Part shown: positions 1 through 64,000 of the stretch, piece after piece
How positions within the stretch are numbered: the stretch's first letter is position 1
Layout: each line of letters starts with the position of its first letter
From: a virus
Taxonomy: Duplodnaviria > Caudoviricetes
Length of the DNA: 64,000 nt
Direction: 5' to 3' (one strand)
Virus record (IMG/VR): IMGVR_UViG_3300037361_000044
Coordinates: 126,299 to 190,298 of that record
Notes under the pieces: generated by a model
The model's input: only the letters and a program-made list of their open reading frames with translations
Database searches by the model: none
Told to the model about the DNA's origin: nothing
Position numbers and translations under genes: made by a program

Positions 1-1
1 T

Positions 2-274
2 CTTATCTGCGTCGTTGTTGATCTTGGTACTGTAGTTGTCGAAGGGGCCGCAGGAGATGCCCTTCAAGCGTACTACCTTCTCGGCAGCCTCCAGGGCAGT
101 GTTGTGCTGCTCCACCAGGTCGTCGAACTGACGGAACACGTCGGGATTGTCTACCCGCAGAGCCATGAGTTGTTCCTGGACGTCCAGGTAGGCACTCACT
201 TCGGGTATGGCTTCGGCTGGCAGCCGAGCTCCGTTTTCTACGGCCGGTGTGGTCTTCTTCTTTTTAGCCGCCAT
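2..274 (-). CDS. Hypothetical protein, 3' end beyond window (MAAKKKKTTPAVENGARLPAEAIPEVSAYLDVQEQL...)
   Basis: Manual translation; ATG at 274 with GAGGAG upstream, overlaps UDG stop; open to the window edge. Confidence 0.75.
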   Translation of the reverse strand, partial: MAAKKKKTTPAVENGARLPAEAIPEVSAYLDVQEQLMALRVDNPDVFRQFDDLVEQHNTALEAAEKVVRLKGISCGPFDNYSTKINNDADK

Positions 275-1109
275 CTTCAGGCTCCTCTTCTTCCTCGTTA
301 CGTAGGTCGGGGTCGGTGTAGTAGGTGGGCACAATGCCCGTCACTTCCTCATGGTAGCGCCGGTACATCGCTCTGGCACGCTTTAGGTCCTCGGACAGCC
401 TGTCGAAGCTATTGCCACGCCCGTAGTCCAAGATCGAATTGTTGGCGTCCTCTGGGTCTACCGTCGGTATCATGTGGTACCCAACAGGGAATGGCTCTAC
501 TGGCCGTTGCCACACGCCCTTGAACTTACGCTTCCAGACTTGCTTCTTCGCGGATAGCGACGGGACGAATCCAACCCCGGGGACTGTGATCATCATGGAC
601 TTGACCATGTTGCTCAGCTTTACCGAAGCTCCGGCTAGCGCCGAGGCTGCATGCTGGCCTAGCGCCACAATCACCACAGGGTCGACTATGTAGACCTCCT
701 CGATGAGCCGCTGTCGACAGGCCGTCATCTGCGGAATGTTGGGTGGCTGATCCGCCAGCATGGGTCCTTGGTCTTCGCCACGCCAGTTGGTCCGTCGGCG
801 CTCCTGCATCTTGTCGTCCAGCATCGGAGCACAGCTTCGGCACGCTACCAAGTTGGTGTAGTAGGCTGGCTGGATCTGCAGCTGACGGACCATCTTCAGC
901 AGTAACTGCCCTCCGGAGCTAGAGAAAAGGCCACGCTCTTGCTCATCCCTGGAGTTAGGAGCGGAGCCGATGAACATGATGCCGTTTGGGTCTCCACCAC
1001 CTAGCAACACCGGCAGGTTTATGGGGCGGTACATGTGAAGGTCACATGCGCTGCAGCCGTCCCATTCTGCCGCTAGTTCTTCCATGGTTTTTCGTGCGTC
1101 TGTAGGCAA
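264..1109 (-). CDS. Uracil-DNA glycosylase family 4-like protein (Fe-S), catalytic motifs degenerate
   Basis: CSACDL, IMFIGSAP, YYTNLVACR, C..RLIEEV.IVDPVVIVALG pattern of family-4 UDG; start may be ATG 1085. Confidence 0.8.
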   Translation of the reverse strand: MPTDARKTMEELAAEWDGCSACDLHMYRPINLPVLLGGGDPNGIMFIGSAPNSRDEQERGLFSSSGGQLLLKMVRQLQIQPAYYTNLVACRSCAPMLDDKMQERRRTNWRGEDQGPMLADQPPNIPQMTACRQRLIEEVYIVDPVVIVALGQHAASALAGASVKLSNMVKSMMITVPGVGFVPSLSAKKQVWKRKFKGVWQRPVEPFPVGYHMIPTVDPEDANNSILDYGRGNSFDRLSEDLKRARAMYRRYHEEVTGIVPTYYTDPDLRNEEEEEPEDGG

Positions 1110-1110
1110 G

Positions 1111-3882
1111 CTATCCTCCTGTGCGTGGTGTCCTTATCCCCACCGTCGACCCTTGTCTGCGGGATAGAGACGGGTGGTCTACCTGCAGGTACTTGAATGG
1201 GCCGCCTTCATCCACGGGCCAATCCCTGAGGTGTCTTCGTAGTTTCATGCACTGCCCTATCAGTGGCCCAACATTGTCCTCCAAGAAAACCAGCTCAGAG
1301 TTGTGCTTGTCTCTTGGGCGCCCCATCACCTGCTGCAAGACGTTCTTGTCCGACATGGGCTCGCACACAACGATGGCTGACAGCTTCTTATCGTCCAACC
1401 CCTCTCTGCCGTACTTCATAATGGCAAAGATGACTTGGCGCTCTGCCAGCATGCGCATGCGGTCTGCAGGTTTTACTGCCTCCGTGAATAGTCCGGCATC
1501 ACTCTTCTTGCCCAGCAGTTCTAGCAGGAAGGCGCGCTGCCTACGCCTGTACTCCTTCTCTGTCTTCTTCCAGACCTCGTACTGGTCCAGCATCTGCTGA
1601 TACTTCTCTTCACGTGCGGTGAACGCTTCACGTTTGTTCTGTGGCAGGCTCTTGGTCAACGCTAGGTTCCTGCGAATCTCCTTCAGGGTGGCGGTGACTT
1701 TCTTGACGTAGGCGCTGCTGAGCTGAAGGGGTTGCAACGCCTCCCCGACCTCCTCAGGCGCTGGGTACGGCAGGTCCGTGTAGAGCGGGGTATTCGGATC
1801 CTTTGCTGTCCACAGGGTCATCAAGTTGATAACCTCGTCCACTGAGTAGGAGAGCACAATCACCTTGTGCCCCATACCGGTCAGGCGTTGCACCTCGGGT
1901 ATTACAACCGTGGTCATGCGCGTACGGTTGGAACCGAAGTACCCAGCCAACTTGCCAAGATGTACTTCCCCAGTCGTGTCGAGGATGGCGGCCTTCGTGG
2001 TAGGGTCTTCCATGTCCGGCTTGAACCCCGTCCACTTGAAGACGATCTTCGGTGGGTGGTCTTGCACCACGTCTTTGAAGATGATGTCACCCATGTGGTG
2101 CTGGCAAATGACCTGAGTGCCGTCAGTTCGGTCAGGCGTAGCGGTGAGCGCCAGACGGTAGCCGTAAAAAAGAGGAGCAGACTTCGAGAACGTAGGCGCG
2201 TTCACGTGATGCCCCTCATCCCAGATGCTTAGGCCAAACTTGCGACGGCACGCTTCCGGCATGGAATCTGCCCAGTTCGCCAAGGTCTGGTAGGTGGCCA
2301 TGACCACGCTCTTGTTCCAGTCCTTGGTTGAGCCCTGTATCAGACCAACACCGCCGGGCACCTCAAGGTGCCGTTCAATCTCCTGCATCCACTGGTGCAG
2401 TAGATGCGTGTTGTCTACCGCGATTAGCACAGGTACTTGCATCAGCGCTGCCAGGTGCAGCGCCACGACCGTGTTGTGCGTAACTATGAAATTCTCAGTT
2501 ACGTATAAAGAGTCCGCCGCCAGCACAGATATGCAGACGCACTCGGCAGTACCTGCGTAGCTTACCTGCTTTATGTACTGCCTGGTGTAGCGTCCATTGC
2601 CCCAGCGTGGGTGCGTTATGTGCAGCCTTACTGATGGTGCTCCTGCTTTCTTTTCTCCTTTGTAAGTGTAGTAGGTTTGTCTTCTCTCCTGGTGTACTCG
2701 GCACCCTAAGGACCGCGCCAAGCAAGTCACATCCTCGGCCAATTGCTTTGATGATGTTGAGTATGTACGCCCACAGCTGGTGATGGACCCGTCCGTTACC
2801 AGGAGCCCGTCAAGCAGTGCCCACCTGTCCTTGACCTTCGCTAGCAGTAAAGGTTTTGGTATGAACTTGTGCAGAGAATCCACGCCCACTAGGCCGTACC
2901 GAGTCAATGCATCCCAGAGAGGGCTCTTGGCATCTCGCGCAAAGCGCACCATTGTGGTCAGGTTTTTGTTTCTGGCTGTCGCCGGTAGCAGGTCGGCCGC
3001 GTCTCCTGCCCTTTTGAGGGCCTTGAGTAACTTGTTGTGCAGCGCCCTATTTCCCTTGTCGATTTGTATGCGCCGTGCGCCGTTGTAGACAGCCGAGTGC
3101 CCATCGCCCAAATAGACGCCAAGCACCCACGCGTCGTACAGACTGGGTGGGCCATCGAACTCAATTTCGCCGACACGAGGAATGGAGTGGTTAGCGCCCG
3201 CCTTAGTCGTCAAGGTTTTCTGGATCTCTCGAGTGGTTCTTACTACGCCTGGTATTCCTTTTCTTCTGTCCGACGGGGTTTGGGTTAGCCAGAGATGGTC
3301 GTTACAGCACTTGGTGCACGTACCGTCGTCCATCACAACCCTGTAGGTACGTAGCTTGCCCTGAGGGTACACGCCGGTTACGTGGACAGGCTTCCCGCTT
3401 GCGCCGATAACTAAGTCACCTGTCCGCAGGCCACCAATGGGTCTCCAGCCGGCTGGTGTGAGTACCGGTGTGTCTACTGGTTGCGCCTTACCCTTCCCAC
3501 AAGCCAACTGCAGAGTTCCGCCCATGGCTAGTAAAAGAGCGCCTATGGCGTCACGTTGGATGGTCTTGCCCGTTGGCTGCAGGATGCCACCAGGTCCCGG
3601 CTTGTAGTCGAGATGTACTTTGCTTACAACCCCGGTTCTTTCGTAGAACTGCGGTCGGCAATCAACGCATTCGAACGTTAGTTCTTCTGGCTTCCAGAAC
3701 GCGCGAGGTACCACCAGGTGGTGCTCCGACTCCTCCCAGAGTCGGAGACACCCAATAGTATTGCGGTCAGGAAGCTCGAATTCTAGCGCGCGCTTGACTC
3801 CATCCACGTTTATCAGGGACTTCGGCACGTGTAGCATCGTGTCGATGTATCCCCTTGTTGGATCGCGCTTGACGAGCTTCAT
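1111..3882 (-). CDS. Superfamily 2 (DExH) helicase precursor containing an intein
   Basis: Walker A CGKGK/T split by intein, IWDEGHH, LTATPDR, GREGLD, QQVMGR. Confidence 0.9.
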   Translation of the reverse strand: MKLVKRDPTRGYIDTMLHVPKSLINVDGVKRALEFELPDRNTIGCLRLWEESEHHLVVPRAFWKPEELTFECVDCRPQFYERTGVVSKVHLDYKPGPGGILQPTGKTIQRDAIGALLLAMGGTLQLACGKGKAQPVDTPVLTPAGWRPIGGLRTGDLVIGASGKPVHVTGVYPQGKLRTYRVVMDDGTCTKCCNDHLWLTQTPSDRRKGIPGVVRTTREIQKTLTTKAGANHSIPRVGEIEFDGPPSLYDAWVLGVYLGDGHSAVYNGARRIQIDKGNRALHNKLLKALKRAGDAADLLPATARNKNLTTMVRFARDAKSPLWDALTRYGLVGVDSLHKFIPKPLLLAKVKDRWALLDGLLVTDGSITSCGRTYSTSSKQLAEDVTCLARSLGCRVHQERRQTYYTYKGEKKAGAPSVRLHITHPRWGNGRYTRQYIKQVSYAGTAECVCISVLAADSLYVTENFIVTHNTVVALHLAALMQVPVLIAVDNTHLLHQWMQEIERHLEVPGGVGLIQGSTKDWNKSVVMATYQTLANWADSMPEACRRKFGLSIWDEGHHVNAPTFSKSAPLFYGYRLALTATPDRTDGTQVICQHHMGDIIFKDVVQDHPPKIVFKWTGFKPDMEDPTTKAAILDTTGEVHLGKLAGYFGSNRTRMTTVVIPEVQRLTGMGHKVIVLSYSVDEVINLMTLWTAKDPNTPLYTDLPYPAPEEVGEALQPLQLSSAYVKKVTATLKEIRRNLALTKSLPQNKREAFTAREEKYQQMLDQYEVWKKTEKEYRRRQRAFLLELLGKKSDAGLFTEAVKPADRMRMLAERQVIFAIMKYGREGLDDKKLSAIVVCEPMSDKNVLQQVMGRPRDKHNSELVFLEDNVGPLIGQCMKLRRHLRDWPVDEGGPFKYLQVDHPSLSRRQGSTVGIRTPRTGG
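1133..1159 (-). promoter_or_regulatory. Putative phage promoter variant CAG-N19-ATAAG upstream of UDG
   Basis: Minus strand CAGACAAGGGTCGACGGTGGGGATAAG; same spacing as the other copies but lies inside helicase 3' end. Confidence 0.35.
2473..3486 (-). mobile_element. 338-aa class 3 (Ala1) intein with LAGLIDADG homing endonuclease
   Basis: Starts AQPVDTPVLTPAGW, ends VTENFIVTHN/T; block B DHLW, block F CVCISV; WVLGVYLGDG and LLDGLLVTDGS motifs. Confidence 0.92.
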
Positions 3883-3892
3883 CCTGGTTCTC

Positions 3893-4441
3893 CTATTCTT
3901 CTCGTTTGCCGAACGGCTCTACATCGAAGAAGTGCGCAAGTGTATGTCCGAACGACTTACCCATGGAGCGTGTAATCTCTGTGCCCAGTCTCCGCAACAG
4001 CCCTTGCCCAGTCGCGGGCTCACGGACTGTTAGGTACTGCGGCATTGAGTAGTTCACGGGCACCAGCTGGGCAAGCCCTCCCTGCGGATGGTACTGGCTC
4101 GGTGCCGCGTGCACCGGCGGGTATCCTTGGGTCTGCTGCCCGGGGTACATGGGAGGCCTGTACGGTTGGGCGGCTGTTACGTTGGGTTGCGTGAACGTGG
4201 TTGGTGGCGCCTGTGGTCGGTACAAGCTACTGGCTGGTACAACAGCCTGGCCGGCATGCTGCCGGTTGGCTTGGCAGCGGGTCGAGCAGGCGGACACCAT
4301 GTCACAGGCGGGGCGCACATGCCCCCCATCCTCGTCGGTAAAGGCTGCGTCATTCCCCCCGACGCACTCTGGAGCGTTTCTGTCGAACTGCAGCCCGTAG
4401 CAATTTGGCACAGTTTTCGTTGTTTGGTTCGTTTTCAGCAA
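3893..4441 (-). CDS. Hypothetical protein, Cys-rich N-terminus and P/Q/Y-rich middle
   Basis: ORF 3893..4537; likely TTG start at 4441 after GAGGAGG. Confidence 0.7.
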   Translation of the reverse strand: MLKTNQTTKTVPNCYGLQFDRNAPECVGGNDAAFTDEDGGHVRPACDMVSACSTRCQANRQHAGQAVVPASSLYRPQAPPTTFTQPNVTAAQPYRPPMYPGQQTQGYPPVHAAPSQYHPQGGLAQLVPVNYSMPQYLTVREPATGQGLLRRLGTEITRSMGKSFGHTLAHFFDVEPFGKREE

Positions 4442-4577
4442 GGATCCTCCTCGTAGCCGTAGGTACGCTTCATGCTCCAATTCTCTTTTCCCCTTTCTGC
4501 CTCGTCGTTTGCAGCTTGTTCCGCTAAGTAACCCCATCTAGTATTCTTGTCGTGCTACAACGCATGGAGAGGCATCG

Positions 4578-6023
4578 ATGAAAACCGCCGGACTCATACT
4601 GGACCTGTACGACAACCCGAAAGACCTCAGCAGCATCTACCTCACTCTGGATGAGGTTCCCGAGATGGTGAAGTCGGCTCAGGTTCTCAGCTCTGTGGAG
4701 CTGGACCAACTGCCAGACACCGCTTTTGCTTTGGTGCTGATGGAGGGTGAGTCACGTCTTCGCAAGTACGCTTGCATTGATGGTGGCGGCACCGAGGTGA
4801 ACGTGCAGTACTTCCTGCTACACGGACACAAGCTGCCTGAAGAGGCGCAGAAGACTGCTGCGGCGAACTTGATTACAGCTTGTGGTTGGTATGGCATCGA
4901 GCCGCCGCCCGAGCTGGAGAAGATCGCACTGGGTTTGAATGGCTTGATGACGGCGGCGATGGCGCCTTCGTTGCTGAAGGGCACGCACCAGCAGATCAGC
5001 ACAAACATGGCTGGGGCATCTGCTGGAGGAGGTCGTGTTATGCCGCTGTTGGAGCAGCAAACGCTAGGGCGCATGGCGAAGAGTGCGGAGGCTTCGGGTA
5101 CGGCGCTGATGCCGAGCCAGGATGCCGGGGATTTGGGGGCAGCCGTTGCTCGAGGGCGTCCTGGCACCACAAACACCAGCGCCCAGAAGTCAGCAAGTAC
5201 AGGGCACCTTGTTCCTGGCCACAATGGCGAGAAGGGCGACGTGCTTGAGCAGGCGTTTGGTGTTGCTGGCACGCAGTACCAAAAGGCACCACAGACACCG
5301 GTGCAGGCGCTGCGGCCGCATGTGGATGTCACTGGCAAGCAGCCACCGAAGAAGTTGGAGACCAAGATGGCTTCCGTCTACGCCTACGAGAACGTATTTC
5401 CACTCGATGACTACGCGCAGGTGAAGCAAGCTTCCGCGTACTTTGATGCCAACTTGCCAGCAATGCCCCCGTCGATGCGACACGAGTTTGCTGTACACAT
5501 GGTGGGTAGGGCTTCCGAGTTAGGCATAGAGTTCAGCAAGGAAGCTGCGGCGTACGGCTCTACGGAATTTGCCGAAGATGAGCAGCTTCAAGCAGCCTTG
5601 GACATGCGCCGCCCGTTCCTGTCGAAGGAAGCCTCCGCCGCGGTGGACGAGCTCTACGCGCAACGTGCGGCACTGGGTCCAGCGATGTACTGCGAGCTGT
5701 TGGAGGGGATCGATAAGGTTGCTGAGATCGAGTGGCGGTACGACCGCGCCATCTTGGACCCTTACGCCTCCACGTTTGGCGTGAAGGTGGCGGAAGCTCA
5801 CGAGACTTGGACGCACGCAAACGACTACGTCACCAAGAAGCAGATGGAAAGCTTTGCTGTCACTGCCGCGTTGGCCCTTCGGGATGACTACGGCGATGAC
5901 TTCGTGAAGGATTTCCAGAAGGACCCGTGGGGGATCTTCAACTCGTTACCACTTCCGCAGAAGGTTCGTATCGCTCGCCGCGCCAGCGATAACAGCGCCA
6001 CGGGCATGCACGATGTCCAGTAA
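4578..6023 (+). CDS. Putative head-assembly/internal head protein, K-x-A-rich
   Basis: GGAGAGG RBS; at least 12 K-x-A motifs; first gene of the portal operon. Confidence 0.6.
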   Translation: MKTAGLILDLYDNPKDLSSIYLTLDEVPEMVKSAQVLSSVELDQLPDTAFALVLMEGESRLRKYACIDGGGTEVNVQYFLLHGHKLPEEAQKTAAANLITACGWYGIEPPPELEKIALGLNGLMTAAMAPSLLKGTHQQISTNMAGASAGGGRVMPLLEQQTLGRMAKSAEASGTALMPSQDAGDLGAAVARGRPGTTNTSAQKSASTGHLVPGHNGEKGDVLEQAFGVAGTQYQKAPQTPVQALRPHVDVTGKQPPKKLETKMASVYAYENVFPLDDYAQVKQASAYFDANLPAMPPSMRHEFAVHMVGRASELGIEFSKEAAAYGSTEFAEDEQLQAALDMRRPFLSKEASAAVDELYAQRAALGPAMYCELLEGIDKVAEIEWRYDRAILDPYASTFGVKVAEAHETWTHANDYVTKKQMESFAVTAALALRDDYGDDFVKDFQKDPWGIFNSLPLPQKVRIARRASDNSATGMHDVQ

Positions 6024-6816
6024 AGAAGAGCTGTTCGATAGGATCCTCGCTAGCGTCAAGTCCAGGCAGCCCAAGCTACCGCTGGACGAGGAGCCCACAG
6101 CCGTAGTTGAGACCGCTCAGGGCGATGAGTCCGCCGCAGGCTTGCCCGCACCCCGCGAGGAGCAGTACAAGACGGCAGCGGCCACTCCGGAGAACTTCCT
6201 GCGGAATACCGAGACGCATCCCATCATCCTGGACCTGGTTCTGCTGAACAAGTACGGGGTTGATTGGTTGGGGTGGGAGCCTGAGACCTTGGTGGCAAAG
6301 CTCCAAGAGGACTTCCACACGTTCACGGTGGCCGACGTCAACATTGAGAAGATGCAGGCGTGCAAGGTGCTGCACCTGGTTGACGACTTTTGGTTGCGTT
6401 GGGAGGTGTTTCTCCCCTGCGTGGCAGCCTTCAACGGGCACCTGGCGGACTTCGACAACATGCAGGTGCCGACTGTGGCCGAGTGTATGTTGGCCGTAGA
6501 TATTGCCAACCGTATCCGTGACGACGTGCAATGGAGCGGTGAGCTCAAGACGTACTTGGCGGTGGTCCACAAGCATGACAGCGAGTTGGTGCCGCAGGCG
6601 CCCCTCGAGTTCGTGACGGTGGATACGGACGACCTGCACGTCGACTGTGAGGAGGTACGCCGCAGGTGGCCGGAAGTTAGGGCGAAGGGCCAGCTTCCGT
6701 CAGGTGCTAGTATCGAGGACGAGCAGCTGCGAAAGATGCTCGGCTCCTGGGTGTACCTGGAAGCCATGCGTACTCGTCTTCAATCTCAACTTCTGACGGT
6801 GTTGAAGCATGTTTGA
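6013..6816 (+). CDS. Hypothetical protein (portal operon)
   Basis: Coupled ORF with coding-like codon usage. Confidence 0.75.
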   Translation: MSSKEELFDRILASVKSRQPKLPLDEEPTAVVETAQGDESAAGLPAPREEQYKTAAATPENFLRNTETHPIILDLVLLNKYGVDWLGWEPETLVAKLQEDFHTFTVADVNIEKMQACKVLHLVDDFWLRWEVFLPCVAAFNGHLADFDNMQVPTVAECMLAVDIANRIRDDVQWSGELKTYLAVVHKHDSELVPQAPLEFVTVDTDDLHVDCEEVRRRWPEVRAKGQLPSGASIEDEQLRKMLGSWVYLEAMRTRLQSQLLTVLKHV

Positions 6817-7963
6817 CCCAGACTTTTCCGAGCCAGCCATGAACGGGTTCCTTGAGCAGCTTCAGAAGGAAGCGCTCACGGCGCCTGTTTCCAGCATCAT
6901 GTCAAGCTTGGCGCGGCCGGGGCGGTTGCACGCCATGCAGGCGGGCATGGGTAGCGGTATGGGGCTAGGTCTAGGTGCTGGCCTGCTTGGCGGAGGAGCC
7001 CTGGGTGGTGTCAAAGCGTACAGGCAAGCTCGCGCCGAGGGCGCCAGTCCACTCTCGGCGGTGGGCAGTACCTTGGGCGGTGTGGCGCACGGGGCTCTGC
7101 GTGGCGGCGTCACTGGGGTAGCCCTCGGCGCCGGCGGCGGTGCTCTGCTAGGTGCAGCCGCACCTACGCAGGTCATCTCAGCGACCAAGCAGCTGGCGAA
7201 GATGCCCGGTAAGGCTGGAGAGTTCTCCAGGTTTGGGCAAAGGCAGGTACACAGCGTGACTGGCTGGAAGCCAGGTGGTGCAACGGCGTCCATTGAGCAG
7301 ATTGGAGCTGGAGCCCACGGCGCGCGCGAAACGGCAAAGGGGGCACTTGCAAGCCTTGGCAAGTCCCCGGAGATGGATGCGCTCGTGGCGGCGCATTCGA
7401 AGGGGCCTGCGGAGGTGGCGGCTGCTCGCCAAGCCTTGCAGGCAGGGCCGGGCGCGAAGCTTACACAGGCGCACAAGGCACTGCGCTCGGCAGAGACGTC
7501 GCAGCAGATGGGCCTGACCAGCCTCCCCGGGTACGCCAAGTCCATTGGCAAGAACGGTTTGATCCCCACGGTGGCCACAGGTGTCAAGGAACAGTGGCAG
7601 GCCTCGGGGCCAAAGGGCAAAGCCATGATGCTCGCGCTCCCCGCTATCTCGGCCGCTGGCACGCTGAAGGCGCCGGATCAGCCAGGAGGTAGAGGAAAGG
7701 GAGAGACAATTGGCAGATTGGCGGGAAGTACATTAGGGTCTCTCGCAGCTCCTATGTCTCTCACCGGTGGTCTGCTGCTTGGTAGTGCGTTCGAACACGC
7801 GGGTGGAGCCATGGGTAAGGGCGTTGACAAGCTGCGCGGCAGGCGCCCCGCGGTACCACAAGACCCGACTCCTCCTCCCGCCACGGCGCCAGGGGATACT
7901 GGGCAGGCGGCAGTTGAGCACGTTTACGGCACCGGCTACGGCGGCGCTGGAGGGTTGGAATAG
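6809..7963 (+). CDS. Glycine-zipper, membrane-associating putative internal virion protein
   Basis: N-terminal FLEQLQKEA then GxxxG runs (GMGLGLGAGLLGGGALGG; GVALGAGGGALLG). Confidence 0.6.
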   Translation: MFDPDFSEPAMNGFLEQLQKEALTAPVSSIMSSLARPGRLHAMQAGMGSGMGLGLGAGLLGGGALGGVKAYRQARAEGASPLSAVGSTLGGVAHGALRGGVTGVALGAGGGALLGAAAPTQVISATKQLAKMPGKAGEFSRFGQRQVHSVTGWKPGGATASIEQIGAGAHGARETAKGALASLGKSPEMDALVAAHSKGPAEVAAARQALQAGPGAKLTQAHKALRSAETSQQMGLTSLPGYAKSIGKNGLIPTVATGVKEQWQASGPKGKAMMLALPAISAAGTLKAPDQPGGRGKGETIGRLAGSTLGSLAAPMSLTGGLLLGSAFEHAGGAMGKGVDKLRGRRPAVPQDPTPPPATAPGDTGQAAVEHVYGTGYGGAGGLE

Positions 7964-7966
7964 TTC

Positions 7967-10003
7967 ATGAGTATCCCAGGCTCGTTGCAGATGGGTGGTG
8001 CTGGTGGCGCGTCGCGTTTTGCGCAGACGCGTGGGCGTATGGGCAACGGAATGAACCAAGGGGTGAACTACCCCAGTCCGTTCTTCGACATTGCGCATAC
8101 GTACCTGCCTACGACGGTCAAGGCGATGTTCCGGTGGTGCCGGTACTACTTCATGACCAACCCCATCATCAATGCCACGGTCTTCAAGCTCTCCGAGTAC
8201 CCGATCACGGAGATTCAGATCGACCATCCAGAGCCCTCTGTGGCCAGACGTTGGAAGGAGTACTTCGAAGACCATCTGAATTACAGGGCGTTTCAGATCG
8301 AGTGCGGGCTCGACTACAACACGTATGGCAATTGCCTGTCGAGTTTGAGTTTCCCGTTCAAGAAGTACTTGACCTGTTCGTACTGCCAGCACCAGGCGGA
8401 GGCTAAGCGTATCCGTCCGCACTGGGTGTTCACCAACTACGAGTACCGACTTAGCTGTCCGAAGTGCGGGCAGGTCGGCACTGCCGCGGCCAAGGACATC
8501 TACTTCAAGAATGAGGCCGGCATCTCGATGATGCGCTGGAGCCCGGAGGACGTTGAGATCAGCTACTCTGCTCTAACAGGCGAGCACACGTACTTCTACA
8601 ACATCCCGCCGTCTGTTCGTAACGACGTCATCATCGGTAAGAAGGATGCCGTGGAGCAGGTGCCAGAGGTGTTCATCCAGGCACTACGCCAGCAGAAGGG
8701 CGTAGTGTTCTCGAAGGAGCTGTTCTTCCATCTCCGTCGTCCGACGCTGGCTGACCAGGACCGTGGCTGGGGGATCCCGCTGCTGCTGCCCTGTTTGAAG
8801 GATACGTTCTACCTGCAGATCATGAAGAAGGCGCAGGAGGCTATCCTCCTCGAGCACATCGTGCCCCTTCGTATCCTGTTCCCGCAGGCAGGCTCTGGGA
8901 CCTCGGATCCATACACATCGGTCAACCTGGTGGATTGGCGTGACCACGTGGCTACGGAAATAGCGCGTTGGCGCATGGATCCCAACTACATCCCAATCCT
9001 GCCGTTACCCGTTGGTAACCAGACGATTGGTGGGGATGGCCGCGCGCTGCTGATGGTTCAAGAGATGCAGACGTTGAGTGAGCAGCTCATCAACGGTATG
9101 CAGGTACCTCTGGAGTTCATCAAGGGTGGCTTGAGCTTCTCTGGTACGAACGTGTCTATGCGCATGCTCGAGAACCAGTTCATCATCTACCTGTCCCGCC
9201 ATCGTCGTATGGCGCGGTGGGTCATGCGCAGTGTCGCTGATTACCTTGGCTGGCCGCTGGCGGACATCCGCTTCAAGCCCTTCAAGATGGCTGATGACAT
9301 CCAACGGAAGGCCTTCCTCTTCCAACTCAACCAGGCCAATAAAGTCAGCGACACCACGCTGCTGGCTGACTCCGATCTGGACCAGACGCGAGAAGACCAA
9401 ATCATGGAGCGCGAGACCGCTGCCCGTATCAAGGCGACGGAGAAGCAGCAGCTTGCCAACGCGGAACTGCAAGGCAAGCAGCAGGCCATCATGATGAAAA
9501 TGCAGGCCAAAGCTCAGCAGGAAATGCAAGCCGCGTTGGCTGCCCCCTCCGCTCCGGGTGAGCCTGGTGGGCCAGATGCTGGCGCAGCGCCCCCCGGTGG
9601 GCAAGGTGGTGCACAAGTAGCTCCCGACAGCCCAATGGGGGCCATGCAGAGTCCACTCAATGCTGGACAAAACATGGGCATGGGCACCAGCCAATCCCCA
9701 GGGCAGTCGCCCCAGATGGGTGGCGCCAACATCATCGTGATGGCGCAGACCATCGCTCAGGAGCTCTCCACGTTGAATGCGGGGCAGCAGCTAATTGCCA
9801 TCAAGAATCTGCGTATGCAGTCCCCAGAGCTGGCGGACTTGGTGATGCAGAACTTGCGGGCAATGCCGCAGCAGTCCAACGACCCAATGGCAATGGGAAA
9901 CCCCAACGCGCAGCTGGGCATGAATGGGCAAGCAGCGCAGCAGGTGGATATGCGACCCTTGCCTGAGAAGCTTCCGCCTCGTCGCGCTGCAGGCATGGTC
10001 TGA
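7967..10003 (+). CDS. Portal protein with Zn-ribbon insertion and low-complexity C-terminal tail
   Basis: YFMTNPIINATV, DYNTYGNC, FFHLRRP, GWGIPLL, LINGMQVPLEFI portal-like blocks; CSYC...CPKC insertion. Confidence 0.8.
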   Translation: MSIPGSLQMGGAGGASRFAQTRGRMGNGMNQGVNYPSPFFDIAHTYLPTTVKAMFRWCRYYFMTNPIINATVFKLSEYPITEIQIDHPEPSVARRWKEYFEDHLNYRAFQIECGLDYNTYGNCLSSLSFPFKKYLTCSYCQHQAEAKRIRPHWVFTNYEYRLSCPKCGQVGTAAAKDIYFKNEAGISMMRWSPEDVEISYSALTGEHTYFYNIPPSVRNDVIIGKKDAVEQVPEVFIQALRQQKGVVFSKELFFHLRRPTLADQDRGWGIPLLLPCLKDTFYLQIMKKAQEAILLEHIVPLRILFPQAGSGTSDPYTSVNLVDWRDHVATEIARWRMDPNYIPILPLPVGNQTIGGDGRALLMVQEMQTLSEQLINGMQVPLEFIKGGLSFSGTNVSMRMLENQFIIYLSRHRRMARWVMRSVADYLGWPLADIRFKPFKMADDIQRKAFLFQLNQANKVSDTTLLADSDLDQTREDQIMERETAARIKATEKQQLANAELQGKQQAIMMKMQAKAQQEMQAALAAPSAPGEPGGPDAGAAPPGGQGGAQVAPDSPMGAMQSPLNAGQNMGMGTSQSPGQSPQMGGANIIVMAQTIAQELSTLNAGQQLIAIKNLRMQSPELADLVMQNLRAMPQQSNDPMAMGNPNAQLGMNGQAAQQVDMRPLPEKLPPRRAAGMV

Positions 10004-10050
10004 TAGGGGGCTAAGAGAAAAAGGGGTCTTGGCGGACCCCTTTCTCCTTT
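10003..10050. terminator. Terminator-like hairpin between convergent genes; on minus strand hairpin-TTTTTCTCT-TAGCCCCC
   Basis: AAAGGGGTC-TTGGCG-GACCCCTTT stem-loop. Confidence 0.8.
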
Positions 10051-10052
10051 CA

Positions 10053-10238
10053 CTACGCGCGGAGCTCGGGCCCCACCTTCTTGTTCTGCTCGCGCATGCC
10101 GAGCAGCTCAGCCTCGGTCTTGGCCAAGATTTGCTTGGTAGCTCGGTGCTTCCCAGCAACGTAACCAAGGGTTCCGATGACAGCTGCGCCGACGGTTGAT
10201 GCGGTGGCAATGATGGCGATGCGAATAGCGTTGGTCAT
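10053..10238 (-). CDS. Small single-pass membrane protein
   Basis: Hydrophobic N-terminus, charged helical tail; bracketed by promoter-like and terminator-like motifs. Confidence 0.7.
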   Translation of the reverse strand: MTNAIRIAIIATASTVGAAVIGTLGYVAGKHRATKQILAKTEAELLGMREQNKKVGPELRA

Positions 10239-10289
10239 GGTCTTTTGCTTTCCTGGAACAACCGATGTGGCTGTTTTCCTCTTACCTTA

Positions 10290-10316
10290 CTTATGCCCGC
10301 TTTCCCGGCGTTTTTG
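10290..10316 (-). promoter_or_regulatory. Putative phage promoter CAA-N19-ATAAG
   Basis: Minus strand CAAAAACGCCGGGAAAGCGGGCATAAG, intergenic. Confidence 0.6.
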
Positions 10317-10319
10317 CAG

Positions 10320-11699
10320 TTATGCCACATCGTCTAGGAAGATGGTCTCGCCCCAATCTGCTGGAGCGCGTCTACGTGATCCAGGAACAATTCCCCAGAT
10401 GACGTTGATGCCACGCGGCTGCTCCTCGGGCGCTGTTCCGTCGCCATCGCTCAAGTAGATCACAGCATCTGGCTTCGGTCTGGCCTGCTCTGCCATCTCG
10501 AAGGCTGGGCAGAAGTCTGTACCCCCACGCCCCTTGATCTCCATGTGCTGCAGGTCCCTTATGGACACACGTGTTGGCGGTGTTTGTACTTTCGTGTCCG
10601 CCTCCATGTACCAGACGTTCATGACGCCGGTCTGCCGCATGACATCAACGCAGACGCGTAGCGCGTCACCCAGGTTCTGCTTCCCCATGGAGGCAGAGCT
10701 GTCGACTACGATCCATATTGTCGGCTCGTACGCGATCAGCCCAGGCCTTGGAAAGCCAACCAGTGTGGAGCGCTTTGAAGGTCTGCGCATGCTGTAGTCC
10801 AGGCCTCCTCTTTGGATGTTACCTACCAAGCTGCGTGTAGCTCTGCCGAGTTTTGCCACCCAGGGCACATGAAACACGGTGTCGCTGATTTCAACTATCT
10901 CGCTCCACGAGCCGGGCATGGTCCCGCGGCCCTCTCCTTCCATGTGCGCCTTTATTGCAGCCGCGGTGTCGCGTGCAAACTTGTGGCACTGCGTCTCTGA
11001 GTGCCCTATCCGATTGTCTTCTGACTTCTCCAATTCCTTTCTTAGCGGGTTGCCGGATACGCCACCGCAGCAGCCAGCCATGATCTTTCCCTGGTTTGGC
11101 TTTTCTCCGGGCTGCGGCGAGCTGCTGGAAGAACCCAGGCCTTGCCCAGGCTTCCCGGCACCGTTGCTGCCAGCAGCCTGTTTTTGGTGCTCCTTGGCCT
11201 CGTGCTTTTCCAGCAGGTGGTAGTACGCATCCGCAGTCAGCCCATCTTCGAATCCGTATTGAGACGGCATGAGCGCCCAGTCCGGGAATTCCCAAAGCGG
11301 CGCTTGCTTGATGACCTGGTTGCCGTTGTCCTTGGTGCGTATACTCCGCATTTGCTTGACCATCGTGCCGTTGATGAACAAGTCAGCTGCCCTGTTGTAA
11401 CGCTCGGGGTCTGCGTAGCTCTTTCCTCGGTTGATGTGATGCAGCAGCGCGTGCAGGCACTCATGCCCTAGCCCAGTGGCAAGTACAAGCACGCTTATCT
11501 CGTTGAGCCAGTCGGGCTCGTAGAGAAGTACTAGCCGCTCAGTAACTGCCAGCGGGCCACCCGCTATCTCAGTAAGGCCCACGTAGGGCCTTGGAATGAG
11601 GCCGTACAGGGTGGCCCCGAAGTACGGCGCTTGTAGTTTCACATAGGCTCGAGCCAGCGCAAGCTTATTGCTTGTTTTGTCCGATCCGACTTCTGCCAC
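10320..11699 (-). CDS. HExxH metallopeptidase plus vWA domain protein (DUF2201-like)
   Basis: GHECLHALLHH, N.AADLFIN, VVDSSASM, GRGGTDF, IYLSDG. Confidence 0.88.
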   Translation of the reverse strand: MAEVGSDKTSNKLALARAYVKLQAPYFGATLYGLIPRPYVGLTEIAGGPLAVTERLVLLYEPDWLNEISVLVLATGLGHECLHALLHHINRGKSYADPERYNRAADLFINGTMVKQMRSIRTKDNGNQVIKQAPLWEFPDWALMPSQYGFEDGLTADAYYHLLEKHEAKEHQKQAAGSNGAGKPGQGLGSSSSSPQPGEKPNQGKIMAGCCGGVSGNPLRKELEKSEDNRIGHSETQCHKFARDTAAAIKAHMEGEGRGTMPGSWSEIVEISDTVFHVPWVAKLGRATRSLVGNIQRGGLDYSMRRPSKRSTLVGFPRPGLIAYEPTIWIVVDSSASMGKQNLGDALRVCVDVMRQTGVMNVWYMEADTKVQTPPTRVSIRDLQHMEIKGRGGTDFCPAFEMAEQARPKPDAVIYLSDGDGTAPEEQPRGINVIWGIVPGSRRRAPADWGETIFLDDVA

Positions 11700-11700
11700 G

Positions 11701-12957
11701 TTAGGCCAGCTCTTTCAGGAAGTTCTGTACGCCGCTCTTGGATAGACGCACCAGTACAGGTCTCGCTGCAGCAACCACATCGCTGTTGCCGGAGTGCACA
11801 CCCAACTGGGCCTGGATAAGACCCTCCACGCAAGGCACAACAACGTCGGATAGCTGTGCGTCGAATAGCTGACCCAGGCTCTTCCACAGCAGCGGTGCCA
11901 CCTCTAGCTGCGCATCACGTGACGGTTTTTGCCGTACGTATGCTGTGGCGCTGTTGTACGCAGCTAGCACGATGTCCAGCCGGTGGGGGTTTACCTTCCA
12001 CTTGCCTGTGAGCACATCCATGGGTTTCGGTATGTCCGTTTCTGCTGCGTAGGTCATGAACATTGAGCCGGCCCCTTCGCCAACGCAGGAATACACCAAC
12101 GCTTCGCGGATACTGTCACCCTTATGTAGGATGCTCGCAGTAGTCCACGCCCGCATGGCGTAGTCCCACGTGCGTGGCGATGGCCAGCTTTTGCTGCTTT
12201 GCGGGTCGGACGGTGCCGGCATCTTGTGTAGTAGCGACGGATTGGCTTCCATGAATGCGGTGAACAAGCCTAGGGTCTCGGGAAAGATGGAAGGCCAATC
12301 CGAGATGACTACCTCTTCGATCTCAGCCAGGGTTGCTTGTAATCCCTCCAAGGTGTTGCCCATCTGGAAGGCGCTCCACTCACGCGCTGTTGGACCGGGG
12401 TCGGTCACGTGCATGAAGCGGTTGGCTAGTGGCGGGGAGAACCTGAAGCCCCCGGTGGCTATGTCCTCGGGGTTCGACGCCGCGAGCATTCGAATGCCCC
12501 CAGGAATGGGCTGGTCCCCAGCCACCCGTTCATGGATGAAGCTTTGGATGGCACCCTGTGTGGCAGGCGTGGCGCCGTTCACCTCGTCGAGAAAGATGAT
12601 GCCGCGCCCGACCTTGATGAGCTCGCGTACCTGAGAGAGCGGGCAGATCTGTCTGGCCCCTCCCTTACCATCCGGGATGAGCGCCCCGGAGAAGTCCTCG
12701 GGTGGATGCTGCGCTGCGAACAAAGACCTGGCACTGATGTGCAGTACCTTGCTCATCTGTTTGATGCGGGCGGTTTTGGCGTTGCCAGGTAGGCCTTCGA
12801 TAATGAGGGGCAACCCCCAGAGACAATCGTCGTGGCCAGGGTACCCGTCCATGGGGGAGGCCAAGGCCACCTCAACCAGCTCGTTTAGCTCTTTTCTCCC
12901 CAGCGGCATTGCGAGGGGATTGGTCAGCGCGGTTGTACTTGCTTTCTTAGTTGCCAT
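11701..12957 (-). CDS. MoxR-type AAA+ ATPase
   Basis: GLPGNAKT, IIFLDEVN, AASNP, PLANRF, PSPRTW; likely start ATG 12957. Confidence 0.88.
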   Translation of the reverse strand: MATKKASTTALTNPLAMPLGRKELNELVEVALASPMDGYPGHDDCLWGLPLIIEGLPGNAKTARIKQMSKVLHISARSLFAAQHPPEDFSGALIPDGKGGARQICPLSQVRELIKVGRGIIFLDEVNGATPATQGAIQSFIHERVAGDQPIPGGIRMLAASNPEDIATGGFRFSPPLANRFMHVTDPGPTAREWSAFQMGNTLEGLQATLAEIEEVVISDWPSIFPETLGLFTAFMEANPSLLHKMPAPSDPQSSKSWPSPRTWDYAMRAWTTASILHKGDSIREALVYSCVGEGAGSMFMTYAAETDIPKPMDVLTGKWKVNPHRLDIVLAAYNSATAYVRQKPSRDAQLEVAPLLWKSLGQLFDAQLSDVVVPCVEGLIQAQLGVHSGNSDVVAAARPVLVRLSKSGVQNFLKELA

Positions 12958-12958
12958 T

Positions 12959-13570
12959 CTATCCATCTCCAGCAGGCTTGTGACAGTCGCAGTTTCCGTG
13001 TCTCCAGCAGCGTTCGTAGAGACCATCCAGGCACACCTGTAGACCGGGCTTGGGCTCGAGTGGGGCTTCCCATAGGGGCTCGTCCCGTCCGTCTTCCATG
13101 TGCTTTAGACAGCCGATGCAGATGTGGTAGTCGTTCTGCATCTCCACGAACTTCGGGGTAGGTTCCCCGTTTGGCGCGCGCTCTGACCAGTGCATCTCAC
13201 CGAATTGCAAGATGGCCACGGTCTCGCCCAGCAGTACATCACTGCGGCAAGCATCGCACTCAATCACCCCGTCGTCATCTACTACGGGCGGAGCATCTTC
13301 TGTGAGCTCTCTTAGGTCTTCCAGCACCTCCTCGCCACAGTCGAAGCAGTAGAACGTTGGGTTGTACATGTAGTCGCCGTCTGCGCCCAACAGGTCCACA
13401 TGCTGCACCGTGGTCTTCGGCTGCACCGGCTGCACGACGCGTAGGAGGAATATCTCCTCGGTCATCATCAGTTCCGCACCGCAGTGGGCGCATACGACTC
13501 CGGCGCTCTCGTCCGTGTCTATCTCGTCTTCATCTTCTTCATCTTCTTCGTCGGTTACGTACGCAACCAC
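12959..13570 (-). CDS. Acidic multi-Cys, putative Zn-binding protein
   Basis: CAHC/CFDC and CDAC/CIGC pairs; acidic N-terminus. Confidence 0.7.
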   Translation of the reverse strand: MVAYVTDEEDEEDEDEIDTDESAGVVCAHCGAELMMTEEIFLLRVVQPVQPKTTVQHVDLLGADGDYMYNPTFYCFDCGEEVLEDLRELTEDAPPVVDDDGVIECDACRSDVLLGETVAILQFGEMHWSERAPNGEPTPKFVEMQNDYHICIGCLKHMEDGRDEPLWEAPLEPKPGLQVCLDGLYERCWRHGNCDCHKPAGDG

Positions 13571-14169
13571 AGGCGTGTCCTCTCTCTGGGTTCGGTTCTC
13601 TCGATACTTACCCAGCGTCGTTCGATGGTCTCCAGACGCAGGTCTGGACCGCGCCCCGCAAACAGGTCCATGTCGTTGAGCAACATCAGCCGCTCGATGT
13701 AGTCATTGTTGGCGCCGTCGTGAATTTTACGTTCGAACTCAAGACCAGACGGAAGCACGGCGTCCACCGGGTACATCGCCCTGGCCTCGAGCTCCCGGTC
13801 ATACAAGTCGTCCAGCAGATCGTCAGTGTCTACACAAAGACCCAGCCAGGCAGGATCATCCGGCTCCACGTACTGCTGGTCCAGCCAGGAGCAGTACGTG
13901 TCTGGGCTGGCAACACCAAGCAATACCTCGAGGTCTCTCTGGTTGCAGAAGCTGCAGAACCCCTTCTGGTCGTAGACCTTGGCGCGTAGTCCGCCCAGGC
14001 TCCTACCCGCCACGGGGGTGTACAACGCATGTATTGTCCAGACGCGTCGCGGGTTGTCTACGTCTATGAATGACTGGCCAAGTGCACCGAAGGTCTCTTC
14101 GACTATGTGGGTTCCTGGAATGGGGGTAAGTAGCGCACGCCCTTCTGCTGTGAAGGGATTTACAAGCAT
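13555..14169 (-). CDS. Hypothetical protein
   Basis: GGAGG RBS; overlaps neighbours in operon. Confidence 0.75.
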   Translation of the reverse strand: MLVNPFTAEGRALLTPIPGTHIVEETFGALGQSFIDVDNPRRVWTIHALYTPVAGRSLGGLRAKVYDQKGFCSFCNQRDLEVLLGVASPDTYCSWLDQQYVEPDDPAWLGLCVDTDDLLDDLYDRELEARAMYPVDAVLPSGLEFERKIHDGANNDYIERLMLLNDMDLFAGRGPDLRLETIERRWVSIERTEPRERTRLWLRT

Positions 14170-14261
14170 GGTTGGTTGGCCTCCCTGATGTAGTCTTGTA
14201 GGCGTAGAAGGATTCCGTAGAGCAGGCCGGCTATGAAGGCCCAGATGAATAGTTGCTGCAT
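14160..14261 (-). CDS. 33-aa predicted membrane microprotein (MQQLFIWAFIAGLLYGILLRLQDYIREANQPCL)
   Basis: Manual translation; fills the gap, 1 nt after upstream stop and overlapping the downstream start. Confidence 0.55.
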   Translation of the reverse strand: MQQLFIWAFIAGLLYGILLRLQDYIREANQPCL

Positions 14262-14262
14262 G

Positions 14263-14409
14263 CTAGCGATCTTGCTGTTGGCTTTCGTCCGTTGGCTTCG
14301 TGGAAGGGTCCGCGTAAAGGCTGGCTACTAGCTCCTGGTACTCCCTGCCGGCACTCCTTGGCCGCGGGGGCGCTTCATTGCTCTTCTTGGGCGCAGCGGC
14401 TCTCGACAT
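14263..14409 (-). CDS. 48-aa microprotein (MSRAAAPKKSNEAPPRPRSAGREYQELVASLYAD...)
   Basis: Manual translation; GGAGG RBS; first ORF after the ATAAG motif. Confidence 0.55.
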   Translation of the reverse strand: MSRAAAPKKSNEAPPRPRSAGREYQELVASLYADPSTKPTDESQQQDR

Positions 14410-14433
14410 GTCGAATTTCCTCCGTACATGGTC

Positions 14434-14460
14434 CTTATCTCGGCTAGTACGCAGCTATTG
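14434..14460 (-). promoter_or_regulatory. Putative phage promoter CAA-N19-ATAAG
   Basis: Minus strand CAATAGCTGCGTACTAGCCGAGATAAG heading the 14409-10053 operon, divergent from RNAP. Confidence 0.6.
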
Positions 14461-14513
14461 CGCAGTTTTAGCGACCATGGACGCGGCGTCCGGCTATACT
14501 GCTCGGAGAGAGC

Positions 14514-17500
14514 ATGGCGTACCTGGATCCCAACGAGGCATTTGACCACTTCAGAGACCGAACTCTGGAGGCGATAGGGAAGCAATTCCCGGTCGACGGC
14601 ATCAATCAGGTGCTGAGCTTGGAGCGGCTTGAAGTACCTGACGAGCTAAGTCCGGATGATATTCGCAGTCAGCACCACGCCAAGGTGAACGGCCAGACGT
14701 GGGGTGTTCCAATCATCGCGCACCTGGCATTGACGAACAAGCAGACCGGGGAAGTGACGCGCTCCCGTACACGGATTGCTGAGCTGCCAAAGGTCACTGG
14801 TAGGCACAGCCACATCGTCAATGGGCAGGAGTACCAGGTAGACAACCAGTGGCAGCTCAAGCCCGGAGCCTACGTGCGGCGTCGGCAGACGGGGCAGATC
14901 GAGACCATGTTTCAGTCAAGCAAACGCCCGTCTTTCGACGTCACGTTTGACGACGCCTCCAAGGAGTTCAAGGCTGAGCTCCCCGGTGGTAAGGCTATTG
15001 TGCCGTTGTACCCGCTGCTGTCCGCGCTCGGCGTACATGACGACGAGTTGGAGAGGGCCTGGGGTAAGGACATCCTGCAGACCAACAAGAGCTCGCGCAA
15101 CGTGGCCGGCGCCGTGGCGCAGTACTACAAGACTACGAAGCGTGAGGAGCCCAAGAGCCACGAGGATGCAGTCAGGCACCTGGTCGACTCTCTGAAGCAG
15201 ACCGACCTACGTCCGGAGTCTACGGACATCACGCTGGGTAAGCCCATAGACCATGTGAACGGTGACGCATTGCTTAGGGCGACCAAGCGCATGCTGGCTG
15301 TACAACGGGGTGAGGCGCAGGACGACCGCGACTCGCTGGTATTCAAGGACCTGCGAAGCGTGGGTGATTTCTCTCACGACAAGATCATGGCGGCCAGCGG
15401 TGACATCCGCAGGAAGATGCAGCGCAAGATCAATAAGGCGACGAGCCCGCGGGATGTGGTCCCGTTCGAGGCGTTCAACAAGCCTATCCGTGAGACGTTC
15501 TTCAAGAACTCCGCGGCGCAGGTGGCTAAGCAAATCAACCCGGTGGAGATGGTCTCTACCGCGCAGCAGACCACAGTGATGGGCCCCGGCGGCATCCAGT
15601 CAGAGCAGCAGATTCTGGATGAGGTGAAGTTCGTAAACGCTTCCCACATGGGATTCCTGGACCCCATTCACACGCCAGAGGGCAGCAAGACTGGTGTGAC
15701 GCTGCGTATGCCAATCAGCGTCACCCAGCACGGTCACGAGCCTAGGATACCCCTGTACAACATGCGTACGGGCAAGACCGAGCAGGTTGGTCCCGCTACG
15801 TTCCTCCGGTCGAAAGTGGTCCTACCAGATCAGGTGACGTGGGACGGCGACAAGCCAGTGGCTAAGTATCCTGCGGTGAAGTGGTCTACCACAGGCAATG
15901 AAGTTGCCGATGGCCATCTCAAGGATGCGGACTACGTGATGAAGCACTCCTCGCAGTTCTTCAACATCACTAGCAATCTCATCCCGTTCGTCAACAATAC
16001 GTCTGGTGGCCGTGCGTCTATGGCCACACGACACATGGAGCAGTCCATTTCCTTGCTGCACCGTGAAGCCCCCATGGTGCAGGTGGGCACCGGCAGTAGT
16101 ACGGCAGGTAGCCGTACGTTCGAGGAGATCATTGGTTCACAGGCGTCGCATCGGTCTCCGGTGTCGGGCACGGTGAAGGCTGTGAAGCACGATGCCGTGG
16201 TGGTGACTGACCACTTGGGCAAGGACCACGAGGTTCAGGTCTACCGCAATTACCCGCTGAATGACGCGAAGTCGGTACTCGACTCCACCATTCTGGTGAA
16301 GCCCGGCGACAAGGTGAAAGCCTCGCAGGTGGTGGCCGACACAAACTTCTCGCGTAATGGCACCATCGCGCTGGGTACAAACCTGCGCGTCGGCTACATC
16401 CCCTACAAGGGGTACAACTTCGAGGATGGTGTAGTCATCAGCGAGAGCGCCGCCAAGAAGCTGAGTAGTGTGCACTTGTACAAGCACAAGGTCGGTGTTG
16501 ATGACGATACGGTCCTAGCCAAGCGGCACTACATGACACAGCACCCTGGTCTGTACAGTAGGGATCAGTTCTCCAAGATAGGCGACAACGGTTTGGCCGT
16601 GGTCGGTTCGAAGGTGCAGCCTGGAGACCCCCTTGTACTGTCCATGAAGAAGGCCGTCGTGAAGGACAGGACTGGTCTGTCCGCTATTCGCAAGAGCTTG
16701 GGAGAGACCTACTCGGATAGATCTTTGACCTGGGAGGGTGAAGGACCTGGCGAGGTTGTAAGCTCGTTCAAGAAGGATGGGGAAGTCGTTGTCCACGTGC
16801 GCGCGGTAGAGCCCATGCAAGTGGGTGACAAGATGGCGGGGCGCTATGGTAACAAAGGCATCGTCACCAAGATCGTGCCCGACCACGAGATGCCACATAC
16901 CCCAGACGGGCGGCATATCGAGGTGGCGCTAAACCCCTCCGGCGTTCCCGGCCGCATGAACATTGGGCAGGTGCTTGAGACTGCCGCAAGCAAGATTGCG
17001 GAGAAGACAGGTAAGCCCTACGTTGTGCAGAACTTCGATGGCACGAACCAGCTGGAGACCATTCAGGCGGAGTTGAAGAAGCACGGCATTAGCGACGTAG
17101 AAGACCTGTACGACCCGATGAACAAGCAGAAGTTGGGATCGGCGCTGGTAGGCAACCAGCACATGATCAAGCTGCACCATCAAGTCGACAAGAAGGTGTC
17201 GGTACGCTCTGGGCTCAACTTGCCAGGCGGCGGCGTAGAGAAGTACAACTCCAACCTGCAGCCCACAGGCGGTGGTCATTCTGGTGGGCAGTCCATGGAC
17301 CCGCTAGGGTTGTACTCGCTACTGGCGCACGGCGCTCGAGCGAACATCCGAGAGATGCAGACATGGAAAAGCGAAGGACCGGACATGTCTGCCTCCGCCG
17401 CAAAGCAGTGGCAGAGTCAGCATCACGATGTGTGGGATGCCATTCAGCACGGTGACCCGTTGCCAACTCCCAAGCCTACATTCGCCTTCAAGAAGTTCAC

Positions 17501-20500
17501 GGACATGCTGACGGGTGCTGGCATCAACATCGAGAAGCACGGGCACGAGTTTGTGCTTACGCCACTCACCAATCAGCAGATCCATGCGTTGACGGGTGAC
17601 CGTGTGCTGCCGAAGCCCGCTGAGCTGCTCTATGCCAAGCCCGATCCCAAGACGGGTGAGCCCCGCCCAAAGCCAGGTGGGTTATTCGACGAGCGGTTGA
17701 CCGGTGGGCACGGCGGCAAGAAGTGGAGTCGAATGACTTTGGCAGAGCCGGTACCGAATCCGGTGTTTGCCGAGTCCATTCGAATGCTGGCTGGGTTATC
17801 GAACGAGCACTACACCGGGCTGGTACATGGCACGCATGTACTGGGCGCGGACGGCAAGGTTGTACCTATGGGCCCCGGTATTACTGGGCAGGCCGGTGGT
17901 GCTGCCGTCGAAACCCTGCTGCACAAGGTGGACATCGACAAGGATTTGGCCGCCGCGCGCAAAGCCTTGGATACGCTTCCTGCATCCAAGGTCGACAAGA
18001 CTTTGAAGAAGGTGAAGCGGCTACAGGCGTTGAAGGACGCAGGACTTGGTGCAGCGGAGGCGTACATACTGCACTCGCTGCCTATTGTCCCTCCGGCGAT
18101 GCGCCCCATCACCGTAATGCATGACGGTAGCTTCAAGTTTGATGATATCAACCAGCTGTATTCTCAGTTAGCGCAGAACAACAGCCAGCTGCAGGACCCC
18201 ACGCTGCGTGACAACCTGCTACCCGAGCGCCGTAGGGACCTACGCAGGGACTTGTACGACGGGGTTGGCGCCGTCATGGGCGTAGGCGTTCCGTATGCGG
18301 ATGCTGCGCACAAGGGCTTGATTCACCAGATCCAAGGGGCGGCTCCGAAGACTGGTTACTTCCAGAGCACGCTCATCAGCCGCAAGCAGGACTTGAGCAT
18401 GCGCTCCACGATTGTCCCGGAACCAGCCCTGTCCCTGGACGAGATCGGGCTGCCCAAGGAACACGCTATGAAGCTGTTCTCCCCCTTCGTGGTAGGCGAG
18501 CTGCGCAAGTCTGGCATGGCACTGAACGTGGCTGACGCGCAGAGCATGGTGGCGAAGAACGCGCCAGCGGCTCAGCGGGCATTGCAGCGGGTGATGACGG
18601 ATCGTCCTGTGCTCTTGAAGCGTGATCCGGCCCTGCACAAGTACAGCGTACAGGCGTTCAAGCCGCGAGTGGTGGACGGTAACGCCATCAAGATTCATCC
18701 GCTAGTGACCGGCGGGTACAACGCGGACTTTGACGGCGACACCATGAGCGTGTTCGTACCTATCGGGCAGGACGCGGTGGCGGAGGCGCACAAGATGCTG
18801 CCCTCGAACAACTTGTTCAGCGAGGCTACAGGGAAGGTCATGTACCAACCCACCCTCGAGTCGGCGCTAGGGTTGTACAAGCTGTCGCGGGTCACTGACG
18901 CCAAGGTTCACCATGTGCAGCACCCAGCTGATGCCATCAAACTCGTGCAGACGGGCAAGCTGTCCGTCAACGACAGGGTGCAGTATGGGGGCCAGGTGAC
19001 CACCACTGGTCGCATTCTGATGGCAGCAGCGCTACCTGAGCCCATGCAGCAGTCCATTCTAGGAGACCTGCATAAAAGCCTGGATAAGAAGGGCCTCGAC
19101 ACGCTGCTGACGCAGGTGGCTCGGGAGCATTCCGGGGACTACGGCTCTGTAGCAGACAAGCTGAAGGACATTGGCAACGGTGCCGCTAGTGGCGTCGTGA
19201 CGGTGGAGCACAACAACTACACTGGAGACCACCGGTTGGACCCCCAGAAGCGGACGTATGTGCCAGTCGGGGTTCACACGTTGGCTCTGTCCGACTTCAC
19301 CCCGGACATCGCTACGCGCGAGCATGTGTTGGCTCCTGTCCGCGTGGAGGTTGCCAAGATCAAGGGCAGCAGCATGACGCAGTACGCCAAGGACGCGGCA
19401 ACCGTGCGTGCCTGGTCAGCGGCAGACCAGCAGATGCAGAAGGACCACATGGCGAAGGCCACAGACAAGCCCTCGAACCTCATGACAATGCACTTGGCTG
19501 GCGTGAAGCCAGGCTGGGGGCAGTACAAGCAACTAACCCTCGCTCCGATGCTGGTGGCAGACGCATCAGGCCGCACTATCCCCGTGCCAATCACCAAGAG
19601 CTACGCAGAGGGGCTGGACACGGGGGACTACTGGAACCAGATGCACGGGGCCCGTCGAGGGGCTGTGATGAAGGTCCAGGAAGTCCGTGAACCTGGTTAC
19701 CTGTCGAAGCTGCTCATGGCCAACACCATGGACATGGTCGTCAATGGGGAGGATTGTGGTACCACGCGTGGCATTGCGCTGCCGGTCACAGACTCGGATG
19801 TGCATGACCGCATCCTGCAGAAGGACTTCAGCGTAAAGGGCGTGCACATCCCTGCCGGCACGATGCTGACGCCAAACCTGGTGTCTCGCATGCGTGCGGT
19901 GAGTCCCCGCGAGCAGATTGTGGTGCGGAGTCCGTTGAAGTGCGAGCACGCGAAGGGGGTTTGCCAGAAGTGCATGGGACTGTCATCGGACGGGAACATG
20001 CATCAGATCGGCGAGAACATCGGTGTGTCAGCCGCGCAGTCGCTGGGGGAGCGCGCAGTGCAGCTGACTATGCGTGTGTTCCACACAGGCGGCACGGTGG
20101 ATACCGGGGGTGGCTCCAAGGTGCTTGGGGAGTTTGACCGGTTGAATCAGCTCATGATGCTGCCAAAGCACATTGCCGATTCGTCCACACTTGCCATGCA
20201 CACGGGCACCATCGAGAAGATAGAGCCCACGGCGACCGGCGTCACCGTCTACATCTCCGGCAAGAAGCACCACGTGGGCAAGGACGCCAAGGGCGCCCCG
20301 CTGTGGAAACCTCTCGTGGACGCGGCCCCTGGCTGGGCTCCGCCAAAGGTGGGGATGCAGGTTACCAAGGGGCAGGTGTTGAGCGATCCATTGCGTACTC
20401 TGGTGAACCCACACGACCTGTACAAGGCCACTGGCAACATGGAGACCGTCCAGAACTACTTGGCGGACCAGGTGCATGCTCTGTACAAGGGTGAGGGCAT

Positions 20501-20915
20501 CAAGCGCAAGCACGTGGAGACCGTGGTGAAGGCCATGAGCAACCTCACCAAGATCGAGGCGGCTGGGGATTACCCAGGTGTCCTCCGCGGGGAGTTTCAT
20601 CCGACTTCTAAGATTGCCGCGCTGAACAGGGAGCTCATCCGGGCTGGAAAGACGCCCATCGAGCACAAGCCTGTACTGAAGGGGGTGGACATCATGCCGC
20701 TTTCGGTGCAGGAAGACTGGATGGCCAAGATGCAGCACATCCGGTTGAGCAAGACCCTGCTCGACGCGGCGGCCACGGGTGGTACATCGAACATCCACAG
20801 CTTGCACCCTATCCCCGGCATGGCCTACGGCGCTGAATTCGGTCTGAATCAGGAGCACGCCAAGAAGCGTCTGGCTTTGTCGCACCTACATGACGTGAAG
20901 GGACACGAGTACTGA
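14514..20915 (+). CDS. rpoBC: Phage DNA-directed RNA polymerase, single-chain beta-beta' fusion
   Basis: beta: MGPGG, HTPEG, GYNFEDG, GDKMAGRYGNKG, LNPSGVPGRMNIGQ; beta': LKRDPALH, YNADFDGD, HGARRG, QLTMRVFHTGG; one uninterrupted ORF. Confidence 0.96.
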   Translation: MAYLDPNEAFDHFRDRTLEAIGKQFPVDGINQVLSLERLEVPDELSPDDIRSQHHAKVNGQTWGVPIIAHLALTNKQTGEVTRSRTRIAELPKVTGRHSHIVNGQEYQVDNQWQLKPGAYVRRRQTGQIETMFQSSKRPSFDVTFDDASKEFKAELPGGKAIVPLYPLLSALGVHDDELERAWGKDILQTNKSSRNVAGAVAQYYKTTKREEPKSHEDAVRHLVDSLKQTDLRPESTDITLGKPIDHVNGDALLRATKRMLAVQRGEAQDDRDSLVFKDLRSVGDFSHDKIMAASGDIRRKMQRKINKATSPRDVVPFEAFNKPIRETFFKNSAAQVAKQINPVEMVSTAQQTTVMGPGGIQSEQQILDEVKFVNASHMGFLDPIHTPEGSKTGVTLRMPISVTQHGHEPRIPLYNMRTGKTEQVGPATFLRSKVVLPDQVTWDGDKPVAKYPAVKWSTTGNEVADGHLKDADYVMKHSSQFFNITSNLIPFVNNTSGGRASMATRHMEQSISLLHREAPMVQVGTGSSTAGSRTFEEIIGSQASHRSPVSGTVKAVKHDAVVVTDHLGKDHEVQVYRNYPLNDAKSVLDSTILVKPGDKVKASQVVADTNFSRNGTIALGTNLRVGYIPYKGYNFEDGVVISESAAKKLSSVHLYKHKVGVDDDTVLAKRHYMTQHPGLYSRDQFSKIGDNGLAVVGSKVQPGDPLVLSMKKAVVKDRTGLSAIRKSLGETYSDRSLTWEGEGPGEVVSSFKKDGEVVVHVRAVEPMQVGDKMAGRYGNKGIVTKIVPDHEMPHTPDGRHIEVALNPSGVPGRMNIGQVLETAASKIAEKTGKPYVVQNFDGTNQLETIQAELKKHGISDVEDLYDPMNKQKLGSALVGNQHMIKLHHQVDKKVSVRSGLNLPGGGVEKYNSNLQPTGGGHSGGQSMDPLGLYSLLAHGARANIREMQTWKSEGPDMSASAAKQWQSQHHDVWDAIQHGDPLPTPKPTFAFKKFTDMLTGAGINIEKHGHEFVLTPLTNQQIHALTGDRVLPKPAELLYAKPDPKTGEPRPKPGGLFDERLTGGHGGKKWSRMTLAEPVPNPVFAESIRMLAGLSNEHYTGLVHGTHVLGADGKVVPMGPGITGQAGGAAVETLLHKVDIDKDLAAARKALDTLPASKVDKTLKKVKRLQALKDAGLGAAEAYILHSLPIVPPAMRPITVMHDGSFKFDDINQLYSQLAQNNSQLQDPTLRDNLLPERRRDLRRDLYDGVGAVMGVGVPYADAAHKGLIHQIQGAAPKTGYFQSTLISRKQDLSMRSTIVPEPALSLDEIGLPKEHAMKLFSPFVVGELRKSGMALNVADAQSMVAKNAPAAQRALQRVMTDRPVLLKRDPALHKYSVQAFKPRVVDGNAIKIHPLVTGGYNADFDGDTMSVFVPIGQDAVAEAHKMLPSNNLFSEATGKVMYQPTLESALGLYKLSRVTDAKVHHVQHPADAIKLVQTGKLSVNDRVQYGGQVTTTGRILMAAALPEPMQQSILGDLHKSLDKKGLDTLLTQVAREHSGDYGSVADKLKDIGNGAASGVVTVEHNNYTGDHRLDPQKRTYVPVGVHTLALSDFTPDIATREHVLAPVRVEVAKIKGSSMTQYAKDAATVRAWSAADQQMQKDHMAKATDKPSNLMTMHLAGVKPGWGQYKQLTLAPMLVADASGRTIPVPITKSYAEGLDTGDYWNQMHGARRGAVMKVQEVREPGYLSKLLMANTMDMVVNGEDCGTTRGIALPVTDSDVHDRILQKDFSVKGVHIPAGTMLTPNLVSRMRAVSPREQIVVRSPLKCEHAKGVCQKCMGLSSDGNMHQIGENIGVSAAQSLGERAVQLTMRVFHTGGTVDTGGGSKVLGEFDRLNQLMMLPKHIADSSTLAMHTGTIEKIEPTATGVTVYISGKKHHVGKDAKGAPLWKPLVDAAPGWAPPKVGMQVTKGQVLSDPLRTLVNPHDLYKATGNMETVQNYLADQVHALYKGEGIKRKHVETVVKAMSNLTKIEAAGDYPGVLRGEFHPTSKIAALNRELIRAGKTPIEHKPVLKGVDIMPLSVQEDWMAKMQHIRLSKTLLDAAATGGTSNIHSLHPIPGMAYGAEFGLNQEHAKKRLALSHLHDVKGHEY

Positions 20916-22168
20916 TGCGCGGAGGCATGAAAGCAGCAAGAGGTGGTCGACACCCCCGCACGGAGTTCCGTACCAGCATGACCTCACCGGAGGGCTTGGG
21001 GGAGACGGACATCTTCATGTGCCGCGTGGTGAATGTGGATCTGGTGAACTACACGGTGGACGTGTACAGCCAGTTCGACCAGATGAGCATCCCAGCGGTG
21101 CCCATCGGCTCTCCATACCTGCACCCGAATCGAGGTGACGGCTTTTCTGTGACGCCGGAGGTGGGTTCGAAGTGCGCGGTGTGCTGGCCGGGGGACAGCT
21201 CCCCTCCTTTCATCATGGCCTTTGTGATGCCGCACGAGACAGTGCCCATGTCGGGCAGTACCGACGCACCCAATGGTACGTCTGATCGTGCCAGCTCCAA
21301 CCAGGCGCCGACTTCTGCAAGCTTTGCTGGGGGTCGTGAAAAGGGCAAACCTGGCGACATGGGGATGCGCGGCAGGGATGGCCAGTTCATTATCCTGCAT
21401 CGTGGCGGGGTGCTGCAGGTAGGCAGCACCGAGCTTGCGCAACGCTTGTACATACCACTGAACAACCTTGTAATGGATGTGGCTGAGAACTACGCCATGT
21501 ACAACTCTGGTGGTTCAATCAAGTGGGGAATACAAGAGGGCGAAGGCGAGACCAAGCTACCAGCTGAGTTCAAGCAGACGTTTCGTGTGTACGCCAACGA
21601 GCAGTACGCAGACGTGCGCGTGGGTGTTGGGCGACTGCATGACCCCGTACCCGAGACGGATGAGGATGGCATCACTGACCTGCAGGCGGCTGGCGTAGGC
21701 AAGACTGAGCCCGTGGTCTACGAGATGGCTTTGGCCCGCAATGGGTTCAAGGCAGAGGACGGGGCGCTTCTGGCAGGCACCGGTAGTCTGGTGAAGCTGC
21801 GTCTCGTATTCGACCGCGCCGGCAACACGTTCATGCGAATGGACGGCAACGTCAGCATCTTGTGCAAGAAGAAGCTGCGCGTGCGTGTGAAGGGCGAGCT
21901 CGAGGTCTTTGCCGACAACTCCTTCAGCATGACGGTGGCTCAGGGGGCCAAGGTCACCGTAGGTGGAAGCTTGGAGATCTCGGCGCCTGTCATTCGAATC
22001 AACGGCGGAGACAAGCCCTTCGCCAGGGTGGGGGACCAGGTATCGGTGACGCTGCCGCCCACGCTGCTCATGGTGTCTCCGACACCACCAGGCTTCTCAC
22101 CAATCCCGCCAGGACTCAACACAACTATCGGCGTAATCACCAGCGGCCGCGCTGACTTCTTGGGCTAA
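20915..22168 (+). CDS. Putative baseplate central spike (gpV/gp5-like) with PAAR-like C-terminus
   Basis: N-terminal OB-like RVVNVD..YTVDV..PEVGS, beta-strand repeats, C-terminal ARVGDQV...GVITSG. Confidence 0.6.
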   Translation: MRGGMKAARGGRHPRTEFRTSMTSPEGLGETDIFMCRVVNVDLVNYTVDVYSQFDQMSIPAVPIGSPYLHPNRGDGFSVTPEVGSKCAVCWPGDSSPPFIMAFVMPHETVPMSGSTDAPNGTSDRASSNQAPTSASFAGGREKGKPGDMGMRGRDGQFIILHRGGVLQVGSTELAQRLYIPLNNLVMDVAENYAMYNSGGSIKWGIQEGEGETKLPAEFKQTFRVYANEQYADVRVGVGRLHDPVPETDEDGITDLQAAGVGKTEPVVYEMALARNGFKAEDGALLAGTGSLVKLRLVFDRAGNTFMRMDGNVSILCKKKLRVRVKGELEVFADNSFSMTVAQGAKVTVGGSLEISAPVIRINGGDKPFARVGDQVSVTLPPTLLMVSPTPPGFSPIPPGLNTTIGVITSGRADFLG

Positions 22169-22813
22169 ATGGCAGTACAAGACATTGGCAGTTACACCTT
22201 GGGTGGCATCAACATCGGCCTAGCTGTGGGCATCGGTTTGATAAACCCGCTGCTGCTCCAGTTGGACCTTATGCTGACTGGGCAGTTCGGGTTGGGCCCT
22301 ATGCTGGCAGACATCCAGCTACAGTTCAGCGCTGCCATCTCGGCCGTGCTGCAGATGTCTCTTGGCATCAGCAACCCCTTCGCGGCGATACAAGCGCTCA
22401 TCCTAGCTGTGGCCCAGCTGCAGGCATCACTGGCAGTGGCCCTATCTTTTGGGTTGCCCACGGTGTCCTTGCAGATAGGCGCACAGATCGCGGCGATGGC
22501 TGCCCTGAGCGGTGCGTTGGCCCTGAAGCTGGGAGGTATCCGGGCGCTCCTTGCGGTGGGGCTGGGCGTGAAGATCCCTGTTGTGAAGTTCGTGGGGCAG
22601 ATGTCTGGGGCACTTAGCGCGGGACCCGCGCACCTGCTGTCCTTCACGGGGACCACATTGGCTGTTGCCGGCGCTGAGATAGCCTCCCAGTTCTCTTCGG
22701 GCCTTGGCCCAGACGATCCCCTTTTACCTACCGACCTGGTAGATGGCATTATCATAGTGACCAAGGACCCTGCCGTTTTTCAGGCGCTGGGCCTATTATT
22801 GAAGACGTCCTAG
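22169..22813 (+). CDS. Highly hydrophobic protein, probably baseplate-associated
   Basis: Almost no charged residues over about 150 aa; abuts spike gene. Confidence 0.6.
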   Translation: MAVQDIGSYTLGGINIGLAVGIGLINPLLLQLDLMLTGQFGLGPMLADIQLQFSAAISAVLQMSLGISNPFAAIQALILAVAQLQASLAVALSFGLPTVSLQIGAQIAAMAALSGALALKLGGIRALLAVGLGVKIPVVKFVGQMSGALSAGPAHLLSFTGTTLAVAGAEIASQFSSGLGPDDPLLPTDLVDGIIIVTKDPAVFQALGLLLKTS

Positions 22814-22825
22814 GAGACCCCTCGC

Positions 22826-24868
22826 ATGCCCCAGCTATTCCGCACCACGCAGCTCGAATTCAACAAGACGGCCGCAGAGACCGCGCTGCCTGAGGAGCCC
22901 AACGCCTGGCCCGATGCGGTGCTCCAGGAACTATACAAGCAGGTACCATACTTGGCTGACTTCGACCTCGAGGTTGTAATGACCGCGGTCGATGGTGAGC
23001 GCGGGTACGGTCTTGGGCATGTGGAGGTCTCGAGCAAGACCGAAGCGCCAATGACCGCGCCAAGTGAGCAGCTTCAAGCTGCGGGCATTCGAAAGTCCCG
23101 TATTCCCGTGATCATCAAGGACAGCAAGCTGCTGCCCTTTGACATCCTGGTCACCGACGACTCCAAGGCGCTGCCCCTTACCGAAGGGCGACTGCGCCAG
23201 GCCATGTTCCGCCCGCAGAACTTCGACGTTACCTCGAAGACGCCCGGAGACCAGTCCATGATCGGCCAGCTGTACCCGCCTTTCCGCCAGAACTACGGGT
23301 TCGGTGGTGGTGGCGTTGCCACCAGCGCAGGCATGGGCGGTAAGACGGCTTCGGTCATGTTCAAAGAGGCGTCTGCTTCCATCCTGACGGGGGTGCTGTC
23401 CACGGCGAATGTCACGGACCTGGCTGCCTTCGGAGAGGCGCTACAGGACGAGATGCTGAAGCAAGCCTTCATCGAGAACCCAGGTGCGTACGACGCGCTA
23501 GTGAAAGTGGCGGAGGCCAAGCCCTCGAGTACTGAGAAGCTGGCGTCGGCCATCCGCTACGGAATCCGCCCCAGTGTTGAGCAGATTGGCAGCGTCGGGG
23601 ACGGGACGTATTTCCGTAAGACCGCAAGCCACCATGCGTGGGACCCCAGCACGGAGATCCTCGACCGCGGGGAGCTGGTTGCTAGGTACGGGGTGAAGTT
23701 GGCGTTGGCCGCAGATACCGCCGGTGCCTTGACCCTCGCGCCCGACGGCGCAGGCCCCGTTGCCGAGGAGCCCGCACCGGGAGCTGGTGCCGGTCCGATC
23801 TCAGCCCCAGGCATGTACCAGGTGCAGACCACGGATGGGCAATCCCTTGCCGGTGCTGTCATCACCAATCTGCTTGATGTGGACGGTACGGCGCTTCCCA
23901 TCTCCCTATTTGTGGATGGTCAGCACGCCGCGGTGCAGTCCGACATCTCTGGCAGCCCCATTGGGGAGTTCTCCCCTCCTGGAGCAGTCCCGGCCGAGCA
24001 GGCCAGTGGTAAGGGCGTGTTCTACTTCGAGGCTGGCGGTATCCCCACCGCCACCATACCGCTGTCCCTTGGGGCCACTGTGGCGCCGCTGCCTGGCGCC
24101 GAGGACACGGCTCACTTCGATGCCCAGACCTTCGATGGCCGTCAAATCAGCGTCAGCATTCAGGGGTATGTCGCTACCGTGGTCGGTGTGGAAGACCAGA
24201 TGATCATTCCCGACAGCTGGCAGTGGATCCCCCTCGACGCCGCGGAGGAGGTCACGCTGGCGGAGACCCCCGGAGAGGTGGGCAAGGTGGCTTCCGTCGC
24301 ACAGCGTTGCACCACGGTGGACATCCTGGCTGGTGGTGTCGATAGCTATGCGCTGCGGGGCATGCCGGTTGAGAAGCTGGCGTCCGATGATCGGAACTTC
24401 CTGACGCAGGACCAGGCGTTATTCGTTTTGGTTGGCTGCGGGGCCGACCCGCAGCAAGCCCAGCAGAAGCTGGCGCAGGCGCTTTCCGTACCCTCCCGCA
24501 AGACCAGCATGCAGGTTGCCAATCAGCTGAAGATGGCCGCAGAGGTGCGGGGTGAAAGCTACCTGCAGGCTTCGAAGTACTTGGACAATATGCCAGTACA
24601 TCGGGTGCGCATGTGGAAGGAAGCCGCGGTCATCCCCGACCCGGTTGCCGTGGACACCGTGCTCAGCCTGGGCTTCCTAAATCCCGAGAATATCTCCGCC
24701 TTCGTTGGGTACCTACCCACACTGGATGAGGCACAACGGCGCATGTGCGAGCTGCTGATTGGGGCACGCTTGGGTCTTCGGGAGCTGTCCGATGGGGCGC
24801 TCGAGCGTGCCATCCGGGCAGTAGAAGATGTAGTTGAAGGCCTCAAGGTCATAGCTTTCCAGGGCTAA
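22826..24868 (+). CDS. Putative head/inner-body protein, K-x-A-rich
   Basis: AGGAGA RBS; 13 of 25 lysines in K-x-A (manual count). Confidence 0.6.
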   Translation: MPQLFRTTQLEFNKTAAETALPEEPNAWPDAVLQELYKQVPYLADFDLEVVMTAVDGERGYGLGHVEVSSKTEAPMTAPSEQLQAAGIRKSRIPVIIKDSKLLPFDILVTDDSKALPLTEGRLRQAMFRPQNFDVTSKTPGDQSMIGQLYPPFRQNYGFGGGGVATSAGMGGKTASVMFKEASASILTGVLSTANVTDLAAFGEALQDEMLKQAFIENPGAYDALVKVAEAKPSSTEKLASAIRYGIRPSVEQIGSVGDGTYFRKTASHHAWDPSTEILDRGELVARYGVKLALAADTAGALTLAPDGAGPVAEEPAPGAGAGPISAPGMYQVQTTDGQSLAGAVITNLLDVDGTALPISLFVDGQHAAVQSDISGSPIGEFSPPGAVPAEQASGKGVFYFEAGGIPTATIPLSLGATVAPLPGAEDTAHFDAQTFDGRQISVSIQGYVATVVGVEDQMIIPDSWQWIPLDAAEEVTLAETPGEVGKVASVAQRCTTVDILAGGVDSYALRGMPVEKLASDDRNFLTQDQALFVLVGCGADPQQAQQKLAQALSVPSRKTSMQVANQLKMAAEVRGESYLQASKYLDNMPVHRVRMWKEAAVIPDPVAVDTVLSLGFLNPENISAFVGYLPTLDEAQRRMCELLIGARLGLRELSDGALERAIRAVEDVVEGLKVIAFQG

Positions 24869-25542
24869 TCGAGTTGCATGAATCGGCGTCCTCTACTTTT
24901 CTTCTGAGGGCGCCGACGGCATCCCTTTGGTGTGTCCACCGCCGCTCGTAGCGGCCAGCCTCGCGCCAACCTATTCAGTACATGCGCCGGTATTCCACCG
25001 TCCCGGCGCCAGGCCGTCAGGTGCTTACTTTCGCCTCCGTACTGGATGATGAAGGAGTCGGTCCTATTCCTTGCCTGCTCGGCTGTGCTAGCCCAGTGGC
25101 AATTGCTTGGAGTGTAGTCGCCGTCGTTGTCTTTTCTTTCTATGCTGTGCTTTCCGGTTGGTCTAGGTCCCATGTCTGCTATGAAATTCTCAAAACGACG
25201 CCAACGCGCGCAGACTTTTATGCCCCTACCGCCGTAGTACTGGTAGCTGTTAGTACTTTTGTTGCGGCAGCGATTCAGCATAGACTGCCAAACCCCGTAC
25301 TCCGGAGTAGTGGATGCGCCATGTGTGGTTCTACGCGCGCTTGCTAGCTCTCTGTGCAGACAGCCACAGGAGTTTGTTTGACCGCGAACCAGGTTCATCT
25401 CCAGCGTGTCTATTGTGTTCCCGCAGGTGCATATGCAAATCCAGGTTGGCTTTGCACCTGTTTTGTACTGCCTACCTAGGCCTCGTCTCAATACCGTTAG
25501 CCTGCCGAACTCTTTTCCGGTAAGGTCTCGATGTACTGCCAT
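24865..25542 (-). CDS. HNH homing endonuclease, antisense insertion
   Basis: DLTGKEFGRLTV, WICICTCG, SCGC, YGGRGIKVC, SIERKDNDGDYTPSNCHWA. Confidence 0.88.
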   Translation of the reverse strand: MAVHRDLTGKEFGRLTVLRRGLGRQYKTGAKPTWICICTCGNTIDTLEMNLVRGQTNSCGCLHRELASARRTTHGASTTPEYGVWQSMLNRCRNKSTNSYQYYGGRGIKVCARWRRFENFIADMGPRPTGKHSIERKDNDGDYTPSNCHWASTAEQARNRTDSFIIQYGGESKHLTAWRRDGGIPAHVLNRLARGWPLRAAVDTPKGCRRRPQKKSRGRRFMQLD

Positions 25543-26527
25543 GATAAGACGCGCTCCAGCTGAAGGTTACTACAAATATCTTATAGTACATCCTCAGGTG
25601 TATGACAACGCGTACATCCAAACAATCGCCCAGGAGTTGAGCTTAGACTACCTGGGCGATTGGTACATCCAGTGGTTGCGTGAGCGGCTGAGACCGCCGA
25701 CCCCGTTCTACCCTGAGGACCTGACGCACGATAAGTCTCAGCGCTTCCTGATGAAGGAGTCTCTGGTGCGTCCGTTCCATCCGGATAAGAACTGGTCCGC
25801 AGTACTGCGACTTTTGAACAAGCCTAGGATTCGGGAGGTCGTGGAGACCATGCTCCTGTCACAGGCGCCATACGCAGCCATCGTCCACGCTTTGGATGTG
25901 CGGCACTCCTTGAAGATCTCAGTGGAAGGTATCCGTCTGTTCAAGAGCTACTTCTGGGACATCGATCTGCTGGACAGCCTGGAGATGCGCACGCTGCTGG
26001 ACCTGCGCCACAGCGGAGCCTTGACGAACGGCAATGACAAGGAAGCGTTGACACAGTTGCCGTCCATCAAGCGCATGCGGCACACGGACCCGAGGGTAGT
26101 TGCATCGCGGCTACCGCATACGCCGTTGGCTGCAGCACTGGCGCAGCTTGAGCTCGGGGTGATGCCGAGAAAGATGGATCTAGGGGTCATTCTTGAGCAG
26201 GCGCAGACGGTGACGTTGCTACGCGGGGCTGAGGCTGCACACAACGGTGGGCCCCTGGGTGCCACCATGTCTCAGTCCTTCTTCAATTCAGCGGAGACCT
26301 TGCAGCGTTTGAAGGGGCTTGTTGTGAACCCAGAGGACAAGCTGCGTTCCGATTTGAAGCGCATCTCGTTGGCTACAACACAGAACAAGGTCCCAACGCT
26401 AGCGCAGTTGACGAACGGCAACCACACAACCAATGTGCATCCTGAACCCAAGGTTGGGATGCAGGTGGCCGACGCCGTATTCGATGAAGTAGAGGAAGAG
26501 GGAGATCCCGATGGAAGTGAATGCTAG
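25541..26527 (+). CDS. Hypothetical helical protein, terminase small subunit candidate
   Basis: Likely start ATG 25541 (MIRRAPAEGYYKY); function inferred only from position upstream of terminase large subunit. Confidence 0.5.
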   Translation: MIRRAPAEGYYKYLIVHPQVYDNAYIQTIAQELSLDYLGDWYIQWLRERLRPPTPFYPEDLTHDKSQRFLMKESLVRPFHPDKNWSAVLRLLNKPRIREVVETMLLSQAPYAAIVHALDVRHSLKISVEGIRLFKSYFWDIDLLDSLEMRTLLDLRHSGALTNGNDKEALTQLPSIKRMRHTDPRVVASRLPHTPLAAALAQLELGVMPRKMDLGVILEQAQTVTLLRGAEAAHNGGPLGATMSQSFFNSAETLQRLKGLVVNPEDKLRSDLKRISLATTQNKVPTLAQLTNGNHTTNVHPEPKVGMQVADAVFDEVEEEGDPDGSEC

Positions 26528-27011
26528 AAGGGTAGACGTGGCAGAGACCAAGGCTGTCTTCGCGGAGCTTCGTGAGAGAGCAGGAGGCCAGGAAGAACCC
26601 GCGGCGCTGGGTAACGTGCTCAACGCTGTGGTGAAGTTCAATCAGGTGCGTGACTACACCACGTTCCTGGCGGAGTACACGTGCTTGGACGGAAACATCG
26701 TCGTGCACTTCTTCCCGCCGCTGGAGGCCTACGTAGGCGTGGGCGAAGCCCGCAAAGTGGTGGAGGAGTACCTGTTGTTTTGGCAGAAGAAGTTCCCGCT
26801 GGTACTTAGTCCAGTCGCCGAGGACTACTTCAAAGCCACGCGCCCGGTGCTTACTGCCCAGTACATCCCGGAGATGCAGAGTTGGTACCTGAAGGCAGGG
26901 GGTTTCGCCAACAGGCTGGATCCCGACGCCTTCATTTTGAAATTCTTCGAGAGATTGGATGCGGGGCTCGATGCGAGCTACCCCTCCCCTTCCCGTGTTC
27001 CTGGGGCTTAG
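26511..27011 (+). CDS. Hypothetical protein
   Basis: GGGAG RBS, coupled ORF. Confidence 0.7.
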   Translation: MEVNARRVDVAETKAVFAELRERAGGQEEPAALGNVLNAVVKFNQVRDYTTFLAEYTCLDGNIVVHFFPPLEAYVGVGEARKVVEEYLLFWQKKFPLVLSPVAEDYFKATRPVLTAQYIPEMQSWYLKAGGFANRLDPDAFILKFFERLDAGLDASYPSPSRVPGA

Positions 27012-27291
27012 GCGGGGAGTACTTGATGTGCAGGGCGACGTGCCCTCGCTTTTGAGACAGCTCATCCAGCGCCCAGTGCGACCGCCTGGCATACCCCCTC
27101 ATGTAGCTACTGGCTGTTTTCCATAATTCTGAGGGTATCTTGGACGTCAGGCGGAATGTAATCTTGAATCCCGACTCGTCTTGGTCCACGGTAGCCTCCT
27201 CACCCCAATGCAGGTTAGATGCCCTCCGTAGTGACGACCACATGTTTTGAACCAGCGTGTATGGATCCTTGGTTGGTGTTGGAGGGTACAT
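26932..27291 (-). CDS. Hypothetical protein, antisense and head-to-head with terminase
   Basis: Only ORF filling 27011-27295; probable ATG 27291. Confidence 0.5.
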   Translation of the reverse strand: MYPPTPTKDPYTLVQNMWSSLRRASNLHWGEEATVDQDESGFKITFRLTSKIPSELWKTASSYMRGYARRSHWALDELSQKRGHVALHIKYSPPKPQEHGKGRGSSHRAPHPISRRISK

Positions 27292-27294
27292 TGA

Positions 27295-29130
27295 ATGGCT
27301 GCCGCTGAAAGGTTTACTGAGGACTACTCGGAGCACCCGGACGACTCTGGTGCAGAGGGTACCCCACTTTCTGATGAAGAGCTACAACGCCTGGCCGAGC
27401 TCGATAGGTGGGTGCCGGAGGCCGAGGAGTACTTGGACCTCTGCACGGATGACGACCCGTACAAGTTCCTCCGGGACGGTGACGCTCCGGTAATCCTCCC
27501 GTCTAGCTTCACTGAGTACGCCTTCTGGATGCCCACGAGCAACGGCTACGAGCAGTTCTCGTTCGAGGGGCGTCATCATCTGCGGCAGGTCTACGACACC
27601 CCACGGCGTCGTGTATTGCTCATGTGCGGTCGTCAGGTCGAGAAGTCCACACTTCTTGGCAACAGGGCTTTGGCCTTGGGGTGTCTCATCCCCGCCTACA
27701 AGACCCTTTATGTTAGCCCCTCGGCAACGCAAACCAAGACGTTCTCTAACGACCGTGTGAAGGATCCTATCGAGACCAGCCCTGTGCTGCGGGCCTTCAC
27801 GAACCGCATGCTGTCGCAGAACGTTTTCGAGAAGCAGTTCATCAACCGCTCGAAGATCACACTGCGTTACGCCTTCCTCAACGCTGACCGCGCGCGCGGT
27901 ATCCCAGCCAACCAGCTCCTCATCGACGAAATCCAGGACATCCTATCGGACAACATCCCGGTCATCGAGCAGTGCTTGTTCCACTCCCCCGAGGAGCTGA
28001 AGCGGTTCGTCTACTCAGGGACGCCCAAGACCCTGGACAACGTGATCGAGGATTATTGGAGCAACCGTTCCACGCAGAACCAGTGGGTGGTGCCCTGTGA
28101 CTGCACGGGCGGGGAAGCGGGCCGTTACTGGAACATCCTTGGCGAGAAGAACATCGGCAAGAAGCACCTGATCTGCGAGCACTGCGGCAAGCAGATCTTT
28201 CCAATGGGTCCAGCCTCACAGTGGGCCAGCGCCGTGGAGTACGACCCGGTTCATACGCCCTTCGAGGGGTACCGCATCCCCCAGCTCATGGTCCCGTGGC
28301 TGGACTACAACGAGCTGCTCTACAACTACAACAGCTACTCCCGCAACAAGTTCTACAACGAGACGTTGGGTATTTCCTTCGATAGCGGGTTGCGGCCGCT
28401 CACGAAAGCGCAGGTTCGCTCGAATTGCATCGAGACCATTCACATGGCGGATGCGGACAAGTACCAGAAGCTGTCCTTCAGCCAGCCTATCTTTGCTGGA
28501 ATCGACTGGGGCACAGGCGAGAACACGTACACGGTGCTCTCCCTGGGCATGTACATTCGGAACAAGTTTCGGATCTTCTATGTGCACAGGTTCACAGGAG
28601 AGGACATCGAGCCAGATCGGCAGCAGGAGAAGATTCGAGATATTCTACGCACGTTCAATGTGCGCATCATCGGCGCCGACTATGGTGGCGGCTACTATCC
28701 CAACGACTACTTGACCCGCCAGTTTGGCCCAGACCGGCTGATGAAGTACCAGTACGTGGCCAGGCTCACGTCGAAAGTACGCTGGGAGAACAAGTTGCGG
28801 CGTTGGATGGTGCACCGCTCAGAGGTGATGAGTGCCATCTTCAATGCCATCAAGCGTGGCAATGTATTTGAGTTTCCACGTTGGGCTGAGTTCAATGACC
28901 CGTACGGCCAGGACATGCTCAACATCTTCAGCGAATACAACGAGAAGCTGCGCATGATTCAGTACGGGCACACCGCAGGAAAGACGGACGATACATTTCA
29001 CTCCATCCTGTACTGCTTCCTGGCTTCCATGGTCATGCGTCCACGCCCGGACATCATCGCCCCTGGCAAGGAGGCCGAGGGGGTTGGCCCCGTCTGGAGT
29101 TCGTACTCGGGGCCTGTTGACCAGGGTTGA
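27295..29130 (+). CDS. terL: Terminase large subunit (lambda gpA-like)
   Basis: GRQVEKST Walker A variant, LLIDEIQD, YSGTP, CDC/CEHC, FAGIDWG nuclease motif, DDTFHS. Confidence 0.92.
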   Translation: MAAAERFTEDYSEHPDDSGAEGTPLSDEELQRLAELDRWVPEAEEYLDLCTDDDPYKFLRDGDAPVILPSSFTEYAFWMPTSNGYEQFSFEGRHHLRQVYDTPRRRVLLMCGRQVEKSTLLGNRALALGCLIPAYKTLYVSPSATQTKTFSNDRVKDPIETSPVLRAFTNRMLSQNVFEKQFINRSKITLRYAFLNADRARGIPANQLLIDEIQDILSDNIPVIEQCLFHSPEELKRFVYSGTPKTLDNVIEDYWSNRSTQNQWVVPCDCTGGEAGRYWNILGEKNIGKKHLICEHCGKQIFPMGPASQWASAVEYDPVHTPFEGYRIPQLMVPWLDYNELLYNYNSYSRNKFYNETLGISFDSGLRPLTKAQVRSNCIETIHMADADKYQKLSFSQPIFAGIDWGTGENTYTVLSLGMYIRNKFRIFYVHRFTGEDIEPDRQQEKIRDILRTFNVRIIGADYGGGYYPNDYLTRQFGPDRLMKYQYVARLTSKVRWENKLRRWMVHRSEVMSAIFNAIKRGNVFEFPRWAEFNDPYGQDMLNIFSEYNEKLRMIQYGHTAGKTDDTFHSILYCFLASMVMRPRPDIIAPGKEAEGVGPVWSSYSGPVDQG

Positions 29131-29159
29131 CGCCATACTGGTAGAAGCTAGTATGGTGT
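29130..29159 (+). promoter_or_regulatory. 12-bp hairpin ending 1 nt before the HNH start codon
   Basis: ACGCCATACTGG-TAGAAG-CTAGTATGGTGT; overlaps TTGACG-N16-TAGTAT. Confidence 0.55.
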
Positions 29160-29840
29160 ATGCCTTCAAGGAAGTGTTGCCCAACTTGTAACCGTCCATA
29201 CCCAGTGCTGCCAAAGCGTGCCTGTCTTGTCTGTAAGGAGCCGTTCAGCCCATCAGGTGTCACCAACGTCTGCTGCTCTAGGGAGTGTCAGCGCAAACAC
29301 AAAGGAAGCTTTGCCGAGCGGTTTTGGGCACGCGTCAACAAGCATGGGTTAGTTGCAGACGGAATGAAAACGAGCTGCTGGCTATGGACCGGCAGGCTAG
29401 AGAAAAATGGATACGCTAGGGTGAAGCGTGCAGATTCGAGGCAGCAAGTGTCTGTGCATCGTGCCGCTTGGGAACTACTGCACGGTGAGGTACCAGCTGG
29501 CATGTTCGTGTTGCATGAGTGTGACGTGCGCCATTGCGTTCGACATCTGTCCCTGGGTACGCACCAAGACAACATGAATGACATGTTCCGTAAAGGCAGG
29601 GCACGCAAAGCACAAGGGGCTAGGCACGGCCATGCAAAGCTTACGCCTCAGCAGGTTATAGACATTGTCCGACGTCGGCTGTCTGGTGATACCCCGCGCG
29701 AACTAGCAACTGCTTATGGGGTCTGCGAAGCGCAGATAGGCAGGATTTGCACAGGCAAGCGTTGGAAGGAGGCGCTGGCAGGTCTGGGGACTTACGAGTA
29801 CATGCAGCGAGGGAAGAAGGTACAGGTCTCTTTTGGCTAA
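29160..29840 (+). CDS. HNH homing endonuclease, possibly degenerate
   Basis: ERFWARV, CWLWTG, VHRAAW, VLHECD..CVRHLSLGTHQDN, C-terminal AKLT..V..I HTH. Confidence 0.85.
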   Translation: MPSRKCCPTCNRPYPVLPKRACLVCKEPFSPSGVTNVCCSRECQRKHKGSFAERFWARVNKHGLVADGMKTSCWLWTGRLEKNGYARVKRADSRQQVSVHRAAWELLHGEVPAGMFVLHECDVRHCVRHLSLGTHQDNMNDMFRKGRARKAQGARHGHAKLTPQQVIDIVRRRLSGDTPRELATAYGVCEAQIGRICTGKRWKEALAGLGTYEYMQRGKKVQVSFG

Positions 29841-29880
29841 TAGGGGGCTACGAGAAAGGGGAGTTTTACTCCCCCTTCTT
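29840..29880. terminator. Terminator-like hairpin; minus strand hairpin-TTTCTCG-TAGCCCCC
   Basis: GGGGAGT-TTT-ACTCCCC; flank near-identical to 10003-10020. Confidence 0.75.
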
Positions 29881-30146
29881 CACTCAGCCGCGCGCCGCGT
29901 CTTCAGCGCTTTCTCTACTTCGTCGTAGCCCAGCACCACTGGCCAGGCGACAGCTGAGAAGCCAATGAGTCCAATAAACGCAGCGTTGGCCACGATTGCC
30001 AGCTGCCGTTCGGATAGCGGGTTGTCCTCTGTCACCGCGGCAATGAGCACGTCGGCAGTCCAGCGTGATCGTTTTACTTCTTGGTAGGCGTTGTAACCAA
30101 CTACTGCACCCATCGCTACGTAGGCTGTTGTCAATAGAAAGCTCAT
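29880..30146 (-). CDS. Small two-TM membrane protein
   Basis: Two hydrophobic segments; GGAGG RBS. Confidence 0.72.
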   Translation of the reverse strand: MSFLLTTAYVAMGAVVGYNAYQEVKRSRWTADVLIAAVTEDNPLSERQLAIVANAAFIGLIGFSAVAWPVVLGYDEVEKALKTRRAAE

Positions 30147-30907
30147 GGCGTTCCTCCACTACTCTCCTTATCCCCGAAATCGTCGTGGATTTGAGACAAC
30201 GCCAAGGAAATTCTTCGAGGGTAGAGTTGGGAGATGACCTCGTCGGTCACGGCCTTATCCACGAATAGGGCATCGGCCATGCGCTGACCACGTCTCTCCA
30301 GCACGTAGAAATAGGCCACGTGCCGCAGGCTTTTACGAGCAGCCTCGAGGCACGAGTAAGCAAAGGGTAGACTCATGTCACGCAACTTGCTTGGGCGGTC
30401 CGCCAAGCGATTGGCGAGTTGCATGTAGATCTCCCAAGGACTCGAGTAGTCCGTGATGTCCTCCAGCAGCCGCAGGTAGGACTCGTCTATTGCGTTGATA
30501 ATGGTGGCCCACTCCAGAATCTGGTCGGCGGGCACCCGGCTTAGATCCGACAACAGCAGCTCGTACGCCTGCGCGTGGATCTGGAACATGCTTTCCTGCT
30601 CATAGGCCAGGCGCCTGTTGTCCAGCCCCAGCAGCTGGCAGAGCATGGAGAGCCGGTCGGCGACTGAGCTACTGAGGGCCGCGGCCTGCCTGGCTAGGTG
30701 CGCCACGGATGGCATGTCCATGGTCCGTCCGCGCAGTTCGAGTATTGCCCGGATGTCGGCGGGGTCGTAGAGGGAGTCGATGACGTGCTTCCCGCGGAAA
30801 GCTGGGCGCAGCTTGCCTTGGCGAACCAGTGCGGTGAGCCAGCGGGGGGTTACACCCAGCTGCTTGGCTGCAGCCTTGTGCGTGAGTAGCTTAGGATTCC
30901 TTCCCAT
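30143..30907 (-). CDS. HTH (excisionase/MerR-like) DNA-binding protein
   Basis: LLTHKAAAKQLGVTPRWLTALVRQGKL...YDPADI; likely start ATG 30907. Confidence 0.75.
   Translation of the reverse strand: MGRNPKLLTHKAAAKQLGVTPRWLTALVRQGKLRPAFRGKHVIDSLYDPADIRAILELRGRTMDMPSVAHLARQAAALSSSVADRLSMLCQLLGLDNRRLAYEQESMFQIHAQAYELLLSDLSRVPADQILEWATIINAIDESYLRLLEDITDYSSPWEIYMQLANRLADRPSKLRDMSLPFAYSCLEAARKSLRHVAYFYVLERRGQRMADALFVDKAVTDEVISQLYPRRISLALSQIHDDFGDKESSGGTP
30167..30193 (-). promoter_or_regulatory. Putative phage promoter CAA-N19-ATAAG
   Basis: Minus strand CAAATCCACGACGATTTCGGGGATAAG, 20 nt upstream of the 30146 start. Confidence 0.6.
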
Positions 30908-30942
30908 GGGCTGATTCGCATGGTACTTCTTACAAGGAAACG

Positions 30943-32277
30943 ATGAAAGGGCCAGCCATGAATGACTCACCCATGCAGACCATGCTGCAGCAACGCGACG
31001 CCCGCCCCATCCCCGGCGAGCACCTGGAAGTACTAGGCAAGCGCGCTGCCACAAGCTGGGTCACCGGTAAGTGCGCGTCGCTGCATGAGGCAGTTGTGGC
31101 GTCGGTCCACTCCGAGCGGCTTTCCCCCGAGCAGGTACGCCGAGTGGTTGAGTTTGCAAACCAGGATGCATACCAGCAGGAATTCCGCAAAGAAGGGCAG
31201 CACAAGGTGGTTCATTTCGATTGCGGACCGGCGGATCCGGCGCAGGTTCTCCAAGACTTGAATGACGGCGGAGGTGGGTCGGTGTACGATCAGGGCAACC
31301 TGGACTACAGGATGTCCCCATCCATGGCAAAATCCGCGTCACTCAGCCGTACCCCGACCACGTCCATGGACAAGACCGCTTCCGCCGCATCAGAAGAGCC
31401 AGCGGTGCCGGGCTTGCCCAAACTAACCAAGCTCCCCAGTTTGCCCAAGCTGGCATCGGAGTCCCCTTACGAGGACCAGCTCTGGGGCCTGTTTGGCGCC
31501 GAGTCTCCTTCGGTGCTCCCCATGGCGGAGCCCATGGGCCCGCTGATGGAGGTTCGTCACAAGCTGGCTGGCGTTCACAACGAGCTCGTACACGAAGTCA
31601 ACAAGCTCGAGCTCGACTACGTCGAGGTCAGCAAGGACCTGTACCACTCGGTGAAGCAGGCCTCGTTGGAAGGACACCCGCTGGGGGACATCGTCGCGGC
31701 CTGGGCTACGGTCAACACCGACCCGGTGTACGTGAAGGTGGCCTTCCAGCTACTGTCGCCTCAGCTCCGCAGAGACGGCGTGTTCGACAGTCTTGAGGCC
31801 ATCGGAGAGTCCCTGCAGAAGCAGGCATCGGTGGGCACCCCCAACCCGGAGCATCCCCTGGTGCAAGCTTACGGGGACTTCGTTGCCACACTGAACAAGC
31901 TGGCAACTGCTCGCGCGCTGATGGGTGAGTACGCAGAGGGCTTGGAGTCCGCCGACTTGCTGCTGAAACAGGCAGCTGGAGGGTTGGTTGGTGCCGTGGG
32001 AAAAGGGTTGTCCGCGGCCAGCAAGGGGATTGATACCGCGGCAAAGCCGGTAGCTCACATGCTGGTTGGTGGAAAAGACGCCAAGAAGTTGGCACCACTT
32101 TTGGCCAAAGGTACCAAGCTCACAGGCGGTGCTGCCGCGTTGCTGGCCGGTAACGCTGCTGTCCAAAACGTGACGGACCGTCCCGCTGTGCGTAGCGCAG
32201 TGCAGGCGGCGCAGAAGGTGGTACCTGGCACGGCCGCGTACAACGAGCGCCGCTACCGCAACCAGATGGGAATGTAA
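30943..32277 (+). CDS. Putative prohead core/internal head protein, K-x-A-rich with amphipathic C-terminus
   Basis: At least 10 K-x-A motifs; C-terminal KQA|AGGLVGAVGKGLSAASKG. Confidence 0.6.
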   Translation: MKGPAMNDSPMQTMLQQRDARPIPGEHLEVLGKRAATSWVTGKCASLHEAVVASVHSERLSPEQVRRVVEFANQDAYQQEFRKEGQHKVVHFDCGPADPAQVLQDLNDGGGGSVYDQGNLDYRMSPSMAKSASLSRTPTTSMDKTASAASEEPAVPGLPKLTKLPSLPKLASESPYEDQLWGLFGAESPSVLPMAEPMGPLMEVRHKLAGVHNELVHEVNKLELDYVEVSKDLYHSVKQASLEGHPLGDIVAAWATVNTDPVYVKVAFQLLSPQLRRDGVFDSLEAIGESLQKQASVGTPNPEHPLVQAYGDFVATLNKLATARALMGEYAEGLESADLLLKQAAGGLVGAVGKGLSAASKGIDTAAKPVAHMLVGGKDAKKLAPLLAKGTKLTGGAAALLAGNAAVQNVTDRPAVRSAVQAAQKVVPGTAAYNERRYRNQMGM

Positions 32278-32278
32278 G

Positions 32279-32869
32279 ATGACGAACCCAGCAGAAAAGT
32301 TCTTGGTAGAGAAGCGAGCGTTTGGTTTAGGCGGGGCTGCCAACGCGGCAAAGAGCGTGGGTCGCGCTGTCAAACCCTTCGGGCAAGCTGCTGGTATGGC
32401 CATGGCCGGTGGCGTTGGTGCCGCTGGCTTTGCCGGTCTGGTTGGTGCCGCTGGCAAGCTGTTTACGGCTGCCACGAAGTCTCGAGACTTTCGGGCAATG
32501 CTCGAAGCCAACCCGGATCTGAAGGAGCACCAGAAGATGGACCCCGGTGGGTTCAATCGCATGTACTCGTCCCTGCACACCATGGCTCCGGAGTTTGCCA
32601 AAGAGCCCATGGTTGCTGGCTACTACATGCGGCAAGGCATGGAGGCCCCGCTTGAGGGGCGTGGTCAGGTCGCTGTGCAGGCGATGAACGCGCGCAAGCC
32701 CCAGCAGATGGGACCGGTCTCGGATATGGCTCTGCAGGGCTACATGCGTAGCATGGGTGGCAAACCAGACGGCGGTAAGCAGCTGCTCCGCGGGCAGACG
32801 AAGACCACATACGCGCCGGGTGATGAGGGTGTGGTTCAACGCGTAGAGACTACCGACAACCACTACTGA
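32279..32869 (+). CDS. Putative internal head protein with glycine-zipper segment
   Basis: FLVEKRA|FGLGG...AGGVGAAGFAGLVG. Confidence 0.6.
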   Translation: MTNPAEKFLVEKRAFGLGGAANAAKSVGRAVKPFGQAAGMAMAGGVGAAGFAGLVGAAGKLFTAATKSRDFRAMLEANPDLKEHQKMDPGGFNRMYSSLHTMAPEFAKEPMVAGYYMRQGMEAPLEGRGQVAVQAMNARKPQQMGPVSDMALQGYMRSMGGKPDGGKQLLRGQTKTTYAPGDEGVVQRVETTDNHY

Positions 32870-32870
32870 C

Positions 32871-34586
32871 ATGATCAAGGTCAGCCTCTTTCAAGGTAGC
32901 GAGGAGTACGGTCCAGCAGCGGTACCGCTCTTTGGCGCGGCAGACAGCTACTTCGAAAAGGTAGCTTCTGCCTCGTTGCTACCGGAGGTGTCGACGTACA
33001 TAGCCCAGTTGCAGCCACGTAACGACTCGCAGTACGTCTTGGTCAACGCCATGGGCGCTGGCGAGTACTACGGGTCGAACGTCAACGGCGACCGCTTCTC
33101 CGAAGAAGCCCTGATCCATTCGCCAAACGATTGGAAGGGCATCCCCGTCTACGACAAGGTGAAGTCTGCGGACTGGGCCTACGGGTTTCCGACCTTCTAT
33201 GGGGCGCATGTATTCCCTCATCATCGCAACAAGGACGCCAAGCGTGCCCTTGGTTTCGTTGAACTAGCCGCTTGGAACCCGCACATGAAGCGGGTCGAGC
33301 TTGTGACAAGGCTGGACAACGCGCTGTGTTTGAAGTTCGGCGGTGAGGGCATCTGGGACAAGCTCAAGGCTGGCATGTTCCCTGACGTCAGCATGGGAAC
33401 GAAGGTACCCTTCGACACCTGCTCGATCACGCTGGACAAGGAGCTCTACTACAAGGCTTGGGCGACGTACGACCCCAAGAAGCACAAGAGCCCAGGCGAG
33501 GCCATCCTCGAGTACCACAAGAAGCTCAAGGCCAAGGACGGCGTCGGCATTCGTGGTGTCAGCATCACACGCGCTGATTACTCCAAGTACGCGCGCACCC
33601 GTATGAACTTCATCCTCCCAGATGGCCGCAAGGTCTGGGTGGACAACGACTTCCCTAAGTTCTTCGACCTCAGCTATGTCTTCATGGGCGCTGACCGCAT
33701 AGCCAAGGCCATGCTGAAGATCGCAGACGCGGGGCGGGTCTACTACTTCATGGGCTCCGCCGAGCTGGCTGAGAAGCTGGGGATGTCGGACGATGACGAC
33801 GTGCAGGAGAAGACCGCAGCGAGTAAGCAGGCCACTCCCAAGTCTGCCGAGATGAACAAGGAAGTCATCCCCAACCAGCTCGCGGGGAAAGCCGTCCCCC
33901 TGTTGACGGCAAACGAGCCAGACCTGCCGCAGGATGTGCTCGGCGCCATGGGGGCTGCCGGGCTTGACTCGGCCCTGACTACTTCGGCAGGCCTAGGCAT
34001 GGTCCTTCGTCCACGGGAGTTCCAGCGCATTACCCTCATCTGCCTGGGAAAGCGCGACGTTGCGGACCAACTGGATGCCTTAGGTCAGGTTTTCCCCAAG
34101 GTGGAGGAGCGGGATCCGCTGCCCATGGAGGGGAGTAGCTTCAGCCCCGGGCTGGCCAGCATCCTGGCACCGCTGCTGGGGGACCGCTCCGCGTTCGGAC
34201 CCGTCATCGAGCGGCGGGTTGTGGTTGTAGCCGGCACAACCCCCAAGGATACGAAGAAGGACACTTCCCATTCCTCTGAGCTTCTCCGTAAGATTGGAGC
34301 GGCCTACAACGGCTACCGAGACAGCCTCATGCAGTTTGTACCAGAAGCACAGGACTTGATCGAAGCGTCCACATCGCCTAGCGATGCTACGCTACGCAAG
34401 CTTGCTGGAGTACCTGCTGAGGAACTTTTTACACCACTGTCCGTCCAGTACCTAACTCATGCCTTCCTGGATGAGCTTGGAACTCCGGATCAAGAGGTGG
34501 TAAAACATGCACACGCCAGCGTGCAGAGGGTACTCCCCTTGGCGACCACGCAGCATCAACAACGAGTAGGAGTATTGCAATCATGA
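32871..34586 (+). CDS. Prohead maturation protease (HK97/assemblin-like serine protease)
   Basis: SNVNGDRF, TFYGAHVFPHHRN, VSMGTKV..DTCS, FFDLSYVFMGAD; upstream of scaffold and capsid genes. Confidence 0.78.
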   Translation: MIKVSLFQGSEEYGPAAVPLFGAADSYFEKVASASLLPEVSTYIAQLQPRNDSQYVLVNAMGAGEYYGSNVNGDRFSEEALIHSPNDWKGIPVYDKVKSADWAYGFPTFYGAHVFPHHRNKDAKRALGFVELAAWNPHMKRVELVTRLDNALCLKFGGEGIWDKLKAGMFPDVSMGTKVPFDTCSITLDKELYYKAWATYDPKKHKSPGEAILEYHKKLKAKDGVGIRGVSITRADYSKYARTRMNFILPDGRKVWVDNDFPKFFDLSYVFMGADRIAKAMLKIADAGRVYYFMGSAELAEKLGMSDDDDVQEKTAASKQATPKSAEMNKEVIPNQLAGKAVPLLTANEPDLPQDVLGAMGAAGLDSALTTSAGLGMVLRPREFQRITLICLGKRDVADQLDALGQVFPKVEERDPLPMEGSSFSPGLASILAPLLGDRSAFGPVIERRVVVVAGTTPKDTKKDTSHSSELLRKIGAAYNGYRDSLMQFVPEAQDLIEASTSPSDATLRKLAGVPAEELFTPLSVQYLTHAFLDELGTPDQEVVKHAHASVQRVLPLATTQHQQRVGVLQS

Positions 34587-35356
34587 CCGCACCTGGAATG
34601 AATTCCCTGTTGTCCGAGGTTTACGGAAACCAGACGCACACCAACGAAGACCTCTCCAAGGAAGCGAACCTTCAGTTCTTTGCACAGCTCTGTGAGCACC
34701 ATGCCATCGACTGCGAAAAGCTGAGCGAGCCCGAGATCGCTGACCTCTTCAAGGTTGCCATGGATCTCAAGCAGGCGGCTGAGGAAGAGTCTGCCAAGGA
34801 AGAGGCCAAGGAAGAGGGCGGCAAGAAGAATCTTGCCCCGCCCTTCGGCAAGCACGAAGCTGGCGAGAGCAAAGAGAAGGAAGACAAAGAGGAGAAGAAG
34901 AAAGAAGCTGCTGTTGCGGAGTGGAATGAGAAGCGCGCGGCACACGTCAAGGTAGCGGAAGCGGATGCCACCGGTCGCATCATGGCGCACGCCCTGGTCG
35001 ACGAGCTTCGCAAGATCGCCGCCGCGCAAGAAGCGGAAGCCTCCGCTCCCAACCCTGCTGAGAAGGCAGCTTCTGTAATTGCCGCAGCACAAGCCAAGAC
35101 GGCAGCCGCAACGCCCACCACGAACTCGGCGACGCCGAACTTCGATGAGTTGGCAGCCGTGCACGCTATCGACATGCTCAAGCAAGCGGGTCAGGACGGG
35201 GACGTGGCGCAAGCCCGTGTTTCCGCGGTCTTCACCCTAGGCCTGCAAGAGAGTGCCAAGACCGCTGCGGCATCCACTCCGGACGCCGCGCTCACCCTGC
35301 GTGCTTTGGAGTTCTGCGAGGCTGCCGGTTACCCGGTGGACTGGACCAAGGCGTAA
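34583..35356 (+). CDS. Putative scaffold protein, K-x-A-rich
   Basis: Helical, charged, at least 10 K-x-A; between protease and MCP. Confidence 0.6.
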   Translation: MTAPGMNSLLSEVYGNQTHTNEDLSKEANLQFFAQLCEHHAIDCEKLSEPEIADLFKVAMDLKQAAEEESAKEEAKEEGGKKNLAPPFGKHEAGESKEKEDKEEKKKEAAVAEWNEKRAAHVKVAEADATGRIMAHALVDELRKIAAAQEAEASAPNPAEKAASVIAAAQAKTAAATPTTNSATPNFDELAAVHAIDMLKQAGQDGDVAQARVSAVFTLGLQESAKTAAASTPDAALTLRALEFCEAAGYPVDWTKA

Positions 35357-35382
35357 GCCTCACGGACCAGGTGTGACGTAGG

Positions 35383-36915
35383 ATGGAGCTGTTCAGCCGT
35401 ATGCAAAAAGTCGCAGATGCCACATCGATACCTTTCGCCGACTCGGCGGCAGATACAGCTGCGGCAGCTCCACTCCCTGGCTTAGCGGTGGGTAACAAGC
35501 CCGCACCCGGTCAAACGGGACCTAAGGGCTTGGCTCCCCGCACCAACTACTCCCGCGTCAACACCGGGTCTCCGCTACAGGCAGACGCCGGGGCATCCTC
35601 CCAAAAGGGCATGCCACCCGACAACCAAAACTTTCTCCCTCCGAAAATTGCACACAGAGAGGTTCCTATGTCTGGAACGATGGCTCATCGACTCACGATT
35701 CACGAGATGGTCAAGGCTGCCGCAGTCGGCACCCTTGAGCAGGCTGCAGTGACGGTCGAAGCGGAGCGGCAGCTAGCCAATCTTGGCGAACCTACCGCAA
35801 CCTCCGTGAAGACTGCTTCTGCGGCTCCCTCCTTGGTCCCGAACTCCATACCTACCGATTACGTCGAGAAACTTGCAGGTGCCTGCGAGTATATGCTCGA
35901 CGAGCTTCGGGAGAAGGCGGCAGCGGATTCTGCCAACGGCCCCGGTAAGGGTCCGAACGCGCTTCAGGTCCTCGAGGCCACTTCCGAGAACAACGAGTTC
36001 AAGGACGGACATCAAGGGCAAGCAACTCCGGCGCACGTGGTCCCCAAGACCCCGGGTACGCACAAGCCCGCAGAGACCCCCGCGGGTCCCGCTACGGCAC
36101 TTGACACCAACGCAGCGGAAGCTGTCGGTGGTAAGCAGAAGGTCAGCTCTGTTACCGCTTCTGAGCTGCGTAAGGCGGCGGCCGACATCAAAGGTCTTGC
36201 TGGTAAGGCCATGAACGTAGTCAAGGCGCACCCCGCGGCGGCAGCCGGCGCAGCAGGCCTTGCTGGCGGCGCAGCGCTTGGTCGTATGTCGAAGAAAGCG
36301 GAGTTCCCCGCTGAGCTCTTCGCCAAGAAGGACGACAAGAAAGAGGACAAGAAGGACCCCAAGGACAAGGGCAAAGAGGAGCCTAAGGACAAGGGAGACG
36401 ACAAGGGCGAGAAGAAAGAAGCTTCTGCAGTCGATCCCCGCCTGGTAGACTACTTCTTGTCCATGACCAAGGCTGCAGAAGACGCCATCAACCCCGCGCA
36501 GATCTCCGCAGGAGCCGCAGTTCCTCCAGAGACTAGCGCTTCGGGTGAGTCCGGCGGCGCCCCTGCTGGTGGTCTTCCCCAAGGCCCTACCGGTCTTGTT
36601 GGCTCGAATGAGTCGGCAATCAACTACACCAAGGGGCAGGCGAAGGCCCAGGTGAAGCCGCAGCTGAGTGCGGTCCTAACCGAGCCGGCGCTCTCTGCCG
36701 CTCACGACACCACGCTTGGCAAGGCGTTCGACAACACTGGCGCTGCCGGTGTGAAGATCTCCTCGATGCGTTCTGCTGCAGCACGTGCTGTAGTGGAGAA
36801 GTTGGCAGAAGCTGAATGTGCCAAGACCGACCCCAAGGCGAAGAAGAAGGAGTCGGCGGGCATGGGCAACTTCCAAGCACCACCTGTCAGCGGCGCGGCC
36901 ACTGGCGCAATGTAA
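35383..36915 (+). CDS. Putative scaffold/internal head protein, K-x-A-rich, low complexity
   Basis: About 10 K-x-A; possible second start ATG 35668 with GAGG. Confidence 0.6.
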   Translation: MELFSRMQKVADATSIPFADSAADTAAAAPLPGLAVGNKPAPGQTGPKGLAPRTNYSRVNTGSPLQADAGASSQKGMPPDNQNFLPPKIAHREVPMSGTMAHRLTIHEMVKAAAVGTLEQAAVTVEAERQLANLGEPTATSVKTASAAPSLVPNSIPTDYVEKLAGACEYMLDELREKAAADSANGPGKGPNALQVLEATSENNEFKDGHQGQATPAHVVPKTPGTHKPAETPAGPATALDTNAAEAVGGKQKVSSVTASELRKAAADIKGLAGKAMNVVKAHPAAAAGAAGLAGGAALGRMSKKAEFPAELFAKKDDKKEDKKDPKDKGKEEPKDKGDDKGEKKEASAVDPRLVDYFLSMTKAAEDAINPAQISAGAAVPPETSASGESGGAPAGGLPQGPTGLVGSNESAINYTKGQAKAQVKPQLSAVLTEPALSAAHDTTLGKAFDNTGAAGVKISSMRSAAARAVVEKLAEAECAKTDPKAKKKESAGMGNFQAPPVSGAATGAM

Positions 36916-36929
36916 CGGAGACCCCCTCA

Positions 36930-37286
36930 ATGGATAAGCTAAGCGCAGCACAACAGTGCGAAATTCTCGAAGAGGTCCCCCGCGTTCTGCGTGAAGTGGC
37001 CGCGGAGAGAGATCTGTACAAGGAGGCCTTCCTGAAGGGGGCCAACCGTGCGCGGATCGAAAAGGTTGCTTCCCAGATGGTCGATAAGGGCCTGAAGGGC
37101 GGTACGGTACAGTCGGTGGCTGATGAGTTGGAGAAGCAGGCGCAAGCCGGCTCCCTCAACCTGGACGTCACCGAGCAAGCAGTGGAGCTCGTGGGCCCGG
37201 ACATGGGCAAGCACGCACATCTATCCGACGAGCTCTCGGGTTCCGCAGGGTCCAGCGACCTGGAGCGGTTTCTTACGTGCGGCTGA
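36930..37286 (+). CDS. Small scaffold-like protein
   Basis: ATG 36930 after GGAG; EKVAS, EKQA, GKHA. Confidence 0.65.
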   Translation: MDKLSAAQQCEILEEVPRVLREVAAERDLYKEAFLKGANRARIEKVASQMVDKGLKGGTVQSVADELEKQAQAGSLNLDVTEQAVELVGPDMGKHAHLSDELSGSAGSSDLERFLTCG

Positions 37287-37313
37287 TAGGCTAACAGGAG
37301 GAGCGTAGAGATT

Positions 37314-37838
37314 ATGTCGACGATTCAGAAACTAAATTTCGAGCCCATCAGCGACGTTCTGCCAATCCAGAGGAAAGACCTCTCGCTGGCAGACAAGTCG
37401 CTGGCGGAACCTTCCAACGCACAAGCACTCATCGACGGTGAGTGGATGACGGTTGACGGCAGCTACAAGTGGGCACGTGCCGCGGCTATCGGGACCCCCG
37501 GTACTGCTGCCACGGTCCGCAGCTTCCCCGTCTTCTTCGAGAAGGGCCGTTCGGACCGTCTCGGTATGGCGGAGCGCAAGACCACTTGCCTCTTCCGTGG
37601 CGAGTACGAATTCGACACCCGCGTCTACGACGCCAGTGCCACCGTTGGCTCGGGCGCCCCCATCAGCTCGGTCATGCAGCCCCTCAAGGTTGCGACCATC
37701 ACCATCGGCAGCCGTAACTTCGTTGGCCTCGTTGGCCACGGTGGCGCGGCAGACACCAACCCAGTAGTGGGTTATGTAACTCGGCTTCCCTCCAGCAATG
37801 GTGGTAAGCTTCGATTCATCTCGGGGTACCGCAGCTAA
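37314..37838 (+). CDS. Putative head decoration/cement protein
   Basis: AGGAGGAG RBS; beta-rich 174 aa immediately upstream of MCP. Confidence 0.55.
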   Translation: MSTIQKLNFEPISDVLPIQRKDLSLADKSLAEPSNAQALIDGEWMTVDGSYKWARAAAIGTPGTAATVRSFPVFFEKGRSDRLGMAERKTTCLFRGEYEFDTRVYDASATVGSGAPISSVMQPLKVATITIGSRNFVGLVGHGGAADTNPVVGYVTRLPSSNGGKLRFISGYRS

Positions 37839-37883
37839 CCGCTGGAACGACCCCTCTTACGAGAAAGTACAAGGAGAGACCCC

Positions 37884-39005
37884 ATGGCTGTTCCGGCGAG
37901 TGTATTGAACGACCTCTTTGCTTCGAAGCTCAATAGCAACGATGGCAAGGAAAAGATCGCCGAGTATGGTGGTAGCTACATCCGTGACCGCCTCCGCGAG
38001 GTGAGCTTTGCTCGCAAAGTCATCCCGCCGGAGCAGGTCACGCGTGCTGACTGCCAGCGCTCGGTAAACCACGACACCCTGGTCAAGATCATCGACATCG
38101 AGCCTAAGAGCCGAGCAATGTCGATTACCTTCCGGGGGCAACCCGAGGCTCGCTTCATTCGAGGCGACCGTGCGGAGATTGCATTCTTCACCATCAGCTC
38201 TGAGATGTTCCAAAAGACGGAGCAAGAGCTGCTGGCCTACGAGATGCCCATCACCAAGATCATCGAAGAGAATTCGGTGAAGGACATCCAGGAGATCGAG
38301 GACCGTGAGTTCACGATCCACATCGAGGCTGCTGTGCAGGCTCTCCAGACCGAGGCGAACGGTGGAACCCCCGCTGCTCTCCACTACGGTACGGTTGGTC
38401 AAGGCGCTGTCGAGTTCTCCGTCCGTAAGGGCGAGCTCGCACGCAACGCCACTGCCAACTCGGCAGAGGTACTCCCAGTCAGCCGCGTCGACATCGTCAA
38501 CCTGTTCAAGATGGTGGACGGGAACCGACTCCGTGCAGAGCGTCTGCTCATGACCGAGGTCGATTGGGACGATATCCTCTCCTGGACGGTGGAAGACTTC
38601 GGTGACCGTATTCAGTCGGAAACGACTGTCGACGGTTACAAGTACAACACGCTCTTGGGCAAGGCGTACATCCGTACCATCAAGACGGACATCCTTCGTC
38701 CCGGTAACATCTACGCGTTCACCAAGCCGGAGTTCTTCGGGAAGTTCTACGTACTGAACAACACGAAGTTCTACATCGACAAGATCGCCAACACGATCAC
38801 CTTCCAGGCTTGGGAAGACATCGGGATGTCGGTCATCAACATTGCGTCGGTTCGAAAGCTCGAGCTCTACTCGGGTGACGCCAACCCGACGACGGATGCG
38901 GATGACCTCCTGGACAACTTCATCCCACGGTCCGAGGAAGCCTTGGGCGCAGTCAATAACAGGGTTGACGCAGGGTTGAAATTTCCTCAGGTATCGCAAT
39001 ACTGA
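37884..39005 (+). CDS. mcp: Major capsid protein (HK97 fold)
   Basis: AAGGAGA RBS, strong codon bias, IRDRLREVSFARKVIPP, KDIQEIEDREF, EFFGKFYVL, WEDIGMSVIN; canonical position. Confidence 0.85.
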   Translation: MAVPASVLNDLFASKLNSNDGKEKIAEYGGSYIRDRLREVSFARKVIPPEQVTRADCQRSVNHDTLVKIIDIEPKSRAMSITFRGQPEARFIRGDRAEIAFFTISSEMFQKTEQELLAYEMPITKIIEENSVKDIQEIEDREFTIHIEAAVQALQTEANGGTPAALHYGTVGQGAVEFSVRKGELARNATANSAEVLPVSRVDIVNLFKMVDGNRLRAERLLMTEVDWDDILSWTVEDFGDRIQSETTVDGYKYNTLLGKAYIRTIKTDILRPGNIYAFTKPEFFGKFYVLNNTKFYIDKIANTITFQAWEDIGMSVINIASVRKLELYSGDANPTTDADDLLDNFIPRSEEALGAVNNRVDAGLKFPQVSQY

Positions 39006-39023
39006 GGTAGTTTCAGTTAGTTA

Positions 39024-39066
39024 CAAGGGGCTTAGCGCTGTTGTTTACAACGTGCTAGGCCCTTTG
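39024..39066 (+). terminator. Long hairpin after MCP, ending 2 nt before the HNH start (terminator or translation occluder)
   Basis: CAAGGGGCTTAGCGC-T-GTTG-TTTA-CAAC-GTGCTAGGCCCTTTG. Confidence 0.65.
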
Positions 39067-39068
39067 GC

Positions 39069-39662
39069 ATGTCCAGAGTTTGTAACTTCTGCCCGCGTAC
39101 AGACCTCACCGACGATGACTTCTACTCGACCAGGAACATCTGTAAGAAGTGCGCCATCGCGAAGAACAATGCCCGAGCAAAGAAGCTACGTGAGTCGGGG
39201 ATTTGCGTGGACTGCCAAAAGCCGGCGGAGCCAGGTAGCTCACGCTGTACTGCCTGTAAGGGTCTGCACCGCACCCGTTATCACATGAATAGCGCTAAGA
39301 ACCATACTGTGGCCAAAGAACGTAGGCAGCGTCTCAAACTGGCAGCCATGCACGCCTACGGCGGCCCTACCTGTGACTGTTGCGGCGAAAGCCACATGGA
39401 GTTCCTGACCATCGACCACGTCGATGGGAACGGTGCTGCCCATAGACGGCAACTGCAAACGGAAGCAGGCTGGACGTACAGGAATGCCAACATGTGTGGC
39501 AGCCACTTCTACCGGTGGCTTCAGCGTCAGGGGTATCCAGCGGGCTTTCGGGTTCTTTGCTTCAATTGTAACTTCTCCTTGGGCCATTTCGGGTACTGTC
39601 CACATGCCGGTTTGGTTCAACGCCCAACCCAGGCTAAACTAGCGGCGGAAGCTGCAGAGTGA
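39069..39662 (+). CDS. HNH/Endo VII-like homing endonuclease with Zn fingers
   Basis: CDCCGE..EFLTIDHVDGNG...VLCFNCN. Confidence 0.8.
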   Translation: MSRVCNFCPRTDLTDDDFYSTRNICKKCAIAKNNARAKKLRESGICVDCQKPAEPGSSRCTACKGLHRTRYHMNSAKNHTVAKERRQRLKLAAMHAYGGPTCDCCGESHMEFLTIDHVDGNGAAHRRQLQTEAGWTYRNANMCGSHFYRWLQRQGYPAGFRVLCFNCNFSLGHFGYCPHAGLVQRPTQAKLAAEAAE

Positions 39663-39669
39663 GGTTTAG

Positions 39670-40476
39670 ATGACTGAGACAAAGAAGACGCCGCCCTGCC
39701 TGGAAGAGTTCGTGGCCGCTGGCTACAGCGCTGAGAATTACGAGAGACACTTCGAAGAGCTGCGTGAGCTCGGTGAGGAGTGGGGACCCACGTGGAGCAA
39801 TCCAGCATGGAAGTCCGACACACCTAGGCTCCCGGCAGACTTGCCTGCCACCCTGATGGTGTGCAGCCAGGTGCGGAAGACGAGTTCCCGTGTCCTGCGT
39901 AGGCAGCAACCGACACGGCACCGCTTCAAGCAGTACCTGTTCTCGGACCCCAGCAAGCGTGTCCTGAGGAATCGACCTGTGCGTATTACAGCCGAGGACC
40001 TGGTAAAGAACTTCGCGGAACTGGAGGCCAAAGAGGCTTGCGGTATCCTGGCAGTACACACCTTGGATGGACGACGCTTGGACCTGGCTAGTTTGCGTGA
40101 CGGGGTTTTGTCCCTGTCCGGTAAGACGCCCAGTGTCACTAAGCAGAACCCCCCACTGGACTCCATCGCCAACGACACGCCCTCTGGCAACCCAATGCCG
40201 CAGTACATCGACGGCACCTTTGACGGTGATCCAGCCGCTGAGCGCGTGCTGGCTGACCTTACCGCGCAGAAGGTGCAGGAAGGTATTCGCCAGGGAGCGT
40301 TGGTCGACCCTGCCCTGGCAGAGGAGGAGGCTGAGTTCGAAGACCCTGCTGCTCCAGAAGCTCCTGCTGAGCCCAAAGAGCCTGTCGTTGAGGAGCCTCC
40401 ACCGCCTCCACCGCCAGCAGCACCCCCAGTTAGTCAACCCTCGACGAGCACCAAGCTCGGCAAGAAGCGGAGGTAA
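39670..40476 (+). CDS. Hypothetical protein with Pro-rich C-terminus
   Basis: GAGG RBS; lies in the structural operon. Confidence 0.7.
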   Translation: MTETKKTPPCLEEFVAAGYSAENYERHFEELRELGEEWGPTWSNPAWKSDTPRLPADLPATLMVCSQVRKTSSRVLRRQQPTRHRFKQYLFSDPSKRVLRNRPVRITAEDLVKNFAELEAKEACGILAVHTLDGRRLDLASLRDGVLSLSGKTPSVTKQNPPLDSIANDTPSGNPMPQYIDGTFDGDPAAERVLADLTAQKVQEGIRQGALVDPALAEEEAEFEDPAAPEAPAEPKEPVVEEPPPPPPPAAPPVSQPSTSTKLGKKRR

Positions 40477-40478
40477 TC

Positions 40479-40910
40479 GTGCGCGTCTTCAACCTCACTG
40501 ACGTCCCAACCAAGGTACTCGAGCAGCGTGGGCTGTTGAACCAGCACATCTCTGTGGCTCGGCGCATGGTGAATCCAGGCGAGTTCGTCGAGGTTGAGGA
40601 CCTTGCGGCAACACGGGACGGCCTGCAGTACTTGCTGCAGGTCGGGTCCCTGTCCATTGATGTGCTTCCGCCCACGTACCTGAAAGCCCGACAGGTGGCA
40701 CAGGCAGACGCCTCGCGTTCACCCCTCCGCGTGGCACACGTGGATGTCCAAGAGACCGCGGTGGCTGGTGGTGCTGCTCGATCATTGGCTGAGGGCGACG
40801 CCGTGGAACTGGCGAAGAACGACCCCTTGGTTGGGGCGGCTGACCCCGTTCCGGAACCCGTCGTGGCAGCCATACCCACGCCGAAGCAGGGCAAGGGTAA
40901 GCGGCGATGA
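40479..40910 (+). CDS. Hypothetical protein (head-neck region)
   Basis: GGAGG RBS plus GTG start. Confidence 0.7.
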   Translation: MRVFNLTDVPTKVLEQRGLLNQHISVARRMVNPGEFVEVEDLAATRDGLQYLLQVGSLSIDVLPPTYLKARQVAQADASRSPLRVAHVDVQETAVAGGAARSLAEGDAVELAKNDPLVGAADPVPEPVVAAIPTPKQGKGKRR

Positions 40911-41425
40911 CCGATGTAAACCGCGACACATTGCAGGGCTTGCCGGGGGTGACTCCAGCTTTCCGCTCCTTTGTGCAAATGGTCCGCGGCTACACCAGGG
41001 ACTTCCCCGAGCTCAACCGACTCATTGCTGGGGAGGAGTCCACGGACAGGCAGATTGCCTGGTCAGTACTGGACGCTTTGAGCCAATTCAACGGCACCCC
41101 GCACTTCACGCAGATGTCGCTCGATGAGCTACTGCAGCGCAACCAGCACAACCTCATGTGCCGGATGACTGTCATTTCCCTCATCGAGCAGGTGGGGCTT
41201 CTCCAGACGAGAAACCACATCAACTACTCGACGGGTGGCATCAACGTGGGCGTGAACGACAAGACGCCATTGCTCATGCAGTGGCTTCAATACTACCGAG
41301 GCACCACCGACCAGCTCATGCAGCGGGTCAAGGTGTCTCTCAACATCGAAGGTATTCTTGGCCCCTCCAATTCAGGGGTCATGAGCGAATACTGGGCAGT
41401 GAATTGCACTTACGCCCAGTTCTGA
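40907..41425 (+). CDS. Putative head-tail adaptor protein
   Basis: Helical 172 aa, VRGYTRD.PELNRL, INYSTGGINV; position after MCP. Confidence 0.55.
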   Translation: MTDVNRDTLQGLPGVTPAFRSFVQMVRGYTRDFPELNRLIAGEESTDRQIAWSVLDALSQFNGTPHFTQMSLDELLQRNQHNLMCRMTVISLIEQVGLLQTRNHINYSTGGINVGVNDKTPLLMQWLQYYRGTTDQLMQRVKVSLNIEGILGPSNSGVMSEYWAVNCTYAQF

Positions 41426-41456
41426 CAGTGGCTTCCAGCAGTTAGGGCTAACCACC

Positions 41457-41909
41457 ATGATGAAGATTGAAAAGTACGGCACCTTGGAAGAGGCCAACCT
41501 GAAGATGCAGGGCGGGCTCACGGGTGGTGTGAAGACCAGCGAGCCCTTTGCTGGGCTGGTGGGAAACACCGTCACGTTTGCTACGCCGGCAGGCTCATGC
41601 ACGTTCACGCAGCCGTCGGGGCAGCCTGTAGGCTTGATGCACTACACCGACGTCAAGGCTCAGCTCGAGGCAGCTATCAGCAACCTGCTGGTGACGTCTA
41701 CGGACAACAAGCTTTGCTTCGAGCACAAGACCGACGGGCTGTTCGTCTCCTTGGCGGCGCTGGATGAGCCAGCACGTACCAAGCTTGGGTTGGGTAACGG
41801 CGAAGCCATTACTGGCCGCTGTTTGAAAGGCCCGAGCTCCACCGATCTTCCACGCTTTGTGGAGTTCGTCACCGAACAACTCTTCGTCTACGTCGCCATC
41901 GAGGTGTAA
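41457..41909 (+). CDS. Virion protein resembling a stand-alone sheath insertion domain
   Basis: GLVGNTVTF...VKAQLEAA...KLGL resembles repeats in the sheath. Confidence 0.5.
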   Translation: MMKIEKYGTLEEANLKMQGGLTGGVKTSEPFAGLVGNTVTFATPAGSCTFTQPSGQPVGLMHYTDVKAQLEAAISNLLVTSTDNKLCFEHKTDGLFVSLAALDEPARTKLGLGNGEAITGRCLKGPSSTDLPRFVEFVTEQLFVYVAIEV

Positions 41910-41911
41910 TC

Positions 41912-43384
41912 ATGGATGCGTTTCAACAAGGTCTTAGTCGTGGGATTCCCGCGGAGAAGGCTGCGTCCTTCTTCGTGGGGCTGAAGAGCTGGCAGCCGTT
42001 GTCTCATGAGGACGACGTGCTCATGGCTGAGTGCATCAAGCAGGCGGCCCTCGAGCAGTCTCCTGCTCTTCGGAAGCAAGCGGCATTGGAGCGGCTGGCG
42101 CTCATCAAGCGTGCAGCCGAGGAGTCCACACACGGTGGTGGCGAGATGGCCACGCCTACCCCTGTTGAGGAGGGGACGCCGGAGACTTCGCCCGAGCAGT
42201 CCTTCCTTGCCAACGAGCAGGCAGGCATGGCCGCGGAGGAGCAGAACTCCTCGGCGTACTTCCAGCAGCTGCTCAGTGGCCTGCGTGAGGAGCTCGCGCA
42301 AAAGTCTGAGGAAGCGCAGCTAGCGCAACAACAGGCAGATCAGCTGATGCAGCAACAGCAGGCGCATGACCAAGAGGTTGCCGGCGCCCAGCAAGAAGCA
42401 CAGCTGGCCCAGCAGGCAGCCATGGAGCAGGTGCAGTCGGCTAACGCTTCGGCGACGACAGCCATGCAGCAGGCCGTGGACGCGGAGAACCGCGCGCTAC
42501 AAGCCAAGGGCAACGAGGCTGCCGCGAAGATTCAGCAGCAACAGGTTCGTAGCCAACTCTTTGGCCTAGCTTCCCAAGGGCTGCCCGGTACCGAGCCTGA
42601 GCTCGGCGGTGAAGGTAACGCCGCGGGTGGCATGGAAGGTGGCCAACCTCCGGCGGCGCCAGGCGGTGAGACGAATGGGGCCCCAGGTGAGACGGCAGCC
42701 GCCCCTGGTGAGACTCCACAGGCCGGCGGTGAGACACCCAGTGCTGGGATGAATGAAGCTGGGCAGCCGGCAAACGCCGAAGGCATGCCAGGTCAGGCCG
42801 CATCTACGGAGCAAGCCGGGGCGGCAGCTGGTCCTACCTCTTTGCAACCGGCGGATGACACGTCTGGCGGAGCTGGCTCTGGCTCTGGGGTCGGTCCTCA
42901 GTCCAACTCGACTGGGACGCCTTCGTCTCCATTGCAGGATCCCACTGCGAAGCGGCAAGGGCAGGTCTCCATCAAGGTCGGCAGCTACGAACAAGCCATC
43001 GCGTTCTTGGAGGAACGCCGCGGCCGCCCTTTACCTAAGGCAGCGGGGGTGAACCCCGCGCTTGTCGGTGGCCTCGCCGGTGGTGCCTTGGGCTTAGGCC
43101 TGGGCGCGCTCGAGGCCACGGGGCATGGTCCGGACTTGAACAAGTTGCGTGGAAAGATAGATGAACAGCACGCGGACATGCAGCAGCCTGGGTTGAAGGG
43201 CTTCGGTAAGGCCTTCGACTTGGCTTGGAATCGAACCCTGCTCACACAGGGCGAGGCAATACAGGCGCACCCAGTCTTGGGGACGCTTGCGAGTGGCGCC
43301 GCGGGCGCCGCCATGGGAGCAGGGCTTGGGCAGGAACTGCCAGGGGCGCTGCGTGAGGCCAGGAATCTGCACAAGAAGCCCTGA
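41912..43384 (+). CDS. Putative internal/ejection protein: Q/A coiled coil, P/G linker, glycine-zipper C-terminus
   Basis: K-x-A cluster; PKAA|GVNPALVGGLAGGALGLGLG. Confidence 0.6.
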   Translation: MDAFQQGLSRGIPAEKAASFFVGLKSWQPLSHEDDVLMAECIKQAALEQSPALRKQAALERLALIKRAAEESTHGGGEMATPTPVEEGTPETSPEQSFLANEQAGMAAEEQNSSAYFQQLLSGLREELAQKSEEAQLAQQQADQLMQQQQAHDQEVAGAQQEAQLAQQAAMEQVQSANASATTAMQQAVDAENRALQAKGNEAAAKIQQQQVRSQLFGLASQGLPGTEPELGGEGNAAGGMEGGQPPAAPGGETNGAPGETAAAPGETPQAGGETPSAGMNEAGQPANAEGMPGQAASTEQAGAAAGPTSLQPADDTSGGAGSGSGVGPQSNSTGTPSSPLQDPTAKRQGQVSIKVGSYEQAIAFLEERRGRPLPKAAGVNPALVGGLAGGALGLGLGALEATGHGPDLNKLRGKIDEQHADMQQPGLKGFGKAFDLAWNRTLLTQGEAIQAHPVLGTLASGAAGAAMGAGLGQELPGALREARNLHKKP

Positions 43385-43400
43385 GGCTGAGGAGACCGTC

Positions 43401-45071
43401 ATGCTCAACGAGTTTTTGCTAGCTGCATACAAGGACAACCAAACCAAGCTCGCCAACCGGCAGCTCGTGGACAAGCTGAAGGCCTTCGACCTGGACGACC
43501 TGGTCGCTCTGGCCAACGGTGACCCCACTGCGAAGCTGGCCTCTTACTGCGATGGACCGTCTGACGGCCCTCAATCCTGGCTCGACAAGTACAAGGGGTC
43601 ACCTTTGTTCGAAAAGGCCGTGGAGTTAGAGAAGTCCCTCCTCGAGGCAGACGCCGCGGCGGATGCCAAGCGCACGGAAGAGCGCGAGTCGGACAGGACC
43701 ATGGATGACCAGCGCGACGCCTTGCGTATGCAGAAGCGCATGCTCGATCTGGACCTTGCCCTTGAGCAAGAGGGTGGTGCCGCGGCAGCGGCGTCCCCGG
43801 AGCCCGCAGTACCAGCAACTCCGGAAGCCCCAGTCGAACAAGCTCCCTCTCAGACAGCCGTCGAGGTGAAGCAGGCTGGTTACATCAGCAACTTGCTGGG
43901 TAATGAGGCGAATAGGGCACAGATGACAGCGGCGGTGCACACCGCGTTGGGTAGCGGTGCACAAAATGTACAGCGCGCAGTAGAGCGTGCAGACAAGCTG
44001 TCTGGCAAGACATTGAAAGCGCGCCTGGGCACAGCTGGCGTACTTGGAGCAGCCGCAGGACTCGGCTCTGCCGCACACAAGAAGAAAGAGGCGGCCGTTG
44101 GTGCCTTCATCTCAGAAGCCCGCAGCACGCGCGACACTGTCCATCCGGAAGCCAGACAGGGAAATGGCCAGCTCGGTGACTATTCTGTGGACCCTTCGGA
44201 GACTGTGACCGAGGGTCTCCAGGTAAGTAAGACTGCGGCTGTTTCAAAGGTTGTAGCGGCGGACGCTGCCGGAAGACTCTTTGCGAAGTCTGCCAGCGTG
44301 GACTTGTCTGGCGTGAAGCAGTTAGCCAAGGATCGCATCAGCGGCATGCAGACGCTAATCGAGCCGCAGGTACGTGGTGCTTCTGCCATCGCCAATCGAG
44401 TGCTTGGCGAGAAGACTAGTGCCACCGATCCTCAGGCTTTTTACGAAGAGGTCATCAAGCGCTACCCGCACCTGGCCGGCAAGAAGAAGGAAGCGGCTAC
44501 GCAGGGTACCGCTGGGTTTGCTAACCCAGATGAGTTGCGTCTAGCTATCGCCGTGTTGAACCGTCAGGCAGCTCAGGCAGAGCAGCATCCAGTGCGTAGT
44601 CGTATTCATCAGGGGTTGGCTGGCGCCGGTGTGGGCGCATTGGGTGGCGCTGCCGTAGGTTCAATGGGCGCTGGACTTGTTGACCCGTCTGGCTACTCTC
44701 CAGCGCTTGCTGGATTAGGGGCTGGAGTGGGTGCGCTAGGCGGCGGTATTTACGGTGCAACCAGAAAACCCGGCGCAGGGACTCGTAGGGACGCAAACAA
44801 CCTGCAGCAACTTTTGCAGCACTACGAGGCCACTAAGCAGGCGGGAATTGCTGGCAGCTTGCTGCAGGGCGTAAAGACGTTGGGCTCCAATGCCAAGAAC
44901 CTGGCTACTACCGCACATGCGGCGGGGGGTATGCCCCAGGTAGCTAAGTCCTTTGGCAACGTCGCCAAGAATTTTGCCCAAGCCAACCCCTTGGCTGCCA
45001 CCGGTATCGCTGCTGGCGCTGCTGGTCTTGGCGGCATGGCCCTCGGCCGCGCAACGGCGCCCAACCGCTAA
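43401..45071 (+). CDS. Putative processed internal head polyprotein with glycine-zipper/amphipathic modules
   Basis: ATG 43401 after GAGGAG; modules separated by KQA, KEA, KTA, KSA. Confidence 0.62.
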   Translation: MLNEFLLAAYKDNQTKLANRQLVDKLKAFDLDDLVALANGDPTAKLASYCDGPSDGPQSWLDKYKGSPLFEKAVELEKSLLEADAAADAKRTEERESDRTMDDQRDALRMQKRMLDLDLALEQEGGAAAAASPEPAVPATPEAPVEQAPSQTAVEVKQAGYISNLLGNEANRAQMTAAVHTALGSGAQNVQRAVERADKLSGKTLKARLGTAGVLGAAAGLGSAAHKKKEAAVGAFISEARSTRDTVHPEARQGNGQLGDYSVDPSETVTEGLQVSKTAAVSKVVAADAAGRLFAKSASVDLSGVKQLAKDRISGMQTLIEPQVRGASAIANRVLGEKTSATDPQAFYEEVIKRYPHLAGKKKEAATQGTAGFANPDELRLAIAVLNRQAAQAEQHPVRSRIHQGLAGAGVGALGGAAVGSMGAGLVDPSGYSPALAGLGAGVGALGGGIYGATRKPGAGTRRDANNLQQLLQHYEATKQAGIAGSLLQGVKTLGSNAKNLATTAHAAGGMPQVAKSFGNVAKNFAQANPLAATGIAAGAAGLGGMALGRATAPNR

Positions 45072-45973
45072 TGCCCGTCGCCATCGAACTCTGCAAGCTC
45101 AAGGTCACCTCTTTGGATGTTGATTTCCATGAGGTGACTTGGGCTGTGGCTCCGACATCACGTGACGTGTTGGATTACACGTTCCAGGTGATTCGCTCGG
45201 AGGCAGAGGAGGGCCCCTGGACTGAGCTCTCCCCACCGATGGAGGACAGGTACGCCTTCATCGACGATGTGCTGCAGATATTGAATCGATGGCGCACGTA
45301 CTTTTACAAGGTGCGCGTGGTGGAGAAGATCTCAGGTGATGCTAGGGACTTTGGCCCCTTCGCCAAGGAGCCTGAGGCCGACCTGGTGGCTTTGGAGTTG
45401 CGCCGCCACATGCGTATCCTGTTCAAGGAGGTTGCCGGTAGGAGGTGCATTGTGCTCCCCATCCGCACCTTCGGGCAGCGTTGCCCTGATTGCTGGAACT
45501 TTCAGCTGAAGAAGCGAACCAAGAGTGGATGCCTCACCTGCTACGACACTGGCTTCGTGCGCGGGTACATGCACCCAATCGAGACGTGGACACAGATAGA
45601 CCCGAGCTCCAAGTCGCAGCAGAACGCCAATACTGGTATCACCCAGCAGGACAACACAACTTCGAGGCTGGGGTACTACCCTTCGATCAAGCCCTTTGAC
45701 TTGATCATCGAGGCCGAGAACGTTCGCTGGCGTGTGACCGGGCAGACCCAAACGGAGCACTCCCGTGCGGCGGTACATCAGGAAGTACAACTGCACCGTG
45801 TACCTGAGAAGGACATCGAGTACGCAATCCCTGTGCACTTCGACCAGGCTTTGAAGAACCTGTGGGTGACCCCCGAGCGTAACTACAGCAACCCGCACAA
45901 CCTATCGAACTTCGAGATCACTTCGATGCCGGACATCTTTGCGATGTATCCTCAACCACCGAGGCAGCCATGA
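45071..45973 (+). CDS. Putative neck/head-closure protein with FN3-like N-terminus and Zn finger
   Basis: YTFQVIRS..GPW..YFYKVRVV; RCPDC...CLTCYDTGFVRGY. Confidence 0.55.
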   Translation: MPVAIELCKLKVTSLDVDFHEVTWAVAPTSRDVLDYTFQVIRSEAEEGPWTELSPPMEDRYAFIDDVLQILNRWRTYFYKVRVVEKISGDARDFGPFAKEPEADLVALELRRHMRILFKEVAGRRCIVLPIRTFGQRCPDCWNFQLKKRTKSGCLTCYDTGFVRGYMHPIETWTQIDPSSKSQQNANTGITQQDNTTSRLGYYPSIKPFDLIIEAENVRWRVTGQTQTEHSRAAVHQEVQLHRVPEKDIEYAIPVHFDQALKNLWVTPERNYSNPHNLSNFEITSMPDIFAMYPQPPRQP

Positions 45974-46428
45974 CCTACGACGTAACCCTGAGGGAGATGC
46001 CACTGGCAAGGGCCTTGTGGAAGTTGGCGGAACTGCCAGAGCCACCGCCAGACTCCGGGGAGGTGCCACATGAAGAGCTCGGTTCGCTACGGCAACCCGT
46101 GACAAAGAACCACATCAAGAACCCCATCCTGCACGGACTTGGTGCTTTGGGTGGCGGCGCGTTGGCTTTTGGTGGCGGCATTGGCGCCGGCTACCTGGGT
46201 CAGCTGGGCGTCGAGAAGTTGATGGGAAAGCAGATACCTGCTGGCGTGCTCAGCAAGGCTGCTCCCGTCATGGGCGGACTAGCCGCAGTGGCGTACCATA
46301 CCTACAAGGCCAAAGAACAGGAGCAGTTACGCCGTGCACTCGAAGCCTACCAGAACCAATCCAGGGGATCAGTCCCCGCAGGAAAGCATCCGGTCCACAC
46401 CCCTGACCCAACTGCGGGTGCTGTATAA
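45970..46428 (+). CDS. Small glycine-zipper membrane-type virion protein
   Basis: ALWKLA| then GLGALGGGALAFGGGIGAG. Confidence 0.6.
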   Translation: MTYDVTLREMPLARALWKLAELPEPPPDSGEVPHEELGSLRQPVTKNHIKNPILHGLGALGGGALAFGGGIGAGYLGQLGVEKLMGKQIPAGVLSKAAPVMGGLAAVAYHTYKAKEQEQLRRALEAYQNQSRGSVPAGKHPVHTPDPTAGAV

Positions 46429-47299
46429 CGCCTTCGTAACTGGTCTGTTCGCAGCCGCTGAGAAGGGCAACTACCACTGGCAGGAGGGTGACGACTCCGA
46501 GATCTTCATCACGGATGAGCACCCCATCAAGACCACGTCCATTGGGGCGCGACCGGCGGTGTCGTTCACAAGAGGTCCCATTCAGTTCTACTCGCTGGGG
46601 CAGGACGACATGCTCAGCTACAAGTTCGACACGGGGAAGAAGACCAAGGGTGTCTTGATTCCTGGTGTCATGAGCATCAACTGCTGCTCGAGAAGTGACC
46701 TCGAAAGCGAGAACATCGCCTGGTGGATTGCCGAGCACATCTGGCTCCTGCGCGAGAAGCTGATGGGGGCAGGCCTGTTCTTCGAGATCGGAAGGCAGCC
46801 GCAGATCTCCGCCCCATCTCCTGCCGAGGGCATCGTTACGGGTGACGGAGGGGAGGAGTGGTACTGCACGACGGTTTCGTCACCCTTCCAGTTCCCCCGC
46901 ATGTCGCAATTCTCTCCCCTCAACAAGGACGTTGTAAACTCCATCGCTCTGCAGATTCAGCAGAAGATGCTCACCATGCGAAGTCTCGCAATGGGCGGGC
47001 CCTTGGCCAGCGCCAATGGGGTGGACCTGCCCTACAACGTGCAAGCGGACCCGCCTCCTGCCTTTTTCCCAGCAGCTACGGATGCCCGTGGGCGTCGGCC
47101 GGACCCTGGAGGTACCTTGCCTGCACCGCCTGTTTACGCGGCACACCCGCTAGATCCAGCACGTACCGTTGTTGTTCGGTCTGCCCACCCCTTCCGCCCA
47201 GGCCTGCGCCCGCTCTCAATGGGTGGCCGCGCTATTCCCATAGCCGAAGCCAGCGTGGAAGAATCGAGTTCGTCACCGCCTATCAAGACGCGAGTATGA
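46334..47299 (+). CDS. Putative tail completion/terminator protein
   Basis: RPAVSFTRG, MSINCCSRSDLESENIA; directly upstream of the sheath. Confidence 0.55.
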   Translation: MHSKPTRTNPGDQSPQESIRSTPLTQLRVLYNAFVTGLFAAAEKGNYHWQEGDDSEIFITDEHPIKTTSIGARPAVSFTRGPIQFYSLGQDDMLSYKFDTGKKTKGVLIPGVMSINCCSRSDLESENIAWWIAEHIWLLREKLMGAGLFFEIGRQPQISAPSPAEGIVTGDGGEEWYCTTVSSPFQFPRMSQFSPLNKDVVNSIALQIQQKMLTMRSLAMGGPLASANGVDLPYNVQADPPPAFFPAATDARGRRPDPGGTLPAPPVYAAHPLDPARTVVVRSAHPFRPGLRPLSMGGRAIPIAEASVEESSSSPPIKTRV

Positions 47300-47315
47300 A
47301 GGAAGGAGCCTTTCC

Positions 47316-50300
47316 ATGGCTGCAGCAGAGTTGCCCCGACCCGGCGTAGAGGTTGTACAAGTCATCCGCACGACCACCCCGACAGTGGTCACCCCAACGC
47401 TTGTCCCTTGCGTCGTCGGCGTGGCCAAGCAAATCGTAGAACTTTTGGAATCCGACGGCAGCGGAGGAAAGGTCTTGAATGGGGATGCGCTCATTGCGCT
47501 ACCCGCCTTTTTCTTGGCCAAAGACGCAACCGGGTCCACCGTCAAGGTGTATTCGGGGCTCGATGGGCTGTCGCTAGTCTTCGACGTCAACAACGGGCCG
47601 CCCGTAACCGCGTTGTTCGCTGACCTCACGGCCGCCGGGCTTACCCCAGCCACGGTTGCGTCCGTCATCAACAAGGCTTTGACGGCAGCTGGCGTCACCT
47701 CGGCACTTGCTGAGACGGTTGGCAATGCCTTCCGACTCCGCACGGTGGCCACCGGTCAGTACCAAAGCATTCGCATCGATACGACGACGTCGCCGGCAGT
47801 GCTGACGGCCTTTGGTATCGGCGCCGAGCGCACGTACACCGGGTCTGATTACTACTCGCAGCTCGAGGAGGTGATCCCTGTCACCAACTACCCCGATCCT
47901 CGCGGGAATCTGACGGAGCTGGCCATCGAAGCCGACACCGTCCGGGTGTTCTTGGCGATGAGCGCCACGAATTTTCTCGAAGTACTCCGCGACGAGTCCT
48001 TCCTGCGCAATGGTTCAGTGTCGACCGCGGCTGTCATCACGGGCAGCATCGACCTCTCCACGCTTACGTTGCCGGATGACCTCACAGGTAAGACCCTCAT
48101 CGTGGCCGTGGGTACGGGGGTGGACCAGACGGTCACCTTCACCGCGGGGGAGACTACCCCGGCGTTGGTAGTAGCTAAGGTGAACGCGTCAACCACTGGG
48201 TTGGTCGCGGACCTTACTGCCACCACGAATCACCTACGTCTGACCAGCGACGACACTGGTGCTTCTTCCAAGTTGACTGTCAAGGCAGGCGGCACTGCAA
48301 CCTCCACTATCGGTTTCGTCGATGGTCAGACGGATTCCGGTGAGTCCATCCAGGTTGTGGACGATGGCAACGGGGACAACTTCTCCCCCTTGCTGAAGTT
48401 CGCAGGCGTGGACTTCACGGCAGTTGGTACAGCCGCCGCCATCGTTGGTACTACCAGTGTCGCCACGCCCGCGGGGCTTGCCGGTAAGACCCTTGAGATC
48501 AGTGACGGCCAACAGCGGCAGACGGTGGAGTTCACCGCGGCGGCAGTAGACGAAGCCCACGTCCTCAGCGAGATCAATGCAGTGCTTGGTGCTGCCGCCG
48601 GCGGACGCCTCCTGGCAACTGCCAATGGTTCCCACTACTTGGTACTCACGTCCACACAGACGGGGGCTGACTCCATGCTGTGGGTTCGGAGTGGAACGGC
48701 TTTGACCCTCCTCGGCTTGACCGCCGATACCCGTGCGTACGGGGCCCTCGGTCATGTTGCTGCTGGCGACGAGCTGTACATCGACGGCGTGACCAAGGGC
48801 TTGGTTACCAAGGTCGCTCCCGGCGGCGCGGTGGACACCCTCAAGATCAACAGCCAACAGGTGCTCTCGACAAGTGCCGGCACCAACTGGCACATCATCG
48901 CGAAGAACCTGACGGGTACGGGCATAGACCGCCCCACCCCCGACCTGGTTGTGGACTCCCTCAAGACCGCCACGATCAAGAACACCATTCTGCGCAGCCC
49001 CATCGGCGTGCCCGTTCCTCCCACCCAGGGGCGAGCACCCGTTTACCTGGCCTACACGGCAGTTCGCAAGGACGTGTCGGCCTCGGCGACCAGCGCTGGG
49101 CTACTTCGCTTCGATGCGCAGTCGGTGCTGGAGAGCACGCTGTCCCCCGTGGACACGCGCAACCCCCTAGCTCTGGGCCTGTTCTTCGCCATGGTGAATG
49201 CGCCTGGTGTGCAGGTTACGGGTCTTGGTGTTGACGCGGTGAGCGAGGATGCCCCCTTCGGGACGGCAGAGGCGTTCACTCGCGCGGCGGAGTTCCTGGA
49301 GGCATACGAGGTCTACGCGATTGCCCCGTTGACGCATGACCAGACAGTTGGCCAGATCTTCAACACGCACGTCAGCTTCATGTCGGAGCCCGCCCAGAAG
49401 GGGGAGCGCATCGCTCTCTTCAACTCGGAGTCCCCCACCACGGCCGTCGACACCCTGGTGTCGTCTGGCGCTGACGGTAACACCGTAGGCAGCACCGGGC
49501 TGCTCTTCGATACGGGGATCCCCAACCTGTCGGCCTTGCTGATGAACAAGGGAGTCACCGCCATCGGTACCATCGCGACCGACATCGGCGTCTTCTTGGA
49601 CATCGCCAGCGACTCGAAGAACTACTCCATCGAGTCGGTGAGCGGCTCGGTGATTACCATCCGAACCAGCTTCACGCCGGGCACGAACGACGACGGGTTC
49701 TACGCAACCACGACGCTCAACACGCCACCGCTACCCTCGAGCCTCATCGCAGAGACCTTTGCCATCCGCATCCGTGGAGCAGCCTTGGTCACTACGACGG
49801 GTGCAGTGGACAAGCAAAAGGTTGCTGAGACCTACGCCGCGCTCAGCCAGTCCTACAGTAATCGCAGGTTCTGGCATACGGCGCCTGACCAGTGTGCGGC
49901 GACCATCGGTGGTGTGGAGCAGGTCATCAACGGCTTCTACATGAACGCTGGCATCGCCGGCATGATTGGGCAGCAACCTCCGCAGCAGTCCTTCACGAAC
50001 TTCCCGATGACCGGGTACACCCGTGTCCTTGGGTCGAGTAACTACTTCTCCGAAAGCCAGATGAACGTCATGGCTGGGGGCGGTACTTACATCATCGTGC
50101 AGGACGCTACGAGCGCGCCGCTCATCTCCCGCATGGCGTTGACGACCGACCTCACGTCGGTGGAGACCCGCACGGACTCCATCACCAAGGTTGTGGACTT
50201 CACGGCAAAGTTCCTACGGCGCGGCCTGAAGAACTTCATCGGGCGGTTCAACATCACGCAGGCCTTCCTTGACCAGCTGGGTACCGTCATCGGTGGCCTA

Positions 50301-50450
50301 GGTGGGTTCCTTGTGGAAGTCGGCGTCCTTGTTGGGTTCAACCTCAACAACATCATCCAAGACGAAGAGTCTCCTGATACCGTGTTGGTGGACGTGTTGA
50401 TCGATCCCCCCTACCCTTGCAACTACATCAGAATTACTCTTGTCATCTAG
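47316..50450 (+). CDS. Contractile tail sheath protein
   Basis: N-terminal PRPGVEVVQ, C-terminal SITKVVDF, FIGRFNIT, PPYPCNYIRITL. Confidence 0.9.
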   Translation: MAAAELPRPGVEVVQVIRTTTPTVVTPTLVPCVVGVAKQIVELLESDGSGGKVLNGDALIALPAFFLAKDATGSTVKVYSGLDGLSLVFDVNNGPPVTALFADLTAAGLTPATVASVINKALTAAGVTSALAETVGNAFRLRTVATGQYQSIRIDTTTSPAVLTAFGIGAERTYTGSDYYSQLEEVIPVTNYPDPRGNLTELAIEADTVRVFLAMSATNFLEVLRDESFLRNGSVSTAAVITGSIDLSTLTLPDDLTGKTLIVAVGTGVDQTVTFTAGETTPALVVAKVNASTTGLVADLTATTNHLRLTSDDTGASSKLTVKAGGTATSTIGFVDGQTDSGESIQVVDDGNGDNFSPLLKFAGVDFTAVGTAAAIVGTTSVATPAGLAGKTLEISDGQQRQTVEFTAAAVDEAHVLSEINAVLGAAAGGRLLATANGSHYLVLTSTQTGADSMLWVRSGTALTLLGLTADTRAYGALGHVAAGDELYIDGVTKGLVTKVAPGGAVDTLKINSQQVLSTSAGTNWHIIAKNLTGTGIDRPTPDLVVDSLKTATIKNTILRSPIGVPVPPTQGRAPVYLAYTAVRKDVSASATSAGLLRFDAQSVLESTLSPVDTRNPLALGLFFAMVNAPGVQVTGLGVDAVSEDAPFGTAEAFTRAAEFLEAYEVYAIAPLTHDQTVGQIFNTHVSFMSEPAQKGERIALFNSESPTTAVDTLVSSGADGNTVGSTGLLFDTGIPNLSALLMNKGVTAIGTIATDIGVFLDIASDSKNYSIESVSGSVITIRTSFTPGTNDDGFYATTTLNTPPLPSSLIAETFAIRIRGAALVTTTGAVDKQKVAETYAALSQSYSNRRFWHTAPDQCAATIGGVEQVINGFYMNAGIAGMIGQQPPQQSFTNFPMTGYTRVLGSSNYFSESQMNVMAGGGTYIIVQDATSAPLISRMALTTDLTSVETRTDSITKVVDFTAKFLRRGLKNFIGRFNITQAFLDQLGTVIGGLGGFLVEVGVLVGFNLNNIIQDEESPDTVLVDVLIDPPYPCNYIRITLVI

Positions 50451-50459
50451 TTATCTGTG

Positions 50460-50512
50460 GAATAGGTAGACACTAAATGGTATAAGGGTTCTGAGAGGAA
50501 CCCTTACCCATG
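50460..50512 (+). promoter_or_regulatory. GAA-N19-ATAAG promoter-like motif overlapping an RBS-sequestering hairpin of the HNH gene
   Basis: TAAGGGTTC-TGAGAG-GAACCCTTA perfect 9-bp stem covering GAGAGGA; ATAAG at 50482-50486. Confidence 0.65.
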
Positions 50513-51319
50513 ACTGAGCGACAACCGGGACGACCGCCAAGAGACCAATGGCCCAACTGCAAGGTACAAAGCTGCGAGAACAGCACCAAGGGAGGTTCCT
50601 TTGGGCTCTGTCGGCAGCACTACATGCAGTGCAGAAACGGGATTATCGACCGCGACGGGAATCAACTGCGAGAGCTGCAACGTGTTCCGAGTTACGGACC
50701 AGGCGCCACCTGCTCCATTGTTGGGTGCTTCAATCGACCAAAGGCAGGCGGCCTTTGCCACGGGCACTGGCAGCGTCAACAGAAGGGCCAAGACGTATCC
50801 ACCGTTCTGGCATTACCTCGCGGGCAAGCTCCGAGCATGGTGGTGTGTTGTGCTCCTGGCTGCGACGCACGCGCCAGCAGCCATGGGATGTGCCATCGGC
50901 ACGCGCAGAAGCGAAGCAGAGGATTGATCGACGAGGCAGGGAATCCTTTGCGGGATCCACTACCTGGCGGGAAGAAGCACGTGGACGGACCTGTGCGGGC
51001 TCCGGGTGGCTACCTGTTGGTGGTAGCGCCCAGCGGGTACCAAGGGCGTACCAAGGACGGGCGTGTGCTCGAGCACAGGTTGGTAGTGGAGCAGCAGATC
51101 GACAGGCTTCTTTACGAGTGGGAGATTGTGCACCACAAGAACGGCGTGCGCACAGACAACCGCCCAGAGAATCTTCAGGTATTAGACGGGCGCGCCCGAA
51201 AGGGAGAGGGGCATTCTCCTGGGCACATGCCGTCCATGGAAGACTTGCAGGCGCACCTGGATCAGCTGAAGTTCAACGACCCCGCAGGATATGTCCGATT
51301 ATTGGACCAACTGCGGTAG
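50510..51319 (+). CDS. HNH homing endonuclease with three C-x4-C...C-x2-H repeats
   Basis: VLEHRLVVE..I.R.L...EIVHHKNGVRTDNRPENL. Confidence 0.88.
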   Translation: MTERQPGRPPRDQWPNCKVQSCENSTKGGSFGLCRQHYMQCRNGIIDRDGNQLRELQRVPSYGPGATCSIVGCFNRPKAGGLCHGHWQRQQKGQDVSTVLALPRGQAPSMVVCCAPGCDARASSHGMCHRHAQKRSRGLIDEAGNPLRDPLPGGKKHVDGPVRAPGGYLLVVAPSGYQGRTKDGRVLEHRLVVEQQIDRLLYEWEIVHHKNGVRTDNRPENLQVLDGRARKGEGHSPGHMPSMEDLQAHLDQLKFNDPAGYVRLLDQLR

Positions 51320-51324
51320 TATCT

Positions 51325-51359
51325 GAAAGACGCGGTGTCCCCGCTTCTTTCTTAGCCCC
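51325..51359 (+). terminator. Terminator-like hairpin-TTCTTTCT-TAGCCCC
   Basis: GCGG-TGTCC-CCGC followed by a pyrimidine tract and TAGC. Confidence 0.55.
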
Positions 51360-51371
51360 GGAGTTTTGCTG

Positions 51372-52199
51372 ATGGACCTCGACAAGTTCAACGTAGCGGT
51401 GCACCGCGTCCAGGCCGGGCAGTTCCTTCGAGAGAAGACTGCCTCGGTCGTGGGCGTGAGTGCCATCGACGCCGCGCTACAGGCGCGCGCTGGGCAGGCG
51501 GAAGACCCCGACCTGCTCAAGATCGCCACGCAGCTCTGCCCCGAGGATGCCCTTGGGTTTTACATGAAGCTGGGTGGTCAGCTAAAGGTTGCGGAGCCTC
51601 CGCCCCCTCCAGGTGTTTCGTTGAAGGAGTGGGACAAGAAGCTCCAAGAGGGGCCTGAGAAGACAGCAGGGGATGTGGTGAAGTTCACCCGACCCCTAGC
51701 TTCGAAGGTCAAGGACTTGGCGAAGAAGGTCCTTCCAGCGGCTAACGGCACTGTGCGCAAGGTGGACTTCACCAACCCAGAGGGTGTGCGTGGGGCGCTG
51801 AGTAAGGCACGTGACGCGACGGCAAGGGCCGCACATAACGCCAAGGCCATGAAGAATGGCAAGCCGTCGTCTTTGTCCGACACCTTGAGCTATGCCAAAG
51901 GTGCTTTGCCCTTTGCCGGTGCCGCTGCGCTAGCTGGTGGCGTCTCAGGGCACATCCGAGGTAAGGTCACCTCTGCGTCTGACCGGCGCAAGGAGGAGGC
52001 TAAAGCTGGACCTATCGGCCGCGCCATCATCCGACATCCAGCCCTGGCTGGAGCCGCCTCCGCTGGAGCCGGCACGATGCTCGGTCTGCACGCCAAGACT
52101 TTTCCTGGTGCGTTGGCGGGCGCTGTAGCACCTGGTCTAACTGCTCTTGGTGCCGACCGAGTGTTGAAGCATTTTGAGGATAAGAAGAAGGGGCGCTAA
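51372..52199 (+). CDS. Putative internal head protein with K-x-A sites and hydrophobic glycine-rich C-terminus
   Basis: EKTAS, KIAT, KVAE, EKTAG; ATG 51372 after GGAG. Confidence 0.6.
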   Translation: MDLDKFNVAVHRVQAGQFLREKTASVVGVSAIDAALQARAGQAEDPDLLKIATQLCPEDALGFYMKLGGQLKVAEPPPPPGVSLKEWDKKLQEGPEKTAGDVVKFTRPLASKVKDLAKKVLPAANGTVRKVDFTNPEGVRGALSKARDATARAAHNAKAMKNGKPSSLSDTLSYAKGALPFAGAAALAGGVSGHIRGKVTSASDRRKEEAKAGPIGRAIIRHPALAGAASAGAGTMLGLHAKTFPGALAGAVAPGLTALGADRVLKHFEDKKKGR

Positions 52200-52233
52200 G
52201 CCCTGCATGGTAGATTGGTAGAAGGAGAACGAC

Positions 52234-52998
52234 ATGGCTGGCAACTTCAGTGACTGGAGCCCCTATTCGAACTACGTGCAGGCCGGCATGGTGGATGGGG
52301 CGTATGCAAACGCTGGCTTCACCATGTTGGCGGCAGGCCCTCCTCGTATCGCCAACATCGGCGGTGCTGCTGCTTTCGCGCAAGCGGTGAGCGGTACTGG
52401 GCAGGCAGCAAACCAGATTGTACTGCCCATCGGCATCGTACAGAACTTCAATCTGTCGCACACCCGACAGTTCAACCGCATCTTTGAGATCGGTTCGGAG
52501 CGCAGCTACTTCATCACGGGTCGCACCGTGGGGCAGTTGGGCTTGGGCCGCATCTACTACCATGGTGCATCGCTCCTGCGCTTGCTGTACTCCTACTACC
52601 AGGACTTGCTGCCGCCCACCGTGGTGCCGGCGATGTTCCTCAACGCAGGGTCTGCCAGCGTCTCGAATCCGCACAACGTGGTCATCCCGCCTGGGTACGA
52701 GAACATCTACCTCAACCTGGCCTCCGACCTCTTCACGCAGCCCATTGGCATCCTGATGTACATCCGCGACATCAACCAGGATGCTCTCGGTGCTGTGTAC
52801 TTTGAGGCCTGCTATCTCCCGAACCACACCTGGGCGACTGACGCGCAGGGCGTGCTCATTCAGGAGTCGGTTGCGGTGCAGTTCGAACGCGCGGTACCCG
52901 TGGCGATCTCGGCACTCACCCTCATCTCCAGCGCCACGAACCCGAACGCGGGTGGCGCTAACACCTCGGCCACCTTCCTTGGTCTACCTGGGTCGTAA
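52234..52998 (+). CDS. Tail tube protein
   Basis: PIGIVQNFNLS..RQFNRIFEIGSERSYF, YFEACY, LIQESVAVQFER; AAGGAG RBS; downstream of sheath. Confidence 0.8.
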   Translation: MAGNFSDWSPYSNYVQAGMVDGAYANAGFTMLAAGPPRIANIGGAAAFAQAVSGTGQAANQIVLPIGIVQNFNLSHTRQFNRIFEIGSERSYFITGRTVGQLGLGRIYYHGASLLRLLYSYYQDLLPPTVVPAMFLNAGSASVSNPHNVVIPPGYENIYLNLASDLFTQPIGILMYIRDINQDALGAVYFEACYLPNHTWATDAQGVLIQESVAVQFERAVPVAISALTLISSATNPNAGGANTSATFLGLPGS

Positions 52999-53378
52999 TG
53001 GCAGCCAGTACCAACCCCTTTACGGTGCAAGGCACCTTGCTCTTTCCCCCCGACGAGGGGCAGGCGCAGGTGTCTATCCCGTTCGGTCTCAGCAATCAGT
53101 TCACGTCCGTCCTCGATACGAGGTTGAACATGACTGGAGCTGGGACCACCGCGGTTCCATTCGGTTCCGTGGCAAACGCCAAGCTCTTGTTGCTGGAGTA
53201 CGAGGCCGCGGCAGGCGCAGCCCCGATCAACCTCAACGTGAATGGCGGCACGGACGACCTGGAGATTGCCCCTGGAGGCATGCTCCTCATGGCAAGCCCT
53301 ACGCCCCAGGCGGGCTGGGCAAGTCTTTCAATCGTCCGGACAACTGATGCGGTAGTTCGCGTTCGCCTCCTAGGCTGA
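52998..53378 (+). CDS. Small beta-rich virion protein
   Basis: Coupled to tube gene (TAATG). Confidence 0.65.
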   Translation: MAASTNPFTVQGTLLFPPDEGQAQVSIPFGLSNQFTSVLDTRLNMTGAGTTAVPFGSVANAKLLLLEYEAAAGAAPINLNVNGGTDDLEIAPGGMLLMASPTPQAGWASLSIVRTTDAVVRVRLLG

Positions 53379-53390
53379 TATCCTACGGGG

Positions 53391-53996
53391 GTGGAAGCTC
53401 CTAAGCCCCCGTTGCTTCGCCGTACGAAGAGCTACGACGACTTGAAAGCAGTGTCCGATCAGGACGCTGCTGAGTCGCGTGCGCGTGCAGCCCTTCGGCA
53501 GCTTGAGGAAGAGCAGGCACGTGCCGACGTTCTGGAGCAAGAGCTTGCGGCCGCCAAGGCTACTGCGGCGCACAACGCCATCTCGGTGTCCCCGGATGCG
53601 GTCACTGTGCGGCGCAACGGTAAGAAGTTCGTCATTCCGTTTGCCTTGCTCATGGCTGTGACCCCACTGGTCTGGACTGTGGTCATGGACTACGTGGAGT
53701 TGAAGAGGGCTGCCAAGGAGCAGAAAGACGCCTTCGCAACCACCGCGGCGCGCATAGATACCCTCGAGTGGAAGCTGTCCGAACAGGCCAGGGATAACGC
53801 GTCCTTACGCGAGACTGTTGCTCAGCTGTCCGGGTACCTGGCTGGGGTGCTTCCAAAGGCGGGGGTAACTGTGCCTGGGGCTGCGCCAGGGGCTTCACGG
53901 ATGGCCATTGTCTCCGATCCATTGCCGCTGGGCGCCAAACGGCAGACTCCCGTCAACGTGCGCACGCCTGTCCCTGCGCCGGCTCCGCGTCCTTGA
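53391..53996 (+). CDS. Single-TM protein flanked by coiled coils (possible lysis or membrane protein)
   Basis: FVIPFALLMAVTPLVWTVVM segment. Confidence 0.55.
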   Translation: MEAPKPPLLRRTKSYDDLKAVSDQDAAESRARAALRQLEEEQARADVLEQELAAAKATAAHNAISVSPDAVTVRRNGKKFVIPFALLMAVTPLVWTVVMDYVELKRAAKEQKDAFATTAARIDTLEWKLSEQARDNASLRETVAQLSGYLAGVLPKAGVTVPGAAPGASRMAIVSDPLPLGAKRQTPVNVRTPVPAPAPRP

Positions 53997-54034
53997 CCTG
54001 TCCTTCTGGCGAGGCCGCGGGTACACTCATCGTG

Positions 54035-54640
54035 ATGGCACCACATCCAGCCCTACTCACCAAGTCCGCGGAATGGTCCCCCATGAAGGGAGGGCTCCCT
54101 CTGGCGGCGCTGGCCGGTGGCCTTCTGCTGTATCACGGCATGAAGGGCAGCCAGCAACGGGATCAGGTGGGTGCCGAGCAGCAAGCGTTGGCACAGCGGG
54201 CGAATACTGCCGCAAACAATGCAGGTGTCGTCGCATCCCTTCGAGGTGGGGCGCCCCTGGACTCCGTTGGCTCCGCTATCTACAACAACGAGAGGGCGGC
54301 CAGTGGCGAGATCGGTGACTCCTTCATGTTCGACAAGGGAGCTGCCGCGCACATTGTTGAGGCTGGCCGATTGCTCGCAAAACGTGCGGGCATTGGCGGG
54401 GCAGTACTTGGTGGCATCAAGAACCTGGCAGGTGCTGGGATGGCGAAGATCCCCAAGGTGGGTTTGGGCACCAAACTCCTGGCTGGTGGGGCAGCGTTAG
54501 GCGCTGGCTATGGCGCCATGAAGGCAGGTAAGGGCCTGTACAACTACGGAATGAAGCCATCAGAGACGCGTACGCTCGGCGGTCACAACGCCGGGTTGCC
54601 GCAGTACACGAACCAGTTTGGTGTTCCAGAGATGGGTTGA
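54035..54640 (+). CDS. Putative internal virion protein with amphipathic/glycine-zipper modules
   Basis: TKSA|EW..., AKRA|GIGGAVLGGIKNLAG; likely ATG 54035. Confidence 0.6.
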   Translation: MAPHPALLTKSAEWSPMKGGLPLAALAGGLLLYHGMKGSQQRDQVGAEQQALAQRANTAANNAGVVASLRGGAPLDSVGSAIYNNERAASGEIGDSFMFDKGAAAHIVEAGRLLAKRAGIGGAVLGGIKNLAGAGMAKIPKVGLGTKLLAGGAALGAGYGAMKAGKGLYNYGMKPSETRTLGGHNAGLPQYTNQFGVPEMG

Positions 54641-54702
54641 CGTAATATGTAGGTACCAGGGCCGAGCAGGCCCGTTACCCTCGGCAAGCTACGGAGGAAT
54701 TC

Positions 54703-55731
54703 ATGTCTATCGGTTCTGGTCTATTCAGTACGGCACGCGCTGCAATCTCTCACCTCGTTCACCCCGGCGGTGGATTGGCTGGTGAGATCTGGGACGTTCG
54801 CAAGGACGTTACCGACACGTTGGCACCTGTCGCTGCCATCACGGTGGAGGAGTACACGAACGTCGTTGGCTCCGCCGCTCCTGGTGCGGCTGCACTCTTG
54901 GACGCTGCTGCCTCGGTAGCTGCCCCAGTCACCGTCTTGAAGGCGGCGATGAAGGTGGCTGGTCTTGCTCAGCTCGCGCTCTGCCCACGCGCTCTCACCA
55001 TCACTACGGCAGGCACAACCCCCGCGGATGCTCCTGCTACAGCTGCCGTCACGGGCAAGGATGCCTTGGGTGCCGCACAGACGGAAACGCTCACGGTCGC
55101 ACAGACGGCGACGTCGGCAACGACCACCAAGATCTGGAGCGACATCACCAGCGTCGTTTACCCGGCTGCCGAAGGCACCGGAGCGACCATGTCCATCGGC
55201 GTAGCGGCTGCCCAGCTCAAAGCAGCTACGGCTACCGTTGCGTCAGCTGTGACCTTGGCTGCGGCCGACTTGTTCCAGGGCATGCTGTCCACTGACGCTC
55301 CCCGTGCGTTGGTCTTCACGGTGGCTGGCACCACCCCTGCCGACGCCCCGGCTACGGCTACTGTCGTGGGTAAGGACGCGAACGGCGGCACGCATACGGA
55401 GGTTGTGACCCTGCCGCAGACGGCAACCACGGCAACCACCAAGTACTTCTGGTCGTACATCGCGTCTGTTGCGTATCCCGCGGCTGACGGCACCGGTGCC
55501 ACTGTGGCCATCGGCATCAGTGCTGCCGTCGGTCTCAAGAAGAAAGCCAAGACGCGTGCCGGTCTGACCGGCTGCATCCGTGAGATTGCGGGTGGGTCGG
55601 TGGTTACCAATGGCGTCTTGACTGCGCCTTCGACGACGGGCTTGCCGAATGGTAACTACGCACCGAACGCTACGTTTGATGGCGCCACGGACTTCGCCAT
55701 CTACTACGAGTTCGACGCCACGGCTAAGTAA
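54703..55731 (+). CDS. Ala/Thr-rich virion surface protein with tandem ~105-aa duplication
   Basis: PRAL..T.AGTTPADAPATA.V.GKDA.G...TE...QTAT.ATT..WS.I.SV.YPAA.GTGAT..IG occurs twice; GGAGG RBS. Confidence 0.7.
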   Translation: MSIGSGLFSTARAAISHLVHPGGGLAGEIWDVRKDVTDTLAPVAAITVEEYTNVVGSAAPGAAALLDAAASVAAPVTVLKAAMKVAGLAQLALCPRALTITTAGTTPADAPATAAVTGKDALGAAQTETLTVAQTATSATTTKIWSDITSVVYPAAEGTGATMSIGVAAAQLKAATATVASAVTLAAADLFQGMLSTDAPRALVFTVAGTTPADAPATATVVGKDANGGTHTEVVTLPQTATTATTKYFWSYIASVAYPAADGTGATVAIGISAAVGLKKKAKTRAGLTGCIREIAGGSVVTNGVLTAPSTTGLPNGNYAPNATFDGATDFAIYYEFDATAK

Positions 55732-56238
55732 CTACTGCAGCCACCAGTAGGCAGGGAGCTCCGTTACGGGTACATCAATACCCGGGCGGGGCTTCTCTCT
55801 TTTTGGCGCAGCCTTACGGGGAGCCTGTGGCCGTGGCTTGCCCTTGTTGGAGCCGTGGGTGACTGGTGGTTCCTTCTTTAGTGGTGGTGCCTGGAAGTAA
55901 TCGAAGGTGGCAAGGTTCAACAGCCTGCGTTCACTCGTCGTCAAGCGCTCGACGGATTTGCTCCCTTGCATCAACTGCTCGAGAAGTCCTTTCACCTCGT
56001 CCCCGTACTTCTCTGGATTCCTTTGGTAGTCGGAGACCAAGAGGGTCGGGTCCCCTAGGGTGCCATCGAAGAGGTCCGTCAGCCTCCTCATCTTCGGGGT
56101 AGCCTGCTCCTGGGCTTCCAACTCCACCAGCTCCGAGAACGTCGGAAACTGTGGAGGGGGTGGCGCCACCGGCGGCTGTAGGGAGGTAAGATTTGTAGTG
56201 GTCGACGGCTCTTCCGACAACGGCTGCTTTGTAGTCAT
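55732..56238 (-). CDS. Hypothetical protein (start could be 56091)
   Basis: ORF track; abuts the convergent gene with no gap. Confidence 0.6.
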   Translation of the reverse strand: MTTKQPLSEEPSTTTNLTSLQPPVAPPPPQFPTFSELVELEAQEQATPKMRRLTDLFDGTLGDPTLLVSDYQRNPEKYGDEVKGLLEQLMQGSKSVERLTTSERRLLNLATFDYFQAPPLKKEPPVTHGSNKGKPRPQAPRKAAPKREKPRPGIDVPVTELPAYWWLQ

Positions 56239-56428
56239 CGATGATCCTCGGCTGCATAGCTAAAAGAAAATGGGAGCAGATGGCACCCATCAGCTCGAGC
56301 TGCCCTTTGGGAGGCAGCCCGCGCTGTTTGAGCTCGGCGTTTACTATGAACATGTACATGCGGAGCAAGTCCCAAACCTCCTCGAAGAGGCGGGGTCCGT
56401 ACTTGCCGTACTTGCGTATGAGCCGCAT
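55931..56428 (-). CDS. Hypothetical protein overlapping the downstream gene
   Basis: Protein-like N-terminal ~85 aa. Confidence 0.5.
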   Translation of the reverse strand: MRLIRKYGKYGPRLFEEVWDLLRMYMFIVNAELKQRGLPPKGQLELMGAICSHFLLAMQPRIIDDYKAAVVGRAVDHYKSYLPTAAGGATPSTVSDVLGAGGVGSPGAGYPEDEEADGPLRWHPRGPDPLGLRLPKESREVRGRGERTSRAVDAREQIRRALDDE

Positions 56429-56449
56429 GCCCTTACTGTACCCTCAGAA

Positions 56450-57190
56450 CTACGTGAGTTCTAGCGCGGTCCTCTCCTCCTTCGAGGTGGGCATGAGGTT
56501 ACACGTACTTCCCTTGAACCTGAAGCGATCAGGGGAGGGTGGCCAGTAGTACCAGGTGTATTCAATGGAGTCCCCAGGCATGGGCTTTCCTCGAAGCTTC
56601 ACCTTCTTGTAGTCGTCAGGGTAGTTGGGAAATACACCGCACTGCAGGAACTTGAGACGGTCCGGTAGGTTGAGCTCGTCTGGCATGCACCCACGTAGCA
56701 GGTCATTCTTCCCATTGTTCGAGCCGCTGCCCACCCAGTTACGTCGCTGCAGCATGAACACGTGGCTGGCAATCGCCAGGCACTTGCTCAGGAACTGCAT
56801 GGACTTGGAGAATGGTGGGTTGAAGATTGCCACGTCGAAGTAGGGTTCGGGTATTGGCTGCGCGTAGACCTGCCTGCCCTCGGACTTGGCTACAGACCTG
56901 GCATCCCACGTGAGGAAGTCGTCCTTGTGCACGGTCAAGCTCAGCGTGTTCAGGCCGATCCTCTCAAGGTTTTCCAGGCACTCTGGGCGCTGTTCTACGG
57001 CATGCCAGATGATCTGGCCGGGCCTGTCTTCCTCCACTGCTTGGATGATGCGACCATTCCCAGCACCGGCCTCCACCCAGATGCCTGGTGGGATATACAC
57101 CTCCTCAAGAAGTCGGCGCACAGCCCATCGGGGGGTCTCCCATGTCTCTCCTGCGGCCCTGTCCTCTTTGGTACGATGTGTTGAACTCAT
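56450..57190 (-). CDS. Putative DNA N6-adenine methyltransferase
   Basis: WETP, VEAGAGNG SAM motif, DFL, FNPPF; ATG 57190 coupled to HNH stop. Confidence 0.8.
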   Translation of the reverse strand: MSSTHRTKEDRAAGETWETPRWAVRRLLEEVYIPPGIWVEAGAGNGRIIQAVEEDRPGQIIWHAVEQRPECLENLERIGLNTLSLTVHKDDFLTWDARSVAKSEGRQVYAQPIPEPYFDVAIFNPPFSKSMQFLSKCLAIASHVFMLQRRNWVGSGSNNGKNDLLRGCMPDELNLPDRLKFLQCGVFPNYPDDYKKVKLRGKPMPGDSIEYTWYYWPPSPDRFRFKGSTCNLMPTSKEERTALELT

Positions 57191-57801
57191 GTCGACCTCG
57201 TTGGTGTTTCTAGCGCGCGTGCTATGGTCCATCCTGCATGCAATCTTGACCACACCGCCTTGTAGTTTCTCGTGAGTAGCATGCACCACTCCACTAGGGT
57301 CTTTACTTCGTTCTGGTAAAGAACCAGGTGGTTGCTTCGCCGGTTCCTTGCCTGCTCCGTTTTGGTGGCCCAGCGCACATTCCCTGGACAGTAGTGTCCT
57401 CTATTCTCCTTACGGTCCAGCGAGTACTTGGGGCCAGGGTGTGGCCCTATGTGCTCCAAGAAACGAAGAAACCCAGCGGGGGTTCGCCAGGTACGGTGCA
57501 CCCTGATGCCACGCCCGCCGTAGTCCTTGTACCTATCGTCGTTCGGGTTGTGGCAGCGGCTGTTCATGGCCGCCCACGCCCTGTACTCAGGCGTTCTGGC
57601 TTTGCCGCTGTGGGCCTTACCGTGCGTGGTGTTCCTTTGAACGAGTAGTTCCCTTGCCAAGCACCCGCAGCTACGTATCTTTCCGGATGTAAGATGGTCA
57701 GCACGCACGTTCGTCATTGCTCCACAGCTGCAGCGACAAGCTACGTACGCTTTACCCTTGACGACGCCCGTAGGAGTTAGCCTGCCGTATTTACTCGTCA
57801 T
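57187..57801 (-). CDS. HNH homing endonuclease (same family as 24865..25542)
   Basis: YGRLT, CRCSCG, SCGC, YGGRGIRV, SLDRKENRGHYCPGNVRWA. Confidence 0.88.
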   Translation of the reverse strand: MTSKYGRLTPTGVVKGKAYVACRCSCGAMTNVRADHLTSGKIRSCGCLARELLVQRNTTHGKAHSGKARTPEYRAWAAMNSRCHNPNDDRYKDYGGRGIRVHRTWRTPAGFLRFLEHIGPHPGPKYSLDRKENRGHYCPGNVRWATKTEQARNRRSNHLVLYQNEVKTLVEWCMLLTRNYKAVWSRLHAGWTIARALETPTRST

Positions 57802-58712
57802 CTCGGTTCTCTCCTATTCCACGTCACGTAGTCGAAGCCCAGCGTCAGTATCACGAACTCGTTGATAAGTGGGCGTAGCGTACGTCGTATCCAGGTTTGG
57901 TTGATGGTTGGTATAGGCAGGCGGTGCTTTATCATGTGCTCCAGGTGGTTGGCTTTGGCTTCCTCAGATGAGTTCACCTTGAAGGCTCGAGCACCCTCCG
58001 CCAGTAGCACAGTGACTATCTCCTTCAAGGTGAGCCCGGCGTAAGCGACGTTGGCGTGCTGCTCGACAGCCAATTCCACCAGGTGCGAGTAGTACTTTCT
58101 CCGTAGAATGGCGTCTGCCATCATGCAGCTGTTGTGCCCCGTCGTACCAAGGGATAGGTCACCTTGTACCCGCCCCTCCCCGATGTAGTCGCAATCCTTG
58201 TGCCCTAACAGGAGGTCCAGATACTGGTTGGTGTAAGAGCCAAGCTCCGATACGGCCGTGTGCGCCTCAGCAGTGAATGACTCCCCGTACGGTGTCCCGT
58301 CGTAGCGGAAGACCGCCGGCATGTTGTACGGGTACGTGCCGTTAGGCGTATGCACAAAGCCTAGTGGTCGTCGTGTTTCCATCTCCAGGCCCTTGGGGGT
58401 TTCTCCGTAGATCCTGAAACCCTTGGGCATGTATTCATTCAGCCGCTGGATGGTGGTGGCAGAAAACCAGCCATGGTCGGAGATAGTGAAGTAGTCCCCT
58501 TCCCAGAAATGCAGGATGGGGTTGCCAAAGAGCACGACTCGGTATGCCGGCTGGGACTGGGCGATCCCTTCGCTAGCTCTCTCCACGTACGTAAGCTGGG
58601 TTTTGTTCGCCAGCCGCTTGACGTCGTGATCGAGCTGCGCGACTACTCCGTGTCCGTTCTTTATCCTGGTGGCATGCTCCTCGAGCAAATCCTTGGCGGA
58701 AGTGTAGTCCAT
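57798..58712 (-). CDS. Hypothetical phage protein (MDYTSAKDLL...)
   Basis: Likely ATG 58712, 6 nt after the ATAAG motif; longer ORF extension is antisense to a + gene. Confidence 0.7.
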   Translation of the reverse strand: MDYTSAKDLLEEHATRIKNGHGVVAQLDHDVKRLANKTQLTYVERASEGIAQSQPAYRVVLFGNPILHFWEGDYFTISDHGWFSATTIQRLNEYMPKGFRIYGETPKGLEMETRRPLGFVHTPNGTYPYNMPAVFRYDGTPYGESFTAEAHTAVSELGSYTNQYLDLLLGHKDCDYIGEGRVQGDLSLGTTGHNSCMMADAILRRKYYSHLVELAVEQHANVAYAGLTLKEIVTVLLAEGARAFKVNSSEEAKANHLEHMIKHRLPIPTINQTWIRRTLRPLINEFVILTLGFDYVTWNRREPR

Positions 58713-58718
58713 ACGAAC

Positions 58719-58744
58719 CTTATCCCCGCTACCCCGGATTCTTG
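58719..58744 (-). promoter_or_regulatory. Putative phage promoter CAA-N18-ATAAG
   Basis: Minus strand CAAGAATCCGGGGTAGCGGGGATAAG in a divergent intergenic region. Confidence 0.6.
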
Positions 58745-58820
58745 CCATGTACTTCCTTGCCCCTTGGCAAACGCCAGGCATGATGTATTCTCTACGCGTT
58801 CGTGCTAGCAAGGAGTAACT

Positions 58821-59252
58821 ATGTCCCATTTCGTATACGCAATGAAGAGTGCAGACAAGCCCCCAGCAGGGGGAGGAACCACCAAGGGCTGGTTCGAGTA
58901 CTACAAGTGGGATGTCGACGGGGAGGCTTTCGTCCCCGTTCCCGAGGATGTAGCTGGTGGGGCTCCAGAGGTAGGGGACACGCTTTGGTTCCTCATGGAC
59001 AACCAGCTGCTGGGCTGCGTCCCTGTGCTGAGCGTATCCGCGGATGAGCTCAACAGCCAGCTGGAGATTCATTACGACACCCGCCAGCTGCAGGACTTCG
59101 AGCAGCAGACCAAGTACTGGATGCCCCACAGCACTGGAAAGTGCGTGTTTATTGGGGACATCAGCTACTACGACGCAGTGAAGAGGGATGTAGACGCCCG
59201 GTACCTCCCGCGCGACAAGCGGGTCAAGGTAGAGGAAAAGACGGCTGGGTAG
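58821..59252 (+). CDS. Hypothetical protein
   Basis: AAGGAG RBS. Confidence 0.75.
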   Translation: MSHFVYAMKSADKPPAGGGTTKGWFEYYKWDVDGEAFVPVPEDVAGGAPEVGDTLWFLMDNQLLGCVPVLSVSADELNSQLEIHYDTRQLQDFEQQTKYWMPHSTGKCVFIGDISYYDAVKRDVDARYLPRDKRVKVEEKTAG

Positions 59253-59344
59253 TACAAGTACTTGCCCTTCCCTTGAATTTGTAGCAGAAGGGTAGTACAT
59301 CAGTCGGACGGCAGTACGCCGACGTCAATGCTAGGAAGAAGCAC

Positions 59345-60181
59345 ATGAGCAGTTACACCAAGTTCACATTAGCCACGTTCAAAGCGCGGCTTACGGGAGG
59401 TTCCTACGCGAACCTCACCGGGGCCAATCGGGCCATCGGCAAGACGCAGGAGTTGTCCGAAGAGGACAAGGGCAAGGCGCGCACCATGGCAGCCAAGCAC
59501 TTTGGCGTTGCCGCCCCTGCAAAGAAGGCGGCCCCCAAGGCCGCGGCTAAGCCAGCGGTCAAGCCCGCGAAGAAGGTGGCCAAAAAGGCTACGAAGAAGG
59601 CAACCCCCAAGGCCAAGCCTGCTGCGCCCCCCGCGAAGAAGGCAGCCAAAAAGGCTGTGAAGAAGAGCGCAAAGAAGGTGGCGAAGAAGGCCACCAAGTC
59701 TGCCCCCGCGGCAGAACCTGCGCCTGGTGCGTCCCCAAAAGCACCAGCGATGGCGGCGCCGAAAGCTCCGGCCTCCATCGCAGTGACGACGGAGCTTCCT
59801 GAAGTACGCAAGGCACGAGTGATTGAGCAGATGGGCTCTGTCGTCACTACTATCGGACAGGCCCTTACGTCCATGAGGGATGCCAAGCAGCTGTTCCCAA
59901 AAGCTGAGCTGGAGGAGGGCGTCACCACCGCGGTCTTCTCAATGTCTCGAGCAGTGCAGCGACTCGATCAGGAGGTCATCTCCCCCGGTTTGCTGCCCGC
60001 TTCGGCACCTGCTGCAAAGCAGACTGCCAAGGCTGGTAAAAGGCTCAAGACGGACACAGCTGCACCCGAGGTGGATGTAGCAGCCGGCAGTGATGCGGCC
60101 CCCTCGGCCGACATAGATGGGCTGCAGGATGGTAGTAAGCCTGTTCGTCGCCCAGCACGGGTTGCTTCGCAACCCACCTGA
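59345..60181 (+). CDS. Histone H1-like, Lys/Ala/Pro-rich DNA-binding protein
   Basis: PAKKAAPKAAAKPAVKPAKKVAKKATKK repeats between two helical domains. Confidence 0.72.
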   Translation: MSSYTKFTLATFKARLTGGSYANLTGANRAIGKTQELSEEDKGKARTMAAKHFGVAAPAKKAAPKAAAKPAVKPAKKVAKKATKKATPKAKPAAPPAKKAAKKAVKKSAKKVAKKATKSAPAAEPAPGASPKAPAMAAPKAPASIAVTTELPEVRKARVIEQMGSVVTTIGQALTSMRDAKQLFPKAELEEGVTTAVFSMSRAVQRLDQEVISPGLLPASAPAAKQTAKAGKRLKTDTAAPEVDVAAGSDAAPSADIDGLQDGSKPVRRPARVASQPT

Positions 60182-60217
60182 GTCCGATGGGCTCTTTGTC
60201 CTCACAGACAGAACGAC

Positions 60218-60266
60218 CAAGGACCCGGTGTCTCCTCTCTTACATGTGGGGAGCTCCGGGTTCTTG
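60218..60266 (+). terminator. Strong hairpin downstream of the H1-like gene
   Basis: CAAGGACCCGG...CCGGGTTCTTG with inner CTCC/GGAG pairing. Confidence 0.55.
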
Positions 60267-60280
60267 TGTCATTTACCCGC

Positions 60281-60568
60281 ATGCCAACTAACGCCCTAGA
60301 AGAGCACACGCTGCAGCTGCTTCGTGCCAGGTACATGGACACCCTGCCATGGCTGTGCACGCAGACTGGGGCAAGGGTAACCGTGGTGCCCAGTGGGCGG
60401 GGTAATGCGTTCACGCTGGTGGCTGTGTGGGTAACAGGTAGACACTCGAAGTACTACGGTGCTGAGATGGTGAGACAGCTGGGTAGGCGTGGCTGCGCGC
60501 GACGACTAGCTGAGTTGTTCATCCAAGAGGTCAGGAAAGCACGCGGAGAGGAGATTGACGACGAATGA
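60281..60568 (+). CDS. Hypothetical protein
   Basis: Likely ATG 60281; coupled to the kinase gene. Confidence 0.6.
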   Translation: MPTNALEEHTLQLLRARYMDTLPWLCTQTGARVTVVPSGRGNAFTLVAVWVTGRHSKYYGAEMVRQLGRRGCARRLAELFIQEVRKARGEEIDDE

Positions 60569-61341
60569 CGGTCATAGGAGTCACCGGTCTGCACATTGAT
60601 CCACTGGGTAACAAGCGCATTGCAGGCGCTGGAAAGGATCGCGTCGCTAATCGTTTGCTCGAGAAGCACAGCTTCGTGTTGATGTCTTTCGCTGACCCGC
60701 TGAAGAGATTCTTGCAGGAGGTCTACGAGTTCACCGACGAGCAGCTCTGGGGCGAGAGCGAGAAGCGGACAGAGCCAGACACGCGGTACCCTCGACCGCG
60801 TCAGTTCAAGGATCAGGACATCCCTACGCAGTACCTGACCCCGCGCTTCGCGTTGACGTCCTTGGGCAATGACTGGGGTCGTGAATGCTACGACGCCACC
60901 TGGGTGGACTACCTGCGTCGAACGGCCGTCAAGCTGCAGTGTGGCGGGTACACGTACAGCCAGAAGCTGGGGCTGCAGCCGTGCATCTACACCAGCGACG
61001 ACCCTTGGATTCGGCCTAAGACGAAGATCGTGGTGTCTGATTGCCGGTACTTCAACGAAGCCCAGGCAGTACGTGATGCCGGCGGTGTATTGGTCCGCGT
61101 GAAGCGGTTTGCCAAAGAGCCCTTCGACAAGAAGCTGATGGATAATGAGCACGCCAGTGAGGTGCAACTGCCGCAGTGGCCCGACAGCGAGTTCGACTAT
61201 GTAATCCCCAACGACGCTGGCCTGCTGGACTTAGCCATGCGCACGGACAGCATGCATGACGCAGCGACGGGCCGAATGATCCCGTTCGACGAGAGCCAAC
61301 AGGACATCCCTCCCTTCCTCAGAAAACCGACCACTACATGA
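60565..61341 (+). CDS. Deoxynucleoside monophosphate kinase (T4 gp1-like)
   Basis: VIGVTG...AGAGKD, MSFADPLK, TPRFALTSLGNDWGR, VVSDCRYFNE, HASE. Confidence 0.88.
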   Translation: MTVIGVTGLHIDPLGNKRIAGAGKDRVANRLLEKHSFVLMSFADPLKRFLQEVYEFTDEQLWGESEKRTEPDTRYPRPRQFKDQDIPTQYLTPRFALTSLGNDWGRECYDATWVDYLRRTAVKLQCGGYTYSQKLGLQPCIYTSDDPWIRPKTKIVVSDCRYFNEAQAVRDAGGVLVRVKRFAKEPFDKKLMDNEHASEVQLPQWPDSEFDYVIPNDAGLLDLAMRTDSMHDAATGRMIPFDESQQDIPPFLRKPTTT

Positions 61342-61353
61342 TAGGGTAACTAC

Positions 61354-61749
61354 ATGGCGTTTCCATTGAGTTTAGAGCAGGCTGAGTACGAGACCCTCGC
61401 AGAGTATGCCCGGCAGGGTACGCTGGATGCCGAGGGCAACGTCATCCCTGAGAAGGCGCGTGGGCTTGACGCCTGGCTGCGCATGATCGAGGGGAAGAAC
61501 GATGTGCATCGCTACTATCTGTGGGTGCAGTGGCAGGAGCAGGGCGCGGCGCTTCCGCCAGGCGTTTCCTTTCCTGAGAGGTGGCCACCTAGCTTGCGCT
61601 CGTTCATCGCTCTCACCACGCGCGCCATCTGCAAGCAGGACGTGTTGGATGTCCTCAGCAGCCAGGCACGACAACCGACCAGTGTTTTAGTAACCACGGA
61701 TCCGGCTGCAATAGTCGGTTGGACTGAATTGGATGTGCACTTCAAATGA
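61354..61749 (+). CDS. Hypothetical protein
   Basis: ORF in a coupled run. Confidence 0.7.
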   Translation: MAFPLSLEQAEYETLAEYARQGTLDAEGNVIPEKARGLDAWLRMIEGKNDVHRYYLWVQWQEQGAALPPGVSFPERWPPSLRSFIALTTRAICKQDVLDVLSSQARQPTSVLVTTDPAAIVGWTELDVHFK

Positions 61750-61982
61750 ATGAAGTTGCCGAACGCATCAAGGAGCAGTCTGCCCAGTACCAAGTGGGCA
61801 GGCTCCGCGTTCAGCTAGATGAAACGGTCACGTTACGCAAAGCTGAGACTTCTCAGTACGTAAAAGACTTACAAGTGCTAGTCAACTACATCCAAGCGGT
61901 GGCCAGCGACATACCTGAAGAGGTGAACGAGGTCATTGCCAGGGCTGAAGAGCTCCTCACGATAAAGCGACTGAGATTATGA
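61746..61982 (+). CDS. Hypothetical protein
   Basis: ATGA overlap. Confidence 0.65.
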   Translation: MNEVAERIKEQSAQYQVGRLRVQLDETVTLRKAETSQYVKDLQVLVNYIQAVASDIPEEVNEVIARAEELLTIKRLRL

Positions 61983-62230
61983 GCGATGCAGTAGACGTAG
62001 CTGTAGAGACTTTCGAAGGAGAGCTCTACCAGTTCCCCAACACATCCGAAGCCAGCTTGCGCCAGGCGCTGGCCAAGGCGCTTGGGGATCAGACGGTGTT
62101 GTCCTTGGTGAACCTGTCGGGAGCAGCCATGGTGGTGCTGTGGCCAACAGTCTGTCGCATCACCTTTGCCAACATTGACGCGGACGTAGTAGATGATGTC
62201 TGGCAGACACTGTGGGAGGTCACCCCGTGA
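61979..62230 (+). CDS. Hypothetical protein
   Basis: ATGA overlap. Confidence 0.65.
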   Translation: MSDAVDVAVETFEGELYQFPNTSEASLRQALAKALGDQTVLSLVNLSGAAMVVLWPTVCRITFANIDADVVDDVWQTLWEVTP

Positions 62231-62652
62231 GCAACAACGCCATGAACTGCATGAATTGCAAGGCCAGTGTAGAACCCGCCGACGCGAAGCTCTTCGCTGA
62301 GGTGTACCTGTGCCCCAGCTGTTACGCGCAGGCAGTGCACTTCTGGACGCGGCTGGATACAGAGCTGCGTAATCTGCTGGTCATGGCGCGTGATGCCATT
62401 CGAGTTAGCCTGCTGGAGGGTAAGTTCTTCTTTCCTGAGGCGTCTGGTGACAATGCGGTATCCAAGCGGGCTGTGCTGGAGAGTATCCTGAGCATGGAAG
62501 AAGCCAGAGCAGCCAAGGAGTCCGCATGTACCAAGACGACGAGTACACAGTCAGCCCAAACACCAGCCTCTTCGGGGATTACACCGCCATCTGCACGCAC
62601 CCTGGCTGTCCCGGGAAGCTCAAGTTCACTCAAGGGCTCTCCGCGAAGTTGA
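62227..62652 (+). CDS. Zn-finger hypothetical protein
   Basis: GTG 62227 after GGGAGG; CMNC...CPSC. Confidence 0.65.
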   Translation: MSNNAMNCMNCKASVEPADAKLFAEVYLCPSCYAQAVHFWTRLDTELRNLLVMARDAIRVSLLEGKFFFPEASGDNAVSKRAVLESILSMEEARAAKESACTKTTSTQSAQTPASSGITPPSARTLAVPGSSSSLKGSPRS

Positions 62653-62801
62653 GCCCGGGTGACGCGGTGCCCTATGACCGCAGCCACCCGGAGTTCGGGA
62701 AGTGTCCAGTATGCAAGCGCAACAAGATGCAAGTACGTACAGCCCCGGCACTACCGGAGCCGTTGCAGCCCAAAGGGTTTGCCTCGATACCGACGATATG
62801 A
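62526..62801 (+). CDS. Zn-ribbon hypothetical protein
   Basis: AAGGAG RBS; CTHPGC...CPVC. Confidence 0.65.
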   Translation: MYQDDEYTVSPNTSLFGDYTAICTHPGCPGKLKFTQGLSAKLSPGDAVPYDRSHPEFGKCPVCKRNKMQVRTAPALPEPLQPKGFASIPTI

Positions 62802-63184
62802 TGTGGCTGCGCCGGGACTGGAACGTCCCGGTGGGCACCTTCTCGTCATTCACCACACGGCAGCAGCAAGCCAATGTGGACGGCCACCTGCTGCGGTGGT
62901 GGTCCTTCAAGGTGGATCGGCTGCACATCAGTCACCGTTCTGCGATGCACTTGCTGCAGGGGCGCACGTTGAGTGACCTCCTGCTGCCAAGTCATTACAT
63001 ACAGAAGGACGGTGGAGAATACTTCGGGGAGGTGGGGCAGCTGGTTCTTCGGGTAGACCCGTGGAACTACTGGCTTCCACGCCCGGTTGTGACCGGGCTG
63101 ACGGTGGTTACGGTGGAGTTGCCGCCGCAGGAGCTTGCACTGGAAAAGGTGCTCGAGGCTCTTGTGGCGGCATCGGCCTCTTGA
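62798..63184 (+). CDS. Hypothetical protein
   Basis: ATG 62798 overlapping the upstream stop. Confidence 0.6.
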   Translation: MMWLRRDWNVPVGTFSSFTTRQQQANVDGHLLRWWSFKVDRLHISHRSAMHLLQGRTLSDLLLPSHYIQKDGGEYFGEVGQLVLRVDPWNYWLPRPVVTGLTVVTVELPPQELALEKVLEALVAASAS

Positions 63185-63207
63185 CCACTGCCTTTTTTCT
63201 AGCTATG
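63169..63207 (+). terminator. Weak hairpin-TTTTTTC-TAGC terminator-like element
   Basis: GCCTTTTTTCTAGCTATG directly after the last gene of the run. Confidence 0.45.
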
Positions 63208-63244
63208 AGTTAGGCGTACGCTGTACGCCAGGAGCGATGACCGA

Positions 63245-64000
63245 ATGGCGAAACGAGAAGATAACGGGAGTATCGTGAGTCCGGGAGGTCCCGGTATCCC
63301 ACCTACGACCGTAGTACGGGATGCCAGACAGCCCACGCGGCTGGGCTCCGATCCCCTGCAACCCCCTGCCCCGTTCGTGGACCCTTCGCGAACAGGAGAC
63401 CCTGTGGCCTTGCGCTACGCCCAAGCTGCGGAGCAACGCAGACGCGGGCAACTGCCGCTGCCCAAGTACACAACGCCGGTGGCAGGTGGCCCGGACGTGC
63501 CCATCCCAATGCTGAACGAGCAGGCGGCAGAGGGCTCCACCATGGCGGCTCAGGCGCTGATGCAGCGTGGGTCTGCGCCCATGCCTGCGCCGAATCTGAA
63601 TGGCTTGGTCAGCAGCCTGGGCAATGAGCCTGCACTGCGAACCGGCGGTATCGTGGATGGGACTGCGCACCAAGAGATGCCACAGGCTGCACGTAGCGGT
63701 GGTCTGCATGTACCTCCTGGGTTGATGCCTTCGGACATGCTGCCGGAGGAAGCCACTAGGGACCCGGCGTTCCAGCAAGGGCACGGTTCCATGTTTGCCG
63801 TGAATCAGCCAGGTCTGGCTGCCAAGTACGGGGTGATGCGTGGAAAGGATCGGCTTATGCCGCAGCAGCTAGCCTCGGCGCAGCCACGCCCTAGCGGCGC
63901 ATCGGCTGGTGGTGCCAAGCTAAGTGCAGACACGGTGGAGGGATTGAAGGCCTTGCAACGGCTCGAGGCCGAGAGGCAGCAACAGGCCACGGCAGCCACC
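63245..64000 (+). CDS. Pro/Gly-rich hypothetical protein, truncated by the window end (MAKREDNGSIVSPGG...)
   Basis: Manual translation; AGGAG upstream; open to 64000. Confidence 0.7.
   Translation, partial: MAKREDNGSIVSPGGPGIPPTTVVRDARQPTRLGSDPLQPPAPFVDPSRTGDPVALRYAQAAEQRRRGQLPLPKYTTPVAGGPDVPIPMLNEQAAEGSTMAAQALMQRGSAPMPAPNLNGLVSSLGNEPALRTGGIVDGTAHQEMPQAARSGGLHVPPGLMPSDMLPEEATRDPAFQQGHGSMFAVNQPGLAAKYGVMRGKDRLMPQQLASAQPRPSGASAGGAKLSADTVEGLKALQRLEAERQQQATAAT

Follow-up and report, generated by a model that had tools for sequence, protein, structure and literature searches.

What does the gene at positions 43401 to 45071 of this window (the whole 64,000-nucleotide stretch that was analyzed, from an uncultured phage with a 190-kb genome) encode, and does the tripeptide K-x-A that recurs in its product mark the places where that product is cut? 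The gene, like every feature located below, lies on the plus strand. It is a 556-amino-acid open reading frame (ORF) that begins with ATG at 43401, preceded by a Shine-Dalgarno-like GAGGAG at 43389 to 43394 (6 nt 5' of the ATG), and ends with TAA at 45069 to 45071. The same start Met was found in 13 of 13 aligned homologues. The stop codon and the start codon of the next gene, a neck/tail gene similar to that of gp234 of Salmonella phage Arash, share the sequence TAATG. The gene belongs to the virion gene block, where it lies 3' of the capsid gene and is flanked by genes homologous to those of two Arash virion proteins, gp233 and gp234. An earlier note had described its product as polyprotein-like cargo that releases membrane-active peptides at K-x-A sites. 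Here, we tentatively favor the reading, drawn from sequence comparisons and given a little less than an even chance, that the product is a precursor that matures into a head-internal protein of the ejection type in an Arash-like myophage whose virions carry the phage's own RNA polymerase.

Database searches gave the product no name. Neither tblastn against 50,697 phage records nor an IMG/VR pattern scan returned a relative, and nothing was found in Pfam (E ≤ 0.01), PHROGs, PDB sequences, Foldseek BFVD, or the Atlas look-ups; for Foldseek BFVD, queried with the predicted model, there was no match below E 0.009. The Pfam and PHROGs searches were run on this product and on 30 neighboring proteins. 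By sequence, it is not a member of the known internal-head-protein families (PF12699 and the PHROG head families), and the profiles Gly-zipper_Omp, Gly-zipper_YMGG, and Rick_17kDa_Anti gave no match in it at a Pfam E value of ≤0.01. A profile of the family had no homologue in the whole Arash genome, and the interval between Arash gp233 and gp234 contains no counterpart. When profile hidden Markov models of the N-terminal domain and the C-terminal module were searched against the six-frame proteome, no paralogues were detected. The best match, to ORF 32279, reached only E 0.05, and the recurring G-I-G-G-x-L peptides are therefore compositional look-alikes, not homologous modules.

The family comprises 28 members of 348 to 738 aa, 13 of which are in the alignment, and its general pattern is that of conserved ends enclosing a hypervariable, basic middle. 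The N-terminal putative pro-domain (aa 1 to 128; 43401 to 43784) is conserved, with a mean identity of 59% and a coverage of 98% among homologues. It was also the only part that AlphaFold2 modeled with confidence, as helices 2 to 27 and 31 to 38 and a long helix from 70 to 128. A variable Pro/Ala/acidic linker (aa 129 to 159; 43785 to 43877) follows, which is predicted to be disordered and ends in a conserved (V)EVK-x-A. The next segment is a lineage-specific cassette with a net charge of +6 (aa 160 to 231; 43878 to 44093), bounded at both ends by K-x-A; the closest homologues do not have it, and their EVK-x-A is joined directly to the next block. This semiconserved block (aa 232 to 298; 44094 to 44294) has K-x-A in front of it in all five homologues that contain the block. 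Further downstream are a pair of glycine zippers (aa 402 to 427 and 429 to 454; 44604 to 44762), hypervariable in sequence and copy number and of marginal hydrophobicity, and a conserved C-terminal module with a net charge of +6 (aa 482 to 556; 44844 to 45068; 53% identity, 90% coverage), for which helices 487 to 507, 512 to 528, and 530 to 540 were predicted. The similarity between the cassette and the C-terminal module was not significant (E 0.24).

All of the K-x-A peptides quoted in the earlier note were recovered, in this product as well as in ORFs 54035/53993, 32279, 30943, 35383, 41912, 6809, 45970, and 51366. At the first two sites of the product, aa 16 to 18 (43446 to 43454) and aa 45 to 47 (43533 to 43541), K and A were invariant in 13 of 13 aligned homologues, and most of the family's 28 members have K-x-A there. 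The middle residue of the first site was L, E, T, V, Q, or K. This site lies within a confidently predicted helix (AlphaFold2), and the second lies in a low-confidence loop. The conserved EVK-x-A site at aa 157 to 159 (43869 to 43877) forms the end of the linker, and a K-x-A site at aa 229 to 231 (44085 to 44093) forms the end of the cassette. The site at aa 277 to 279 (44229 to 44237) was conserved in 6 of 7 cases, and the one at aa 479 to 481 (44835 to 44843) is in a low-confidence loop directly before the C-terminal module, a border at which most homologues carry K-x-A. The sites starting at 157, 229, 277, and 479 stand at module borders and have kept their position or function, and those starting at 45, 157, 229, and 479 map to low-pLDDT linkers. 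The other two sites are at aa 296 to 298 (44286 to 44294) and at aa 363 to 365 (44487 to 44495), the latter common only to the closest relatives. In all, four to six of the sites keep their position while the middle residue varies freely. Within the family, the conservation of K and A in K-x-A was 0.54 and 0.54, compared with 0.23 for x and with 0.31 and 0.33 for other K and A residues, and 2 of the family's 3 conserved-free-conserved triplets are K.A.

The recurrence of K-x-A that the earlier note had emphasized was borne out for the head module, but neither for this product, where the number of sites is at chance (8 versus 6.3 expected; p about 0.31), nor for the note's set of glycine-zipper ORFs, which taken together showed no K.A excess. 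In the head block of this phage, K.A was observed 74 times versus 28.7 expected (z 8.5), ranking first of the 400 X.Y pairs. The same rank was obtained for gp218 to gp225 of Arash (44 versus 19.8 expected) and for the head block of Vibrio phage D69 (50 versus 20.8 expected). No enrichment was found in the tail, RNA polymerase, terminase, or replication genes. For single proteins, z values of 5 to 6 were reached in the ORFs at 4578 to 6023, 22826 to 24868, and 30943 to 32277. Among 200 triplets with a conserved first residue, a free second residue, and a conserved third residue in 20 ortholog groups, K.A came first with 12, and the next pair had 5. On these sequence comparisons, K-x-A is a genuine, selected motif in this phage lineage.

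N-terminal leaders of 10 to 33 residues that end in hydrophobic-(E/Q)-K-x-A are present on many proteins. Leaders ending in K-x-A were found on the capsid protein, scaffold-like proteins, the candidate protease described below, a lysin-domain protein, and a sigma factor, and they occur on seven consecutive head proteins of Arash, whose lysin and sigma factor were detected in virions (PMC10585845). In the major capsid protein (37884 to 39005), the N-terminal K-I-A at aa 24 to 26 aligns with the K-E-A of the Arash and Vibrio D69 capsid proteins. Such a leader is missing from the N terminus of the RNA polymerase and is therefore no universal packaging tag. A role of K-x-A like that of a maturation-protease and head-targeting motif is supported indirectly.

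Two neighbors of the gene show the same signature. The upstream neighbor (41912 to 43384; 490 aa) encodes a protein of the same kind, with conserved N-terminal K-x-A sites; at its site 66, K-x-A was present in 6 of 6 sequences, with R, Q, T, I, K, and L as the middle residue. It contains two glycine zippers, and in orthologues K-x-A lies before the first one. A small glycine-zipper protein (45970 to 46428; 152 aa) has a leader ending in K-L/T-A followed by ELPEPPPD in 5 of 5 sequences. This signature in neighboring proteins speaks against an uncleaved neck/tail structural or assembly protein, in which K-x-A would be mostly a by-product of Lys/Ala-rich helices and the conserved copies would serve folding or packing. 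Such a protein would account for the chance-level number of sites, for the confident helix around site 16 to 18, and for the position of the gene amid neck and tail genes, to one of which it is translationally coupled. It would also suit the extended sequence context, in which 6 of the 8 sites, the best conserved among them, score as background, and only the sites at 277 to 279 and 296 to 298 stand out as the best two by head-protein context; G at P1' is uncommon among head K-x-A sites. It explains poorly, however, why K and A are kept and x is free in an otherwise diverging sequence, and why K-x-A is located between modules and in linkers, with one cassette bounded by K-x-A at both ends. We consider this explanation unlikely.

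The product contains four uncharged Gly/Ala-rich segments of 18 to 26 aa, at aa 209 to 226 (in the cassette; 44025 to 44078), 402 to 427, 429 to 454, and 524 to 549, bounded by R, R, D, and K-N-F, respectively. The last of these sits after an N-P helix cap. One to six GxxxG zippers per homologue were found in all 28 family members, and within the genome 13 of about 242 ORFs contain glycine zippers, all of them in the virion module. The Kyte-Doolittle value of the segments (1.45) is marginal for a membrane helix, and their summed values on the Hessa scale, which are rough, are +3.4 to +4.4 kcal/mol. The proposal that K-x-A directly precedes the zippers did not hold, as each zipper of this product is separated by 37 to 49 residues from the closest K-x-A before it. 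In a comparison of seven genomes, K-x-A opened only 2 of the 27 K-bounded segments, versus 27% expected from alanine content. Nor are the peptides after K-x-A unusually amphipathic: the hydrophobic moment of the next 18 residues ranged from the 3rd to the 83rd percentile of the protein.

The charge distribution agreed with what had been proposed. The pro-domain and linker (aa 1 to 159) carry a net charge of -12 and the remainder +17, although an acidic pro-region with cationic products was seen in only some of the eight glycine-zipper proteins. The suggested likeness to antimicrobial-peptide precursors extends to the acidic pro-region (-12) and the basic predicted products (+17 in all), but not to the predicted K-x-A fragments, which are 19 to 116 aa long and have ordinary hydrophobic moments. 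In addition, and unlike such precursors, the product has no secretion signal, and its context is virion assembly.

Hydrophobic segments and conserved K-x-A borders would also fit a membrane-anchored morphogenesis factor, in which the zippers fasten the protein, together with the assembling prohead core or initiator, to the producing cell's inner membrane, a K-x-A cut frees the prohead, and the fragments are not delivered. T4 proheads, for example, begin on the membrane. Against this stand the positive Hessa-scale sums and the N terminus, at which neither a signal nor an anchor was found. The hypervariable middle is better suited to host interaction than to a conserved assembly role, and the glycine-zipper proteins of Arash are plentiful in mature virions. 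Such a tethering role is accordingly improbable.

If K-x-A is a cleavage site, a protease is needed to cut it, and the candidate is a 571-aa protein encoded at 32871 to 34586. Its N-domain is homologous to Arash gp222, an ORF of Vibrio phage D69, and gp19 of phage G (tblastn, 4e-8), the last of which was annotated as a head maturation protease (PMC12484599). The residues H117, H118, D172, S174, and H216 are invariant, as are K-x-A at 30 to 32 and 314 to 316, with copies in the interdomain linker, and more than 900 metagenomic relatives were found. The C-domain is helical and confidently predicted, and the AlphaFold2 model as a whole was poor (pLDDT 55), with no Foldseek match in the PDB. A PDB sequence search with the protein and its 23-sequence profile also gave no match. 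Pfam Peptidase_S77 and Peptidase_S78, searched over the whole genome, had no match, and Atlas language-model leads toward S77/S78 were weak, at only about 0.90. Homology to assemblin, T4 gp21, or HK97 gp4 was not demonstrable by profile and fold searches.

The residue preferences around the head K-x-A sites also parallel those of the AXE-S motif in SPN3US. S, A, G, or E occupied P1' in 51 of 73 head K.A sites versus 44 of 125 elsewhere (p 4e-6), and L, M, F, V, or I occupied P5 in 37 of 73 versus 33 of 125 (p 7e-4). The preferences of the head sites were S, A, E, or G at P1', V at P4, and L or M at P5. For its part, the SPN3US protease gp245 favors V in the P4 position and S in the P1' position (PMC10052503). 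This match of P4 and P1' preferences to a characterized prohead protease argues against K-x-A being a docking motif for the capsid interior, scaffold, or portal, or a lysine-modification site, with the protein packaged intact. The conservation of the motif and its confinement to head proteins would fit binding as well as cutting, and the K-x-A-rich proteins of Arash had very high peptide coverages, which would be unexpected after complete cleavage. As a test of cleavage this coverage was rejected: the searches, for which no enzyme setting is given, were apparently run with default (tryptic) specificity, the table lists 100% from two peptides, and coverage is thus uninterpretable. Up to 13 K-x-A copies per protein, in disordered linkers and N-terminal leaders, are typical of protease sites, and the candidate protease carries an invariant K-x-A in its own interdomain linker. 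Docking or modification is accordingly a rather doubtful explanation. Most improbable of all is a protein of the tape-measure or tail-lumen type that supplies the membrane channel from the tail side through its hydrophobic segments. In favor of this identity are the helical character of the product, its Gly-rich hydrophobic segments, its conserved ends and variable middle, and the nearby sheath and tube genes, but it was rejected on length variation (348 to 738 aa, versus a length-invariant tube of 252 to 254 aa and a sheath of 1042 to 1153 aa with only about 10% variation), the gene lies upstream of the sheath gene and not after the tube and chaperone genes, and the product has a pro-domain with head-type K-x-A sites.

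In the ejection-type reading that we favor, K-x-A would be what the head-maturation protease of the phage recognizes, and the N-domain of the ORF at 32871 to 34586 would be the candidate cutting enzyme. The cut is assumed to fall after Ala, by analogy with the (L/I)xE sites of T4, the AxE sites of phiKZ and SPN3US, and the (V/L)xA-S sites of herpesviruses. The pro-domain may carry the product into the prohead, after which this domain would be cut off and degraded. On a speculative view, the basic glycine-zipper modules could remain with the DNA and exit through the tail at infection. They might then insert into or perturb the inner membrane and so allow the DNA and the RNA polymerase to enter.

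Several known systems offer parallels to such a precursor. In T4, the internal proteins IPI to IPIII and Alt carry an N-terminal capsid-targeting sequence that is cut by gp21 at (L/I)-x-E. The T4 internal proteins have conserved ends, a hypervariable middle, and a leader of about 10 residues, and they are soluble, without hydrophobic zippers. The conserved T4 leader stops at the protease motif and has hypervariable cargo behind it, and the leaders of 10 to 33 residues on many proteins of this phage are comparable. The product described here, unlike the T4 proteins, has a folded pro-domain of 128 aa that is followed by a linker and further internal sites. Herpesvirus assemblin, which has the fold of tailed-phage prohead proteases, cuts at (V/L/I)-x-A followed by S. 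K-x-A sites share with these the Ala at P1, Ser or another small residue at P1', and a P3 residue that determines specificity; here, in contrast, that residue is Lys.

A motif-bearing propeptide is also found in RNA-polymerase-packaging myophages, namely, in gp53 and gp54 of SPN3US and gp93 to gp97 of phiKZ, which are matured by gp245 and gp175, respectively. Many SPN3US head proteins have N-terminal propeptides of 111 to 254 aa with several copies of the P3-x-P1 motif (PMC10052503), and the matured ejection proteins of phiKZ-like phages leave with the DNA (bioRxiv 10.1101/2024.03.24.586471). The motif in SPN3US and phiKZ is A-x-E (S/A/G-x-E), whereas here it is K-x-A. No sequence or Pfam relation to these ejection proteins was found (PF12699 was unmatched), no hydrophobic glycine-zipper segments have been described for them, and the candidate protease, unlike gp245 and gp175, is not a recognizable S77 member. 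The ejection proteins of podoviruses (gp14, gp15, and gp16 of T7; gp7, gp16, and gp20 of P22; gp51 and gp52 of N4, with its virion RNA polymerase) are stored in the head as poorly structured "conformational gymnasts" that exit via the tail and form a trans-envelope conduit; the conduit proteins of N4 act alongside the virion RNA polymerase (PMC8954989, PMC13434306). They differ from the product described here in showing no homology to it (none in PHROGs) and in not being protease-processed polyproteins, and the phage here is contractile tailed. Within the same wider lineage, Arash gp4 (1952 spectra) and gp224 are present in purified virions and contain long glycine zippers; K-x-A occurs 14 times in gp4, and a K-S-A leader stands at the N terminus of gp224. 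Their genes occupy other genomic positions than the gene described here, there is no BLAST homology to the product, and neither protein had a match in this genome.

The earlier note had gone further and proposed that the peptides form an ejection conduit or an early membrane compartment; that pieces of this product build either structure is speculation. In its broader form, about eight different protease-released basic glycine-zipper modules, of which the product described here would be the richest, would be stored in the heads of Arash-like phages that package their RNA polymerase, be ejected with the DNA, and remodel the host inner membrane, as a conduit or as a vesicle seed. We regard this proposal as doubtful. 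A conduit of this kind would be wide enough for the DNA and the 2133-aa polymerase. A compartment would be lipid bounded, like the EPI vesicle of phiKZ-like phages.

As a cleavage signal, K-x-A would be one that has not been described before. If it is the maturation site, phage head proteases would gain a new specificity class, found in a large and mostly uncultured clade that includes cultured phages of Salmonella (Arash) and Vibrio. Even for genomes with about 80% of their genes unannotated, the sequence by itself would then suffice to predict packaged and ejected cargo; a sigma factor, a cell-wall hydrolase, and several glycine-zipper proteins are among the cargo predicted here. A family of head-stored hydrophobic modules would offer a testable candidate both for the means by which contractile-tailed phages bring DNA, and here a very large RNA polymerase, through the inner membrane and for the factor that organizes the earliest stage of infection.

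The Lys-any-Ala triplet (K-x-A), read as a putative head-maturation protease site with Lys at P3 and Ala at P1, is a real, selected motif despite its ordinary count in the target, the ORF at 43401-45071 (plus strand, 556 aa). The target itself carries 8 copies versus 6.3 in shuffled sequences (p about 0.31). When all 400 X.Y pairs were scanned without bias, K.A ranked first in the head block (74 versus 28.7 expected; z = 8.5), followed by M.K, which places Met at P5. K.A was also first in gp218-225 of Salmonella phage Arash (44 versus 19.8) and in Vibrio phage D69 (50 versus 20.8), where M.K was again second. It stood at expectation in the RNA polymerase, terminase, sheath, tube, and about 130 replication or early genes. 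S, A, G, or E occupied P1' at 51 of 73 head-block sites versus 44 of 125 elsewhere (p = 4e-6), a hydrophobic residue occupied P5 at 37 of 73 versus 33 of 125 (p = 7e-4), and Val was favored at P4. The protease of the phiKZ-like phage SPN3US cuts after A-x-E, prefers P4 Val and P1' Ser, and breaks down long propeptides at several internal motif copies (PMC10052503). The P4 Val and P1' Ser preference is common to its sites and the head K.A sites here.

The window covers the final 64 kb of a phage contig that is 190,298 bp long and complete (CheckV completeness 100). The phage encodes a 2133-aa RNA polymerase with beta and beta' fused, a terminase, and an HK97-type capsid protein, whose only database relatives were Arash and three Vibrio phages (27-29% identity). 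Besides the RNA polymerase subunits, a sigma factor, and a cell-wall hydrolase, purified virions of the myovirus Arash carry about 100 further proteins (PMC10585845). The gene order of Arash is mirrored in the structural block, where ORF 32871, the capsid gene, and ORFs 40907, 45071, 47316, and 52234 correspond to gp222, gp226, gp233, gp234, gp236, and gp237, respectively. Between its counterparts of gp233 and gp234 this phage carries the target and the two preceding ORFs, a position left empty in Arash. Among related phages, HNH homing-endonuclease genes occupy shifting intergenic slots of the otherwise collinear block (window 29160-29840 and 39069-39662; related loci L005:7287-7967, L007:7446-7979, L004:16973-17599, and L007:17808-18875). 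A 278-aa protein at 59345-60181 (plus strand) has a long Lys/Ala/Pro low-complexity tract resembling a histone H1 tail and may condense DNA; its 16 K.A triplets are compositional (z = 2.9), unlike the head-site type.

Many proteins of this phage start with a leader of 10-33 residues ending in hydrophobic-(E/Q)-K-x-A, including the candidate protease, two scaffold-like proteins, the capsid protein, several orphans, a 605-aa lysin-domain protein, and the sigma factor. Similar leaders were found on seven consecutive head-module proteins of Arash (gp220-226) and on seven proteins of D69. The capsid site, K-I-A here, aligns with K-E-A in Arash at 29% overall identity. The leader ends in K-V-A both in the 605-aa protein, which has a lysin/minor-head-protein domain (genome 21272-23089; L008:9773-11590), and in the sigma factor (genome about 26950-27720). 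Since their Arash counterparts, gp8 and gp10, are virion proteins, both are predicted to be packaged and protease-trimmed. The RNA polymerase (14514-20915) has neither an N-terminal leader nor a K.A excess (11 versus 13.2); if packaged as in Arash, it would need another loading route, for example via a partner. Two otherwise unrelated small proteins (45970-46428 and 51366-52199) share a conserved junction in which K-(L/V/T)-A leads into E-(L)-P-E/P-P-P-P, which may be a second-layer signal downstream of the K-x-A.

The product of ORF 32871-34586 (571 aa) is a candidate maturation protease, based on its position, a distant homologue's annotation, and weak language-model leads; structure prediction and profile and fold searches gave no confirmation of a protease fold. 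It has more than 900 relatives, and its invariant residues include H117, H118, D172, S174, and H216. K-x-A is invariant at 30-32 and at 314-316, the latter in a disordered interdomain linker. Inteins interrupt some relatives; six (P0052, P0070, P0088, P0089, P0128, and P0148) reach about 950 aa with intein/LAGLIDADG domains (PF14528, PF13403, and PF14890), and an intein within a head-maturation gene is unusual. The N-domain matches mycobacteriophage Myrna gp97 and phage G gp19 (tblastn, 4e-8), the latter annotated as a head maturation protease in a multi-omics study (PMC12484599). In Bacillus phage G (gp19-gp21 at L012:7881-10769), gp19 and gp21 are K.A-rich (8 versus 2.5 and 7 versus 2.8), the portal N-terminus reads M-A-K-Q-A, and K.A is missing from the capsid protein gp27. 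The K.A-rich proteins and portal start hint that K-x-A specificity predates the Arash-like clade.

The target is best read as the precursor of a head-internal, ejection-type protein, with a pro-domain followed by K-x-A-delimited cargo. The ORF is genuine (ATG at 43401, GAGGAG 6 nt upstream, stop overlapping the next start), and its start Met is shared by 27 homologues from metagenomes, many of them on contigs of 185-200 kb. AlphaFold2 (27 sequences) predicted a confident helical domain at aa 1-128 (pLDDT 85-95), including one helix of 59 residues, with pLDDT below 60 beyond. Sites 45, 157, 229, and 479 fall in low-confidence linkers, and site 16 lies inside a predicted helix; the target may instead be an uncleaved structural protein.

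Every peptide quoted in the earlier note was found, but its placement of K-x-A directly before the zippers failed. The target's four uncharged Gly/Ala segments begin 37-49 residues past the nearest site, and across seven syntenic genomes Lys bounds 27 of 59 segments, with K-x-A at the start of just 2, fewer than the 27% that alanine content would predict. Over the 18 residues that follow each site, the helical hydrophobic moment ranged from the 3rd to the 83rd percentile of same-protein windows. The likeness to antimicrobial-peptide precursors extends to charge (net -12 over aa 1-159, +17 over the rest) and nothing further. Membrane-helix propensity was marginal (best 19-residue hydropathy, 1.45; summed Hessa-scale values positive, by rough estimate). 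Alternatively, the target may be a membrane tether in prohead assembly.

Across the proteome of about 242 ORFs, Gly/Ala zippers turned up in 13, all of them within virion modules. All 28 family members have one to six, none in the N-domain and almost always one C-terminal. An Asn/His-Pro cap opens many zippers, and the N-P-x-L/V-x-G cap plus zipper recurs as a mini-module across nonhomologous proteins (35383-36915, 41912-43384, 43401-45071, 45970-46428, and 51366-52199). Arash gp4 (40-residue zipper; second-highest virion spectral count) and gp224 have no detectable homology to the target, but as virion proteins with zippers they indicate that such proteins are genuine virion components in this lineage.

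Conservation was assessed in 20 aligned ortholog groups from six syntenic loci. Within the target's own group, conservation was 0.54 for both K and A of the motif, versus 0.23 for x and 0.31 and 0.33 for other Lys and Ala. Across all groups, 200 triplets had conserved flanks around a free middle residue; K.A was the commonest type among them (12; next, 5) and supplied two of the target's three. Sites 16-18 and 45-47 were invariant in 13 of 13 homologues (x = L, E, T, V, Q, or K), and the linker ends in EVK-x-A. K-x-A precedes the block from aa 232 in all five homologues possessing it and the C-terminal module in most, and site 277 is retained in 6 of 7. A 72-aa cassette (aa 160-231) flanked by K-x-A is missing from the nearest relatives, and another homologue has a longer, likewise flanked cassette in the same place. 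Neighboring genes behave similarly: ORF 41912 keeps site 66 in 6 of 6 (x = R, Q, T, I, K, or L), ORF 45970 has K-L/T-A then ELPEPPPD and ORF 53993 has K-x-A then GIGG (5 of 5 each), and ORF 51366 keeps three sites in 5/5, 5/5, and 4/5. When the target's sites were scored with position weights derived from head sites, 277 and 296 alone were head-like, and those at borders with P1' G or N resembled background. Another alternative is that K-x-A may serve for docking and not mark a cut site. Family members span 348-738 aa, with the N-domain (59% identity, 98% coverage) and C-module (53%, 90%) better conserved than the cassette, middle, and zipper-pair regions (19-28%, 31-62%). A tape-measure-like role is a further, improbable alternative.

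In the ejection-precursor reading, K-x-A would direct cleavage; ejection of the cleaved target is a weaker proposal, and membrane action of the ejected modules the weakest. A role in an ejection conduit or in a membrane compartment early in infection (compare the EPI vesicle), which the earlier note put forward as possible, is rather unlikely. As a precursor, the target would share the logic of a pro-domain plus motif-delimited cargo with the T4 internal proteins and the phiKZ/SPN3US ejection proteins, whereas both its motif and its kind of cargo would be new.
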